In this document: positions 1 to 40,060 of the stretch, one piece after another
Position numbering within the stretch: position 1 is the stretch's first letter
Layout of the letters: each line of letters opens with the position of its first letter
Sequence record: NC_048071.1
Source of the DNA: Escherichia phage IMM-002
DNA length: 40,060 bases
Reading direction: 5' to 3' (one strand)
Position numbers and translations under genes: made by a program
The notes under the pieces: model-generated
Databases searched by the model: none
Told to the model about the DNA's origin: nothing
The model's input: the letters and a program-made list of their open reading frames with translations, nothing else

Positions 1-189
1 TCTCACAGTTCAAGAACCTCAAGTCTCCCCATAGGGTCACTCTCAGTCCGACTCAAGGCCCTACCCATAGACCTTCGGTCTAAACCTCAAGTCATTGACC
101 CGAAGTCGCCCCGAAGTCTGGACTGATAGTGCCTATATCTTGTGGTTGGGACGATTGGTCGGGACTATATGTAGTGCCTCTGAGTCTCT
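1..189. repeat. Left direct terminal repeat (DTR), identical to 39872..40060
   Basis: First 189 nt match the last 189 nt of the window base for base (aligned by eye); T7-like genomes carry 160-230 bp DTRs. Confidence 0.9.
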
Positions 190-210
190 ATCTGTATCGA
201 CCTAATGTCA

Positions 211-305
211 ATCACCTACAGTCAACCAGCCTACAGTCTCACTACCTACAGTCATCTACCATCGGTAAAGCCATCACCTACAGCCAATAGACCTACAGTC
301 ACCAG
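211..305. repeat. Array of about 5 short direct repeats (A)CCTACAG(T/C)C next to the left DTR
   Basis: Copies at about 215, 230, 244, 277 and 292; analogous in position to the short repeats flanking the T7 terminal repeat. Confidence 0.6.
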
Positions 306-519
306 ACACTATGTCGACCTTCAGTTTATCAGAGTCCTAAGGTCTTAGACTCATAGGTTATCACATCCGGTCCGTTTAGCAGTCAGAGACCATAGCTGAC
401 TAGGGTTATCGTTGTTGGTGTCTGCCAACCGGACTCTTATTATCCATAGTACAGACTTAAAGTCAATCATCTGTAGTCGTCCTTATATAGTCACTGTACT
501 ACTGTATAAATTACCAGTG

Positions 520-548
520 TTGACAGTGGGTCTAACTTTTGGTTTAAT
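520..548 (+). promoter_or_regulatory. Candidate host sigma70 early promoter (TTGACA-17 nt-TTTAAT)
   Basis: -35 TTGACA 520..525, 17-nt spacer, -10 TTTAAT 543..548; position matches the T7 A1-A3 region. Confidence 0.55.
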
Positions 549-656
549 AGCTTCCGTCAACACGACACGGCAAACACCGGATAGTAGAGACACCGGGTCA
601 CACGGTTAAGTAGACAGCCTGATAAGTCATACGAACAACAGGCAGTGACAAATAGC

Positions 657-686
657 TTGACAAGATGTAGCGACTTAACGTAGTAT
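657..686 (+). promoter_or_regulatory. Candidate host sigma70 early promoter (TTGACA-18 nt-TAGTAT)
   Basis: -35 TTGACA 657..662, -10 TAGTAT 681..686; resembles T7 A2/A3 (TTGACA...TAAGAT). Confidence 0.55.
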
Positions 687-886
687 GCACCACATCGACA
701 CGGCACCAACGGTCGATAAGCAGTACCAGAGGCACCGCCTCGCCGCTCTTTAACAATCTGGATAAACTCTTAATGTGCGCCGATAGTAAGCGATTAACTA
801 CAGGGCCTTGAGTCTACCGCGAGACGGGCTTGACTTGAGCGACTCAGGGTCCTGACTGATAGTCACTAACTTAAAGGATACACATC

Positions 887-1339
887 ATGATTTACACTAA
901 CGAACCAGCCAACGTCTTCTATGTGCTCGTGTCTGCCGCTCGTGCTAACCTGTCTGACACGGTGAACATGGGCCGTCAGTTAGGCCTTAAGGCGCTGCTG
1001 CAAGCCGGACCAGAATACTACGGCGTGCTCGAATGCACCGGGCTTACTGGGTGCTACCGCGAGGAAGGGCAGGAAGTCGCCACTGAAGAGAGGACCTACC
1101 GTGTGCGCTGCGAGTCAAAGGCTCAAGCTATCAACGTTGCACGACTGGCCTGCAATGACTTTGAGCAAGACTGCGTGATGGTCTACAAGTCTCAGACTCA
1201 CACGGCTGGACTGATGTTCTGCAAGGGCTGGGACGGCTACAAGACCACAAGTCTGAACGGGTCATTCCAGCAAGTCGATGAACCAAAGGGCGAATGCTTC
1301 ACGAAAGACGCTGAAGGTCGCTTCTGGGAGGTGGTGTAA
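887..1339 (+). CDS. 0.3: S-adenosylmethionine-degrading enzyme (T3 gp0.3 SAMase-like anti-restriction protein)
   Basis: 150 aa, first gene after the early promoters, AAAGGA RBS; N-terminus MIYTNEPANVFYVLVSA and motifs TGLTGCYRE, VRCESKAQAINVARLACN, VYKSQTHTAGL match my recollection of T3 SAMase; not acidic like T7 Ocr. Confidence 0.65.
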   Translation: MIYTNEPANVFYVLVSAARANLSDTVNMGRQLGLKALLQAGPEYYGVLECTGLTGCYREEGQEVATEERTYRVRCESKAQAINVARLACNDFEQDCVMVYKSQTHTAGLMFCKGWDGYKTTSLNGSFQQVDEPKGECFTKDAEGRFWEVV

Positions 1340-1659
1340 TGATTGCCTATAAAATCTTCCGAATCCGCAAGGATGGAACGCTGGGAGCACTATTCATCAA
1401 TCGTAAGGCGGTCATTGAGGTAGGAGAATGGTACGAGGCAGAGAGCCATCCGACCAAAGGGTTTGCCTATCGTCCGGGCTGGCACTGCACCTTTGAGCAG
1501 AACGCGCCACATCTTAAGCTGGACCTGAAGTCAGGTGAGCGTAGGGCTTGGTTTAAGGTAGAGGTTGAGAACATAACGACCTACGACAGGCCAGAATCTC
1601 AGGGTGGTGCATGGGTATTAGCACAGCGTCTGCGGGTATTAGCACAGGTCTCAGAGTGA
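1339..1659 (+). CDS. Hypothetical early protein, translationally coupled to 0.3 (TAATG overlap)
   Basis: 106-aa ORF, GGAGG RBS 7 nt upstream, no recognised motif. Confidence 0.55.
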   Translation: MIAYKIFRIRKDGTLGALFINRKAVIEVGEWYEAESHPTKGFAYRPGWHCTFEQNAPHLKLDLKSGERRAWFKVEVENITTYDRPESQGGAWVLAQRLRVLAQVSE

Positions 1660-1724
1660 TAAACTACAGGTCATCCACATGGGTGGCCTGACTGATTGTC
1701 ACTTAACCATAAGGAAACAACAAG

Positions 1725-2459
1725 ATGAACGCACACGATAAAGTAATCATGAATAACCTGATGTCTCAGCTTCACGCTATAATCTGTAAGGCCGGTTATA
1801 AGGTGGAGTCGTTGGGGTCGGGCATCGCTGCGCAGGACCGCTGGGGAGCCGTTGAGGTCCTAGCCCGTGAGCATGGCTACAAGCTGTTAGGTCTGGGGCA
1901 CTTCGCCGCTGCCTTTGAGCATGAGGACCTGCCGGGGTATGCCATCAAGGTAGGCTTTAAGAAGGACGACTCAGGCGCTGCGTATGCTGCCTTCTGCCGA
2001 GAGAATGAGGGCATGGCTGGACTACCAGTCATCCATCTGGTCAAGCGCTTCAGCAGGGCTTACATGGTCGCTATGGACAAGTACCGCTCGCTTGAGGACA
2101 TCGGTGGGAACTACTGCCGGGAGGGCAAGACCTACGAGCAGCGAGTCTTAAACGTGTCGTGGCGTGTAGTCAACGCGATAATAGACCAGTGTGAACAGCC
2201 ATCCGAAGCACTGAGCTGGTGGCTTGACCAAGACGCTCGCATAGAGTTTGCACACGTCGAGACTCAGTACATCAAAGACCTTGCGCAGACTGCTAAGAAG
2301 ATTAACAGCTTCTTCTACGGGCTGGCATCGTTCGACACTCATCGCGCTAACGTGATGGTTGACAATAACGGGCGCTTGATAATCACGGACCCGGTGTCTT
2401 GGACTGCAAGCGACCATCAAGATGAGCTGCAAGGCAGGCTGAACGCAATAGCTGAGTGA
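1725..2459 (+). CDS. 0.7: Ser/Thr protein kinase, T7 gp0.7-like, kinase domain only
   Basis: 244 aa; GHFAAAFEHEDLPGYAIKVGFKKDDSGAAYAAFCR and ITDPVS match the T7 gp0.7 kinase core; C-terminal shut-off domain (about 115 aa in T7) absent. Confidence 0.85.
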   Translation: MNAHDKVIMNNLMSQLHAIICKAGYKVESLGSGIAAQDRWGAVEVLAREHGYKLLGLGHFAAAFEHEDLPGYAIKVGFKKDDSGAAYAAFCRENEGMAGLPVIHLVKRFSRAYMVAMDKYRSLEDIGGNYCREGKTYEQRVLNVSWRVVNAIIDQCEQPSEALSWWLDQDARIEFAHVETQYIKDLAQTAKKINSFFYGLASFDTHRANVMVDNNGRLIITDPVSWTASDHQDELQGRLNAIAE

Positions 2460-2525
2460 TAGGCGAGAGACCGCTACATCTAGTGGTCTCAAAGATTATC
2501 TCTCACAACATATAGGCAGGTGTAC

Positions 2526-2720
2526 ATGGGCTGGATACTTCTGGTCATCGGCTACGGGTTAATACTCGCAGTCATCACGAAAGACATCATCAAGGCACGT
2601 AAAGTCTACCGCTTCCAGTATGTGTCTCTGGGTCGCTGGACTGTAAGACAACCAAACGGACGCTTTATGCGTAACCTCGCAAACGTCTGGGACATCGCAA
2701 CCTTAGGGAGCAAACTGTAA
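2526..2720 (+). CDS. Small membrane protein (one N-terminal TM helix), hypothetical
   Basis: ATG 2526 (track ORF opens at GTG 2520); hydrophobic GWILLVIGYGLILAVI then basic tail; TAATG coupling to next gene. Confidence 0.4.
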   Translation: MGWILLVIGYGLILAVITKDIIKARKVYRFQYVSLGRWTVRQPNGRFMRNLANVWDIATLGSKL

Positions 2721-3142
2721 TGTGTAAGACCTGCGCTAAGTGTGGCGAGACCAAGAGTCTTGACCAGTTCGGCAGCAATAAGCGCAACAAGGATGGTCTG
2801 GACTATCGCTGCAAGACTTGCAGAAAGCAGGACGCCCAAGACAGGAGGCAGAAGGCACGAGAGGCCGGGACCTACAAGACGTCAAAGGCTGAAGAGAACC
2901 GAAAGCTGCGCTACGGTCTGGACCTAGAGGAGTACGAGAGCCTCCTACAGCAGCAGGGTGGAGTCTGCGCAATCTGCAAGGGTCAGTGTCCTACCGGGTG
3001 GAGACTGGCGGTGGACCACTCACACGAGACCGGGAAGGTGCGCGGACTGCTCTGCCTACAATGTAATACAGCGCTGGGCCAGTTCAAAGACTCACCGGAA
3101 CTACTGGCAAACGCAATCAAATATCTTCAGGAGAATCAATAA
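2720..3142 (+). CDS. HNH / Endonuclease VII-family nuclease (putative free-standing homing-type endonuclease)
   Basis: 140 aa; N-terminal Cys4 zinc ribbon (CKTCAKCGETK...YRCKTCR) plus GGVCAICKG...LAVDHSHETGKVRGLLCLQCNTALGQF, the Endo VII/HNH signature. Confidence 0.7.
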   Translation: MCKTCAKCGETKSLDQFGSNKRNKDGLDYRCKTCRKQDAQDRRQKAREAGTYKTSKAEENRKLRYGLDLEEYESLLQQQGGVCAICKGQCPTGWRLAVDHSHETGKVRGLLCLQCNTALGQFKDSPELLANAIKYLQENQ

Positions 3143-3393
3143 TGTACACGCACAAGACCTCACGTCACACCGTTCGTCAACAGCAGGAGCGCGACCGGGT
3201 ACTGCAAGCAAGACTCCGGGCCGAGGGCAATAAGGCCGAGCTGATGTGCCTGGCCTACGGTGGACGACCACGCACTGGCGATGGTAAACTTCTGGTCTCA
3301 GGCTGGAGGGCGATAGACCAGCGGTCATACATCAAGCACACGACCAAAGGTGACTTCAGTCATCTCCACGCTAACCCACTGATATGCAAGTAG
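3142..3393 (+). CDS. Hypothetical basic protein, coupled to the HNH gene (TAATG)
   Basis: 83-aa ORF, AGGAG RBS, no recognised domain. Confidence 0.4.
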   Translation: MYTHKTSRHTVRQQQERDRVLQARLRAEGNKAELMCLAYGGRPRTGDGKLLVSGWRAIDQRSYIKHTTKGDFSHLHANPLICK

Positions 3394-3398
3394 TTTGG

Positions 3399-3421
3399 AC
3401 TAAACTATCACTAAAGGACTC
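3399..3421 (+). promoter_or_regulatory. Phage-type promoter variant (TAAACTATCACTAAAGGAC) upstream of the RNAP gene
   Basis: Matches the phage promoter core except A at -2; predicted +1 G at 3416. Confidence 0.5.
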
Positions 3422-3496
3422 AAGGTCGAAAGACTCTAAGTCAGGACTGAAGTGAAAGACTTTAGTGATAAGACAACAGTTATAAGGACTTTAAGT

Positions 3497-6178
3497 ATGA
3501 GCGTCATCTCAATTGACAAGCACGACTTCTCTGATGTGTCGAATGCAATCGAACCATTCAACGTGCTGGCTGACCACTACGGTCAGGACCTAGCAGTAAA
3601 ACAGCTTCAGCTTGAGCATGAGGCGTACACTGAAGGCGAGCGACGTTTCATCAAGAACCTTGAGCGCCAAGCTGAGCGCGGGGAGCTGGCAGACAATCAG
3701 GTCGCCAAGCCACTGATGCAAACTCTGGTCCCGACCATCGCCAAGGCTGTTCGTGAGTGGCACGAAGGCCCGGACGGTAAGTCCTCGACCTCTCGCCCAA
3801 GCGTAGCGTTTACCATGCTGAGCACTGACGAGAAGGCTGTCAAAGACCGCTCTCTGCGAATCTCTGCTGAGTCTGCTGCGGTCATCATACTGAAAGTCAT
3901 CCTCAGCAAGCTGGTCAAGCCTGAGGGAATCCCGATAACGCCGATGGCCTCCGCGATTGGTCGCACACTTGAAGATGAAATCCGCTTCGGTCGCATCCGT
4001 GAGCAGGAGCAGGAGCACTTCAAGAAGACCATAGCTGAGAATCTGAAGAAACGTGCAGGAGCAAGCTACAAGAAAGCCTACATGCAAGCGGTCGAAGCCT
4101 CCATGCTGGAGCAAGGGCAACTGGCTGACGCTTGGGGGACTTGGAGTCCGACCGAGGCGGTACACGTAGGCATCAAGATGCTGGAGCTGGTCATCCAGTC
4201 CTCGCAACTGGTCGAACTGAAGCGCTACGGTGCGGGTAACGCTGCGGCAGACGTCGAGATGGTCCACCTGTCAGACTTCTGGGTCAAGAAGATGTCGCAA
4301 CGTGGCTTCTCACTGGCTGGCATCGCTCCGGTCTACCAACCTTGCGTCGTTCCACCTAAGCCGTGGACCGGGGTCGTGGGTGGTGGGTACTGGGCTAAGG
4401 GCCGAAGACCTCTCCCGCTGATTCGCTTAGGGTCCAAGGCTGCGGTCCAGCGCTACGAAGACGTGTACATGCCTGAAGTCTACGAGGCAGTGAATATCAT
4501 CCAGCAGACACCTTGGAAGGTGAACAAGAAGGTGCTGGACGTGGTGAACATGGTCGAGAAGCTGAACAACACGCCTATCGCTGACATCCCTCAGATGGAA
4601 CCGATGAAGCCTGAGGACTATGCAGGTGAGACCGAGGAAGAACTCAAAGCGTGGAAGAAAGCCGCTGCTGGTATCTATCGACGCGAGAAGGCCCGACAGT
4701 CCCGCCGTTTGTCCCTGAGCTTCATCGTCGGACAGGCGAACAAGTTCTCTCAGTTCAAGGCCATCTGGTTCCCATACAACATGGACTGGCGCGGTCGAGT
4801 CTATGCGGTCCCGATGTTCAACCCTCAGGGTAACGACATGCAGAAGGGCCTGCTGACTCTGGCAGTAGGCAAGCCAATCGGTGCGGACGGCTTCAAGTGG
4901 CTGAAGGTCCACGGTGCAAACTGCGCTGGTGTCGATAAAGTCACCTTCGAGGAGCGCATCAAGTGGGTCGAAGACAACCACGACAACATCCTCGCGGCTG
5001 CTAAGAGTCCGATGGATAGCATTGACTGGTGGGGTCAGTTAGACTCTCCGTTCTGCTTCCTCGCGTTCTGCTTCGAGTATGCTGGAGTCATGCACCACGG
5101 GCTGAGCTACTCCTGCTCACTGCCTATCGCGTTCGATGGGTCCTGCTCTGGGATTCAGCACTTCAGCGCGATGCTTCGTGACCACGTTGGTGGACATGCG
5201 GTCAACCTGACGCCAAGCGGGAAGGTCCAAGACATCTACCGCATTGTGTCAGACCGGGTGGAAGAACAGCTTAAGGAGCTGCTGGTCAACGGAAGTGACA
5301 ACGAGGTGAAGACCTTCGAGGACAAGAAGACAGGCGAGATTACTGAACGTCTGGTCCTTGGAACTCGCGAGCTGGCCCGTCAGTGGCTGACCTACGGGAT
5401 GTCACGCTCGGTCACTAAACGCTCGGTCATGACTCTGGCCTATGGGTCGAAGGAATACGGGTTCGCGGACCAAGTGTTTGAGGACACCGTGATGCCAGCG
5501 ATTGACAGCGGCAAGGGCGCGATGTTCACGGACCCAAGCCAAGCGTCACGCTTCATGGCTAAGATGATTTGGGATGCGGTAAGCGTGACCGTAGTTGCTG
5601 CGGTAGACGCGATGAAGTGGCTGCAAGGCGCTGCTAAACTGCTGGCTGCTGAGGTCAAGGACAAGAAGACAAAAGAGGTCCTTAAGCCTTGCCTCCCGGT
5701 TCACTGGGTAACGCCTGATGGCTTCCCGGTCTGGCAGGAATACCGAAAGAAGGACACCACCCGTCTGAACCTCCTGTTCCTTGGGTCGTTCAACCTGCAA
5801 CCGACAGTCAACAAAGGGTCTAAGAAAGAGCTGGACAAGCACAAGCAGGAGTCTGGTATCAGCCCTAACTTTGTACACTCACAGGACGGCAGTCACCTGA
5901 GGAAGACTGTGGTCCACACCCACCGCAAGTATGGCGTGATGTCCTTCGCAGTGATTCACGATAGCTTCGGGACCATCCCGGCTGACGCTGAGTTCCTGTT
6001 CAAGGGTGTCCGTGAGACGATGGTTGAGACCTACCGCGACAACGATGTGCTGCAAGACTTCTACGAGCAGTTCGCAGACCAGCTTCATGAGAGCCAGCGC
6101 GACAAGTTGCCCGAGCTGCCGAAGCGCGGTAAACTGAACATCGAAGACATTCTGTTATCTGACTTTGCATTCGCCTAA
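3497..6178 (+). CDS. 1: Single-subunit DNA-directed RNA polymerase (T7 gene 1 type)
   Basis: 893 aa from ATG 3497 (AAGGA RBS; track ORF opens at 3452); collinear with T7 RNAP incl. PWTGxxGGGYWA, AIWFPYNMDWRGRVYA, FCFLAFCFEYAGV, SGIQHFSAMLRD, HDSFGT and C-terminal SDFAFA. Confidence 0.97.
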   Translation: MSVISIDKHDFSDVSNAIEPFNVLADHYGQDLAVKQLQLEHEAYTEGERRFIKNLERQAERGELADNQVAKPLMQTLVPTIAKAVREWHEGPDGKSSTSRPSVAFTMLSTDEKAVKDRSLRISAESAAVIILKVILSKLVKPEGIPITPMASAIGRTLEDEIRFGRIREQEQEHFKKTIAENLKKRAGASYKKAYMQAVEASMLEQGQLADAWGTWSPTEAVHVGIKMLELVIQSSQLVELKRYGAGNAAADVEMVHLSDFWVKKMSQRGFSLAGIAPVYQPCVVPPKPWTGVVGGGYWAKGRRPLPLIRLGSKAAVQRYEDVYMPEVYEAVNIIQQTPWKVNKKVLDVVNMVEKLNNTPIADIPQMEPMKPEDYAGETEEELKAWKKAAAGIYRREKARQSRRLSLSFIVGQANKFSQFKAIWFPYNMDWRGRVYAVPMFNPQGNDMQKGLLTLAVGKPIGADGFKWLKVHGANCAGVDKVTFEERIKWVEDNHDNILAAAKSPMDSIDWWGQLDSPFCFLAFCFEYAGVMHHGLSYSCSLPIAFDGSCSGIQHFSAMLRDHVGGHAVNLTPSGKVQDIYRIVSDRVEEQLKELLVNGSDNEVKTFEDKKTGEITERLVLGTRELARQWLTYGMSRSVTKRSVMTLAYGSKEYGFADQVFEDTVMPAIDSGKGAMFTDPSQASRFMAKMIWDAVSVTVVAAVDAMKWLQGAAKLLAAEVKDKKTKEVLKPCLPVHWVTPDGFPVWQEYRKKDTTRLNLLFLGSFNLQPTVNKGSKKELDKHKQESGISPNFVHSQDGSHLRKTVVHTHRKYGVMSFAVIHDSFGTIPADAEFLFKGVRETMVETYRDNDVLQDFYEQFADQLHESQRDKLPELPKRGKLNIEDILLSDFAFA

Positions 6179-6190
6179 GGAGGCATCTAC

Positions 6191-6391
6191 ATGAAATTCG
6201 CACACAAGCAAACTGGCGTTAAAGGCGGTACTCAAATCGTGACCGTGACCGAGCACAATGGCAAAGGTCTGGTGAAGACCACGGTCATCCCAACCGAGAT
6301 GTCAAAGCAGCTTAACGTCCCATTCAAGTGGCTGGTGAAGCTGGTTCAAGAGCGACACGAGTCAGAACTCCGCGAGGTGGTAACGAAATGA
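6191..6391 (+). CDS. Hypothetical protein
   Basis: 66-aa ORF with strong TAAGGAGG RBS directly after RNAP stop. Confidence 0.55.
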   Translation: MKFAHKQTGVKGGTQIVTVTEHNGKGLVKTTVIPTEMSKQLNVPFKWLVKLVQERHESELREVVTK

Positions 6392-6465
6392 CAGACCTTA
6401 AGTGGCTGGCCCTATGGCTGGCCTTCTTAGCAGTGTACATCTTAATCCAACGCAGAAGAGGCTAA
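6388..6465 (+). CDS. 25-codon hydrophobic microprotein (MTDLKWLALWLAFLAVYILIQRRRG)
   Basis: ATGA overlap with upstream stop, GAGGTGG 7 nt upstream, one TM-like helix plus RRR anchor; below ORF-track size cut-off. Confidence 0.35.
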   Translation: MTDLKWLALWLAFLAVYILIQRRRG

Positions 6466-6471
6466 ACACCA

Positions 6472-6929
6472 TGTTCAACCGTAAACTGAAGGCACGTATC
6501 GCAGCACTTGAAGCAACCATACAGCGTCAGGACCACAACCTTGAGCTGGCTAATCGAGAGCAAGCACGGCTGAGGGCCAAACTACAAAAAGCTGAGACCA
6601 AGCGTGAAGTCGAGCCTTTACGTGTGAAGCGCATGGTCGGCCTGAAGTTCAAGGCGCTGTTCAACGGTATCTACCAGCCGACTGAGTTCAAGACCGGGCC
6701 GGGACCATGTGGAAAGACAGTAACGCACTTCACCACGAGCCGAGACGAGCGGACGCTGACCATCCACCAGCACCATACGGACGAGTCCAGCAAGAGCTTT
6801 GAGTATCGGCTGAGCGACATCGACGGTCGCATCCAGTATGACTACGAGCTGGTGCAGGTTTACGGTGAGGAGGCAGAGCGGGAACGTATGGTCCAAGCCC
6901 TCCGCAACAGACCGCGCTTCATAGCCTAA
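6472..6929 (+). CDS. Hypothetical protein with N-terminal coiled-coil
   Basis: ATG 6472 preferred (GTG 6402 in track overlaps the microprotein); KLKARIAALEATIQRQDHNLELANREQARLRAKLQKAE heptad-like region. Confidence 0.5.
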
Positions 6930-6947
6930 ACTATCACTATAGGATTA
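6925..6947 (+). promoter_or_regulatory. Phage RNAP promoter (phi1.1-equivalent)
   Basis: CTAAACTATCACTATAGGATT, +1 about 6942. Confidence 0.8.
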
Positions 6948-6992
6948 GACTCAAGGTCATGACTCAAAGTCGCGGCCTTCATGATTAACCCT
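6946..6992 (+). promoter_or_regulatory. Conserved stem-loop, candidate RNase III processing site (R1.1-equivalent)
   Basis: TAGACTCAAGGTCATGA...TCATGATTAA; lower stem GGUCAUGA/UCAUGAUU with G-U pairs, upper hairpin GAC-UCAAA-GUC. Confidence 0.5.
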
Positions 6993-7035
6993 GTAGCAAA
7001 GCTACTACCTAACTCATCCAATCAGGAGCTACACC

Positions 7036-7215
7036 ATGTATCAGACCATTATCAACTTCGAGCGCATCCGTGAACGTCAGCAGACTGAAGGCTACATTCC
7101 GAAGGGCCGTAAGCTGAACAAGACAAAGCGTGGCGGTGGCGTGAAGGGTGCTTTCCGTAACGCTGAAGGTAAGGACTCTCTGGTCAACCAAGAGAAGTAT
7201 TTCGTAGGAGCGTAA
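7036..7215 (+). CDS. 1.1: gp1.1-like small basic protein
   Basis: 59 aa (below track cut-off), AGGAG RBS; GRKLNKTKRGGG matches T7 gp1.1 KGRKLNKTKRDRSHKR. Confidence 0.6.
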   Translation: MYQTIINFERIRERQQTEGYIPKGRKLNKTKRGGGVKGAFRNAEGKDSLVNQEKYFVGA

Positions 7216-7217
7216 CC

Positions 7218-7466
7218 ATGAGCAGACGTTGGTTATTCGATGCGTCCACGAGCCAGTGGTCCTCGTTAGGCCGGACACACCGCGAGATGGGTGAATCAGG
7301 ACTTGAGGTCCGAATGGATGAGCTGCCTTGCTCCCGGACAACTCTGGTCAGAATCACTGAAGCAGATGGGAAGCCTCTGGTATCCCGCGAGTTTACCGAA
7401 CATGAAATCTTTAGCTGTGAGCAATGGTGCTTGCAGGTGCTGAACGACTATAGGAGCTGGAAATAA
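7218..7466 (+). CDS. 1.2: gp1.2-like protein (T7 gp1.2 inhibits host dGTPase)
   Basis: 82 aa, position between 1.1 and ligase; C-terminal NDYRSWK resembles T7 gp1.2 YDQLKDWK. Confidence 0.55.
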   Translation: MSRRWLFDASTSQWSSLGRTHREMGESGLEVRMDELPCSRTTLVRITEADGKPLVSREFTEHEIFSCEQWCLQVLNDYRSWK

Positions 7467-8551
7467 TGACTACTACACTCAAGACCAACCCGCATCGCGC
7501 TGTAGATTACTCTGAGTCCGGCGTTAAGAAAGCACTGGACGCAGCCGGGTCGCTGGAAGCTGAAGTGAAGTACGACGGTGTGCGTCTCAACATTCCGGTC
7601 CTTCGTGAAGGTGAGACCTACTGGCTGAGCCGTGAGTCGAAACCTCTGCCAGCCTTGGAGTGGATGAACTCTGAGTTAGGCAATGCTTGGACCCAAGCTG
7701 ACTGGCGCTGGTTCCTGCGTCAAGCTGGCTACGAAGGTGTGGGCCTGATGATTGACGGCGAGGTCATGGTCAAAGGTGTGGACTTCAACACATCCTCAGG
7801 CCTCATCAGAACGAAGTGGCTGAAGCCTAACAACGAGGCGTTCGCTGAATGTTATCCGGGCCGTGGCAAGAAGGTCCCGTTCTGGGTCGCCCGGTCCCGA
7901 CTTCAGGTTGTGGTCTACGGTGTCGTCGACATGACGACCATAGCCGACCCGAAAGCAGAAGGTCCTATCCATAGCGTCACCCGCCTGAAGGCCGAAGCTA
8001 TCGTCCCTCTCCTCCAGAAATACTTCCCGGAAATCGACTGGGTTCTGTCTGAGTCACACACGGTCTTTGACCTTGAGTCGCTCAACTCCCTGTACGAAGA
8101 GAAGCGTCTGGAAGGACACGAGGGTCTGGTAATCAAGGACCCGTTGGGTAACTACAAGCGTGGCAAGAAGTCAGGCATGTGGAAGATGAAGCCTGAGGAC
8201 ACCATCGACGGGACTGTATGTGGCCTCGTGTGGGGGACTCAGGGTAAGGCCAACGAAGGCAAGGTCATCGGCTTTGAGGTGCTGCTGGAAGATGGCATGG
8301 TGGTCAACGCCTGTGGTCTGACCGAGGAGCAGAAGGATGAGTTCACCGCCAAGGTTAAAGAGGACACTCTCGCCGCTGTGGGCATATTTGCTCCGTATGG
8401 TATTGGCGGTAACGAACCCTGCTTCGATAACCCATACGAAGGCTGGCAGGTTGAAGTCCTCTTCATGGAGCGCTTCCCGGACGGCTCCCTGCGCCACCCA
8501 AGTTTCAACCAGTGGCGTGGCACGGAAGACAATCCGACCATTAAGAGCTAA
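7466..8551 (+). CDS. 1.3: ATP-dependent DNA ligase
   Basis: 361 aa; adenylation motif EVKYDGVR, YWLSR, MIDGEVMVKGVDFNTSSGLIRTKW, EGHEGLVIKDP, KRGKKSGMWKMKPE, GSLRHPSF collinear with T7 ligase. Confidence 0.96.
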   Translation: MTTTLKTNPHRAVDYSESGVKKALDAAGSLEAEVKYDGVRLNIPVLREGETYWLSRESKPLPALEWMNSELGNAWTQADWRWFLRQAGYEGVGLMIDGEVMVKGVDFNTSSGLIRTKWLKPNNEAFAECYPGRGKKVPFWVARSRLQVVVYGVVDMTTIADPKAEGPIHSVTRLKAEAIVPLLQKYFPEIDWVLSESHTVFDLESLNSLYEEKRLEGHEGLVIKDPLGNYKRGKKSGMWKMKPEDTIDGTVCGLVWGTQGKANEGKVIGFEVLLEDGMVVNACGLTEEQKDEFTAKVKEDTLAAVGIFAPYGIGGNEPCFDNPYEGWQVEVLFMERFPDGSLRHPSFNQWRGTEDNPTIKS

Positions 8552-8562
8552 CTGAACGTCAA

Positions 8563-8597
8563 CCCAGTGGTCTTCGCGGACTGCTGGGTTTCTTTGT
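8563..8597 (+). terminator. Rho-independent terminator, early terminator TE-equivalent
   Basis: GC-rich hairpin CCCAGTGGTC-TTCGCG-GACTGCTGGG followed by TTTCTTTGTG, directly after ligase as in T7. Confidence 0.7.
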
Positions 8598-8618
8598 GTC
8601 TGGACTCCGGGCCGCTGG

Positions 8619-8641
8619 ACTTAACTATCACTGTAGGACCA
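8619..8641 (+). promoter_or_regulatory. Phage RNAP promoter
   Basis: TTAACTATCACTGTAGGACC, +1 about 8636. Confidence 0.75.
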
Positions 8642-8673
8642 CACCAGGTCCAAGACTTTAAGAGGAGAAACCT

Positions 8674-8928
8674 ATGTCTAAGAACTTAATGTTCAACCGT
8701 TTCAGTCAGACCTTCCACCTGTCACACAATCCGTTCGCTTGCATTAAGCGTAACGAGAAGGTGGGCTTCTTCGGGAAGGCCGTTAAGCTGGCACCTACGG
8801 TCTACGCTCTGATTGTTCCGAGCAAAGTAGAAGAGGCTCGCCAGAAGAAAGAGACCAGTGTACCAGTGGTCTACACCAAGTGGCCTCGCGTTCGTCTGGT
8901 GCTGGAGTTCATCAAGGAGGAGCTCTAA
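8674..8928 (+). CDS. Hypothetical protein (gp1.6 position)
   Basis: 84-aa ORF with GAGGAG RBS after promoter; assignment positional only. Confidence 0.5.
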   Translation: MSKNLMFNRFSQTFHLSHNPFACIKRNEKVGFFGKAVKLAPTVYALIVPSKVEEARQKKETSVPVVYTKWPRVRLVLEFIKEEL

Positions 8929-9305
8929 TGGCTCATTATTGTGTGGACTGTCAGAACGACCATACCGAATGCACCTGCCACCTGAAGTATCAGACACCAG
9001 CGCCAAGCTGTTCGCCAACGTACACTGGTGGGTCTGCCGATTACTACCAAGTGCCTATCACCAAGACTACGACTCCCGGTCGACCGGACTACATCGCTGA
9101 ATGCAACGACATTATCGAGGCTCTCGGTATGAACTTTGCAGAAGGCAATGCGTTCAAGGCCATCTGGCGTCGGGCTGCTCAACGGACCTTAGGTCTGCGT
9201 AAGGCTGGTGCTAAGGACGATGGACTGTATGATGCTGAGAAGGTCGAGTTCTTCGGCGCTCGTCTGGTAGCACAAAGCAAGGCGGCAGGTCATGACTCCA
9301 AGTGA
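8928..9305 (+). CDS. DUF3310-type protein (gp1.7 position)
   Basis: 125 aa from ATG 8928 (track ORF opens at 8880); PDYIAECNDIIEALGMNFAEGNAFKAIWRRA...GLYDAEKVEFF fits the DUF3310 pattern as I recall it. Confidence 0.5.
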   Translation: MAHYCVDCQNDHTECTCHLKYQTPAPSCSPTYTGGSADYYQVPITKTTTPGRPDYIAECNDIIEALGMNFAEGNAFKAIWRRAAQRTLGLRKAGAKDDGLYDAEKVEFFGARLVAQSKAAGHDSK

Positions 9306-9383
9306 ATGGTGCGAGATGATGTTTGAGAAGACGGGTAACGTCGACTATCTCGAAATGTATAACCTCTGGAAAGGGAGAGGACT

Positions 9384-9560
9384 ATGACCATCTATAAGGG
9401 CATCTTCGGGTCTCTGTACGCAGTGAACCAACACGGAGTCGTCTGCGTTAAGCCGGACGGTGGCGAGTGGTGCGCATCACATTACAGTGTCGAGGGATTC
9501 CAAGACGCTATTGATAAAGGCTATGTGACGGAGGTGGTCGATGACCAAGGAGTCAACTGA
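9384..9560 (+). CDS. Hypothetical small protein (gp1.8 position)
   Basis: 58-aa ORF, GGGAGAGG RBS, overlaps gene 2 start. Confidence 0.4.
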
Positions 9561-9711
9561 GAAGAAGTATATCGTGGAACTTGAAGGGCGCGTTCAGTCC
9601 TTTGACGTCCCGGTCTACGCTAAGTCTCTGGACGAGGCGACCCTGAAGGCTCAGGAATATGAAGATGCTGGTTTCGTGGTAGGCCGCATCCGACCTGAGC
9701 TGCACGACTAA
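9541..9711 (+). CDS. 2: Gp2-like inhibitor of host RNA polymerase
   Basis: 56 aa (below track cut-off); [32 protein letters not shown] matches T7 Gp2 [33 protein letters not shown]. Confidence 0.75.
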
Positions 9712-9729
9712 ACTATCACTTTAGGAACA
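9707..9729 (+). promoter_or_regulatory. Phage RNAP promoter (phi2.5-equivalent)
   Basis: CTAAACTATCACTTTAGGAAC, +1 about 9724. Confidence 0.75.
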
Positions 9730-9756
9730 CCTTAACTTTAACTAGGAGATTTACCG

Positions 9757-10455
9757 ATGGCTAAAGAGCAACTGAAAACTTTCACCACTCCGGTCGCTGG
9801 TCTGGTCGAGCCGTATAGCTGGCTGAACAAGTCAGACACCAAGTTCAACGAGCGTGGTGAGCACAAAGTCAACCTGACGTTCGACCTGAGCGACCCGAAA
9901 GTTCGCAAGATGATTGACGTCTTGCAGAAGATTCACGACGATGCGTATGCGAAAGCACTCGCAGACCACGAGAAGAACCCCCCTCAGGTTCAGCGTGGCA
10001 AGAAGCCTATCGAACCGCGTGAAGGCGATATGCCGTGGATTGAGAACGGTGATGGTACTGTTACCCTGAAGTTCAAATGCTTTGCGTCTTACTTGAAAGA
10101 CGGCAAGTCCGAGCCTATCGTATTACGGTTCTACGACACCGATGCTAAACTCATCCGTGACGTCCCGAATATTGGCACCGGGTCTAAGCTGAAAGTCAAG
10201 TTCAAAGTCCTGCCGTTCAAGTGGAACGCTGCGACTGGTGCAAGCGTTAAGCTGCAACTCGAATCCGTTCTGCTGGTCGAACTCAAAGAGTGGTCCGGCG
10301 ATGGTACTGGTGGTGATGGTGGCTGGGGTGACGATGAAGACATCGGCTCCGGTGGCTACAAAGCGTCTACTGACGGTGACTTCGGGTCTGATGACTTCGG
10401 TGAAGATGCCGATGGTGGCGATGACTCTGCGTCCGGTGGCGACTACGACTTCTAA
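9757..10455 (+). CDS. 2.5: Single-stranded DNA-binding protein
   Basis: 232 aa; GKKPIEPREGDMPW, NGDGT, KFKCFASY, WNAATGASVKLQLESVLLVEL and acidic C-terminal tail ending DYDF, as in T7 gp2.5. Confidence 0.95.
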   Translation: MAKEQLKTFTTPVAGLVEPYSWLNKSDTKFNERGEHKVNLTFDLSDPKVRKMIDVLQKIHDDAYAKALADHEKNPPQVQRGKKPIEPREGDMPWIENGDGTVTLKFKCFASYLKDGKSEPIVLRFYDTDAKLIRDVPNIGTGSKLKVKFKVLPFKWNAATGASVKLQLESVLLVELKEWSGDGTGGDGGWGDDEDIGSGGYKASTDGDFGSDDFGEDADGGDDSASGGDYDF

Positions 10456-10457
10456 TC

Positions 10458-10910
10458 GTGGCTGCATGGACACCAAAACGGGGGCACTCTGTGGGTGCCT
10501 ACCGCTCTGGACTTGAGGCCAAGAACCAGCAGTGGCTGGAACAGAACGGCGTCAAAGCGGAGTACGAAAGCCATTATATCAACTATGTGATTCCGGCTTC
10601 CGACCACAAGTATACACCAGACTTCATCCTTCCGAATGGCATCATCGTCGAGACCAAAGGTATCTTCGACAGTGAGGACCGCAAGAAGCATATGCTGGTG
10701 CGCGAGCAGCACCCTGAGCTGGACATCCGGTTCGTGTTCTCGTCCTCCCGCTCCAAGCTGTACAAAGGGTCGCCGACCACGTATGGCGCATGGTGCGAAA
10801 AGAACGGCTTTAAGTTTGCCGACAAGTTTATCCCGGTTGAGTGGCTGAAAGAGGCGACTGTACGTCTGCCTTCCGGTATACTCATCCCGAAGAAAGGAGC
10901 TAAGAAATGA
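10458..10910 (+). CDS. 3: Endonuclease I (Holliday-junction resolvase)
   Basis: 150 aa, GTG start; YRSGLE, YTPDFILPNGIIVETKG, DRKKHMLVREQHPELDIRFVFSSSRSKLYKGSPTTYG, KFADK collinear with T7 gp3. Confidence 0.95.
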   Translation: MAAWTPKRGHSVGAYRSGLEAKNQQWLEQNGVKAEYESHYINYVIPASDHKYTPDFILPNGIIVETKGIFDSEDRKKHMLVREQHPELDIRFVFSSSRSKLYKGSPTTYGAWCEKNGFKFADKFIPVEWLKEATVRLPSGILIPKKGAKK

Positions 10911-11356
10911 CTAAGCATTTAACGTGTGTTGATTTACCATTTGGTGCTCAGTACAAATTCCACCCTGACGTCATTGAGGCGCACCCAGGACTGAGCACTG
11001 ACACGTATGAGCGTCGGGATAATCACTCGGTTGTTGTAACGGGTCCATTCAAGGGGAACACTGTACAATGGTACGGACATGAGAAGACTCGCATTGTCGA
11101 AGTTGGAAAACCTCAAGTCCTGCCAGCCTCAAGCGTACCGCCTGTGACAGTGAAACGTGAAGTCCTGACCATCGACAAGATTGGTGTGGGTCAGACGTTC
11201 ATCGTTCACGGTAAGCCTGACGAAGTGTACGTGAAGATTAGCAACTCGCACGTCTTCAACCATAAGCGTCTCCAGATGCACACGACTGTAGCAGAGCGCT
11301 TCCAGTCACACCTGAATCTGGTCGTTGTTGAGCTGGTGGTGTACAATGGCAAGTAA
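10907..11356 (+). CDS. Hypothetical protein inserted between endonuclease I and lysozyme
   Basis: 149-aa ORF, ATGA coupling, AAAGGAG RBS; AT-rich codons at 5' end; no T7 counterpart at this position. Confidence 0.55.
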   Translation: MTKHLTCVDLPFGAQYKFHPDVIEAHPGLSTDTYERRDNHSVVVTGPFKGNTVQWYGHEKTRIVEVGKPQVLPASSVPPVTVKREVLTIDKIGVGQTFIVHGKPDEVYVKISNSHVFNHKRLQMHTTVAERFQSHLNLVVVELVVYNGK

Positions 11357-11804
11357 GGTACAGTTCAAACCACGTACAGTCACTGACGCAATCTTCGTCC
11401 ACTGTAGTGCTACACAACCGTCTCAGGACATCGGGGTAGACACTATCCGCATGTGGCACAAGCAGCAGGGCTGGCTTGACGTAGGCTATCACTTCGTCAT
11501 CAAACGCGATGGCACCGTGGAGTCTGGACGTCCGGTCGATGTCGTAGGGTCACACGTTAAGGATTGGAACTCCCGGTCCGTAGGCGTCTGCCTTGTAGGT
11601 GGAATCGACGCTAAGGGCAAGTTTGAAGCTAACTTCACTCCTGCTCAGATGAGCGCCCTACGCAACAAGCTGGCTGAACTGAAGGTCCTGTACCCTCAGG
11701 CAGACATCAAGGCCCATCACGATGTGGCACCAAAGGCTTGCCCAAGTTTCGACTTGCAGCGCTGGCTGAACACTAACGAAATGGTCACTTCCGACCGAGG
11801 CTAA
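11346..11804 (+). CDS. 3.5: N-acetylmuramoyl-L-alanine amidase (T7 lysozyme type)
   Basis: 152 aa from ATG 11346; VQFKPR, DAIFVHCSAT, WLDVGYHFVIKRDGTVESGR, VGVCLVGGID, KGKFEANFTPAQM, HHDVAPKACPSFDL, VTSDRG nearly identical to T7 gp3.5. Confidence 0.96.
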   Translation: MASKVQFKPRTVTDAIFVHCSATQPSQDIGVDTIRMWHKQQGWLDVGYHFVIKRDGTVESGRPVDVVGSHVKDWNSRSVGVCLVGGIDAKGKFEANFTPAQMSALRNKLAELKVLYPQADIKAHHDVAPKACPSFDLQRWLNTNEMVTSDRG

Positions 11805-11818
11805 CAAGGAGTAATAAC

Positions 11819-12031
11819 ATGATTAAGTTTATCGAATTTCTGGGTCGTCTGGTTGTGCGTGGTTATTCTCGTGCTGCGAGTGTGGAACGAAAAGTCGCAT
11901 CTGCTGCGGCTAAAGGTGCGGAAGCGGCTGCTGCGGAAGCGGATAGTCTGCGCATCAAGTCTCTGGACGCTGGCCTCCGTGCGCGTGGTCTGGACAAGAA
12001 GGCCGAGCAACTGAAAGGCTTCTTCAGCTAA
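11819..12031 (+). CDS. Hypothetical Ala-rich protein
   Basis: 70-aa ORF with AAGGAG RBS. Confidence 0.5.
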   Translation: MIKFIEFLGRLVVRGYSRAASVERKVASAAAKGAEAAAAEADSLRIKSLDAGLRARGLDKKAEQLKGFFS

Positions 12032-12049
12032 ACTATCACCTTAGGGATG
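12027..12049 (+). promoter_or_regulatory. Phage RNAP promoter
   Basis: TAAACTATCACCTTAGGGATG, +1 about 12044. Confidence 0.7.
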
Positions 12050-12096
12050 AGACCATGAGTCTTGTCCCTTTGTTCGCACTATTGATTAAGGAGTGA

Positions 12097-13803
<1,707 letters not shown>

Positions 13804-13854
13804 ATGTCAATGCCCTGAGTGCGACTGGAAGTCACCATATGGAGGACACCATTA

Positions 13855-14019
13855 GTGTTTAAGAAACTTAAAGCCCGATACCACACGTTCATGTACAAGT
13901 GGTGGAACGAGGAGGCCAACTGTCTGTCCCGAATCCTTGGAGACCAGCGGTTTGACTCTAAGGCGTGGAAGCGAGCGAACCAGAAGTTCATGTATCACTT
14001 CCTGCGTATCGACTACTAA
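13855..14019 (+). CDS. Hypothetical small protein (gene 4.x position)
   Basis: GTG 13855 with GGAGGA 9 nt upstream (track ORF opens at GTG 13819); 54 aa. Confidence 0.35.
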   Translation: MFKKLKARYHTFMYKWWNEEANCLSRILGDQRFDSKAWKRANQKFMYHFLRIDY

Positions 14020-14037
14020 GCTATCACTGTAGGATAG
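14015..14037 (+). promoter_or_regulatory. Phage RNAP promoter (phi4.7-equivalent)
   Basis: CTAAGCTATCACTGTAGGATAG, +1 about 14032. Confidence 0.7.
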
Positions 14038-14076
14038 ACTCAAGGTCATTCACTTCGAGTGGCCTTTATGATTAGA
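14035..14076 (+). promoter_or_regulatory. Conserved stem-loop, candidate RNase III site (R4.7-equivalent)
   Basis: TAGACTCAAGGTCAT-TCACTTCGAGTGG-CCTTTATGATTAG; lower stem GGUCAU/AUGAUU, upper stem CACU/AGUG around a UCG loop. Confidence 0.5.
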
Positions 14077-14090
14077 CTATAGGAGACATT

Positions 14091-16262
14091 ATGATTGACT
14101 TGCAGAACATCTGGGGTTCGGACATCGAGACCAACGGTCTTCTTGATGCCGTGTCTCAGTTCCACTGTGGGGTCCTGATTAACGCCGAGTCGAATGAGAC
14201 CCTGAAGTATGGGGTAGCTCCGATGGTAGGTATCGTCGGTGGCTTCAAAGAGTATGTGCAGAAGGTCGAAGAGATTGCAGCCACACCGCATGGGCTTCTG
14301 GTCTTCCACAACGGGATTAACTATGACGTCCCGGCTATTGACATTCTGAAGCGTAAGTATTTCGGTAAACGTTTCAACTTCCCGAAACAGAAGATGATTG
14401 ACACGCTGGTCATGGGCCGACTGATGTACCCGAACATTAAATTCTCGGACATCGGGGCTGTGAAAGCTGGTCGTCTCCCACCTAAGATGATGGGCCGACA
14501 GTCGCTTGAAGCGTGGGGCTATCGTCTCGGTGAGATGAAGGGTGAGTACAAGACCGATTACATTGCCAAGTGCAGGACAGAAGGCATCGAATATAAGGCT
14601 GGCGACGAGTGGCTATTCCCGAGTCAAGAGATGCTGGACTATAACGTCCAAGACGTTGTGGTTACTCTGGCCCTGTTCAAGAAGTTCCTGACCGATAAGT
14701 TCTACTTCGGGACACCTGAAGCTGGACTTGAAGCAGTGTATGCGTTACGTCTGGAACATGACGCTGCGTGGACCTGCGCGAAGATGGAGCGTAACGGCTA
14801 CCCGATGAACTCGGAGATAGTCGAAGGCTTGTATCGCGAGCTGTCTATCAAACGTGCTGAGCTTTTGGATAAGCTGCGGTCGACTTTCGGTAGCTGGTAT
14901 TCACCGAAGGGTGGCAAGGAGTTCTTCAGGCACCCTCGCTCTGGTGTGGACCTGCCGAAGTACCCACGAGTCATCTACCCTAAGGTCGGGTCCATATTCA
15001 AGAAGCCGAAGAACAAAGCACAGCGCTTAGGTCTGGAGCCCTGCGAACGAGACTCCCGCGATACTATGGAGGGCGCACCGTTCACACCGATTAGCTTCGT
15101 TGAGTTTAATCCGGGAAGTGGCGACCACTTGGCTAAGGTTCTTATGGACCGAGGCTGGGAGCCGACTGAGTTCACGGAGACCGGGAAGCCAAAGTGTGAT
15201 GACGAGGTGCTGGAGAACGTACATCTGGCAGACCCTGAGGCTCAGGCTTGCGTAGAGCTGGTCCGTGAGTATCTGGTGGTCCAGAAGCGTATCGGTCAGG
15301 CCGCTGAAGGTAAGAACGCATGGCTTCGACTGGTGGGCCCTGACGGAAGGATGCACGGGTCGATTAACCCTTGTGGTGCTGTAACTGGACGCGCGACTCA
15401 TAGTTCACCGAACATGGCTCAAGTCCCGGCTAACGGTGCTCCTTGGGGTGAAATCTGCCGTAGTGCTTTCGGTGCTCAGTGGAACCAGAATGCTGGTAAG
15501 CCAGACCCTTGGATTCAAGTTGGGGTCGATGCCTCAGGTCTTGAACTCCGCTGTCTGGGGAACCGAGCGTCTCCGTTCGATGGTGGCGAATATGCGAAGA
15601 CCGTGGTCGAAGGTGACATCCACTGGGCCAATGCGGTCAACGCCGGGTTAGCTCCTAACGTACCACGCGATAAGTCCAGCCACGACCACGATGCTTTCCG
15701 TAACAACGCTAAGACGTTCATCTATGCGTTCCTGTATGGTGCAGGGGCCGCGAAGATTGGACTGATTGTGGGCGGTGGTAAGAAGGAAGGCGCGGCCCTG
15801 ATGAAGAAATTCATTGAGGGTACACCAGCTATCAAGGACCTGCGAGAGGCGGTGCAAAACACGCTCATCTCCGAGTCCAAGTGGGTAGACGGTGAGAACA
15901 TCGTGAAGTGGAAACGCCGCTGGCTTAAGGGTCTGGACGGTCGACGCATTCACATACGGTCGCCACACTCAGCACTCAACGCCCTACTTCAGGGTGACGG
16001 TGCGGTGGTCTGTAAGCACTGGATTGTTGAGACCGAGCGTATGCTCGAAGAGGCCGGGTATGTCCACGGATGGGAAGGGGACTTTGCGTACATGGCATGG
16101 GTACACGACGAATTGCAGATTGCGGCTCGGACCGTGGAGATTGCAGAAGATATACGTAGGATTGCTCAACTTGCTATGCGTAAGGTGGGTGAGTTCTATA
16201 ACTTTAAATGCGTCCTTGATACCGAAGGTAAGATTGGACCAACGTGGAAGGAGTGTCACTAG
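14091..16262 (+). CDS. 5: DNA polymerase (family A) with 3'-5' exonuclease domain
   Basis: 723 aa; DIETNGLL, FHNGINYDVPA, EAWGYRLGEMKGEYK, DYNVQDVV, NPCGAVTGRATHSSPN, DASGLELRC, KTFIYAFLYGAG, YMAWVHDELQ collinear with T7 gp5. Confidence 0.97.
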   Translation: MIDLQNIWGSDIETNGLLDAVSQFHCGVLINAESNETLKYGVAPMVGIVGGFKEYVQKVEEIAATPHGLLVFHNGINYDVPAIDILKRKYFGKRFNFPKQKMIDTLVMGRLMYPNIKFSDIGAVKAGRLPPKMMGRQSLEAWGYRLGEMKGEYKTDYIAKCRTEGIEYKAGDEWLFPSQEMLDYNVQDVVVTLALFKKFLTDKFYFGTPEAGLEAVYALRLEHDAAWTCAKMERNGYPMNSEIVEGLYRELSIKRAELLDKLRSTFGSWYSPKGGKEFFRHPRSGVDLPKYPRVIYPKVGSIFKKPKNKAQRLGLEPCERDSRDTMEGAPFTPISFVEFNPGSGDHLAKVLMDRGWEPTEFTETGKPKCDDEVLENVHLADPEAQACVELVREYLVVQKRIGQAAEGKNAWLRLVGPDGRMHGSINPCGAVTGRATHSSPNMAQVPANGAPWGEICRSAFGAQWNQNAGKPDPWIQVGVDASGLELRCLGNRASPFDGGEYAKTVVEGDIHWANAVNAGLAPNVPRDKSSHDHDAFRNNAKTFIYAFLYGAGAAKIGLIVGGGKKEGAALMKKFIEGTPAIKDLREAVQNTLISESKWVDGENIVKWKRRWLKGLDGRRIHIRSPHSALNALLQGDGAVVCKHWIVETERMLEEAGYVHGWEGDFAYMAWVHDELQIAARTVEIAEDIRRIAQLAMRKVGEFYNFKCVLDTEGKIGPTWKECH

Positions 16263-16546
16263 TGGCTATTACTAAACGTATTCGTGTGAGTTTTGACCTT
16301 AAGCTGGTTGTGTGTTCCAAGGGCGAGGAAATCTCCTGCCGCAACTTAGCGAAGCTGTCCAAGATGTTCACTGAGGGTGAGAAGCTGGATGGCATCCAGT
16401 TGGCCCTGATTAAGGAAGCAGCAGAGTCTGGACCGGAAGCAGCCCTTGAGCTGGCCTTTAAGAAGTCCATCAAGGAGTCAGTCGTCGAGGCGTTAGACGA
16501 TGAGCCCTTCACTGCTTCAAACTTCCGCTTCGAGGTTAAACGATGA
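16262..16546 (+). CDS. 5.5: gp5.5-like protein (T7 gp5.5 binds H-NS)
   Basis: GTG 16262 after AAGGAG; N-terminus AITKRIRVSFDL matches T7 gp5.5 MAMTKRFKVSFDV. Confidence 0.65.
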   Translation: MAITKRIRVSFDLKLVVCSKGEEISCRNLAKLSKMFTEGEKLDGIQLALIKEAAESGPEAALELAFKKSIKESVVEALDDEPFTASNFRFEVKR

Positions 16547-16752
16547 GCGAATACCTGCGGGTCCTTGCGGCCCTCAAGTCCTGCCCGAAGACCTTTCAGT
16601 CCAACTATGTGCGCAACAACGCTGCACTAGTGGCTGAGGCTGCGAGTCGTGGACATCTGAGCTGCCTGTCTATGGACGGGCGTAACAACGGTGCGTGGGA
16701 GATTACCGCTGCTGGCACCAAGTTCCTGAACCAACATGGAGGCTGTCTATGA
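16543..16752 (+). CDS. 5.7: gp5.7-like protein
   Basis: 69 aa; LKSCPKTFQSNYVRNNAALVAEAASRGHLSCL and GAWEITAAGTKFL nearly identical to T7 gp5.7. Confidence 0.85.
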   Translation: MSEYLRVLAALKSCPKTFQSNYVRNNAALVAEAASRGHLSCLSMDGRNNGAWEITAAGTKFLNQHGGCL

Positions 16753-17024
16753 GTCAACAACCTTTGGACTTTCTGGGTCAACCTATCGAAGTTGGCGACA
16801 AGTTCGTCTACGCTGAGGCTGGTGGACGTGGCGGCACAATGGCGCTGCACTCAGGTGTCGTTACCCGCATGACTGAGAAGCAGGTGCTGGTGGAGAAGAC
16901 CCGCTGGGGCCAGACTTGGCGTCCGTTCAACTGCATCGTCATTGTCGAGAAGTGTGGACCAGACGAAGAACCTCTTCTGGGTGCAACCTTAGCTATGGCT
17001 AGAGGAGGTCTCCGGGATGAGTGA
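16749..17024 (+). CDS. Hypothetical protein at the gene 5.9 position
   Basis: 91 aa from ATG 16749 (ATGA coupling, GGAGG RBS); not acidic, no similarity to T7 gp5.9 as recalled. Confidence 0.5.
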   Translation: MSQQPLDFLGQPIEVGDKFVYAEAGGRGGTMALHSGVVTRMTEKQVLVEKTRWGQTWRPFNCIVIVEKCGPDEEPLLGATLAMARGGLRDE

Positions 17025-17883
17025 CAAGAAGATTGCTCTGGTGCTGGATGGTGACTTTCTTGTCTTCTCCTCTATGGCTGCGGCTGAAGACGAGACTGAC
17101 TGGGGCGACGACATCTGGACGCTAATCTGCGACCACGAGAAAGCTAAGCGCATCCTGATGAACACTATCAGTGAAATCGTTAAGAAGCGTAAGGCTTGGA
17201 AGGACGCTAAGATTGTGATGTGCTTCACCGATGATGTGAACTGGCGCAAGTCAATCCTGCCGACCTATAAGGCCAACCGTAAGGGTTCCCGTAAGCCTGT
17301 AGGCTACAAGAAGTTTGTGGCTGACATCATGGCGGACCCTCAGTTCAACAGCTTCCTGCGTTCCACGCTGGAGGGTGATGATTGTATGGGTATCATCGGG
17401 ACACGACCTCAGATTGTAGGTTGCGACCATGCGGTGCTGGTGTCCTGCGATAAGGACTTCAAGACCATCCCGAACTGTGAGTTCTACTGGCTGACCACTG
17501 GTGAAATCCTGAGTCACACGACTGCTGAGGCAGACTACTGGCATATGGAGCAGACCATCAAGGGTGACATGACGGATGGCTATGGTGGTATTCCGGGCTA
17601 CGGAGAGGACACGACCCGTGCGTTCCTTGACGAACCGTACTACTTCGTGCAGGAGACCCGCGAGCTGAAGACTGGCAAGAACAAAGGCCAGCTCAAGGTC
17701 GAGTGGAAGAAATACCCTAAGCGTGAAGACCAAACGTTGTGGGACTGCATGGTGACTCTGGCTGCTAAAGCCGGGATGACCGAGGAGGAACTTCTGGTCC
17801 AAGCTCAGGTCGCTCGCATCTGCCGAGCCTCCGACTACGACCCTAAGTCCAAGGAGGTCATCTTGTGGACACCTTACATCTAA
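17017..17883 (+). CDS. 6: 5'-3' exonuclease
   Basis: 288 aa; LVLDGDFLVF, CFTDDVNWRKSILPTYKANRK, KPVGY, CDKDFKTIPNC, TIKGDMTDGYGGIPG, LWDCM...AKAGMTEEE match T7 gp6. Confidence 0.95.
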   Translation: MSDKKIALVLDGDFLVFSSMAAAEDETDWGDDIWTLICDHEKAKRILMNTISEIVKKRKAWKDAKIVMCFTDDVNWRKSILPTYKANRKGSRKPVGYKKFVADIMADPQFNSFLRSTLEGDDCMGIIGTRPQIVGCDHAVLVSCDKDFKTIPNCEFYWLTTGEILSHTTAEADYWHMEQTIKGDMTDGYGGIPGYGEDTTRAFLDEPYYFVQETRELKTGKNKGQLKVEWKKYPKREDQTLWDCMVTLAAKAGMTEEELLVQAQVARICRASDYDPKSKEVILWTPYI

Positions 17884-18006
17884 TCTACTGGGCCGGACTT
17901 CTGGCCCTTTACGCGATGTACGCAATCAGTGGGTCTAACCGACCGAAGCACTGAGTCTAACCGATAGTCATAACCTATCGTTCTACTGGCCATCTATAGG
18001 TGAAAC

Positions 18007-18029
18007 ACTAAACTATCACTATAGGGACT
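18007..18029 (+). promoter_or_regulatory. Phage RNAP promoter (phi6.5-equivalent)
   Basis: CTAAACTATCACTATAGGGAC, +1 about 18024. Confidence 0.85.
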
Positions 18030-18091
18030 TTAGGACCTAAGTTATGACTATAAGATAGACTTAAGTTAATACTTTAAGAGGAGACTTTAAG

Positions 18092-18364
18092 ATGGGCATT
18101 AAGGCCATTGATGATGTTGTTAATCAACTCGTAGAGGAGAGACTTAAGGTCCCTGCATTCTCCGAGTCTGCCGTCCAGTTCCTGCACATCCTGTTCAACG
18201 CGAGCTATGCGTCTAAGCTGGGTGTCATCAACGACCTCAAGGCTGCTGGCCACAGTGAAGGCTATATCGCTGGGTTCATCGGCGGTCTTCAGTATTGTTC
18301 AGACACTCTGGACTCTGCGGTCGCTAAGCGTCAAAGCCTGAAGGACAACATTCAGTTCGACTAA
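18092..18364 (+). CDS. Hypothetical protein (gp6.5 position)
   Basis: 90-aa ORF, AAGAGGAG RBS; positional assignment. Confidence 0.5.
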   Translation: MGIKAIDDVVNQLVEERLKVPAFSESAVQFLHILFNASYASKLGVINDLKAAGHSEGYIAGFIGGLQYCSDTLDSAVAKRQSLKDNIQFD

Positions 18365-18374
18365 AGGAGGGACT

Positions 18375-18596
18375 ATGTGTTTCAGTCCGAAGATTAGCAC
18401 TCCGAAGCCATCCACCGCTGCACCTGAGCCAGCCCCTCTGAGTGAGGAAGTAGCTAGTGTCGACATCGGGGCTGAGGAAGGTGCGGACACCAACGAGACC
18501 AAGGGTATCAAAGACCTGAAAGTCAAGAAGGAGTCAACAGCCACTAAATCGTCCGTGGGTCGCGCTATGCGTAACACTGGCGTCAACATGGGGTAA
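18375..18596 (+). CDS. 6.7: gp6.7-like virion protein
   Basis: 73 aa; N-terminus MCFSPKISTPKP and AAPEPAPLSEEV match T7 gp6.7 MCFSPKIKTPKM...VEPAPLTQEV. Confidence 0.8.
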   Translation: MCFSPKISTPKPSTAAPEPAPLSEEVASVDIGAEEGADTNETKGIKDLKVKKESTATKSSVGRAMRNTGVNMG

Positions 18597-18600
18597 GACT

Positions 18601-19002
18601 ATGCTCCACTACCGAAACTCAAGCGATGGCCGCCGCATGGCTGCTGAACGCCTCTGGGAAGACGGACAGTCTGACTTCGCCTCATTCTCTGAGTTCAAAC
18701 AACATACCTTCCGTATGGCTGATGAGCTTGAGGGTGAGGAGTACACAATCTACGATGACGAGTGTAAGCCTGTGGCCTACCTCTACATGCTGGCGTCATC
18801 GTCTTGGCACCGAAAGACTCCCGGTCTTGACCTTTCCATTCTCGCTATCCGTAGTGACTCGCAGTCCTCCCGCAAGGTTCTTGAGACTGTCAGACACATT
18901 ATTGACGGAGAGTGCAGACGATGGGGTCTGAACTGGTGGTCCCGTGTCAAGCACAATGGGCCAGTAGACATCGTTACAACCAAGGAGATTAACCGTGGGT
19001 AA
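18601..19002 (+). CDS. Hypothetical protein (gp7 position)
   Basis: 133-aa ORF between 6.7 and 7.3; positional assignment only. Confidence 0.45.
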   Translation: MLHYRNSSDGRRMAAERLWEDGQSDFASFSEFKQHTFRMADELEGEEYTIYDDECKPVAYLYMLASSSWHRKTPGLDLSILAIRSDSQSSRKVLETVRHIIDGECRRWGLNWWSRVKHNGPVDIVTTKEINRG

Positions 19003-19249
19003 ATCCATTAGTAAAGCATTCAAGAAGGTAGTGGGCGGTGCGTTGAATACTGTAGGTCTTGGACCTTCTGCTGCTTCAGTTCCTAAGGCTGCTGACCAAC
19101 AGGTAGCCGCTGCTCCGGTCGAAGTACCGAAAGATACTGTGACTGACGTGGAAACCGATGTGACCGCAGAGGGCTCAAAGAAAGGTAAGCGTGTAGGTAA
19201 GCGCAGCCTGAGCGTCTCTCGCACTTCCGGTGGCGGCATCTCAATCTAA
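18995..19249 (+). CDS. 7.3: gp7.3-like virion protein
   Basis: GTG start after AAGGAG; MGKSISKAFKKVVGG... and C-terminal KRSLSVSRTSGGGISI match T7 gp7.3 (KKSLSVARSSGGGINI). Confidence 0.8.
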   Translation: MGKSISKAFKKVVGGALNTVGLGPSAASVPKAADQQVAAAPVEVPKDTVTDVETDVTAEGSKKGKRVGKRSLSVSRTSGGGISI

Positions 19250-19262
19250 GCGGGGGTGATTA

Positions 19263-20831
19263 ATGGCTGAACGTCAAGGCTTCGCTGCTGAAGGAGCCAA
19301 AGCGGTTTATGACCGATTAAAGAACGGTCGCCAGCCGTATGAGACACGAGCTCAGAACTGTGCGGCTGTCACCATCCCGTCCCTGTTCCCGAAAGAGTCC
19401 GACAACTCCTCAACAGAGTACACGACTCCGTGGCAAGCTGTAGGCGCTCGCTGTCTGAATAACCTAGCGGCTAAGCTAATGCTTGCCCTGTTCCCTCAGG
19501 CACCGTGGATGAGACTCACCGTCTCTGAGTATGAGGCCAAAACCTTGAGTCAAGACACTGAGGCTGCTGCCCGTGTTGACGAGGGGCTGGCTATGGTCGA
19601 GCGTGTGCTGATGGCCTATATGGAGACCAATAGTTTCCGTGTGCCACTGTTCGAGGCCCTGAAGCAACTTATCGTCTCAGGTAACTGTCTGCTCTACATC
19701 CCGCCTCCAGAACAGGGTCAGTATAGCCCAATGCGAATGTACCGTCTGGTCTCCTATGTGGTCCAGCGCGATGCGTTCGGTAACGTGCTACAGATTGTCA
19801 CCCTCGACAGGATTGCGTTTAGTGCTCTGCCGGAAGACGTTCAGTCTCAGCTCAACGCTGATGACTATGAGCCGGACACCGAGTTGGACGTCTACACGCA
19901 CATCTACCGGGAAGGCGATGAGTACCTGCGTTATGAGGAAGTGGAAGGCGTAGAGGTTAACGGGACCGATGGTTCCTATCCACTTGATGCCTGCCCGTAC
20001 ATCCCGGTACGCATGGTCAGACTGGATGGTGAAGACTATGGTCGTTCCTACGCTGAAGAGTATCTTGGGGACCTGAACTCTCTGGAGACAATTACCGAGG
20101 CTATCACCAAGATGGCTAAGGTCGCCGCTAAGGTGGTGGGTCTGGTCAATCCGAACGGTATCACCCAGCCTCGTCGCCTGAACAAGGCAGCTACTGGTGA
20201 GTTTGTGGCCGGACGCATTGAGGACATCAACTTCCTGCAATTGACGAAAGGTCAGGACTTTACGATTGCCAAGTCGGTGGCTGACGCTATCGAGCAACGT
20301 TTAGGCTGGGCCTTCCTGCTTAACTCTGCTGTCCAGCGTAATGCTGAGCGAGTGACTGCTGAAGAGATTCGTTATGTTGCTGGTGAGCTTGAGGCGACTC
20401 TAGGCGGTGTGTACTCCGTGCAGTCTCAGGAGATGCAGCTACCTCTGGTCCGTGTGCTACTGAACCAGCTTCAGTCCGCTGGCATGATTCCTGACCTTCC
20501 GAAAGAAGCGGTAGAGCCTACGGTCTCCACTGGTCTGGAAGCTCTGGGTCGTGGTCAGGATTTGGAGAAGCTGACTCAGGCGGTGAACATGATGACTGGA
20601 CTTCAGCCTCTGGCTCAGGACCCGGACATCAACTTGCCGACCCTTAAGCTGCGACTCCTGAACGCTCTGGGTATCGACACCGCTGGTCTGCTCCTGACGC
20701 AAGACGAGAAGCTGAAACGCATGGCTGAGCAGTCGTCTCAACAGGCAGTCGTCCAAGGTGCTGGTGCTGCTGGTGCTAACATGGGTGCTGCGGTCGGTCA
20801 GGGTGCTGGTGAGGACATGGCTCAGGCTTAA
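19263..20831 (+). CDS. 8: Head-to-tail connector (portal) protein
   Basis: 522 aa, size and position of T7 gp8, first gene of the structural block. Confidence 0.9.
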   Translation: MAERQGFAAEGAKAVYDRLKNGRQPYETRAQNCAAVTIPSLFPKESDNSSTEYTTPWQAVGARCLNNLAAKLMLALFPQAPWMRLTVSEYEAKTLSQDTEAAARVDEGLAMVERVLMAYMETNSFRVPLFEALKQLIVSGNCLLYIPPPEQGQYSPMRMYRLVSYVVQRDAFGNVLQIVTLDRIAFSALPEDVQSQLNADDYEPDTELDVYTHIYREGDEYLRYEEVEGVEVNGTDGSYPLDACPYIPVRMVRLDGEDYGRSYAEEYLGDLNSLETITEAITKMAKVAAKVVGLVNPNGITQPRRLNKAATGEFVAGRIEDINFLQLTKGQDFTIAKSVADAIEQRLGWAFLLNSAVQRNAERVTAEEIRYVAGELEATLGGVYSVQSQEMQLPLVRVLLNQLQSAGMIPDLPKEAVEPTVSTGLEALGRGQDLEKLTQAVNMMTGLQPLAQDPDINLPTLKLRLLNALGIDTAGLLLTQDEKLKRMAEQSSQQAVVQGAGAAGANMGAAVGQGAGEDMAQA

Positions 20832-20848
20832 CTATCACTATAGGAACA
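20826..20848 (+). promoter_or_regulatory. Phage RNAP promoter (phi9-equivalent)
   Basis: GCTTAACTATCACTATAGGAAC, +1 about 20843; followed by hairpin AACAGG...CCTGTT. Confidence 0.8.
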
Positions 20849-20900
20849 ACAGGTCAGACTCTTGGCCTGTTACCTATTAACTTTAAGACAGGAGGACTTA

Positions 20901-21776
20901 ATGTCTCAATCAGTTTATGCCGAGTTCGGCGTTAGCCCTAATGCAATCACTGGCTCCGTTGAGGACCTGAACGAACATCAACAGTCTATGCTGGAGAAGG
21001 ACGTAGCTGTCCGTGATGGCGATGATGCTATTACCTTCAAGCAACTGGAAGCCGAGCAGGAAGAGGCGACCGAAGAAGACGAGAACGTCGAAGAGACTGA
21101 AGAGGAAGAAGAGGTTGAAGAAACCGAAGACTCCGAAGGTCAAGACCAAGAGTTCATCGAACTGGGTGACACTCCGAAAGAGCTGACCGAAAGTGTCTCT
21201 GCTCTGGACGAGAACGAAGCTGCATTCGATGACATGGTGTCTGCTGCTGTAGAAGCTGGCAAGGTCACTGCTGATGACATCGCCACTATCAAGGCTGAAT
21301 ACGCTGCGAACGGTGAGCTGTCCGAGGCATCCTACGCTAAGCTGGCTGAAGCTGGCTACACCAAGCGTTTCGTCGATTCGTTCGTCCGTGGTCAGGAAGC
21401 TCTGGCTGAGCAGTATGCTGCTGGTGTGATTCGCTACGCTGGTGGTGCTGAGCAGTTCAACCGCATCCTGTCTCACCTTGAGGCCAACGACAAGTCCACC
21501 AAGGAGGCCCTTGAGTCTGCCATCATCCGTAAGGACTTGGTGACAGCTAAGGCTATCCTGAATCTGGCTGGTCGTAACCTCGGTAAGGCTCGTGGTGTCC
21601 AGCCTCAGCGTACCATCACCACTCAGGGTAAACCAGCGGTCTCTGCACCGAAGGTCGAGACTGAAGGCTTCAGCTCCAAGGCTGATATGGTCAAGGCCAT
21701 GAGTGACCCGCGCTATCTGCGTGACGCTAAGTACACGATGGATGTACGCGCTAAGGTTGCTGCGTCTAGCCTGTAA
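20901..21776 (+). CDS. 9: Capsid assembly (scaffolding) protein
   Basis: 291 aa from ATG 20901 (AGGAGG RBS); acidic, VYAEFGV, AVRDGDDAI, EASYAKLAEAGYTKRFVDSFVRGQEALAEQY, AKAILNLAG, AMSDPRY match T7 gp9. Confidence 0.9.
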   Translation: MSQSVYAEFGVSPNAITGSVEDLNEHQQSMLEKDVAVRDGDDAITFKQLEAEQEEATEEDENVEETEEEEEVEETEDSEGQDQEFIELGDTPKELTESVSALDENEAAFDDMVSAAVEAGKVTADDIATIKAEYAANGELSEASYAKLAEAGYTKRFVDSFVRGQEALAEQYAAGVIRYAGGAEQFNRILSHLEANDKSTKEALESAIIRKDLVTAKAILNLAGRNLGKARGVQPQRTITTQGKPAVSAPKVETEGFSSKADMVKAMSDPRYLRDAKYTMDVRAKVAASSL

Positions 21777-21781
21777 GCTGG

Positions 21782-21804
21782 ACTAAACTATCACTATAGG
21801 GAGA
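21782..21804 (+). promoter_or_regulatory. Phage RNAP promoter (phi10-equivalent), best match to consensus
   Basis: CTAAACTATCACTATAGGGAGA, +1 about 21799. Confidence 0.9.
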
Positions 21805-21907
21805 CCAAGAGTAGAGACTCAAGGTTTCCCTGTAACTTCAGTCCATACGGATTGGGCATAACGAAGTCACTAAACTTTATCTTTCATTCGAATAGGAGAA
21901 TTATCAT

Positions 21908-22957
21908 ATGGCAAACGTACCGGGTCAGAAAATTGGTCAGAACCAAGGTAAAGGCAATACCAATACCGACCAGCTCGCACTGTTCCTGAAGGTCTTCGCT
22001 GGTGAAGTCCTGACCGCTTTCACTCGTCGTTCCGTTACTGCTGACAAGCATATTGTCCGCACCATTCAGAACGGTAAGTCCGCACAGTTCCCGGTCATGG
22101 GTCGCACCTCTGGTGTGTATCTGGCTCCGGGTGAGCGCCTGAGCGATAAGCGCAAGGGCATCAAACACACCGAGAAGGTTATCACCATTGATGGTCTGCT
22201 GACCGCTGACGTGATGATTTTCGACATCGAAGACGCTATGAACCACTATGACGTGGCTGGCGAGTATTCCAACCAGCTCGGTGAAGCTCTGGCCATCGCT
22301 GCTGACGGTGCGGTACTGGCTGAGATGGCGATTCTGTGTAACCTCCCGGCTGCATCGGATGAGAACATCGCTGGTCTGGGCAAAGCGTCCGTACTGGAAG
22401 TTGGCACAAAAGCTGACTTGAACACTCCGGCCAAACTTGGTGAAGCAATCATCGGTCAATTGACCATCGCTCGTGCTCGTCTGACTTCCAACTATGTTCC
22501 CGCTGGCGACCGTTACTTCTACACCACGCCTGACAACTACTCTGCGATTCTGGCTGCTCTGATGCCTAACGCTGCTAACTACGCTGCGCTGATTGACCCT
22601 GAGACTGGCAACATCCGTAACGTAATGGGCTTCGTTGTGGTTGAAGTTCCGCACCTGACTCAGGGTGGCGCTGGTGAGACCCGTGGTGATGACGGTATCT
22701 CCATTGCTTCAGGTCAGAAACACGCATTCCCAGCGACTTCCAGCACTACCGTTAAGGTCGCTCTGGACAACGTTGTGGGCCTGTTCTCTCACCGTTCTGC
22801 TGTGGGTACTGTTAAGCTGCGTGACTTGGCGCTGGAACGTGACCGTGACGTCGATGCTCAGGGCGACCTGATTGTCGGTAAGTACGCGATGGGTCACGGT
22901 GGTCTGCGTCCTGAAGCAGCAGGCGCACTGGTTTTCACAGCGGCGTCAGCGGGTTAA
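21908..22957 (+). CDS. 10A: Major capsid protein (10A)
   Basis: 349 aa; TNQGKG, LALFLKVFAGEVLTAF, GKSAQFPV, HTEKVITIDGLLTADV, EDAMNHYDV, SAILAALMPNAANYAALIDPE, NVMGFVVVEVPHLT, HRSAVGTVKLRDLALER, KYAMGHGGLRPEAAGA nearly identical in pattern to T7 gp10A. Confidence 0.97.
   Translation: MANVPGQKIGQNQGKGNTNTDQLALFLKVFAGEVLTAFTRRSVTADKHIVRTIQNGKSAQFPVMGRTSGVYLAPGERLSDKRKGIKHTEKVITIDGLLTADVMIFDIEDAMNHYDVAGEYSNQLGEALAIAADGAVLAEMAILCNLPAASDENIAGLGKASVLEVGTKADLNTPAKLGEAIIGQLTIARARLTSNYVPAGDRYFYTTPDNYSAILAALMPNAANYAALIDPETGNIRNVMGFVVVEVPHLTQGGAGETRGDDGISIASGQKHAFPATSSTTVKVALDNVVGLFSHRSAVGTVKLRDLALERDRDVDAQGDLIVGKYAMGHGGLRPEAAGALVFTAASAG
22930..22936 (+). other. Candidate -1 programmed ribosomal frameshift heptamer G-GTT-TTC
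   Basis: Heptamer lies in the 10A frame 21 nt before the 10A stop; the -1 frame is open from here to 23220. Confidence 0.5.
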
Positions 22958-23220
22958 CGACCTTTAAGGCCCTCTCTACAGAGGGTCCTTCCTTAGAGAC
23001 TTACAGTTCTACGGTGGGGACCAGCTTGAAGGTTGACTTCCCTGAGCTTTCAGACGTTACCGATTGGTCGCTGCTTGAGGTGACTACGCCTGATGGTGTT
23101 AGTTACTCCCGTAGAACCAACAGTCTCTACTTCAAGGCCACCTCTGGCGTGGAAGGTCTGGTGATTGTTGGGTATGACGGTTCGCCTGTGCGTTCCTTCA
23201 ACGTATCTTTCACAAACTAA
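22936..23220 (+). CDS. 10B: Predicted C-terminal extension of minor capsid protein 10B (reached by -1 frameshift from 10A)
   Basis: -1 frame open for about 95 codons past the slip site and ending just before the terminator; no independent RBS for the 68-aa track ORF 23014..23220. Confidence 0.5.
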   Translation, partial: HSGVSGLTTFKALSTEGPSLETYSSTVGTSLKVDFPELSDVTDWSLLEVTTPDGVSYSRRTNSLYFKATSGVEGLVIVGYDGSPVRSFNVSFTN

Positions 23221-23225
23221 TTGAA

Positions 23226-23265
23226 ACCCCTTGGGTGCCTTCGGGTGCTTGAGGGGTTTTTCGTT
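23226..23265 (+). terminator. Rho-independent terminator (Tphi-equivalent)
   Basis: AACCCCTTGGGTGCCTTCGGGTGCTTGAGGGGTTTTTCG closely resembles T7 Tphi (AACCCCTTGGGGCCTCTAAACGGGTCTTGAGGGGTTTTTTG). Confidence 0.85.
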
Positions 23266-23278
23266 AAGAGGAGGACTC

Positions 23279-23845
23279 ATGGCAGTCTATATCCCACTAA
23301 ATACTAACGACGACTTAGACGCTATAAATGACATGCTGGCGGCTATCGGTGAACCTGCGGTCCTTCAACTGGACGAAGGGAACGCTGACGTCTCAAACGC
23401 AATGCGCATTCTACAGAGAGTCAACCGTCAGGTACAAGCTAAGGGCTGGAACTTTAACATCAACGAGGCTGCGGTCTTGACTCCAGACATATCTGACAAC
23501 CAGATTCGCTGGCTACCGTCCTACCTTCGGGTAATGACTACCGGAGCCACCAGCTATTACAGTAACATGGGTGGTTACGTTTATGACCTAAGCACTCAGT
23601 CAACAACCTTCACAGCTGCAATCACAGTCGAGCTGGTAGAGCTGAAACCCTATGGTGAGATGCCTGTTGTCTTCCGGGACTATATCGTGACCAAGGCAAG
23701 CCGAGAGTTCAACGCTAAGTTCTTCGGTAGCCCTGAGGCTGAGATGTATCTCCGTGAGCAGGAAGCAGAGCTGTATCAGCAGGTGATGGAATACGAGATG
23801 GACACTGGTCGCTACAACATGATGTCTTCCATCGGTCGAGACTAA
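23279..23845 (+). CDS. 11: Tail tubular protein A
   Basis: 188 aa from ATG 23279 (GAGGAGG RBS; track ORF opens upstream inside the terminator); ILASIGEP-like AIGEPAV, RGWNFNI, GGYVYD, YIVTKASREFNAKFFGSPE, EYEMD match T7 gp11. Confidence 0.9.
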   Translation: MAVYIPLNTNDDLDAINDMLAAIGEPAVLQLDEGNADVSNAMRILQRVNRQVQAKGWNFNINEAAVLTPDISDNQIRWLPSYLRVMTTGATSYYSNMGGYVYDLSTQSTTFTAAITVELVELKPYGEMPVVFRDYIVTKASREFNAKFFGSPEAEMYLREQEAELYQQVMEYEMDTGRYNMMSSIGRD

Positions 23846-23858
23846 TAGAGGAGGTGCT

Positions 23859-26213
23859 ATGCCACTTATTACGCAATCAATAAAGAACCTTAAGGGTGGC
23901 ATTAGCCAACAGCCTGACATCCTGCGGTTCTCTGACCAAGGTGAGGAGCAGGTCAACTGCTGGTCATCCGAGAGTGATGGCCTACAGAAGCGACCTCCGA
24001 CCGTCTGGAAGAAGAGACTCCAGATTGACGTAGGGTCAGCCCCTAAGTTCCACCTGATTAACCGAGACGAAGTGGAGCAATACTACATCGTCTTCAATGG
24101 GTCGAACATTCAGGTCGTGGACCTTGAGGGGAACCCCTATGCTGTCTCCGGTGATATGGGCTACGTGCAGACCAGCAACCCAAGGGATGACATCCGGGTT
24201 ATCACGGTAGCAGACTATACGTTCATCGTTAACCGCAAGATGGTCGTTCGGGCAGGGACCGATAAGTCTCATCCGGGCTACAACACGAAGAACCGGGCGC
24301 TGATTAACCTGCGTGGTGGTCAGTATGGTCGAACACTGAAGGTAGGAATCAACGGTGGAGTCAAGGTGGAGCACAAGCTGCCGAATGGAGCTAACGCCGA
24401 GGAGGACCCTCCTAAGGTCGACGCACAGGCCATTGGTGCGGCCCTGAGGGACTTACTGGTAGCGGCTTACCCGAACTATACGTTAGCCCTTGGGTCCGGC
24501 TACCTGACTATTACAGCACCTGTTGGGACGGAAATCACCTCAGTCGAGACCGAGGATGGATACGCTAACCAGCTCATCAACCCGGTGCTGGATACAGTCC
24601 AGACAGTTTCTAAGCTGCCTCTGGCTGCACCTAACGGCTACATCATCAAGATTCAGGGAGAGACCAACAGTAGCGCCGATGAGTATTTCGTGGTGTATGA
24701 CTCCAACACAAAGACGTGGAAGGAGACGGTAGAGCCGGGGACCGTGATTGGATTTGACAATCAGTCCATGCCACACGCTCTGGTCCGTCAGGCCGATGGG
24801 TCATTTGACTTCAAGGAGATGGAGTGGTCAGGACGTGGGGCTGGCAACGATGACACCAACCCGATGCCGAGCTTTGTTGACTCAACCATCAACGACGTGT
24901 TCTTCTACCGAAACCGTCTGGGATTCCTGTCTGGTGAGAACGTCATCATGTCCCGCTCTGCCGGATACTTTGCGTTCTTCCCTAAGTCGGTGGCGACCCT
25001 CAGTGATGATGACCCGATTGACGTGGCTGTGAGTCACCCTAGAATCTCCATCCTGAAGTATGCTGTGCCGTTCAGCGAGCAGTTGCTACTGTGGTCCGAC
25101 GAGGTGCAGTTCGTGATGACCAGCTCTGGAGTCCTGACCGCTAAGTCCATCCAGCTTGACGTTGGCTCTGAGTTCGCTCTGGGGGATAACGCTCGACCAT
25201 TCGCTGTGGGACGCTCAGTCTTCTTCTCAGCACCGCGCGGGTCGTTCACCAGCATTAATCGTTACTTTGCGGTGGCTGACGTCACTGACGTGAAGGATGC
25301 TGACGACACCACTGGTCATGTATTGTCCTACATCCCTAACGGAGTGTTTGACATTCAGGGGACCGGGACGGAGAACTTCATAGTAGTGAATACCTCTGGT
25401 GCCTACAACCGGATGTACATCTACAAGTTCCTGTTCAGGGATGGAGTACAGCTTCAGGCTTCATGGTCTCACTGGGAGTTTGAGCCTAACGAGCGAGTAT
25501 TGGCGTCCGCTGCTATCGGGTCAACCGTCTACATCGTTAAGCAACACTCTCAAGGTGTGGACATTGAGCACCTGAAGTTCATCAAGGAGGCCACGGACTT
25601 CAGAACCGAGCCGTATCGACTCCACGTCGATTCTAAGGCTACCATGCAGATTCCTACGGACAGCTATAACCCTGAGACGTTCGTCACTCTGGTGAACATT
25701 GGGAACGCCTACGGTGGCAATGCTCCACCACGGGGTAACTACTTCCTGATTGATTCTCAGGGTGCCTATACGTCTCTTGGTCTTCTGGACGGTCAGACTC
25801 TGGTCAACCTGAAAGGGGATTGGTCAGGACGTGAGGTATTCATTGGCCGCTCCTATAACATGCGCTACAGGTTCTCTCGCTTCTTGATTAAGAAAGAGGA
25901 CGACTCTGGGGTGCAGACTGAGGACACCGGGCGTCTACAGCTTCGTCGAGCTTGGGTGAACTATCAGGACACTGGCGCTCTGCGACTGACGGTCTCCAAC
26001 GGTCAGCGTGAGTTCGTCAACATCCTGAACGGGTACACCTTGGGTCAGCAGACTTTAGGCACCAGCAACATCGGTGACGGTCAGTTCCGCTTCGCAATGA
26101 ACGGTAACGCGATGACCACAAGTCTTGTCCTTGAGTCCGACTATCCGACCCCAGTGTCCATCGTGGGGTGCGGCTGGGAGGCTTCATACGCTAAGAAAGC
26201 GCAACGAGTCTAA
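23859..26213 (+). CDS. 12: Tail tubular protein B
   Basis: 784 aa, size and position of T7 gp12 (794 aa). Confidence 0.9.
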   Translation: MPLITQSIKNLKGGISQQPDILRFSDQGEEQVNCWSSESDGLQKRPPTVWKKRLQIDVGSAPKFHLINRDEVEQYYIVFNGSNIQVVDLEGNPYAVSGDMGYVQTSNPRDDIRVITVADYTFIVNRKMVVRAGTDKSHPGYNTKNRALINLRGGQYGRTLKVGINGGVKVEHKLPNGANAEEDPPKVDAQAIGAALRDLLVAAYPNYTLALGSGYLTITAPVGTEITSVETEDGYANQLINPVLDTVQTVSKLPLAAPNGYIIKIQGETNSSADEYFVVYDSNTKTWKETVEPGTVIGFDNQSMPHALVRQADGSFDFKEMEWSGRGAGNDDTNPMPSFVDSTINDVFFYRNRLGFLSGENVIMSRSAGYFAFFPKSVATLSDDDPIDVAVSHPRISILKYAVPFSEQLLLWSDEVQFVMTSSGVLTAKSIQLDVGSEFALGDNARPFAVGRSVFFSAPRGSFTSINRYFAVADVTDVKDADDTTGHVLSYIPNGVFDIQGTGTENFIVVNTSGAYNRMYIYKFLFRDGVQLQASWSHWEFEPNERVLASAAIGSTVYIVKQHSQGVDIEHLKFIKEATDFRTEPYRLHVDSKATMQIPTDSYNPETFVTLVNIGNAYGGNAPPRGNYFLIDSQGAYTSLGLLDGQTLVNLKGDWSGREVFIGRSYNMRYRFSRFLIKKEDDSGVQTEDTGRLQLRRAWVNYQDTGALRLTVSNGQREFVNILNGYTLGQQTLGTSNIGDGQFRFAMNGNAMTTSLVLESDYPTPVSIVGCGWEASYAKKAQRV

Positions 26214-26237
26214 CTTATTGATTGGCCTATAGATTCA

Positions 26238-26260
26238 CCTTAACTATCACTATAGGGACT
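26238..26260 (+). promoter_or_regulatory. Phage RNAP promoter (phi13-equivalent)
   Basis: CCTTAACTATCACTATAGGGAC, +1 about 26255; leader shares TACTTTAAGAGGAGACTTTA with the 18007 promoter leader. Confidence 0.85.
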
Positions 26261-26299
26261 ATAGGCCCTTTAAGTTATAATACTTTAAGAGGAGACTTT

Positions 26300-26770
26300 A
26301 TGTATATTCGTAAAGCTACGGAATCAGATGTCCACTACTTTCTCTGGCATCTTTCAGCAGATGATGTTAATGAATGCAAAGCAAACTACGGGTCAACCGT
26401 AGGTCTCTCTGAAAGACTGCTTAAGCATTTATCTCCGTCATCTGTGGTTTTAACGAACGGTGTAGGCGAAGTGTTTGCCTATGGCGGGAACCAAGGGGAC
26501 AACGTATGGTTCTTGACTTCAGGTCAGGTCTACAAGCTGAGACCTAAAGAGAAGAGAGAGTTCATAAAGCGTATCTCTGAGTACAGGGACTTAATGTTAG
26601 ACCAATACGGGACCATCTGGAACTACGTGTGGTCAGGCAATAAGTCTCACATTAAATTCTTGAAGTTGCTGGGCGCTAAGTTTCACCCTGAGGTGACTAT
26701 CAGTCCGGTAACTGGTGAGCGTTTTCAACTATTCACAATCTCTAAGGAGGACGTATGTGCGAACCCGTGA
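26300..26770 (+). CDS. Internal virion protein at gene 13 position
   Basis: 156 aa from ATG 26300 (AGAGGAG RBS; track ORF opens at 26222 through the promoter); lower GC than neighbours; positional assignment. Confidence 0.5.
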   Translation: MYIRKATESDVHYFLWHLSADDVNECKANYGSTVGLSERLLKHLSPSSVVLTNGVGEVFAYGGNQGDNVWFLTSGQVYKLRPKEKREFIKRISEYRDLMLDQYGTIWNYVWSGNKSHIKFLKLLGAKFHPEVTISPVTGERFQLFTISKEDVCANP

Positions 26771-27342
26771 GCATTGGTATGGGCATCATGGCAGTAGCCG
26801 GGGCCGCTATGTCCGCTTCGAGTCAGGCGAAAGCTGAGGGTGCCGCCATTGACGCTCAGAACCGACAGGCTCAGGAGATGATTAAGCAGATGAACTACTC
26901 TGATGTCAACCTGAAGATGCAGGAGCGAGACCTCAAGGAACAACAGGTCGCTGAGCTAACCGAGACGACTCTGAACGGTATCCGTAATCAGGGTATGGTA
27001 CGAGCTGCTGTAGCTGAGTCTGGACTTGAAGGCAACTCCATGGACCGCATTGAGCGGGACGTAGAGGGGCAGACAGTCAAAGAGCGTGCAGGTATCACCG
27101 AGAGCTATGGCCGTGACTATGCGGCTATCTTCGGGAACCGTATTTCCAACATTGAGAATACCAAGTCCGCTATCAAAGGTCAGGGTAAGATTCTCAAGAC
27201 CAGCCCACTGGCTCATGCGCTTAATGTGGCGAACGCCGGGATGCAAGGGTACGCAATGGGTAACTCAATCGCTGGTGCCTCTCCGTCTCAGGGCGCAGCC
27301 CCAATTAGTGCTGCTAAAGGCACACCTACAGGTCATAGCTAA
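26755..27342 (+). CDS. 14: Internal virion protein A
   Basis: 195 aa; ESGLEGNSMDRIER and YGRDYAAIFG align with T7 gp14 (ESMLEGSSMDRIKR, YRRDYQAIFA). Confidence 0.85.
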   Translation: MCEPVSIGMGIMAVAGAAMSASSQAKAEGAAIDAQNRQAQEMIKQMNYSDVNLKMQERDLKEQQVAELTETTLNGIRNQGMVRAAVAESGLEGNSMDRIERDVEGQTVKERAGITESYGRDYAAIFGNRISNIENTKSAIKGQGKILKTSPLAHALNVANAGMQGYAMGNSIAGASPSQGAAPISAAKGTPTGHS

Positions 27343-27353
27343 CAGGAGGACCA

Positions 27354-29636
27354 ATGGCTAGTAATATCGAATCAGCATTAGCTAACCGGACTATGGGCCG
27401 TGGTCGCGCTCCGGGTAAAGCTATCAGTCTGGACTATCAGGCTGCAAACGTACAGGGGCAGACCGGGGACTCTGGTCTTGCCAAGGCGCTCACGGACTTC
27501 GTGTCCACTGGCGCTGGCGTCTACAAGCAGTTTCAGGAGAAGGCCAAGAGTCTCGGAGACGAAAGGTCCAACGAGATTATTCGTAAGCTGACTCCTCAGC
27601 AGAGACGTGACGCCATCCATAATGGGACACTCCTGTATCAGGACGACCCGTATGCGATGGAGGCTCTGAGAGTCAAGACTGGTCGCAACGCTGCCTATGC
27701 GGTAGACGATGAGATTAACGTCAAGATTCAGAACGGTGAGTTTCGCACTCGTCAGGACATGGAGGAGTACCGCCACCAGCGACTGCAAGATGCCGCTAAG
27801 TCTTATGCGGAAGAGGCTGGGATTAACCCGGCAGATGAACACTTCCAGCGTGGATTTAACGCAGACATCACCGACCGTAACGTAGCCATCTACGGGTCGT
27901 TCAATAAGTATTTCTCTAAGCAGTCCGAGAATACCGCTATGCTGAACACCCGTGTCGAGCTGAACTCGTTCCTGAATGACGGGGACCTGATGCGGTCGCC
28001 CGAGGCTGGCAAGTCGTTCATGGCTTACATGCGTGATGGCCTGACCACTGCTGCCATCCCGTCTGACCAAAGGGCGACTGAAGTCATCACCCAGACGGTA
28101 CGTGACGCAATCCAGAAGTCCGGTGGCTCCAACTTCCTACAGCAGGTACGAAACGAACGCATCACGCTTAACGGTGTGGACGCGACAGTCGAGGAGATTG
28201 TTGGACCTGAGGTATTCAATGCTGCAATGATTGAGGCCCAAGGCACCGAGTACAAGCTGGTAGCCAAGTATCAGGAAGACTTGTCGCTTGGCGTTCAGTC
28301 TGCGATGCTTCAGGATGACCCGACCATCGGTCTGGCTCAAATCCAGAAACTCAAGGCTCAGAACAACCAGCTTCAGCCGGGTGAGGAGATGACGCCCCAA
28401 CGTCAGATGCTTATCAACGCCGAGGCCAGCCTCTTAGAGTCCGTGAAGCGTAAGTCTGCTGAACAGGCGAAGGAGAACACTAAGCTCATCCAGACGCAGA
28501 ACAAGCAACTGGTCATTGACCAAGTGTACCAGCGTCGACTGAATGGCGACAACGTGTCCACCAACTATGAGGACCTCCCGGTCTCTGAGGCTACTGGTGA
28601 GTTCAAGCGTTCGGACATGAACAACTACGCTATGGGTAAACTCCAGCAAATCGACCAGATGGACATCCCGCAAGCTGCGAAGGATGCTCAGAAGGTGGCG
28701 CTGCTGCGAGCTGACACCAATAACGGTCCGTTCCGTAACGCCTTCCAGACGCTGACTCAAGATGCTGCTGGTGAGTGGCAAGCTGCCGTCATCCGTGGTC
28801 AGTATGACCCAGACAAGATGCAGCGCTTCGAGTCTCTGCGTAAGGTCTATACTCAGGACCCTTCCAGCTTCGCGGCTCTCTACCCTGACCAAGCCTCTCT
28901 GTTCACTACTTTCGAGCAGATGGACAAGATGGGTCTGGACCCTCAGACGATGATTGACGCTGACAAACAGGCTGCAAGCCAGTCCCGTGAGATGCGCATT
29001 GAGTCTGACAAGGCGTGGCAAGAGCTGAAGAACGACTCGAAGAACAAGGACCTCTCGCGGCTCCCGACGAGTCTGGACGCAAGTGCTCGTAAGGTCTGGG
29101 ACTCATGGTATTACCGTACAGGTAACGCTGATGCGGCGACCCAGAACACCCAGAAGTGGCTGAACGAGAACACCGTGACTTTCAGTGACGAAGGTCAGGA
29201 CGGTAAGTCCATCGGCATGGTGTCCAAACATCAACTTATGGTAGGGGATAACCCTGAGTCATGGCAGGTGGGTCGAGACATTATCGACACCGCTCGTCAA
29301 CAGCTCATCAAGACTAACCCTTGGGTCGTGAACTCTCAGCTCTCCGTAGTTGAGCAGAACGGCTCGGTCTTCCTTCAGGACGCTACCGGGACTATTCGTA
29401 TTCGATACGATAAAGAGCTGGTAGGCAAACTGTACCGTGAACAGCAGAAGCAAGCCGAGGATAAAGCCTACGCTGAGGCCGAACGTAAAGCCAACACCCG
29501 CGCTCGCATTGTCGAGACTAAAGCGGCTGGCGATAAGCGTCGTAACGAGCGTGAAGCTAATATCCAGAAACGGGGCGGTATGTACAAAGACGTATCGCTG
29601 GAGGGTATCGCAAACACCTTAATCGGTAAGGAGTAA
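27354..29636 (+). CDS. 15: Internal virion protein B (core protein)
   Basis: 760 aa; DERSNEIIRKLTPQQRRDAIHNGTLLYQDDPYAMEALRVKTGRNAAY almost identical to the T7 gp15 N-terminal region. Confidence 0.95.
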   Translation: MASNIESALANRTMGRGRAPGKAISLDYQAANVQGQTGDSGLAKALTDFVSTGAGVYKQFQEKAKSLGDERSNEIIRKLTPQQRRDAIHNGTLLYQDDPYAMEALRVKTGRNAAYAVDDEINVKIQNGEFRTRQDMEEYRHQRLQDAAKSYAEEAGINPADEHFQRGFNADITDRNVAIYGSFNKYFSKQSENTAMLNTRVELNSFLNDGDLMRSPEAGKSFMAYMRDGLTTAAIPSDQRATEVITQTVRDAIQKSGGSNFLQQVRNERITLNGVDATVEEIVGPEVFNAAMIEAQGTEYKLVAKYQEDLSLGVQSAMLQDDPTIGLAQIQKLKAQNNQLQPGEEMTPQRQMLINAEASLLESVKRKSAEQAKENTKLIQTQNKQLVIDQVYQRRLNGDNVSTNYEDLPVSEATGEFKRSDMNNYAMGKLQQIDQMDIPQAAKDAQKVALLRADTNNGPFRNAFQTLTQDAAGEWQAAVIRGQYDPDKMQRFESLRKVYTQDPSSFAALYPDQASLFTTFEQMDKMGLDPQTMIDADKQAASQSREMRIESDKAWQELKNDSKNKDLSRLPTSLDASARKVWDSWYYRTGNADAATQNTQKWLNENTVTFSDEGQDGKSIGMVSKHQLMVGDNPESWQVGRDIIDTARQQLIKTNPWVVNSQLSVVEQNGSVFLQDATGTIRIRYDKELVGKLYREQQKQAEDKAYAEAERKANTRARIVETKAAGDKRRNEREANIQKRGGMYKDVSLEGIANTLIGKE

Positions 29637-29641
29637 TAACA

Positions 29642-32600
29642 ATGGCGACTCGTGGTATTCGCAACAATAACATCGGGAACATTCGTGTTTCCAAAGACCA
29701 GTGGGAAGGAGCTACAGGAGACGATGGGTCTTTCGTAACGTTCGACACTCCTGACTCTGGTGTCCGTGCTCTGGCGAAGAACCTGATGTCCTACGGTCGC
29801 CAAGGTTATGACTCAATCGAGAAGATTATCACTCGTTGGGCACCTCCTAGTGAGAACGACACCCAGTCCTACATTCAGTCCGTGGCTTCGGCTACGGGCA
29901 TCCCGGCTACTCAAAGTCTCGACCTGACGGACCCGGACGTCCTCGCCTCTCTGTCTGAGGCTATCGGCTACCATGAGACTGGCTCCCGCTACGATAAGTC
30001 TGTCTACCAGACTGGCGTGGGCCGTGCTCTTGGGAACGGTATTACCCCAAAGTCTCCACCAGTAAGCGCTAACGTCTTCGACGCTCTCACGGAGGGCTTG
30101 AAGGCGAAACCTAAAGTCGCTCTGGGAGAGAACCTTCCGGGCGTTACTGGTCTGAACATCGAAGGTCAAGAACCTGAGGCTCCCAATGAGTCTTTCGGAG
30201 AGATGTTCTATAAGTCAACTGGCGAGACGCTGGACCAACGGGCTGACCGCTCTACGTGGTTCGGCTTCGGTGGAGCTGCTGAGGCTGAAGTGAATAACTC
30301 TATGGTCGGCGTGGCTATCCGCGCTGGTCAGACCGAGGACTCACTGGATGTCATTGGCGACGTATTCAACCCGACCCGCTGGAACAACCACAAGTGGTCC
30401 CGCGAGGAGTTAGACCAGATTCGTAACGCTGGGGTCCTGCCTCAGTATTACGGAGTCATCACTGGTGGTTCACCTCAGAACCTGACCGAGCTGATTAACT
30501 TGGCGCTGGAGAACCAGAAGTTAGACGCTGAGAAGGCTAAGGCCGGGACTGGCGCTCAACTGGCGGCTGGTGTGATTGGTGCTGGTGTGGACCCTCTGAC
30601 CTACGTTCCTATCGCTGGACAGGTAGGCAAGGGCGGTAAGCTCATCAACAAGATGTTCACCGTGGCTGCTCAGTCTGGTGCGCTTGCTGGGGCCTCCGAG
30701 CTGGCTCGTACTTCCGTTGCTGGTGGCGATGCTCATGTGGCTGAGGCTATTATGGGCGGTGCTCTCTTCGGTGGCGGGATGACTGCTATCGGGGACGCTA
30801 TCGGCAAGGCCCTCGGTAAGTCGACCAATGAGTTCGCTGGTCCAGCTACCCGTCTGGAGGCCCGTGAGACTGCCCGTAACGTCGATGGTCAGGACCTGTC
30901 CCGTCTGCCAATCCGCGAAGGGGAGGAGACCTTCAGTCACCAAGGCGTTAAGTTCGCTGACGTGCCGAATGAGCCGGGAAGTGTTCGACTGGAAGACGGT
31001 TCAATCCTGATTGGTGAGAATCCTCTGAACCCTAAGACACGTCAAGTCTTCGACGAGGTGATTGAGCCTGAACGTGCGGCTGCTGGTGTCAACCTTGGTG
31101 GTCTCACCGAGATTGGCCTGAAGCTCCTGAGGTCTGAGAACCCTGAGATTCGCGGACTTGCCGCTGACTTGGTGCGCTCACCTACAGGTATGCAGTCAGG
31201 TGCGAGCGGTAAGATTGGTACTACAGCGTCAGACGTATTCGAGAGACTTCGTGCAGTGGACCATCGGTTCTACAACGACATCGACGATGCGGTGACTCAG
31301 GCCCTGAAGGACCCGTACTTCCAGACCAACTTTAACCGTGACACTGGCGCATTCCGTCAGGACATCTACCAGCGTGTAGCTCTGGCGATTGAAGATGGAA
31401 GTGGAAACCTGAAGGCTGAGCTGACTCCGGGTGAACTTAAGGTCTATGGCCTGCTGAAGAACCAGTTCGACGCTAAGCGTGAGATGATGGAGAACCCGGC
31501 GATGTTCGGTCGAGTGGACGCTCAGTCTATCTTCCCCGGTAGCCGCTTCAAGGGTACTTACGTGCCTCACGTCTACAGCAACCAGATGAAGCAACTGTTC
31601 ATCAACGAGCTGGGAAGCCCTGAGGCTCTACAGGAGGCCATCAAGAAGTCGTGGCTCACGAGCTATGCTTCCAGACCTGAGGTCAAGGCTCGCGTCGATG
31701 AGGCCCTGCTGGAGGCTAACCCGAACCTGAAGCCTGAGGAACTTGCGGCTGCGGTCGATAAGTATGCCAACGACAAGGCTTACGGTATCTCTCACACCGA
31801 CCTGTTTGAACGCTCGTCTGTCATGGAGGAGAACATCAACGGTCTGGTGGGTCTGGAGAACAACAACTTCCTTGAGGCCCGTAACCTGTTCGATAGCGAT
31901 ATGTCTATCATCCTGCCTAATGGTCAGCCGTTCAACGTGAACAGCCTCCGTGAGTGGGACATGGACAAGATTGTCCCGGCGTACAACCGTCGAGTCAATG
32001 GCGATATTGCTATAATGGCTGGGACCGGGAAGACCACTAAGGAGATGAAGGACACTGTAGAGACCATGATGAACCGTGCTGGCGATGACGGTAAGCTGAA
32101 AGGCGAAGTGGCGACTCTGCGTGATACCCTGAAGATTCTGACTGGTCGTGCTCGACGCGATGGTGCTGACGATGCGGCTTTCTCTACCGTGATGCGGACC
32201 ATGACAGACCTGTCCTTCTTCGCCAAGAATGCCTACATGGGCGTACAGAACTTGACGGAGATTGGCGGGATGCTGGCCCGTGGTAACGTCCGTGCGATGC
32301 TGCATGGTATTCCGATGTTCCGTGACCTCGCCTTCAGAAACAAGAAGATGGGAGCCTCGGAGATTAAGGACCTGCACAACGTGGTCTTCGGTAAGGAGCT
32401 TGACGACTCAATCCGCCCGTCCAAACAGGATGTCATCGACCGTCTGCGAGCGTACAGTGACCTGAGTAAACCTGTAGCTACTGCTTTAGGTTCTGCCAAG
32501 TATTACACTGGTGAACTTGCGGTCCGCTCTCCGTTTACGAAAGTCCTGAACGGGACGACGAACTACCTGTTAGACGCCGGACGTCAAGGCTTCTTGTCTG

Positions 32601-33532
32601 ACATCGTGGAACATAGTCTGACTGGCAGTAAGCGTAAGTTCGATGACCGTTGGTTGAAGACTGCTGGTATCTCCGCTGACCAGTGGAAGGGCATTAAGTC
32701 CCTCATCCGTGAGTCGGTGACTCGTGGTCCAGACGGGAAGTACACCATCAAGGACAAGAAGGCGTTCAGTCAGGACCCAAGGGCTATGGACCTCTGGCGT
32801 ATGGGTGACACCATCGCTGATGAGACCCTGCTTCGTCCGCACAAGCTGAGCAACATGGACGCCAAGGCTTATGGTCCGCTGGCGAAGACTGTCTTGCAGT
32901 TTAAGAACTTCGTCATCAAGTCCATCAACGGTCGAACCATGCGTACCTTCTACAACGCCACCAAGAACAACCGAGCTATGGATGCTGCACTATCAACGGT
33001 TATGTCTATGGGTCTGGCTGGGATGTACTACATGGCTCAGGCGCACATCAAGGCTTACGCTATGCAGGACGGTCGTGACCGTGAGTACCTGAAGCAAGCC
33101 TTGAACCCGACGATGATTGGTTATGCTGCTCTATCCCGTAGCTCCCACTTGGGTGGACCTCTTGGGGTCGCCAACATTCTGGGTGGTATCGCTGGGTATG
33201 AGGACACTAAGTTACTCCGCTCGTCTATCCTTCCGCGCTCACCTACCGAGAAGCCTGAACGTGCCATTACCTATGGTGCTGCGAAGAGTGACCCGGTGAT
33301 GAATGTGGTCGGCAACTTCCTTGAGCAGGTCCCGGCTTTCGGTTATGCTGCTAACGTTGGCGCTTCGGCTTACAACTTGGCTGGCTACCTGAAGTCCGAC
33401 ACCCGTGTGAACGAACGAGACTACATGACCGGGATGTATAACACCTTCCGTGAGCTGGTCCCGAACGACCCTATCACCCAGAAGCTGCTGTTAGGCACCT
33501 TTGAGGAGCAAGGTATTCACATCAAGAACTAA
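29642..33532 (+). CDS. 16: Internal virion protein C/D-like (ejectosome core), with non-T7 N-terminal domain
   Basis: 1296 aa; from about residue 200 collinear with T7 gp16 (TWFGF..AAEAE, TRWN, GAGVDPL, RLEARETARN, RSPTGMQSGASGK, MENPAMFG, KGTYVPHVY, SRPEVKARVDE, DKAYGISH, NFLEARNLFDSD, YNRRVNGDIAIMAG, LRPHK, NNRAMDAALS); first about 130 aa unrelated to the T7 SLT domain. Confidence 0.93.
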   Translation: MATRGIRNNNIGNIRVSKDQWEGATGDDGSFVTFDTPDSGVRALAKNLMSYGRQGYDSIEKIITRWAPPSENDTQSYIQSVASATGIPATQSLDLTDPDVLASLSEAIGYHETGSRYDKSVYQTGVGRALGNGITPKSPPVSANVFDALTEGLKAKPKVALGENLPGVTGLNIEGQEPEAPNESFGEMFYKSTGETLDQRADRSTWFGFGGAAEAEVNNSMVGVAIRAGQTEDSLDVIGDVFNPTRWNNHKWSREELDQIRNAGVLPQYYGVITGGSPQNLTELINLALENQKLDAEKAKAGTGAQLAAGVIGAGVDPLTYVPIAGQVGKGGKLINKMFTVAAQSGALAGASELARTSVAGGDAHVAEAIMGGALFGGGMTAIGDAIGKALGKSTNEFAGPATRLEARETARNVDGQDLSRLPIREGEETFSHQGVKFADVPNEPGSVRLEDGSILIGENPLNPKTRQVFDEVIEPERAAAGVNLGGLTEIGLKLLRSENPEIRGLAADLVRSPTGMQSGASGKIGTTASDVFERLRAVDHRFYNDIDDAVTQALKDPYFQTNFNRDTGAFRQDIYQRVALAIEDGSGNLKAELTPGELKVYGLLKNQFDAKREMMENPAMFGRVDAQSIFPGSRFKGTYVPHVYSNQMKQLFINELGSPEALQEAIKKSWLTSYASRPEVKARVDEALLEANPNLKPEELAAAVDKYANDKAYGISHTDLFERSSVMEENINGLVGLENNNFLEARNLFDSDMSIILPNGQPFNVNSLREWDMDKIVPAYNRRVNGDIAIMAGTGKTTKEMKDTVETMMNRAGDDGKLKGEVATLRDTLKILTGRARRDGADDAAFSTVMRTMTDLSFFAKNAYMGVQNLTEIGGMLARGNVRAMLHGIPMFRDLAFRNKKMGASEIKDLHNVVFGKELDDSIRPSKQDVIDRLRAYSDLSKPVATALGSAKYYTGELAVRSPFTKVLNGTTNYLLDAGRQGFLSDIVEHSLTGSKRKFDDRWLKTAGISADQWKGIKSLIRESVTRGPDGKYTIKDKKAFSQDPRAMDLWRMGDTIADETLLRPHKLSNMDAKAYGPLAKTVLQFKNFVIKSINGRTMRTFYNATKNNRAMDAALSTVMSMGLAGMYYMAQAHIKAYAMQDGRDREYLKQALNPTMIGYAALSRSSHLGGPLGVANILGGIAGYEDTKLLRSSILPRSPTEKPERAITYGAAKSDPVMNVVGNFLEQVPAFGYAANVGASAYNLAGYLKSDTRVNERDYMTGMYNTFRELVPNDPITQKLLLGTFEEQGIHIKN

Positions 33533-33550
33533 ACTATCACTATAGGAACG
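33528..33550 (+). promoter_or_regulatory. Phage RNAP promoter (phi17-equivalent)
   Basis: AACTAAACTATCACTATAGGAACG, +1 about 33545; followed by GGAG-gcttcggt-CTCC hairpin. Confidence 0.85.
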
Positions 33551-33591
33551 GAGGCTTCGGTCTCCACCTATTTTGAATAACAGGAGGTATA

Positions 33592-36390
33592 ATGGCTAAA
33601 ACAACTATCACTCAGTTCCCTGCTGGTCAATCGCAGTATCGAATTGAGTTCGACTATCTGGCTCGACCTTTCGTCGTCGTAACGTTGGTGAACTCCGCCG
33701 ACCAGACGCAGAACAGGGTGCTGAGGGCTGGAGCTGACTATAGGTTCCTGAACCCCACCTTAATCGAGGTTATGATTCCACAGACAGGTTTCGATACCTT
33801 GCAAATTCACCGTCAGACGGACACCGAGCTGATTGTTGGTTTCAGGGACGGCTCAGTTCTTACAGCTAAGGACTTGACAAATGCAGAGCTTCAGGCCATT
33901 CACATCTCGGAAGAGGGTAGGGACCAGACTGTAGACTTAGCGAAGGAATACGCTGACGCTGCCGCCAAAGCGCGAAACGATGCCGAAGACGCCCGTGATA
34001 GCATCGAGCAGGTCATGAAGTCTGGACTGTACGGATACACTCTGGTTGAGGACTTCCAAAAAGGTGCCACATTGTCTCACCCGGCTGAGGCACTTCGCTG
34101 GACACTGCCTGATGGGACGGGAGAATACTACCGCTGGGACGGTGTGTTTCCAAAGGTGGTTCCAGCAGGGTCAACGCCCACATCAGCTGGAGGGGTCGGA
34201 GTTGGTGCTTGGGTATCTATTGGTGACGCATCTCTTCGAGGAAACCTAGCTAACCCAGCCTACGGTGACGGCCTTGTTGCTTCGCAGCTTCCTAACTCCC
34301 CGGTGGCTAGAACAGTCCATGATAAAATGCTAGAAGCTGTGAGCATTGCGGACTATATGGTTGGCGGTGATGTGGCTGGTGCGATAATTGGTGCCCTGTC
34401 CTCCACTGCTGGTCGGGTTAGTGTTCCTGCCGGGAATCACATAGCCACACCTTCCGCAGCGCAAGTGGCTGGCGTACTCTCTGCCCTAAGTAGGCTGAAC
34501 ATTAACGGGTCCTTAACGATTCGTCTCCCTAAGGGAAGGGTTAATCTATCCTCTCCGGTATTGGTGGAGCTGGACGGAGGGAATAACCTAAGCATTGAAG
34601 GACAGCCTAACGTCCCAGTAACCATTACAGGACAAGCGTCTGTCTCTGGGTCTGCTGGAAACTACCAAGTAACCCTTAACGTGTCCTCGACAGCCGGGGT
34701 CTCTGTGGGTGACTTCCTGCATACCAACCAAGCTACAGGCACAGGAGCATGCGACCTTCATCGCGGTGTTTGGGAGATTACCGCTGTTGGGGCAGGGTCT
34801 CTGACTGTCAGGAATACGTGCCAGCTCTCATCCTTCCCGGCTAACACCATAACCTCCAGCTCTAGCCGAGTGCTGACCTCAGTGCTCATGTTTGACCGCT
34901 GCGATGGGTTCATAGTGCCGTCCTCTGAAGTTGGTAACATGAGTAACTTTGTTATCGCAGGTAACTCAGACTCATACTGGAGGGCCTCGGCTGTGGGGAC
35001 TACCGAGCTGGGGACTCATGGTCTGGCTGTAGGCTCAAACACTGTAGCCGTGAACGGTAAGTCAGATAACGTTAACCCTCAAGGTAAGACGGGCGGTAGC
35101 GTGACTTTCGGTCAATACATGGGCGTCTCCGGGTTTGACCAGCAGGGCATTGTTACCGAGCTTGGTGGTAGCTTCTGGGGCGACTTTACTTGCTGCTGTA
35201 ACAACAAGAGACGCGGGTTCTACTCGTCAACTGCATCTGGCATTCGTGCTAAGCAGATTACGGCCAATGGTAACTATCTTGATGGGGTTATTGCGGATAT
35301 TGGCGGAGACATCTACTCGAGCTCTTCTAGCTGCGCCGCAGGTAACGGGTCCTCAGGCATAAGCGCTGCCCATAACGGTTCTGTGATATGGGACGCAGGC
35401 AAGGCCAGCTACAATAAGCTGAATGGTGCCAATGGGGTGGCGGGGGGCTTCCTACAGATGACTGGCTCAACGATGCAGGGTAACTTGGCCACTGGCGCTA
35501 ACCTAGCCTATGGTGCCATCCTCTACTGCGACAACTCCCAGATATCTTTAAACGGAACCTATGGCATTAACTGTCAGCTGGGCTCGGTTGTTCGTGGTCC
35601 TAACTGCACGTATATAGGGAATAACAACCAAGGCATTAGAGGCTCTTACAATGCGACCGTAACCTTTACAGGCTCTACATTCTCTGGTAACTCTGGCGGG
35701 GACTTCCTCTTTACCGCTATGTCTCTTGGCATCTTCGGGAACACTAATTACGGTGGGGATATTGTTGCCACGGACATTAAGTTAGTGAACCAGTCAACTG
35801 GCAAAGGTGTCCGTCTTACTGGGACCTCTGGTGGGGATAACATTGTTATGTCCTATGATGTCACGGGTAATGGGTCCTTTGTCGAGGGTTATAACTTCAG
35901 GTCTGGTGACGTTGGTATCTACCCATCGGATGATGCGGTTCGCAATATTGGACGACCAGCAAACAGGTTTAACATCGGCTTCTTTGCGGGAGGAACACAG
36001 TCTACGTCAGACGCTAGGCTTAAGGACCCTATCAGGGACTTTTCTGAGGCAGAACTCAAGGCGGCTGTCGCCTGTAGTAAATCCTTAGGATTCTGGACTT
36101 GGCTGGACGACGACAGCAAGCGCCTTCATGCAGGGACTACTGTTCAAAGAGTTCTAGAAATCCTAGAGGATAACGGGCTGGATTGGCGTGAGTATGGGTT
36201 CATCGGGTTTGACTCGTGGGAAGATGAGTATAAACCTGTCGTTGCGGAGATTGATGGTATGGAATACGAGACTGGCGAGGTTGTCAAGGTGGTTGAGGCA
36301 GGGTCACTGTGGCAGCTGCGTGACCAAGAGTTTGACAGATTCCTAATCCGTGGACTCTCCGCCCGACTCTCGGCTATCGAGAAGGACTGA
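33592..36390 (+). CDS. 17: Tail fibre / tailspike: T7 gp17-like N-terminal adaptor, Gly/Asn/Ser-rich beta-helix-like central domain, C-terminal intramolecular chaperone (peptidase S74-type) domain
   Basis: 932 aa; N-terminal about 150 aa resemble T7 gp17 ([33 protein letters not shown]); C-terminal [14 protein letters not shown]... fits the SDxRxK autoproteolytic chaperone motif of endosialidase-type fibres; codon usage distinct from rest of genome. Confidence 0.9.
36007..36387 (+). other. Predicted intramolecular chaperone / autoproteolysis domain within the tail fibre (cleavage expected at Ser806)
   Basis: SDARLKDPI motif beginning at codon 806 of the fibre ORF. Confidence 0.6.
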
Positions 36391-36444
36391 CCAGTCGCTT
36401 AACAACTTTGGGTCAAGGACGGCCCGTTTAACAATGGAGGTAGT

Positions 36445-36639
36445 ATGATTGAGTTCGACTTCAAGAATGAGGTCCTCAAAGCCTCGCCTATCGTCGGGAC
36501 CGCTGCGGCTGATGGTGCCAGTCGGTTCTTCTTTGGGTTAACGCTCAACGAATGGTTCTACGTCGCTGCTATCGCGTACACCGTGGTGCAGATTGGCGTC
36601 CTAATTTACAAGACGATTAAGAGCGGAGGTAAGACATGA
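36445..36639 (+). CDS. 17.5: Class II holin
   Basis: 64 aa; KASPIVGTAAADGASRFFFGLTLNEWFYVAAIAYTVVQIG nearly identical to T7 gp17.5. Confidence 0.9.
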   Translation: MIEFDFKNEVLKASPIVGTAAADGASRFFFGLTLNEWFYVAAIAYTVVQIGVLIYKTIKSGGKT

Positions 36640-36899
36640 CGCAGATGGACTTAGAGAAGTTCCTGTTAATGCTGGACACTGAACGTGCTCGACTCATGCT
36701 GCAAGACCTGCGGGATGACTCTAAGCGCTCGCCCCAGCTTTACAACGCCATCGAGAAGCTGTTGGCCCGTCACAACTTTGTGTTGAGCAAGGTGTCGGTG
36801 GACGAGAAGCAGTTGGCTGACATGGAGGCTCTGAACAGAGAGTACGACAAGGTGCTATCAGCTGCCGAAGATAATGACACCGGGTATGGTGTCCAATAA
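36636..36899 (+). CDS. 18: Terminase small subunit
   Basis: 87 aa; FLLMLDTERARLMLQDL, RSPQLYNAIEKLLARHNF match T7 gp18. Confidence 0.9.
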   Translation: MTQMDLEKFLLMLDTERARLMLQDLRDDSKRSPQLYNAIEKLLARHNFVLSKVSVDEKQLADMEALNREYDKVLSAAEDNDTGYGVQ

Positions 36900-36902
36900 G
36901 TG

Positions 36903-36950
36903 TTAGACTCAAGGTCATCTACTACATATAGTGGGTGGCCTTTATGATTA
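36903..36950 (+). promoter_or_regulatory. Conserved stem-loop, candidate RNase III site (R18.5-equivalent)
   Basis: TAGACTCAAGGTCAT-CTACTACATATAGTGGGTGG-CCTTTATGATTAA; same flanking boxes as 6946 and 14035. Confidence 0.5.
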
Positions 36951-37001
36951 ACACTATGCGAGATGCGCTCTCGTGAAATCTGAGAAACAAGGAGGGCAAC
37001 T

Positions 37002-37451
37002 ATGCTCAAACTTTTACGACAGGCCGTCCCTTGGCTGGTGGCAGGACTCCTGTTCTGTTCTGGCTACTGGGTGGCAGACAATAAGTGGGAGGCGAAGGTA
37101 AACAATGAGTACATCACGAAACTTGAAGCAACTGAGCAGTCGAGGCGTTCAGTGCAGTCCGAAGTCAACAAAGTCTCAGCCGAGTGGCAGGACAAGATGT
37201 CCGAGCTGGAAGGCTCTACTGATAGGGTTATTGCTGACCTTAACCGCGATAACAAGCGGCTGCGCGTCAAAGTCAACACCACAGGTATCACCGAGTCAGA
37301 TTACAGTCGATGCTTCCCTGATGGTCGAGTCGAACTACACCCAGAGACTTCTAAAAGTCTTATCCGAATAACGCAGGAAGCAGACCTTAAGGAGAAAGCC
37401 CTTCAGGATACCATACGTAAGCTTCAGCAAGAGAAGGAGGCGAAACCTTGA
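37002..37451 (+). CDS. 18.5: Rz-like i-spanin
   Basis: 149 aa; N-terminal TM ([13 protein letters not shown]), [27 protein letters not shown] and QDTIRKLQ match T7 gp18.5. Confidence 0.9.
37105..37371 (+). CDS. 18.7: Rz1-like o-spanin lipoprotein, embedded in +1 frame within 18.5
   Basis: 88 aa; lipobox-like AITSGC, Pro-rich; aligns with T7 gp18.7 (ISGCAS...VDSSLMVEPN). Confidence 0.85.
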   Translation: MSTSRNLKQLSSRGVQCSPKSTKSQPSGRTRCPSWKALLIGLLLTLTAITSGCASKSTPQVSPSQITVDASLMVESNYTQRLLKVLSE

Positions 37452-39211
37452 GTCAAGACTTAGCGGCGCGTCAGGCGCTTATGACTGCCCGTATGAAGGC
37501 AGACTTCGTGTTCTTCCTGTTCGTCCTGTGGAAAGCTCTGTCCCTACCGGTCCCGACTCGCTGTCAGATTGACATGGCGAAGAAACTATCGGCTGGGGAC
37601 AATAGGCGCTTCATCCTACAGGCGTTCCGTGGTATCGGGAAGTCCTTCATTACGTGTGCCTTCGTGGTCTGGAAGCTATGGAATAACCCGGACTTGAAGT
37701 TCATGATTGTGTCGGCCTCAAAGGAACGAGCCGATGCGAACTCCATCTTCATCAAGCGTATCATTGACCTGATGCCTCAGCTCCAAGAGTTGAAGCCTAA
37801 GCAGGGGCAGCGAGACGCAGTAATCAGCTTCGACGTAGGGCCTGCCAAGCCTGACCACTCACCTTCGGTTAAGTCCGTTGGTATCACTGGTCAGTTAACT
37901 GGTAGCCGTGCGGACATCCTGATTGCCGATGACGTAGAGGTCCCCGGTAACTCAGCGACTCAAGCTGCAAGGGACCGACTGTCTGAGCTGGTGAAAGAGT
38001 TCGACGCAATCCTGAAGCCGGGTGGTACGGTTATCTATCTGGGTACTCCTCAGACCGAGATGACCCTGTATCGTCAGCTTGAGGGTCGTGGTTACTCGAC
38101 TACCATCTGGCCAGCTCGTTACCCGCGTGATGAGAAGGACTGGAAGTCTTACGGCGACCGTCTGGCTCCGATGCTTCAGGCTGAGCTTGAGTCCGACCCT
38201 GAGGGCTACTACTGGCTCCCAACGGATGAGGTCCGCTTCGACGATGAGGACTTGAAGGAACGTGAGCTGTCCTATGGCAAGGCTGGCTTCGCTCTCCAAT
38301 TCATGCTCAACCCGAACCTTGGCGATGCCGAGAAGTACCCGCTGAAGCTGCGTGACCTTATCGTAGCGGACTTGGACCCTGAGTCTAGCCCTATGGTCTA
38401 CCAGTGGCTCCCGAACCTCCAGAACAAGCGTGATGACGTTCCTAACGTGGGACTCATGGGTGACACCTACCACACGTATCAGACTGTAGGTTCTGCTTTC
38501 AGTTCGTACACCCAGAAGATTCTGGTCATTGACCCTAGTGGTCGTGGTAAGGATGAGACGGGTTATGCGGTCCTGTATCAGCTCAACGGCTACATCTTCG
38601 TGATGGAAGCTGGTGGTATGCGCGGTGGCTATGAGGACTCAACGCTGGAGGCTCTGGCGAAGATTGGTCGCAAGTGGAAGGTGAACGAGTACGTCATTGA
38701 GGGTAACTTCGGTGATGGTATGTACCTCGAACTCTTCAAGCCTGTAGCGGCCCGTATTCACCCGGCAGCAGTGACTGAGGTCAAGAGCAAGGGTCAGAAG
38801 GAACTCCGCATCTGCGACGTTCTGGAGCCTATCATGGGGTCTCACCGACTCATCGTGAACTCCTCGACCATTGTGTCTGACTACCAGACTGCTGCTGACA
38901 AGGATGGAGTCCGTAACCCTATCTACTCTCTGTTCTACCAGATGACCCGTATCAGCCGTGAACGTGGAGCCTTGGCACACGATGACCGACTGGATGCTCT
39001 GGCTATCGGTGTACAGTTCTTCGTAGAGTCTATGGCTAAGGATGCCGTGAAGGGCCAGCGTGAAGTTACCGAGGAGTGGCTGGAGGAACAGATGGAAGAC
39101 CCGAAGAAGGGCTTTAAGTCCATCGAGACGGACTACTGGGCCAATGGGGTCCGGGTACAGTTCAATACAGATGATGACTTGGGCTTAGGGTCATACGTTC
39201 AGTTCCACTGA
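37448..39211 (+). CDS. 19: Terminase large subunit
   Basis: 587 aa with TTG start overlapping the 18.5 stop (N-terminus aligns residue-for-residue with T7 gp19); [134 protein letters not shown]. Confidence 0.96.
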
Positions 39212-39305
39212 CCTAATGAATAACTATGGGTGAATACTGCATGAATAAGCGGTTAGTAACCCATAGTTACTAGTGGTCTAACTCTATGATTCTAAAGGCT
39301 TTTGG

Positions 39306-39328
39306 ACTTAACTATCACTATAGGGAAG
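39306..39328 (+). promoter_or_regulatory. Phage RNAP promoter (phiOR-equivalent)
   Basis: GGACTTAACTATCACTATAGGGAAG, +1 about 39323. Confidence 0.8.
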
Positions 39329-39504
39329 ACCCCCGGTTACTTATAGTAAAGACTCAATGAATAAGCATATGCACACTTTATGCAAGACCTTAGGAGGCAG
39401 ACTCCTGAGTTCTTACCTAAGGTTCGCACCGATAGAGGAGGGTGATAATAATCATAATCCCTCCATAACTTAAAGTAGACCATCGCTGACAGGAGGTATG
39501 TAGC

Positions 39505-39663
39505 ATGGGTAAGACCAAAGCTGTTCTCAAAGCTCTGGCGACCAATAGAGCTACGTACAGGTTTCTTGCTGCTGTTCTACTTGCTGCTGGCGTTACTGCT
39601 GGAAGTCAGTGGGTCGGGTGGGTCGAGACTCTCGTATGTACTCTGGTGTCTGAGTGTCATTAA
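39505..39663 (+). CDS. 19.5: gp19.5-like small protein
   Basis: 52 aa (below track cut-off), AGGAGG RBS 8 nt upstream; ...RATYRFLAAVLLAAG... resembles T7 gp19.5 (HRVTYRFLVVLCAALG). Confidence 0.6.
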   Translation: MGKTKAVLKALATNRATYRFLAAVLLAAGVTAGSQWVGWVETLVCTLVSECH

Positions 39664-39693
39664 CGCCATAATGGTAACAATCAACGAAAGCAA

Positions 39694-39820
39694 GACCTAA
39701 GGTCAGTTCATAGCTGACGCTACTCTACTGACCTTAGCTACTGAAGTCAAGACCTACAGTCAACACTATAGAAGCTATGGTCTCTCAGGGTCGTTAGGAC
39801 CTACGGTCTGACCTACGGAT
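39694..39820. repeat. Related short repeats GACCTA(A/C)(A/G)GTC next to the right DTR
   Basis: gacctaaggtcag, tgaccttagcta, gacctacagtcaac, gacctacggtctgacctacgg. Confidence 0.55.
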
Positions 39821-39871
39821 GGGCCTCCTTAAGAGGGACGATGAGTTTTGGACCAAAAGTTCGAGAGTCCA

Positions 39872-40060
39872 TCTCACAGTTCAAGAACCTCAAGTCTCCC
39901 CATAGGGTCACTCTCAGTCCGACTCAAGGCCCTACCCATAGACCTTCGGTCTAAACCTCAAGTCATTGACCCGAAGTCGCCCCGAAGTCTGGACTGATAG
40001 TGCCTATATCTTGTGGTTGGGACGATTGGTCGGGACTATATGTAGTGCCTCTGAGTCTCT
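39872..40060. repeat. Right direct terminal repeat (DTR)
   Basis: Identical to 1..189; window ends inside or at the end of the repeat. Confidence 0.9.

What the first reader, a model, noticed from the sequence alone, without database searches (positions are those of the whole stretch)
29642..30040. gp16 internal virion protein carries a non-SLT N-terminal domain
T7 gp16 begins with a lytic transglycosylase (SLT) domain that helps penetrate peptidoglycan. Here the first about 130 aa (MATRGIRNNNIGNIRVSKDQWEG...GYHETG) show no resemblance to that domain, while the rest of the protein is clearly gp16-like. This looks like an N-terminal domain swap, possibly to a different cell-wall-degrading or binding module. 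I do not recognise the replacement domain with confidence.
Basis: partly seen in the sequence, partly recalled or inferred. Interest (0 to 1): 0.5.

Follow-up and report, generated by a model that had tools for sequence, protein, structure and literature searches.

The report
Alternative wall-cutting domain on phage gp16
This T7-like phage carries, at the front of its injected protein gp16, a small cell-wall-cutting domain of the phage Enc34 endolysin type in place of T7's transglycosylase domain; the trait is shared by the whole K1F-like phage group, which databases usually label as T7-type.

Summary
ORF 29642..33532 (1296 aa) is the gp16 ejection protein of a complete K1F-like phage genome (genus Kayfunavirus). 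T7 gp16 aligns only from residue 132 (T7 residue 158). Residues 1-131 have no SLT signal: Pfam SLT gives no hit here but E 1.7e-31 on T7, and a profile comparison with T7 residues 1-156 gives 0.07% probability.

The swap junction (G133-ITPK) falls on the T7 boundary between the enzymatic "wing" and the gp15-binding "tape". The most likely function is local peptidoglycan cleavage during DNA entry, probably hydrolytic (glucosaminidase-like) rather than lytic-transglycosylase chemistry.

About 220 sequenced phages share this form, against about 1,100 with the SLT form. It is an ordinary modular swap of a known domain, and its main value is correcting annotation.

The parts
29642..33532 (+). gene 16 (internal virion / ejection protein D), 1296 aa plus stop
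   Evidence: ORF listing. phrog_342 bit score 1078.7 over residues 6-1294. T7 gp16 PDB chains at 1305 bits over residues 132-1295, and 9vvp_L 'Gp29' at 2688 bits over the full length.
29628..29633 (+). Shine-Dalgarno AAGGAG, 8 nt before the ATG; the gp15 stop TAA lies at 29634-29636
   Evidence: Sequence read directly. The equivalent RBS is annotated in phage Pisces.
29642..30028 (+). Enc34-type (PHA02564) muralytic domain, residues 1-129, with predicted helices 37-53, 59-66, 74-85, 98-113 and 119-129
29651..29686 (+). Conserved N-terminal motif R4-G-I-R-N-N-N-I-G-N-I-R15 (family consensus RGIRNNNPGNIR). I11 (29672-29674) replaces the usual Pro.
   Evidence: R7, N8, N9, N10 and N13 are invariant and P11 is at least 90% conserved in 43 homologues. 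I11 is shared by 11 of 24 gp16-type sequences, including Pisces and MII_002.
29837..29839 (+). W66 codon (TGG), equivalent to Enc34 Trp79
   Evidence: Invariant in A1. W in 23 of 24 gp16-type sequences. Mapping. Role from PMC8943055.
29870..29872 (+). Y77 codon (TAC), equivalent to Enc34 Tyr95
   Evidence: Invariant in A1 and in 70 of 70 sequences.
29975..29977 (+). E112 codon (GAG), predicted catalytic glutamate, equivalent to Enc34 Glu131
   Evidence: Invariant in A1. Present in 68 of 70 sequences and in all 23 complete gp16-type sequences. Lies in the motif HE(T/N)G at the end of the helix spanning residues 98-113.
30029..30052 (+). Linker and swap junction (residues 130-137, LGNGITPK). Homology to T7 resumes at G133-ITPK = T7 G158-ITPK.
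   Evidence: phmmer alignment starts at query 132 / T7 158. BLASTP gives GITPK as the only match. pLDDT drops after residue 130. The T7 domain boundary 156/157 is from PMC8954989.
30035..33529 (+). T7-like gp16 body (residues 132-1296), including the region equivalent to the T7 'molecular tape' 157-228 that binds gp15
   Evidence: The functional description of the T7 regions is from PMC8954989.

Best explanation
The window is a complete Kayfunavirus (K1F-like, T7 relative) genome. Gene 16 encodes the large ejection protein that is packaged in the capsid core and expelled into the host envelope at infection. Its body (residues 132-1296) is orthologous to T7 gp16. The N-terminal enzymatic module has been exchanged. 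T7 has a GH23/SLT lytic transglycosylase of about 156 aa. This protein has a 129-aa all-helical Enc34-type (PHA02564) peptidoglycan glycosidase domain, joined by a short linker to the conserved gp15-binding segment.

Inferred mechanism: after adsorption gp16 passes through the tail and refolds in the periplasm. Its N-terminal domain cleaves glycan strands locally, with E112 as the acid catalyst and W66/Y77 positioning the substrate. This lets the gp15-gp16 tunnel traverse the murein. The body then inserts in the inner membrane and helps pull in the DNA.

The chemistry is probably hydrolytic (N-acetylglucosaminidase-like, as proposed for Enc34 and M4Lys) rather than lytic-transglycosylase. The function in the ejectosome is conserved while the enzyme family, and probably the bond cleaved, differ.

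Shown here: homology, predicted fold, conserved catalytic residues, purifying selection, junction position and clade distribution. Inferred: enzymatic activity of this particular domain, its bond specificity, and its role at entry.
For: Identity of the phage and gene:
- The region is 96.6% identical in DNA to Escherichia phage Pisces, and 207 phage records cover at least 80% of it.
- The window equals IMGVR_UViG_2974592685_000001.
- Synteny is gp14 (PF24072), gp15, gp16, then a tailspike with the T7 tail-fibre N-terminal domain.

Domain assignment:
- 7q47 (Enc34 endolysin catalytic domain): phmmer E 3.8e-13 over residues 3-122; hhalign of the 43-sequence family profile 100%, E 1.4e-39, 137 columns.
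- PHROG families annotated as endolysin or injection transglycosylase match at E 1e-50 to 1e-7.

Catalytic residues:
- Enc34 Glu131/Trp79/Tyr95 (PMC8943055) map to E112/W66/Y77.
- These are invariant in 43 homologues and conserved in all complete gp16-fused copies, with W66 in 23 of 24.

Other evidence:
- The Enc34 domain is experimentally muralytic on E. coli, P. aeruginosa and H. alvei sacculi.
- Purifying selection: dN/dS 0.05-0.15 over codons 1-128 against six relatives.
- The junction coincides with the T7 wing/tape boundary.
- The phage has its own lysis amidase (11325..11804, phrog_822) and Rz spanin (37002..37451). The gp16 domain is therefore not needed as the lysis endolysin.
- The same domain sits in other virion proteins: an epsilon15-like ejection protein, minor-tail or tape-measure-like proteins, and 'virion protein' entries.
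Against: - No activity assay exists for any gp16-fused copy.
- The bond specificity of the family is itself unsettled. M4Lys HPLC suggested both glucosaminidase and endopeptidase products, and Enc34 specificity was not measured.
- The structural evidence rests on a predicted model, not a solved structure of this domain. The 9vvp entry did not appear in the Foldseek hits, so either its N-terminal domain is unresolved or the entry is absent from that library.
- The near-invariant Pro of the RNNNPGN motif is Ile in this phage. This could lower activity, although half of the gp16-type sequences, all from isolated infectious phages, share it.
- In T7 the LT activity is needed only under some conditions (cited in PMC8954989). 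A catalytic role could therefore be conditional here too.
Confidence: 0.8

Rival explanations
1. The N-terminus is a highly diverged SLT (GH23) domain descended in place from the T7-type domain, not a swapped module.
For: Cernooka et al. propose a very distant common ancestry of the Enc34 fold with GH23 and GH73, with a superimposable catalytic Glu. Annotators label relatives 'peptidoglycan transglycosylase'.
Confidence: 0.03
2. The domain is retained only as a structural 'wing' or peptidoglycan-binding module of the periplasmic tunnel and is no longer catalytic.
For: The P11I change lies in the most conserved motif. [quoted passage not shown] No assay exists for a gp16-fused copy.
Against: E112, Y77 and W66 are conserved in all complete gp16-type copies (W66 in 23 of 24) and across the wider family. 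dN/dS is 0.05-0.15. I11 is fixed in a whole subclade of viable isolates. Conservation of a catalytic Glu is not expected for a purely structural role.
Confidence: 0.1
3. The domain serves as (or doubles as) the end-of-cycle lysis endolysin, as in Enc34, rather than as an entry enzyme.
For: The characterised relatives (Enc34 ORF39, M4Lys) are lysis-cassette endolysins. Several PHROG matches are labelled 'endolysin'.
Against: Here the domain is fused to a 1296-aa capsid-core protein in the structural operon, between gp15 and the tailspike. It lacks the C-terminal transmembrane domain of the Enc34-type endolysins. The genome has a T7-type gp3.5 amidase and an Rz spanin. A near-identical homologue is present as four chains in a PDB assembly (9vvp), which fits the tetrameric T7 core.
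Confidence: 0.05
4. The start codon is mis-called and the domain is not part of mature gp16.
For: None found.
Against: AAGGAG lies 8 nt upstream. The family motif starts at residue 4. The PDB chain 9vvp_L starts with the same residues. All 22 complete gp16 loci have the domain at the ORF start. The next Met is M49, inside the fold.
Confidence: 0.01

Closest known systems
Hafnia phage Enc34 ORF39 endolysin catalytic domain (PDB 7Q47; PHA02564 family; Cernooka et al. 2022, PMC8943055), and its relative M4Lys of Salmonella phage BSPM4
   Different: Enc34 and M4Lys are 26-kDa lysis-cassette endolysins with a C-terminal two-helix membrane domain. Here the domain is the N-terminus of a 1296-aa capsid-internal ejection protein. 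It lacks two Enc34 loop insertions (129 aa against about 165 aa) and has Ile for the motif Pro.
T7/T3 gp16 (internal virion protein D, peptidoglycan transglycosylase; PDB 7EYB, 7K5C, 6YT5)
   Same: Orthologous body from T7 residue 158 onward (1305 bits). Same gene order, the same conserved gp15-binding 'tape' segment, and an N-terminal muralytic module of similar size at the same position.
   Different: T7 residues 1-156 are a GH23 SLT lytic transglycosylase (PF01464, E 1.7e-31). The module here belongs to a different family with no detectable similarity and probably has hydrolytic chemistry.
K1F gp16 and other Kayfunavirus gp16 (for example PDB 9VVP 'Gp29', Pisces, SH4, Dev2)
   Same: Same protein: 79-100% identity in the N-terminal domain and 90-100% in the body.
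   Different: Only small differences. This phage belongs to the subclade with I11 instead of P11. These proteins are annotated by transfer from T7 as 'peptidoglycan transglycosylase' or 'with endolysin domain'. A 2025 survey reported no recognisable domain in the 1295-aa forms.
Other virion-associated lysins of podophages with relocated or alternative modules (SP6 gp36, K1-5 gp38, phiKMV gp36 lysozyme domains)
   Same: Same principle: the ejection protein carries a muralytic module that varies between phage groups (review table; 'mosaically modular' conclusion).
   Different: Those modules are lysozyme-type domains, and in phiKMV the module is C-terminal (my own knowledge). The module here is Enc34-type and N-terminal.
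GH73 N-acetylglucosaminidases (T. maritima TM0633, FlgJ, C. difficile Ecd09610)
   Different: No beta-lobe, a permuted helix order, and no significant sequence similarity. Not a member by any test run here.

Membership tests
Enc34-type / PHA02564 muralytic domain | Significant sequence similarity to the Enc34 EAD across the whole domain | tested here: met
   phmmer E 3.8e-13 over residues 3-122. hhalign of the family profile against Enc34 residues 1-169: 100%, E 1.4e-39, 137 columns.
Enc34-type / PHA02564 muralytic domain | All-helical fold resembling the alpha-lobe of lysozyme, superimposable on 7Q47 | tested here: met
Enc34-type / PHA02564 muralytic domain | Catalytic Glu (Enc34 E131) with Trp79 and Tyr95 | tested here: met
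   E112, W66 and Y77 align to them and are invariant in 43 homologues. The paper's numbering is the GenBank numbering minus 1.
Enc34-type / PHA02564 muralytic domain | N-terminal RGIRNNNPGN motif | tested here: met
   R7, N8, N9, N10 and N13 are present. P11 is replaced by Ile here and in 11 of 24 gp16-type copies.
Enc34-type / PHA02564 muralytic domain | Peptidoglycan-degrading activity | not testable with these tools
   Shown only for Enc34 ORF39deltaC and reported for M4Lys.
T7-type gp16 ejection protein (internal virion protein D) | Full-length homology of the body, and gene order gp14-gp15-gp16-tail fibre | tested here: met
   1305 bits over residues 132-1295 against 7eyb/6yt5. phrog_342. 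PF24072 gp14 and T7 tail-fibre N-domain neighbours.
T7-type gp16 ejection protein (internal virion protein D) | N-terminal SLT (GH23, PF01464) lytic transglycosylase domain | tested here: not met
   No PF01464 hit at E<=1, against E 1.7e-31 for T7. hhalign 0.07%. BLASTP finds nothing.
T7-type gp16 ejection protein (internal virion protein D) | Packaged in the capsid core and ejected at infection | not testable with these tools
   Indirect only: PDB 9vvp holds 4 chains of a near-identical 1295-aa homologue.
GH23 SLT lytic transglycosylases | SLT profile match with the catalytic Glu in the N-terminal helix | tested here: not met
   The conserved Glu is at residue 112 of 129, in the fourth of the five predicted helices.
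GH73 N-acetylglucosaminidases | PF01832 profile match and alpha+beta lysozyme-like fold | tested here: inconclusive

The most novel reading that the evidence does not exclude
The module exchange changes the chemistry of envelope penetration. K1F-like ejectosomes (and, separately, Providencia-phage ejectosomes) would cut the GlcNAc-MurNAc bond hydrolytically, instead of forming 1,6-anhydro-MurNAc as the T7 LT does. Entry would then be insensitive to features that block lytic transglycosylases and lysozymes, such as MurNAc O-acetylation (known in Providencia and Proteus, from my own knowledge) or proteinaceous LT/lysozyme inhibitors. It would also release different muropeptide signals. The gp16 N-terminus would then be a host-adaptive cassette, not a neutral replacement.
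Probability: 0.15. Interest if true: 0.55.

Novelty: new member of a known kind. Interest (0 to 1): 0.33.

Why it matters
- **Annotation.** It assigns a specific, experimentally anchored enzyme family to the N-terminus of gp16 in more than 200 sequenced K1F-like phages. Several of these are used or proposed for therapy and diagnostics. They are currently labelled 'peptidoglycan transglycosylase' by transfer from T7, or reported as having no recognisable domain.
- **Family range.** It extends the Enc34-type muralytic family from lysis-cassette endolysins to ejectosome proteins. Together with the epsilon15-like, minor-tail-like and stand-alone 'virion protein' contexts, this shows the family is mainly a virion-associated lysin module.
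- **Engineering.** It defines a clean swap junction (start codon to G133-ITPK) for building chimeric gp16 proteins or harvesting a compact 130-aa Gram-negative lysin.
- **Limits.** It does not change the general picture that podophage ejection proteins are mosaic.

Tried and rejected
- **Pfam and NCBIfam.** Scans of the full protein and of the domain found nothing useful. The only hit was a chance ATP-synt_G match at E 0.15, and NCBIfam found nothing. The family has no Pfam model; precomputed Pfam is '-' for all 107 homologues.
- **Divergent SLT.** Rejected on the Pfam positive control on T7, the per-member scan of 43 homologues, and hhalign.
- **Downstream start codon.** Rejected.
- **P11I as a sign of decay.** Rejected. 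It is fixed in a subclade of viable phages, with the catalytic residues intact and a low dN/dS.
- **Literature.**
  - The search for '9VVP' returned only unrelated papers.
  - No cryo-EM paper on a Kayfunavirus core was found.
  - None of the 20 top-ranked of 77 papers returned by a five-term search contained Enc34; no listed paper paired it with gp16 or ejectosome terms.
  - The Enc34 paper does not mention gp16 or virion-associated homologues.
  - The K1F genome paper (Scholl & Merril 2005), which may already have noted the divergent N-terminus, is not held. Prior recognition therefore cannot be excluded.
- **Extra residues in two relatives.** Pfam scans of the roughly 170-190 extra residues in gp16 of L027 and L028 gave nothing.

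Full report
**What is at the coordinates.**
The window is a complete T7-like phage genome of about 40 kb. It is identical to IMGVR_UViG_2974592685_000001. Over the gp15-gp16 region its closest GenBank relative is Escherichia phage Pisces, genus Kayfunavirus, at 96.6% DNA identity.

The ORF 29642..33532 (+) encodes 1296 aa. It starts at an ATG 8 nt after AAGGAG and 5 nt after the gp15 stop. It lies between a gp14-family gene (PF24072), gp15, and a tailspike with the T7 tail-fibre N-terminal domain.

**Checking the observation.**
phmmer against PDB sequences aligns T7 gp16 (7eyb, 6yt5) at 1305 bits, but only over query residues 132-1295 = T7 residues 158-1314.

In a four-way alignment scored in 40-column windows, identity to T7 is 12-20% up to about residue 133 and mostly 40-75% afterwards (35% in the junction window, 18% at the extreme C-terminus).

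BLASTP of the two N-termini recovers only the junction peptide GITPK.

Pfam SLT (PF01464) hits T7 gp16 residues 15-127 at E 1.7e-31. It gives nothing on the query at E<=1, and nothing at E<=0.1 on any of 43 homologues scanned singly.

hhalign of the 43-sequence family profile against T7 residues 1-156 gives probability 0.07%.

**The start codon is right.**
- The conserved motif of the family begins at residue 4.
- Free-standing homologues begin M-x-x-RGIRNNNP.
- PDB chain 9vvp_L (1295 aa, 'Gp29', four chains) begins MATRGIRNNN.
- All 22 complete gp16 loci retrieved from IMG/VR have the domain at the ORF start.

**What the domain is.**
Sequence evidence:
- The N-terminus matches PDB 7q47, 'Endolysin from bacteriophage Enc34, catalytic domain', at E 3.8e-13 over residues 3-122.
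- The family profile matches Enc34 ORF39 residues 1-169 at 100% probability, E 1.4e-39.
- PHROG families annotated as endolysin, head protein, tape measure protein or 'tail injection transglycosylase' match at E 6.5e-50 to 9e-7.

Structural evidence:
- An AlphaFold2 model of residues 1-140, built on 43 homologues, has mean pLDDT 90.9.
- The model has five helices (37-53, 59-66, 74-85, 98-113, 119-129), and confidence drops after residue 130.
- Foldseek finds only 7q47 below E 0.001 (TM 0.79-0.80).

What is known about the family (Cernooka et al. 2022, PMC8943055):
- The domain belongs to the PHA02564 family.
- It is muralytic on outer-membrane-permeabilised E. coli, P. aeruginosa and H. alvei.
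- It carries a catalytic Glu131 with Trp79 and Tyr95. These superimpose on the catalytic residues of GH73 and GH23 enzymes despite a permuted helix order.

**Catalytic residues.**
The GenBank translation of Enc34 ORF39 numbers these residues W80, Y96 and E132. The paper's numbering is therefore shifted by one. They align to W66, Y77 and E112 of the window protein.

In the 43-sequence alignment the invariant columns are R7, N8, N9, N10, N13, F34, G40, R42, A43, W66, A67, P68, N72, T74, Y77 and E112.

Among 24 gp16-fused sequences (23 IMG/VR loci, one of them the window's own contig, plus the window sequence itself):
- E112 is present in all 23 complete sequences.
- Y77 is present in all 24.
- W66 is present in 23 of 24, with one Tyr.

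Nei-Gojobori dN/dS over codons 1-128 against six relatives is 0.05-0.15. dS is near saturation, so the ratio is approximate.

The one oddity is I11 in place of the near-invariant Pro of RNNNPGN. It is shared by 11 of the 24 sequences, including Pisces and Enterobacter phage MII_002. The K1F branch keeps Pro. It is a lineage trait of viable phages, not a lesion.

**The junction.**
Homology to T7 resumes at G133-ITPK, equal to T7 G158-ITPK. According to the review of T7 ejection-protein structures (PMC8954989), T7 gp16 residues 1-156 form the transglycosylase 'wings' of the gp15 tunnel. Residues 157-228 are the 'molecular tape' that cements gp15.

The exchanged segment is thus exactly the enzymatic module. 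It runs from the start codon to the domain/tape boundary, and the gp15-binding tape is left intact.

**Distribution.**
- tblastn of the domain against 50,697 phage records finds 763 records.
- About 222 of them are at 60% identity or more. Those listed are almost all K1F-like phages of Escherichia, Salmonella, Enterobacter, Citrobacter, Shigella and Cronobacter, and K1F itself is at 79%.
- By contrast, the T7 SLT module is found in 1139 records, including T7, T3, Klebsiella, Yersinia, Pectobacterium and Pseudomonas gh-1-like phages.
- A Providencia-phage 'internal virion protein D' of 1292 aa carries the same fold at 40% identity. This suggests an old or repeated acquisition.

Outside gp16, the domain occurs in these contexts:
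- inside the protein that follows the gp14-like gene of an epsilon15-like phage;
- in 617-, 649-, 680- and 1254-aa virion proteins, one with a weak minor-tail-protein signal;
- as stand-alone proteins of 133-146 aa, some named 'structural protein P5' or 'virion protein';
- in Chivirus-type endolysins with a C-terminal membrane domain.

**How it most likely works.**
By position and by analogy with T7 gp16, the domain is a virion-associated lysin. The analogy rests on Moak & Molineux 2000 and 2004, as cited.

The inferred sequence of events is:
1. The domain is expelled with the core proteins.
2. It refolds in the periplasm.
3. It opens the murein locally so that the gp15-gp16 conduit can reach the inner membrane.

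It is not the lysis enzyme. The genome has a T7-type amidase (11325..11804, phrog_822) and an Rz spanin (37002..37451). The domain also lacks the membrane anchor of the Enc34-type endolysins.

Cernooka et al. argue for N-acetylglucosaminidase chemistry. Their grounds are the GH73 resemblance and the M4Lys digestion products, but specificity was not measured for Enc34. If they are right, K1F-like phages cut a different bond, hydrolytically, than T7 does. That step is inference.

**Comparison with what is known, and novelty.**
Both components are known: the T7-type gp16 body, and the Enc34-type domain, which has a crystal structure. Swapping of muralytic modules among podophage ejection proteins is an accepted theme.

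What I could not find stated is the specific assignment:
- The Enc34 paper does not mention virion proteins or gp16.
- None of the 20 top-ranked of 77 papers returned by a five-term search contained Enc34, so no listed paper paired it with gp16 or ejectosome terms.
- A 2025 survey of UPEC-phage lysins lists four 1295-aa 'internal virion proteins with endolysin domain' as having no recognisable domain, in contrast to an SLT-bearing one.
- GenBank records call the protein 'peptidoglycan transglycosylase' or 'lytic exotransglycosylase' by transfer from T7.

The K1F genome paper could not be read. The 9VVP deposit implies that a structural study of a near-identical protein exists. Prior recognition is therefore possible.

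I rate it a new member of a known kind. It is useful for annotation and engineering but not surprising to a specialist.

**Verdict.**
- Interest is 0.33.

Noticed in passing
window 29672-29674 (I11 of gp16): The near-invariant Pro of the family motif RNNNPGNIR is Ile here. The change is shared by 11 of 24 gp16-type sequences (the Pisces/SH4/Dev2-like branch), while K1F-like copies keep Pro. The effect on activity is unknown.
   Followed up: yes
window 29822-30040 (gp16 residues ~61-133): Between this phage and K1F, the C-terminal half of the N-terminal domain plus the linker is the most divergent part of gp16 (64-78% identity against 84-100% in the body). The linker also varies in length (GNG / SGAGG / NG). 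This could reflect relaxed constraint or recombination within the module.
   Followed up: partly
L027 4201-8589 and L028 4201-8658 (IMG/VR relatives): Two relatives have gp16 of 1462 and 1485 aa. Each carries an in-frame insertion of about 170-190 aa at the same site (after window residue ~691-698). The two insertions are unrelated to each other and have no Pfam match. This looks like an insertion hotspot for accessory domains in the ejection protein.
   Followed up: partly
L006 4203-6732 (Salmonella phage VB_ST_E15, epsilon15-like): The Enc34-type domain (ARGIRNNNPGNLEYS...) lies in the middle of the ORF that follows the gp14-like gene. That ORF (4203..5738) overlaps a second long ORF in another frame (5257..6732), and the record annotates a CDS only from 5275. 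This suggests a frameshift or mis-annotation of a large ejection protein.
   Followed up: no
window 33592-36390: The 932-aa tailspike combines a T7 tail-fibre N-terminal adaptor, a TSP1/Gp66-type N-domain, a right-handed beta-helix and a C-terminal Peptidase_S74 intramolecular chaperone. This looks like a depolymerase-type receptor-binding protein rather than a T7-like fibre.
   Followed up: partly
window 10907-11356 and 11325-11804: A 149-aa ORF between endonuclease I and the amidase has no Pfam match and matches only PHROGs of unknown function (16385, 15211). The amidase ORF as listed begins at a TTG overlapping it, so its true start is probably further downstream.
   Followed up: no
related records MN067430 (Ro103C3lw) and MK301532/NC_048136 (Ro45lw): In these relatives the gp15-gp16 match is split into two pieces, with an extra 'hypothetical protein' or 'endonuclease' feature under the match. 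This suggests a homing-endonuclease insertion near or in gene 16. Enterococcus phage EFA-1 (MT350292) also shows an HNH endonuclease next to gp16.
   Followed up: no
related record PQ039553 (Enterobacter phage vB_Ecl_MII_002, 78,696 bp): The record holds two copies of the region and is flagged with a 19.6-kb 'big repeat'. It looks like a concatemeric assembly of a genome of about 39 kb rather than a 79-kb phage.
   Followed up: no

Follow-up and report, generated by a model that had tools for sequence, protein, structure and literature searches.

The window analysed here is a stretch of 40,060 nucleotides from Escherichia phage IMM-002 (NC_048071.1), and the gene parts described below lie on its plus strand. 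An ATG-start open reading frame of 932 amino acids (33592–36390) is found between a gp16 homologue (29642–33532) and a holin gene (36445–36639), in synteny with the nearest phage, Pisces. This places it where T7-like genomes encode gp17, between gp16 and the genes for holin and terminase, and its product is the sole candidate receptor-binding protein in the IMM-002 genome. A sequence-only reading had described this protein as a fibre of 932 residues versus 553 in T7, and both lengths hold (open reading frame list of the window; PDB 7boz chain length). Gene 17 is driven by a perfect consensus copy of the phage RNA-polymerase promoter, ACTATCACTATAGGAAC, at 33533–33549; ten such perfect copies occur in the window, where chance would give 0.11. 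The 5' leader (33550–33587), delineated by scanning and by reading of the sequence, consists of a GC-rich hairpin (33550–33565) and an AGGAGG ribosome-binding site (33582–33587). The promoter region is ~100% identical to Pisces and is part of the native backbone. Rfam, tandem-repeat and sigma-70 promoter/terminator scans of both strands from 33300 to 36700 returned nothing above chance, and all minus-strand open reading frames within the gene are of 66 amino acids or fewer. An independent metagenomic copy of the gene shows 97% DNA identity, with 16 substitutions and a dN/dS of 0.13. These figures show a real gene that is kept by purifying selection, and the separate copy rules out an assembly chimera.

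The N-terminus is formed by a T7-type tail adaptor (aa 1–129; 33592–33978), which matches Phage_T7_tail (PF03906) at aa 13–129 with an E-value of 1.2e-14 and 54.7 bits versus a gathering cut-off of 25.2. T7 gp17 (7boz) aligns at aa 3–123 (E 2e-16). The restriction of T7 likeness to the first ~150 residues, as described earlier, was confirmed, with similarity confined to aa 3–129. An Ala/Asp/Glu-rich neck linker (aa 130–147; 33979–34032) lies between the adaptor and a beta-sandwich domain of the CBA120 TSP1/gp66 type, Tail_spike_N (aa 148–225; 34033–34266). The latter matches PF18668 at aa 154–212 (E 5.6e-17, 62 bits versus a gathering cut-off of 25), aligns to CBA120 TSP1 (4oj5) aa 99–171 and is predicted with a pLDDT of ~90. 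Adaptor, neck and Tail_spike_N align contiguously, end to end over 224 residues, with the solved tailspikes 9vvr_A (843 aa) and 9lna_A (832 aa) at E-values of 1e-80 to 1e-91. An S74-like region is also present at the C-terminus of 9vvr, whereas the central receptor-binding regions of both proteins show no sequence alignment to the IMM-002 spike. At the DNA level, the Tail_spike_N region holds a stretch conserved across genera (~34117–34255), which is 72–74% identical to tailspike genes in 249 records comprising ~45-kb, ~157-kb and ~39-kb phages.

The exchangeable receptor-binding cassette starts with an N-terminal cap and the first beta-helix coils (aa 226–337; 34267–34602), as judged from the AF2 model and from the closest relatives, whose alignment begins at aa 225–258. 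A six-stranded closed beta-barrel (aa 338–435; 34603–34896) is inserted within the beta-helix in the model; it carries an HRGxWEI motif, of which G392 and W394 are invariant. Neither this barrel nor Tail_spike_N (aa 154–212) had been mentioned in the sequence-only reading. No match was found for the barrel or the N-cap in Pfam at E ≤ 10 or in NCBIfam. The main body (aa 436–780; 34897–35931) is predicted as a right-handed parallel beta-helix of the pectin-lyase type with an Asn ladder of eight rungs at a period of 23 (N538, 561, 585, 608, 631, 654, 677, 700). This model agrees with the earlier proposal of a beta-helix rather than a T7-like coiled-coil fibre. The Gly/Asn/Ser/Thr richness that had been remarked on amounts to 43% of aa 226–805 versus 24% in all other window proteins. 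Best conserved is the block at aa 508–587 (35113–35352), with residues D516, Q517, Q518, N538, R540, R541, Y544, R552, K554, N561, D564 and D569. Within it, an Asp/Gln/Arg/Lys/Tyr cluster in the middle of the helix (D516, Q518, R541, Y544, K554, D564, D569) is conserved across relatives of 31–76% identity. Some observations count against a beta-helix enzyme. The query scores 23.8–25.2 bits with Pfam Beta_helix (PF13229), under the gathering cut-off of 25.9; this domain is matched at E ≤ 0.01 in 38 of 60 relatives. No catalytic residues could be assigned in the beta-helix, which offers a conserved charged cluster only; the sequence-only reading had likewise identified no catalytic motif by eye. 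Moreover, activity or substrate has been demonstrated in no member of the beta-helix family.

The beta-helix is followed by a pre-cleavage segment (aa 781–805; 35932–36006), the predicted C-terminus of the mature spike, which aligns to the residues of T5 pb1 ahead of S1264. Its monomer pLDDT is low (55–58), as expected if the segment is interleaved in a trimer. The remainder is a Peptidase_S74 intramolecular chaperone (aa 806–932 and stop; 36007–36390) that matches PF13884 at aa 806–862 with 32.7 bits versus a gathering cut-off of 22. The S-D-x-R-x-K pattern is present as SDARLK at aa 806–811, placing the catalytic Ser806 (36007–36009) five residues ahead of Lys811 (36022–36024). In the alignment with T5 pb1 (4uw8; E 2e-27), homology extends out to aa 930, K811 pairs with K1269 and S806 pairs with an Ala in place of S1264; 4uw8 is the S1264A mutant of T5 pb1. 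The family profile matches the chaperones of K1F endosialidase (3gw6, E 1e-36) and phi29 gp12 (3gud, E 8e-37), and Foldseek retrieves 4uw8 and 3gw6. The domain had been proposed from the letters and is borne out here, with the catalytic Ser/Lys pair in place; the chaperone is predicted to leave as a 127-aa fragment by autocleavage.

The beta-helix part has no relative above 40% identity in the phage database, and its family is small, with 317 cluster representatives among 1.84 billion. The same cassette of cap, barrel, beta-helix and S74 domain occurs at 37–42% identity in a prophage tail fibre (WP_236920167.1) and in the tailspikes of Sashavirus 536P12, Phapecoctavirus 536P1 and Justusliebigvirus VEcB/alia, all of which differ from IMM-002 gp17 in their N-terminal anchors. 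The prophage protein is encoded by the ETEC strain FORC_031 and by 15 further E. coli genomes, two of which carry the label O6:H16, and is 72% identical to IMM-002 over the pre-cleavage segment and 71% over the chaperone. Hosts of these relatives are linked to O6 and K15. However, a shared specificity is not implied, because identity is only 37–42% and the distal beta-helix (aa 588–780) is not alignable by itself to them. In the case of VEcB and alia, a receptor other than the O-antigen, e.g., a K antigen, was suspected by Pas et al. For 536_P1, LPS is the reported receptor and K15 a mask, which counts against the glycan interpretation favoured below. The family also extends to Leclercia and to a record labelled Pseudomonas putida, and one carrier is P22-like, with a backbone that resembles E. 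coli and Salmonella phages only in fragments. When the DNA of the receptor-binding domain was compared with 5,426 complete E. coli genomes, the chaperone segment alone was matched, at ~70% identity; the ETEC prophage protein was reached from these matches by protein-level comparison only. A family-alignment scan of species-representative bacterial genomes gave 117 pattern matches that held no true relative, so no host inference was drawn from it. The literature on ETEC-TG, VEcB and Sashavirus receptors and on CS3 with O6:K15:H16 yielded nothing useful.

Among known systems, the Kayfunavirus single enzymatic tailspikes (K1F endosialidase gp17, CLB_P1, Bas105 ElsieAttenhofer and Pisces) occupy the same position after gp16 and before the holin, and resemble IMM-002 gp17 in their T7-type adaptor at the N-terminus, in their exchangeable receptor-binding domain at the C-terminus and in being the single spike of the genome. 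The Pisces spike carries an SGNH hydrolase where IMM-002 has a beta-helix. K1F gp17 likewise ends in an S74 chaperone, but its catalytic domain is a sialidase beta-propeller, whereas the IMM-002 domain is a beta-helix of the pectin-lyase type into which a barrel is inserted. A K1F-type endosialidase (GH58) was rejected on this basis: there is no propeller match in Pfam, and the chaperone alone is in common. The nearest chaperone systems are the T5 L-shaped fibre pb1 (4uw8), the Klebsiella phage Kp7 fibre (7y5s), 3gw6 and phi29 gp12 (3gud), and the parts upstream of the chaperone in T5, Kp7 and K1F are unrelated to the IMM-002 spike. The earlier likening of the chaperone to those of K1F and T5 holds, and the resemblance to K1F goes no further. 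T7 gp17 has a shaft and a small C-terminal tip domain after its adaptor; a fibre of this type was rejected as well, given that T7 similarity stops at aa ~124 and the rest is a beta-helix spike in the model. The nearest beta-helix structures are Staphylococcus phage Andhra gp15 (8egr), the mannuronan epimerases AlgE4/AlgG (2pyg, 4nk8), the alginate epimerase/lyase 8ja4, CBA120 TSP2/TSP3, and the Klebsiella K1 (7w1c) and K5 (2x3h) lyases. Identity to them is 10–16%, the aligned parts are the repetitive coils, and the catalytic residues of these enzymes could not be mapped onto IMM-002, whose spike may be a hydrolase, a lyase or a binder.

The explanation we favour, at a probability of about 0.7, is that IMM-002 gp17 is a modular, homotrimeric, glycan-binding and probably glycan-cleaving tailspike, matured by S74 cleavage and recombined into a Pisces-like backbone. 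IMM-002 is a Kayfunavirus-type T7-like podovirus with gp17 as its only receptor-binding protein. The T7-type adaptor would anchor the spike in the tail, followed by neck and Tail_spike_N, and the beta-helix with its inserted barrel would bind, and probably cleave, a host surface polysaccharide. As its substrate, the K15 capsule and the O6 O-antigen, both belonging to the O6:K15:H16 ETEC clone, come first among the candidates. The S74 domain would chaperone trimer folding and then remove itself by Ser806/Lys811 autoproteolysis, leaving a mature spike of 805 residues. Of this picture, the open reading frame with its domain order and fold, the Ser/Lys pair, the recombination breakpoints, the shift in codons, the shuffling of the cassette and purifying selection are shown, whereas trimer formation, self-cleavage, enzymatic action and the glycan as substrate are inferred.

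The experiments published on IMM-002 speak for a protein receptor and against this explanation. An anti-CS3 monoclonal antibody blocked plating of IMM-002 in a dose-dependent manner, and purified CS3 at 500 µg/ml neutralised the phage. No blocking or neutralisation was seen with antibodies to CS1, CS2 and CFA/I or with the matching purified antigens, and O6 strains with CS17 were not lysed (PMC6301781). The CS3 specificity of both effects and the resistance of the CS17-expressing O6 strains favour direct binding of the beta-helix spike to CS3 fibrillae, which are built of protein subunits, as the original paper concluded. In variants of this idea, the pectin-lyase fold serves as a protein-binding scaffold or CS3 as a first, reversible attachment site. 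Any CS3 binding must sit in the tailspike, because the genome offers no other candidate receptor-binding protein. We nevertheless regard this alternative as unlikely, since glycan-active tailspikes typically show such a fold, an Asn ladder and a conserved charged cluster of this kind, and members of the family turn up in Leclercia, in phages isolated on UPEC 536 and in other phages or prophages of hosts not known for CS3. In addition, the screen in the CS3 paper did not separate CS3 from serogroup O6, the two being fully confounded, and the paper reports neither an isogenic CS3-negative mutant nor heterologous CS3 expression (PMC6301781). By our own reasoning, the antibody could hinder access sterically by cross-linking the dense, flexible fibrillae, and a CS3 preparation could carry capsule or LPS. 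A spike that binds polysaccharide as a catalytically inert, pure adhesin appears improbable in view of the sharp conservation of the mid-helix cluster, and the Kayfunavirus spikes characterised to date have been described as enzymatic.

The recombinant origin of the spike gene is reflected in its codons. The rare AGG/AGA, CTA/TTA and ATA codons noted earlier are enriched: AGR accounts for 18 of 42 Arg codons in the gene versus 64 of 592 elsewhere (p = 5e-7), and bias was likewise found for CTA+TTA (p = 0.005) and ATA (p = 0.013). A likelihood test that conditions on the amino-acid sequence ranks gene 17 as the most atypical among 24 genes (z = -9.5, next -4.5). The shift does not cover the whole gene as had been stated: codons 1–36 are native (z = -0.3), and atypicality begins at about codon 37 (z = -2.7 for codons 37–124). 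Identity to Pisces drops to 72–76% from about nt 33698, and DNA similarity stops at 33963. The right recombination boundary lies at 36391–36399, with ~98% Pisces identity back at 36400, nine bases past the stop. Codon ~37 to the stop, nearly the whole gene, is foreign to the Pisces-like backbone. Since codon atypicality and Pisces divergence both start at ~codon 37, most of the T7-type adaptor was also imported, and not the host-range module alone as first proposed. Several short early genes are also rich in AGR, CTA and ATA codons, yet amino-acid composition or low expression as the cause is largely refuted, as the test is already conditioned on the amino-acid sequence, the shift starts exactly at the drop in Pisces identity, and the remaining outliers (26300–26770 and 37002–37451) are the sole other late genes diverging from Pisces (66–68% identity). 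Horizontal acquisition is hence supported by codon shift and Pisces breakpoints, while its "recent" date was not borne out. The exchange probably proceeded through conserved junction sequences common to tailspike genes of unrelated phages. Overall, the sequence-only reading stands with these corrections and additions; an absent S74 domain, a T7-like fibre and ordinary codon usage, named beforehand as outcomes that would contradict it, were each looked for, and none was observed.

IMM-002 has been proposed as a virulence-factor-targeting ETEC phage with CS3 as receptor, and the sugar-enzyme-like shape of its spike fits poorly with a protein fimbria. If the CS3 assignment is true, gp17 would, to our knowledge, be unusual among beta-helix tailspikes in using a fimbrial protein as receptor, and this would explain virulence-factor-specific predation of ETEC. 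If the sole receptor-binding protein is instead an O6:K15-directed glycan depolymerase, the basis of specificity and the therapeutic rationale would change, and resistance would be expected via capsule or LPS mutants, not via CS3 loss. Should the receptor be the GlcNAc-Kdo K15 capsule, the CS3 assignment would be overturned and gp17 would found a family of K15 (Kdo-capsule) depolymerases as its first member defined by sequence. The gene is also a compact test case, with a precisely delimited swapped region on a backbone otherwise close to Pisces, and it points to a small beta-helix family without a characterised member.

The tailspike gene (33592-36390, +) encodes a product of 932 aa, as first proposed, compared to the 553 aa of T7 gp17; it is 100% identical to the IMM-002 'tail fiber protein' YP_009812899.1. 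A perfect consensus copy of the phage RNA-polymerase promoter ACTATCACTATAGGAAC precedes it (33533-33549, +), followed by a hairpin and an AGGAGG ribosome-binding site. Ten copies of this promoter are present in the window versus 0.11 expected by chance; all ten match the consensus with 0-3 mismatches and lie on the + strand (3404, 6930, 8624, 9712, 18012, 20831, 21787, 26243, 33533 and 39311). The gene has no rival on the opposite strand, where ORFs within it reach 66 aa at most. In the gene region, Rfam and tandem-repeat scans gave zero matches, and scans for sigma-70 promoters and terminators gave nothing above chance. Taken with the protein match and a shared length of 40,060 bp, exact direct terminal repeats of 189 bp (1-189 and 39872-40060) identify the window as the whole genome of Escherichia phage IMM-002 (NC_048071).

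Similarity to T7 gp17 is confined to the N-terminus, as the sequence-only reading had stated: T7 gp17 matches at aa 3-123 only, and Pfam places Phage_T7_tail at aa 13-129 (54.7 bits, cut-off 25.2). Two tailspikes of known structure with a T7-type anchor, 9vvr and 9lna, align over aa 1-224, and Tail_spike_N was assigned to aa 154-212 (62 bits, cut-off 25). An AlphaFold2 model of aa 148-932, based on an alignment of 60 sequences, reached a mean pLDDT of 90.4. In this model, a small beta-sandwich (Tail_spike_N) is followed by a low-confidence linker, a cap with the first coils, a domain insertion built of long antiparallel strands, a highly regular beta-helix, a low-confidence segment of ~25 residues and a helical/beta chaperone domain. 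The beta-helix had been anticipated, the Tail_spike_N domain and the inserted barrel overlooked. At aa 584-711 the Pfam Beta_helix profile scores slightly below its cut-off (23.8 versus 25.9 bits). The helix carries an Asn ladder of eight rungs (N538, N561, N585, N608, N631, N654, N677 and N700) that recurs every 23 residues and follows an N-x3-G pattern. The noted richness in Gly, Asn, Ser and Thr amounts to 43% in aa 226-805 versus 24% in the window's other proteins.

The C-terminal chaperone was likewise recovered as Peptidase_S74 at aa 806-862 (32.7 bits, cut-off 22), with S806 and K811 of SDARLK coinciding with the catalytic positions in T5 pb1. In the alignment to 4uw8, S806 falls on Ala and K811 on K1269; we take 4uw8 to be an uncleavable mutant with Ala in place of the catalytic Ser. 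T5 pb1 (4uw8) and the Kp7 fibre (7y5s) match at aa ~775-930, and the family profile matches the chaperones of K1F endosialidase (3gw6, E 1e-36) and phi29 gp12 (auto-chaperone 3gud, E 8e-37). Likeness to K1F stops at the chaperone. Since the homology of relatives without S74 ends at aa ~794-813, i.e., at the predicted cleavage site, the chaperone is a separable module. By homology, autocleavage would yield an 805-aa mature chain and a 127-aa fragment.

The genomic backbone is that of a Kayfunavirus, with Escherichia phage Pisces ~95% identical across 10000-33500. Identity to Pisces is ~97% until ~33697 (codon ~36), drops to 72-76% until 33963, is undetectable over 33964-36399 and returns at 98% from 36400, nine bases past the stop codon. 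Pisces instead carries a 913-aa SGNH-type spike at this position. Codon usage shifts at the left breakpoint, being unremarkable in codons 1-36 (z = -0.3) and atypical everywhere downstream. A codon likelihood test that conditions on amino-acid sequence ranked the tailspike gene as the most extreme of 24 genes (z = -9.5); AGR accounts for 18/42 Arg codons versus 64/592 elsewhere (p = 5e-7), CTA+TTA and ATA are likewise enriched, and GC3 is the lowest among all large genes. The rare codons noticed earlier are confirmed. Breakpoints and codon shift support horizontal acquisition, though not necessarily a recent one, with an import that spans nearly all of the gene rather than the host-range module alone.

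Codon outliers besides the tailspike gene are limited to 26300-26770 (z = -4.5, 68% aa identity to Pisces) and 37002-37451 (z = -3.2, 66%), and no further late gene diverges from Pisces. The former (+) encodes a 156-aa internal-virion (gp13-like) protein, has the second most atypical codons (AGR 4/7) and lies in surroundings otherwise 93-100% identical to Pisces, suggesting a second, small patch of mosaicism. The latter (+) is the i-spanin gene and contains a +1-frame ORF (37105-37371, +) with a lipobox-like LTAITSGC, likely the o-spanin. Seven short early/middle segments lack DNA homology to Pisces (926-1338, 2723-3155, 7231-7462, 9388-9558, 10912-11164, 16288-16520 and 16769-17015), and the product of 887-1339 is just 35% identical to the Pisces SAM hydrolase, showing that mosaicism extends beyond the tail gene.

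An independent copy was found in a metagenomic contig (Logan SRR14509871) with 97% DNA identity over 30592-37364. Its tailspike differs by 16 substitutions (dN/dS 0.13). Between the two copies (window 33592-36390, contig 3001-5799), dS is uneven, at 0.15 for aa 1-225, 0.04 for aa 226-805 and 0 for the S74 domain, which hints at further intragenic recombination among close relatives. Between spanin and large terminase, this sister phage carries an additional HNH_3 endonuclease ORF of 145 aa (contig 6856-7293, ~window 37364-37493), missing from the window and probably a homing endonuclease insertion.

Homologues of aa 226-932, the exchangeable receptor-binding part (RBD), share 31-76% identity and sit behind several different anchors, including T7-tail, P22 head-binding, tail-collar and Tail_spike_N domains. 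At 74% identity stands the product of gene 9 in a P22-like phage, and at 71% a free-standing tailspike from an SP6/K1-5-type podovirus, encoded downstream of its terminase. The latter contig encodes a 304-aa T7-tail adaptor (2518-3432) and a separate 711-aa spike (8001-10136) with the terminase between them, illustrating an alternative mounting of the same module. Deposited phages reach at most 37-40% identity (Sashavirus 536P12, Justusliebigvirus VEcB and alia, Phapecoctavirus 536P1 and phage ETEC-TG). Within Tail_spike_N, the stretch ~34117-34255 is 72-74% identical in DNA to tailspike genes of 249 records, including phages of ~45 kb, ~157 kb and ~39 kb, in agreement with the anchor-end motifs for which Pas et al. 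(PMC10408124) proposed a role as hotspots of recombination between genera.

The RBD family is small: of 1.84 billion 50%-identity clusters, 317 have a representative that matches at E <= 1e-3 and 69 one that matches at E <= 1e-30. No solved structure or named activity was found for any member. Conservation peaks at aa 508-587 (D516, Q517, Q518, N538, R540, R541, Y544, R552, K554, N561, D564 and D569), and the distal coils (aa 588-780) are variable. The conserved part may thus form a catalytic or structural core, the distal part carrying specificity. Three cysteines (aa 534-536, nt 35191-35199), C536 alone being conserved across the family, directly precede the invariant NNKRRGFY motif. A prophage of E. 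coli FORC_031 encodes an 866-aa 'tail fiber domain-containing protein' of the same RBD+S74 family (3790-6390 of the chromosomal segment), 39% identical over aa 232-923 (E 6e-144) and 71% in the chaperone; its gene adjoins holin, GH19 endolysin and DUF2514 genes. Sixteen complete E. coli genomes (FORC_031 and 15 others) carry the prophage protein, two of them labelled O6:H16, and phages named after strain 536 also carry family members.

Virion proteins except gp17 are at least 92.9% identical to those of Pisces, the single exception being the 156-aa internal protein. Because Pisces nevertheless came from a different strain, E. coli 4s, the host specificity of IMM-002 must, on these comparisons, reside in the tailspike. 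Pectin-lyase-fold spikes normally recognise, and often cleave, polysaccharide. A single enzymatic spike directed at O or K antigens is a known trait of Kayfunaviruses. The published receptor is instead a protein, the fimbrial colonisation factor CS3. All 83 CS3-positive ETEC tested were lysed by IMM-002, CS17-expressing O6 strains were not, an anti-CS3 monoclonal antibody blocked plating, and purified CS3 (500 ug/ml) neutralised the phage, CS1, CS2 and CFA/I antibodies and antigens being without effect (Chakraborty et al. 2018, PMC6301781). The authors concluded that CS3 is the receptor; the tail fibre gene was outside their analysis, and all 83 strains were serogroup O6 (PMC6301781).

The K15 capsule, (→4)-α-GlcNAc-(1→5)-α-Kdo-(2→), is reported as an enterotoxigenic K type frequent with O6 and a mannose-resistant hemagglutinin, and its cluster occurs in ETEC F8316/41 (O6:K15:H16), ETEC FORC_031 and UPEC 536 (PMC7387560). 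Because of this association, CS3 is confounded with the O6(:K15) clone in the host-range screen. The hemagglutinin in question is CFA/II (CS1/CS2/CS3). The family members in the FORC_031/O6:H16 prophage and in strain-536 phages are suggestive only as a receptor link; with identities near 40% and a distal helix not alignable on its own, these relatives may differ in specificity from the IMM-002 spike. Phage 536_P1 reportedly uses LPS as its receptor, K15 serving as a mask.

We favour a glycan, K15 or O6, as the primary ligand of the spike, at a probability of about 0.55-0.6. A two-step or non-enzymatic mode takes up what the other readings leave. Direct binding of CS3 by the spike would account for the antibody and neutralisation results, but in view of the fold and the clonal confounding we consider it unlikely.

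The initial description and interpretation hold up, subject to the four refinements given above. The tailspike is of a well-known kind, horizontally exchanged and equipped with an S74 chaperone; it is more than a routine case in that its glycan-enzyme architecture conflicts with the published protein receptor, a conflict open to direct test.

What the first reader, a model, noticed from the sequence alone, without database searches (positions are those of the whole stretch)
39212..39504. Structured region after the terminase gene: perfect 10-bp inverted repeat, AATGAATAA triplicate and hairpins around the right-end promoter
AACTATGGGT (39222..39231) and ACCCATAGTT (39259..39268) form a perfect inverted repeat. 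AATGAATAA occurs three times (about 39214, 39243, 39356). Hairpins CCTTAGG...CCTAAGG and GGAGGG...CCCTCC follow the promoter at 39306. In T7 the equivalent region holds phiOR and packaging and concatemer-processing signals.
Basis: partly seen in the sequence, partly recalled or inferred. Interest (0 to 1): 0.35.

Follow-up and report, generated by a model that had tools for sequence, protein, structure and literature searches.

The report
phiOR promoter flanked by RNA hairpins
This is the ordinary right-end promoter region (phiOR) of a T7-like phage of the K1F group. The inverted repeat just after the terminase gene turns out to be an evolutionarily maintained RNA hairpin that no record annotates. 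It is not a demonstrated DNA packaging signal.

Summary
The window is a complete Kayfunavirus (K1F-like, T7 subfamily) genome with 189-bp terminal repeats. The finding covers the gap between the terminase gene 19 and gene 19.5.

- The inverted repeat is real and is 11 bp long.
- The phage promoter is real (39306-39328, start at G39323).
- Both downstream hairpins exist.
- Only two of the three AATGAATAA copies are exact.

The promoter is the homologue of phiOR. That promoter is annotated at the same place in EcoDS1, T7, T3, K11 and BA14.

The inverted repeat is a two-tier hairpin (39221-39269). Across 21 distinct sequences from two genera, 96.9% of positions stay paired and 9 of 17 pairs show compensatory changes. 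One-sided changes are almost all G.U on the sense strand. An invariant GAA/AGUA internal loop has the topology of a bulged-G (loop E) module. This points to RNA, in the 3' UTR of the terminase message.

The GGAGGG/CCCTCC hairpin has counterparts with different arm sequences in many genera. CCTTAGG/CCTAAGG never varies, so it gives no structural information.

Better candidates for concatemer-processing signals lie further right (39693-39871, and ATCTGTA after the repeat). The layout is known. The hairpin is a modest new element of unknown function.

The parts
39209..39211 (+). Stop codon of gene 19 (terminase large subunit, 37448-39211)
   Evidence: ORF list. Annotated as terminase large subunit in Pisces, K1F, SH4 and others.
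39221..39269 (+). SL1, a two-tier hairpin. Lower stem 39221-39231 / 39259-39269. Internal loop GAA 39232-39234 opposite AGUA 39255-39258. Upper stem 39236-39240 / 39249-39253. Apical loop AUGAAUAA 39241-39248.
   Evidence: Fold z = -4.8 to -5.4. Covariation: 96.9% of cells paired, 9 of 17 pairs changed on both sides, 0 of 500 shuffles reach this. A covariance model finds it in SH4-type Kayfunavirus and in BA14-like Berlinvirus, always directly after the terminase stop codon.
39215..39223 (+). AATGAATAA copy 1, overlapping the 5' base of SL1
   Evidence: Exact-match count.
39270..39305 (+). Spacer between SL1 and the promoter. It is the least conserved part and contains GTCTAAC at 39276.
   Evidence: Mean pairwise column identity 0.67. 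Alignments.
39306..39328 (+). Phage-RNA-polymerase promoter, the phiOR homologue. Start at G39323.
   Evidence: 2 mismatches to a 21-nt consensus template; one of 11 copies, all on the + strand. phiOR is annotated at the same place in EcoDS1, T7, T3, K11 and BA14, and a 'predicted promoter' in CR44b. The -12 to -8 specificity bases switch to CCCTC in Ro103C3lw, MII_002 and EcpYZU01.
39335..39363 (+). A+T-rich conserved leader block GGTTACTTATAGTAAAGACTCAATGAATA. It contains AATGAATAA copy 3 (39356-39364).
   Evidence: Aligns with the T7 leader GGTTAC-TATA-TAGATACTGAATGAATA; 0 of 500 shuffles score as high. TGAATA is invariant in 34 sequences. GC content here is 36-40%.
39365..39383 (+). Small hairpin GCATA / TATGC
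   Evidence: Present in the minimum-energy fold. CATATGCA and CTTTATGC are invariant. T7 has TGCATAAAGTATGCA at the matching place.
39384..39423 (+). H2 region. Arms ACCTTAGG 39387-39394 / CCTAAGGT 39416-39423 compete with a local hairpin at 39384-39414. The right arm belongs to the ACCTA[AC][AG]G short-repeat family that clusters at both genome ends.
   Evidence: The arms are invariant in all relatives, so they give no covariation information. Motif positions. Column identity 0.93-0.98.
39437..39464 (+). H3 hairpin GGAGGG-N16-CCCTCC, with inner TGAT/ATCA
   Evidence: Counterparts with other arms: T7 and T3 GGTGAT/ATCACC, K11 AGAGGGT/ACCCTCT, BA14 GGGATG/CATCCC, and also GGTGTT/AACACC and GGTGGTG/CACCACC. 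Found in 16 of 25 lineage representatives, 11 times the background density.
39492..39507 (+). Ribosome-binding site GGAGG (39492-39496) and ATG (39505) of gene 19.5
   Evidence: Invariant in all relatives, identity 1.0. A ribosome-binding site is annotated in Pisces.
39505..39663 (+). Gene 19.5, a 52-aa small protein and the first gene of the phiOR transcript
   Evidence: ORF. Shares the TYRFL...C..L motif with T7 gp19.5, E = 5e-5. Homologues found across the subfamily.

Best explanation
The interval is the gene 19 to gene 19.5 intergenic region of a K1F-like T7-group phage. It is a transcription-unit boundary, not a single device. (1) SL1 (39221-39269) is an RNA hairpin in the 3' UTR of the late message that ends with the terminase gene. 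Two helices hold an invariant GAA/AGUA internal loop with the topology of a bulged-G (loop E / sarcin-ricin) module. Most likely it marks or protects the 3' end of upstream late transcripts, through processing or as an exonuclease barrier, and offers a protein-recognition surface. In doing so it separates those transcripts from the unit that starts 54 nt downstream. (2) 39306-39328 is the phiOR promoter for the phage RNA polymerase. (3) 39323-39504 is the 5' leader of the gene 19.5 message. It has an A+T-rich block shared with T7, an invariant ACCTTAGG/CCTAAGGT pair, and a hairpin (H3) kept in position across genera. Transcripts from phiOR run through gene 19.5 and the terminal repeat. In a concatemer they reach ATCTGTA just beyond the repeat. 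In T7 the polymerase pauses at the corresponding site, and that pause is tied to terminase action. Shown: sequence features, homology, covariation and conservation. Inferred: that the RNA is made, the role of SL1, and the link to packaging.
For: Genome identity and layout. Promoter: consensus match, one of 11 copies. phiOR is annotated at the same position in five other phages, including a Kayfunavirus. The promoter's specificity bases change as a block in three relatives while the transcribed part stays homologous. SL1: stability z = -4.8 to -5.4. Within K1F/window-type sequences, 96.5% of cells are paired and every one-sided change inside a helix is G.U on the + strand. With SH4-type and Berlinvirus homologues, 96.9% of cells are paired, 9 of 17 pairs change on both sides in 32 cells, and 0 of 500 shuffles reach this; slid controls give at most 2. 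There are 26 G.U cells against 4 C.A cells. GAA and AGUA are invariant. Minus-strand model scores are 12-24 bits against 79-91 on the + strand. Ro103-type, EcpYZU01 and CR44b have unrelated sequences at the same place that still form strong hairpins. Leader: homology to the T7 leader; H3 counterparts in many genera. No hairpin-plus-U-run terminator was found within the finding or downstream of it; the few weak terminator-like matches in 33400-39320 are no more than shuffles give, and none lies at SL1. ATCTGTAT directly after the repeat is conserved in every relative whose junction is available. Literature: gene 19.5 is the most abundant late transcript in wild-type T7 (PMC6938266). [quoted passage not shown] T7 RNA polymerase has only two natural terminators, Tphi and the concatemer junction (bioRxiv 10.64898/2026.02.12.705533).
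Against: No transcript, cleavage or binding data exist for any part of this. Alignment A5 was fitted to the model's structure and its sequences are related, so the covariation statistics lean towards the structure. SL1 has no sequence similarity to the canonical T7-type RNase III sites of this genome. T7, T3 and K11 have only weak, different hairpins there. In some relatives SL1 is replaced or displaced, so it is not indispensable in this form. H2 never varies, and third codon positions of gene 19.5 are 0.94 identical against 0.78 in gene 19; that pattern fits a DNA-level constraint (replication or packaging) that the RNA reading does not explain. H3 is not thermodynamically exceptional (mean z about -1), and its enrichment test used a descriptor written after seeing the data.
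Confidence: 0.7

Rival explanations
1. DNA-level packaging or concatemer-processing signals. The inverted repeats would act as cruciforms or protein-binding palindromes that terminase or processing enzymes recognise in duplex or single-stranded DNA.
For: The region sits 370-660 bp left of the right terminal repeat. H2's arms and the whole stretch 39360-39650 are conserved beyond coding needs. H2's right arm belongs to the terminal short-repeat family. From memory, T7 plasmid-packaging work found that the phiOR region contributes to packaging; I could not verify this. SL1 also folds as single-stranded DNA, z = -4.0.
Against: SL1's one-sided changes keep pairing only on the + strand (26 G.U cells against 4 C.A), which a duplex palindrome would not care about. 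GAA/AGUA is an RNA-type module. SL1 is swapped for unrelated hairpins and displaced by HNH genes in relatives that package normally. Stronger candidates lie next to the terminal repeat.
Confidence: 0.12
2. SL1 is specifically a host RNase III processing site, like the R sites of T7. It would cut late polycistronic RNA after gene 19 and leave a stabilising 3' hairpin.
For: SL1 is a two-tier helix with a roughly 4x5 internal loop spanning about 20 base-pair steps. That is the same architectural class and the same stability as the two canonical sites of this genome (14025-14085 and 36898-36962). In T7, R sites commonly sit just upstream of late promoters (own knowledge).
Against: There is no sequence similarity to the canonical GACUCAAGG...CCUUUAUGAUU sites. 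The stem proportions are inverted: the lower stem is long and the upper stem is only 5 bp with an 8-nt loop. From memory, Dunn and Studier mapped no R site after gene 19 in T7. The invariant GAA/AGUA loop is not a known RNase III determinant.
Confidence: 0.25
3. Secondary replication origin. The promoter plus the A+T-rich leader (39335-39385) would act as a transcription-primed origin, as proposed for T7 phiOL and phiOR. The TGAATA repeats and hairpins would be origin features.
For: GC content falls to 36-40% over 39200-39475 against a genome mean of 53%. The A+T-rich block directly after the promoter is conserved with T7. TGAATA-type motifs recur in either orientation in T3, K11 and BA14 leaders. 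Nucleotide-level conservation exceeds coding needs.
Against: No origin mapping exists for any Kayfunavirus. This reading does not explain SL1 covariation or H3. It is compatible with the main explanation for the promoter and leader, not exclusive of it.
Confidence: 0.2
4. Chance or relic. The repeats would be leftovers of a duplicated promoter/leader segment with no present function.
For: 39230-39250 and 39346-39366 are a diverged direct repeat (81% over 21 nt). The left arm of SL1 in K1F-type phages reads TAACTATAGG, like a truncated promoter core.
Against: Covariation, invariant loop bases, conservation across two genera and the positional conservation of H3 are not expected of relics.
Confidence: 0.04

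Closest known systems
T7 phiOR promoter and gene 19.5 leader (T7 nt 39229-39389). phiOR is also annotated in T3, K11, BA14 and EcoDS1.
   Same: It occupies the same position between gene 19 and gene 19.5, in the same orientation and with similar distances. It matches the phage's own promoter consensus. The A+T-rich leader block is homologous to T7's. A hairpin with an A+T-rich loop sits 20-45 nt before the gene 19.5 start. It is followed by the terminal repeat and an ATCTGT motif.
   Different: The promoter specificity is K1F-type (TTAACTATCACTATAGGGA). The leader is longer (182 nt against 160 nt). It carries the invariant ACCTTAGG/CCTAAGGT pair. T7 has no equivalent of the strong SL1 upstream.
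T7-group RNase III processing sites (R sites)
   Same: SL1 is a two-tier hairpin with an internal loop, of comparable stability. It lies in a polycistronic late message just upstream of a phage promoter.
   Different: There is no shared sequence and the stem proportions are inverted. The internal loop is GAA/AGUA. Cleavage is untested.
Bulged-G (sarcin-ricin / loop E) RNA module
   Same: Strand 5'-GAA-3' faces strand 5'-AGUA-3', bounded on both sides by Watson-Crick pairs in the register of the module: G15.A41, A16.U40, G39 bulged, A17.A38. These bases are invariant while the helices covary. The assignment of topology rests on my own knowledge of the motif.
   Different: The module is known mainly from rRNA, viroids and ribozymes. 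Here it sits in a phage mRNA 3' UTR. There is no three-dimensional or probing evidence.
T7 concatemer-junction signals (right-end hairpin site, class II pause site)
   Same: The same genome neighbourhood, and the same promoter feeds transcription toward them.
   Different: Those signals adjoin the terminal repeat. Their likely counterparts here are at 39697-39737, 39846-39858 and 190-196, all outside the finding's interval.

Membership tests
T7-group phage RNA polymerase promoter (phiOR) | About 23 bp matching the phage's own promoter consensus through -17 to +6 | tested here: met
   TTAACTATCACTATAGGGAAG has 2 mismatches to a 21-nt consensus template. It is one of 11 + strand copies and there are none on the - strand. 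The core CACTATAGGGA occurs 6 times against 0.53 expected.
T7-group phage RNA polymerase promoter (phiOR) | Located between gene 19 and gene 19.5, reading rightward toward the terminal repeat | tested here: met
   Gene 19 ends at 39211, the promoter is at 39306-39328, and gene 19.5 starts at 39505. The same layout, with phiOR annotated, is found in T7, T3, K11, BA14 and EcoDS1.
T7-group phage RNA polymerase promoter (phiOR) | Specificity region tracks the polymerase of the phage | tested here: inconclusive
   Three relatives have CCCTC instead of CTATC at -12 to -8 while downstream sequence stays homologous. Their other promoters and polymerases were not examined.
T7-group phage RNA polymerase promoter (phiOR) | Initiation by the phage polymerase at the predicted G | not testable with these tools
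   No transcript data for this phage. In T7, gene 19.5 RNA is the most abundant late transcript (PMC6938266).
T7-type RNase III site | Two helices separated by an internal loop, about two helical turns in total | tested here: met
   11 bp, then a 4/5-nt loop, then 5 bp.
T7-type RNase III site | Sequence relatedness to the canonical sites of the same genome (GACUCAAGG...CCUUUAUGAUU) | tested here: not met
   The motif is found only at 14063 and 36939. The folds of those sites differ in proportions from SL1.
T7-type RNase III site | Cleavage by RNase III | not testable with these tools
   Needs an in vitro assay or a comparison of rnc+ and rnc- hosts.
Hairpin (class I / intrinsic) terminator | G+C-rich hairpin followed by a run of U | tested here: not met
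   No terminator-like site in 39000-40060. SL1 is followed by CUAGUGGUCUAAC.
Bulged-G (loop E / sarcin-ricin) module | GAA opposite AGUA, flanked by Watson-Crick pairs, with loop bases conserved while the helices vary | tested here: met
   GAA (39232-39234) and AGUA (39255-39258) are invariant in 21 distinct sequences of three stem classes.
Bulged-G (loop E / sarcin-ricin) module | Characteristic non-canonical pairs in three dimensions | not testable with these tools
   Needs chemical probing or a solved structure.
T7 packaging / concatemer-junction signals | Adjacent to the terminal repeat: right-end hairpin site just left of it, pause motif just right of it | tested here: not met
   The finding ends 368 bp left of the repeat, which starts at 39872. 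Candidate signals are at 39697-39737, 39846-39858 and 190-196.
Any Rfam family | Covariance-model match | tested here: not met
   Only two chance-level matches, E = 4.8 and 8.7, far below their gathering scores.

The most novel reading that the evidence does not exclude
SL1 is an undescribed, protein-recognised RNA element: a hairpin built around a bulged-G module that begins about 10 nt after the terminase stop codon. It is shared by K1F-like and BA14-like phages. On this reading it sets the fate of the late terminase message and gates transcription entering the phiOR unit that feeds the concatemer junction. That would tie the end of late gene expression to genome maturation.
Probability: 0.25. 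Interest if true: 0.5.

Novelty: new member of a known kind. Interest (0 to 1): 0.33.

Why it matters
K1F-like phages are used against encapsulated E. coli and as engineering chassis. Their right-end control region is usually left unannotated, or is filled with spurious small ORFs, as in the K1F, PH1061 and MII_002 records.

Placing phiOR correctly matters for genome design, minimal packaging cassettes and transducing phagemids. So does knowing that the hairpin after the terminase gene is a maintained RNA structure, and knowing where the probable processing signals really lie.

The SL1 hairpin is a compact candidate for a protein-binding RNA in a T7-type phage and is easy to test. The gap between gene 19 and phiOR is also a recurrent landing site for HNH endonuclease genes.

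Tried and rejected
- **Rfam scan of 38900-40060:** nothing meaningful.
- **Sigma-70 promoter and intrinsic-terminator scans:** no terminator, and promoter-like hits at chance level.
- **Coding reading of the 38-aa ORF at 39357-39473, and of ORFs annotated here in K1F, PH1061 and MII_002:** rejected. ATG becomes GTG, and 1-nt indels (CTCC-T-GAG) break the frame between close relatives.
- **RNAalifold on a MAFFT alignment of H3 hairpins from many genera:** I replaced it with a positional descriptor test.
- **Minimum-free-energy z-scores for H3, and for the hairpin after the stop codon outside Kayfunavirus:** mostly not significant, so H3 rests on position and complementarity only.
- **SL1 as a homologue of the canonical RNase III sites:** no shared sequence.
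- **Literature:** the T7 packaging papers (Chung and Hinkle 1990) and the K1F genome paper are not held. Searches for 'pacB' returned PacBio papers. No transcript-end map of a K1F-like phage was found.

Full report
**What the window is**

The 40,060-bp window is a complete linear genome with a 189-bp direct terminal repeat, 1-189 = 39872-40060. It is a K1F-like phage (genus Kayfunavirus, subfamily Studiervirinae). The closest GenBank record is Escherichia phage Pisces, at 94% identity over 85% of a 25-kb query and 100% over 39205-39510. It is also identical, over a 390-nt stretch spanning the finding, to an IMG/VR contig of exactly the same length, 40,060 bp.

The finding covers the gap between the terminase large-subunit gene (gene 19, 37448-39211) and a 52-codon gene at 39505-39663. 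That small gene is the homologue of T7 gene 19.5: it shares the TYRFL...C..L motif, E = 5e-5, and homologues occur throughout the subfamily.

**Check of the observation**

- **Inverted repeat.** It is exactly where stated and extends to 11 bp, 39221-39231 / 39259-39269. Only three perfect inverted repeats of at least 11 bp with a 3-60 nt loop exist in the genome. Shuffled genomes average 0.47.
- **AATGAATAA.** It is exact only at 39215 and 39356. The middle copy is CATGAATAA. Even so, three of the genome's four ATGAATAA copies, and four of its thirteen + strand TGAATA copies, fall within 150 nt.
- **Hairpins.** Both downstream hairpins are present: 39387-39394 / 39416-39423 and 39437-39442 / 39459-39464. 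The first competes with a more stable local hairpin at 39384-39414. The leader as a whole is only modestly structured, z = -2.5.
- **Promoter.** It is real. 39306-39328 matches the phage's own consensus and is one of 11 copies, all on the + strand. The start is G39323.

**The promoter is phiOR**

T7, T3, K11, BA14 and the Kayfunavirus EcoDS1 each carry an annotated 'phiOR' between gene 19 and gene 19.5. It lies 80-95 nt after the gene 19 stop codon and 140-180 nt before gene 19.5. CR44b annotates a 'predicted promoter' at the homologous place.

In three relatives (Ro103C3lw, MII_002, EcpYZU01) the -12 to -8 bases read CCCTC instead of CTATC, while homology resumes at the transcription start. 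That is what one expects if the promoter follows a different polymerase specificity. I did not check the rest of those genomes.

**The inverted repeat is an RNA hairpin (SL1)**

SL1 folds as follows:
- an 11-bp lower stem;
- an internal loop;
- a 5-bp upper stem;
- an 8-nt loop, AUGAAUAA.

The fold is -22 to -27 kcal/mol, z = -4.8 to -5.4.

Sequence identity across relatives is lower here (0.71) than at third codon positions of gene 19 (0.78), yet the structure is kept.

In 15 distinct K1F/window-type sequences, 96.5% of cells are paired and three pairs change on both sides. One example is A-U, then G.U, then G-C at 39228/39262, with the G.U intermediate present in two contigs. Every one-sided change inside a helix is G.U on the + strand.

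A covariance model built from these sequences also found two further groups:
- the SH4-type hairpin, whose lower stem is entirely different (36.5 bits);
- the hairpin directly after the terminase gene of BA14-like phages, a different genus (26-32 bits, E = 8e-5 to 2e-3).

On the resulting 21 distinct sequences:
- 96.9% of cells are paired;
- 9 of 17 pairs change on both sides, in 32 cells;
- 0 of 500 shuffles reach any of four measures;
- slid controls give at most 2.

There are 26 G.U cells against 4 C.A cells, and all four C.A cells are at one helix-end pair. On the minus strand the G.U pairs would be mismatches, and the model scores the minus strand at 12-24 bits against 79-91.

The unpaired bases GAA (39232-39234) and AGUA (39255-39258) are invariant in all three stem classes. 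Their arrangement is G.A next to a Watson-Crick pair, then A.U, a bulged G, A.A, and another Watson-Crick pair. From my own knowledge, that is the arrangement of the bulged-G (sarcin-ricin / loop E) RNA module.

Ro103-type, EcpYZU01 and CR44b have unrelated sequences at this place. In CR44b it follows an inserted HNH gene. All still form a strong hairpin 35-45 nt upstream of the promoter.

Caveats: A5 was aligned to the model, and the sequences are related.

Taken together, this points to a sense-strand RNA element in the 3' UTR of the late terminase message. It does not point to a duplex-DNA signal.

**What SL1 might do**

It is not a hairpin-plus-U terminator. T7 RNA polymerase is reported to have only two natural terminators, Tphi and the concatemer junction (bioRxiv 10.64898/2026.02.12.705533).

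Its architecture and stability resemble the two canonical RNase III sites of this genome, at 14025-14085 and 36898-36962. It shares none of their sequence, and its stem proportions are inverted.

I therefore commit to a processing or stability element that is probably recognised by a protein. It would define or protect the 3' end of upstream late RNA just before phiOR. RNase III cleavage is a specific sub-hypothesis at about 25%.

Some more distant relatives have a genuine G+C-rich hairpin followed by a U run at this position (L063, L065, L069). That fits the idea that an RNA 3'-end element is wanted here.

**The leader**

- **A+T-rich block.** 39335-39363, which contains the third AATGAATAA, aligns with the T7 leader; 0 of 500 shuffles score as high. 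The apex of SL1 (ATACTGCATGAATA) matches the T7 leader's ATACTGAATGAATA at 13 of 14 positions (p = 0.006). 39230-39250 and 39346-39366 form a diverged direct repeat. So the 'triplicate' reflects a duplicated ACTG-N-ATGAATA element, with one copy in SL1 and one in the leader.
- **H2.** The arms never vary in 17 GenBank-derived sequences, so there is no covariation evidence either way. The IMG/VR set was selected with a pattern from this block and cannot be counted. The right arm belongs to the ACCTA[AC][AG]G family. Nine of its 15 + strand copies cluster next to the two terminal repeats.
- **H3.** Counterparts occur at the same distance before gene 19.5 in many genera, with at least ten different arm sequences and A+T-rich loops of 13-19 nt. 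16 of 25 lineage representatives have such a hairpin, 11 times the background density. I wrote that descriptor after seeing the data, and energies are not exceptional.

**Link to packaging**

Transcripts from phiOR would cross gene 19.5 and the terminal repeat. In a concatemer they would meet ATCTGTAT immediately after the repeat (190-197). This motif is conserved in every relative whose junction is available. It resembles the T7 class II pause motif, ATCTGTT as I recall it, matching 6 of 7 bases.

In T7 the polymerase-lysozyme complex is said to pause at the concatemer junction and to interact with gp18 and gp19 (PMC3276506). Gene 19.5 RNA is the most abundant late transcript in wild-type T7 (PMC6938266).

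So the promoter plausibly serves maturation. The repeats listed in the finding are not shown to be packaging signals. Better candidates lie to the right:
- an inverted repeat whose 11-bp arms never vary while its loop does (39697-39737);
- a conserved GACGATGAGTTTTGGACCAAAAGTT ending 14 nt before the repeat.

**What the RNA reading does not explain**

The block 39360-39650 is conserved at 0.9-0.99. Third codon positions of gene 19.5 are 0.94 identical against 0.78 in gene 19. This suggests a nucleotide-level constraint, either a DNA element for replication or packaging or a long RNA structure. I leave it open.

**Verdict**

The layout is already known for the T7 group. SL1 is a well-supported, unannotated RNA hairpin of unknown function, found so far in two genera. 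Interest is modest.

Noticed in passing
window 39697-39737: A perfect 11-bp inverted repeat, CTAAGGTCAGT / ACTGACCTTAG, lies after gene 19.5. It is one of only three such repeats in the genome. Its arms are invariant in all Kayfunavirus relatives while the 19-nt loop differs between groups. It may be the counterpart of the T7 right-end hairpin site.
   Followed up: partly
window 39836-39871: GACGATGAGTTTTGGACCAAAAGTT, which contains the near-palindrome TTTTGGACCAAAA at 39846-39858, is highly conserved and ends 14 nt before the terminal repeat.
   Followed up: partly
window 190-197 (and, in a concatemer, directly after 40060): ATCTGTAT follows the terminal repeat immediately. It is conserved in every relative whose junction sequence was available, and it resembles the T7 class II pause/termination motif.
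   Followed up: partly
window 39505-39663: Gene 19.5 is conserved at synonymous sites: third codon positions are 0.94 identical against 0.78 in gene 19. This suggests an overlapping nucleotide-level element.
   Followed up: partly
L002 728-1144; L044, L047, L092, L095, L099, L103, L111 (just after the gene 19 stop): HNH endonuclease genes are inserted immediately downstream of the terminase stop codon in several Kayfunavirus, T7-like, K11-like and BA14-like phages. This gap is a recurrent landing site.
   Followed up: partly
window 3401-3470: The promoter-like copy at 3401 (TAAACTATCACTAAAGGAC) is followed 54 nt later by the exact reverse complement of TATCACTAAAG (3406 / 3460). This gives a third perfect 11-bp inverted repeat, built from promoter sequence.
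   Followed up: no
window 17994-18030 and 26227-26265: Extra CTATAG copies lie 10-25 nt upstream of two other promoters. Because CTATAG is self-complementary, they can pair with the promoter core in read-through RNA. GTCTAAC also recurs upstream of three promoters (17933/17955, 26208, 39276).
   Followed up: no
window 200-300 and 39690-39820: Arrays of ACCTA[AC][AG]G short repeats flank the inner sides of both terminal repeats, like the short repeats at the ends of T7 DNA.
   Followed up: partly
L001 1225-1329; L013 1237-1353 and 1376-1483; L007 1160-1393: GenBank records of K1F, PH1061 and MII_002 annotate small 'hypothetical proteins' across SL1, the promoter and the leader. Frame-breaking indels between relatives indicate that these are not genes.
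   Followed up: partly
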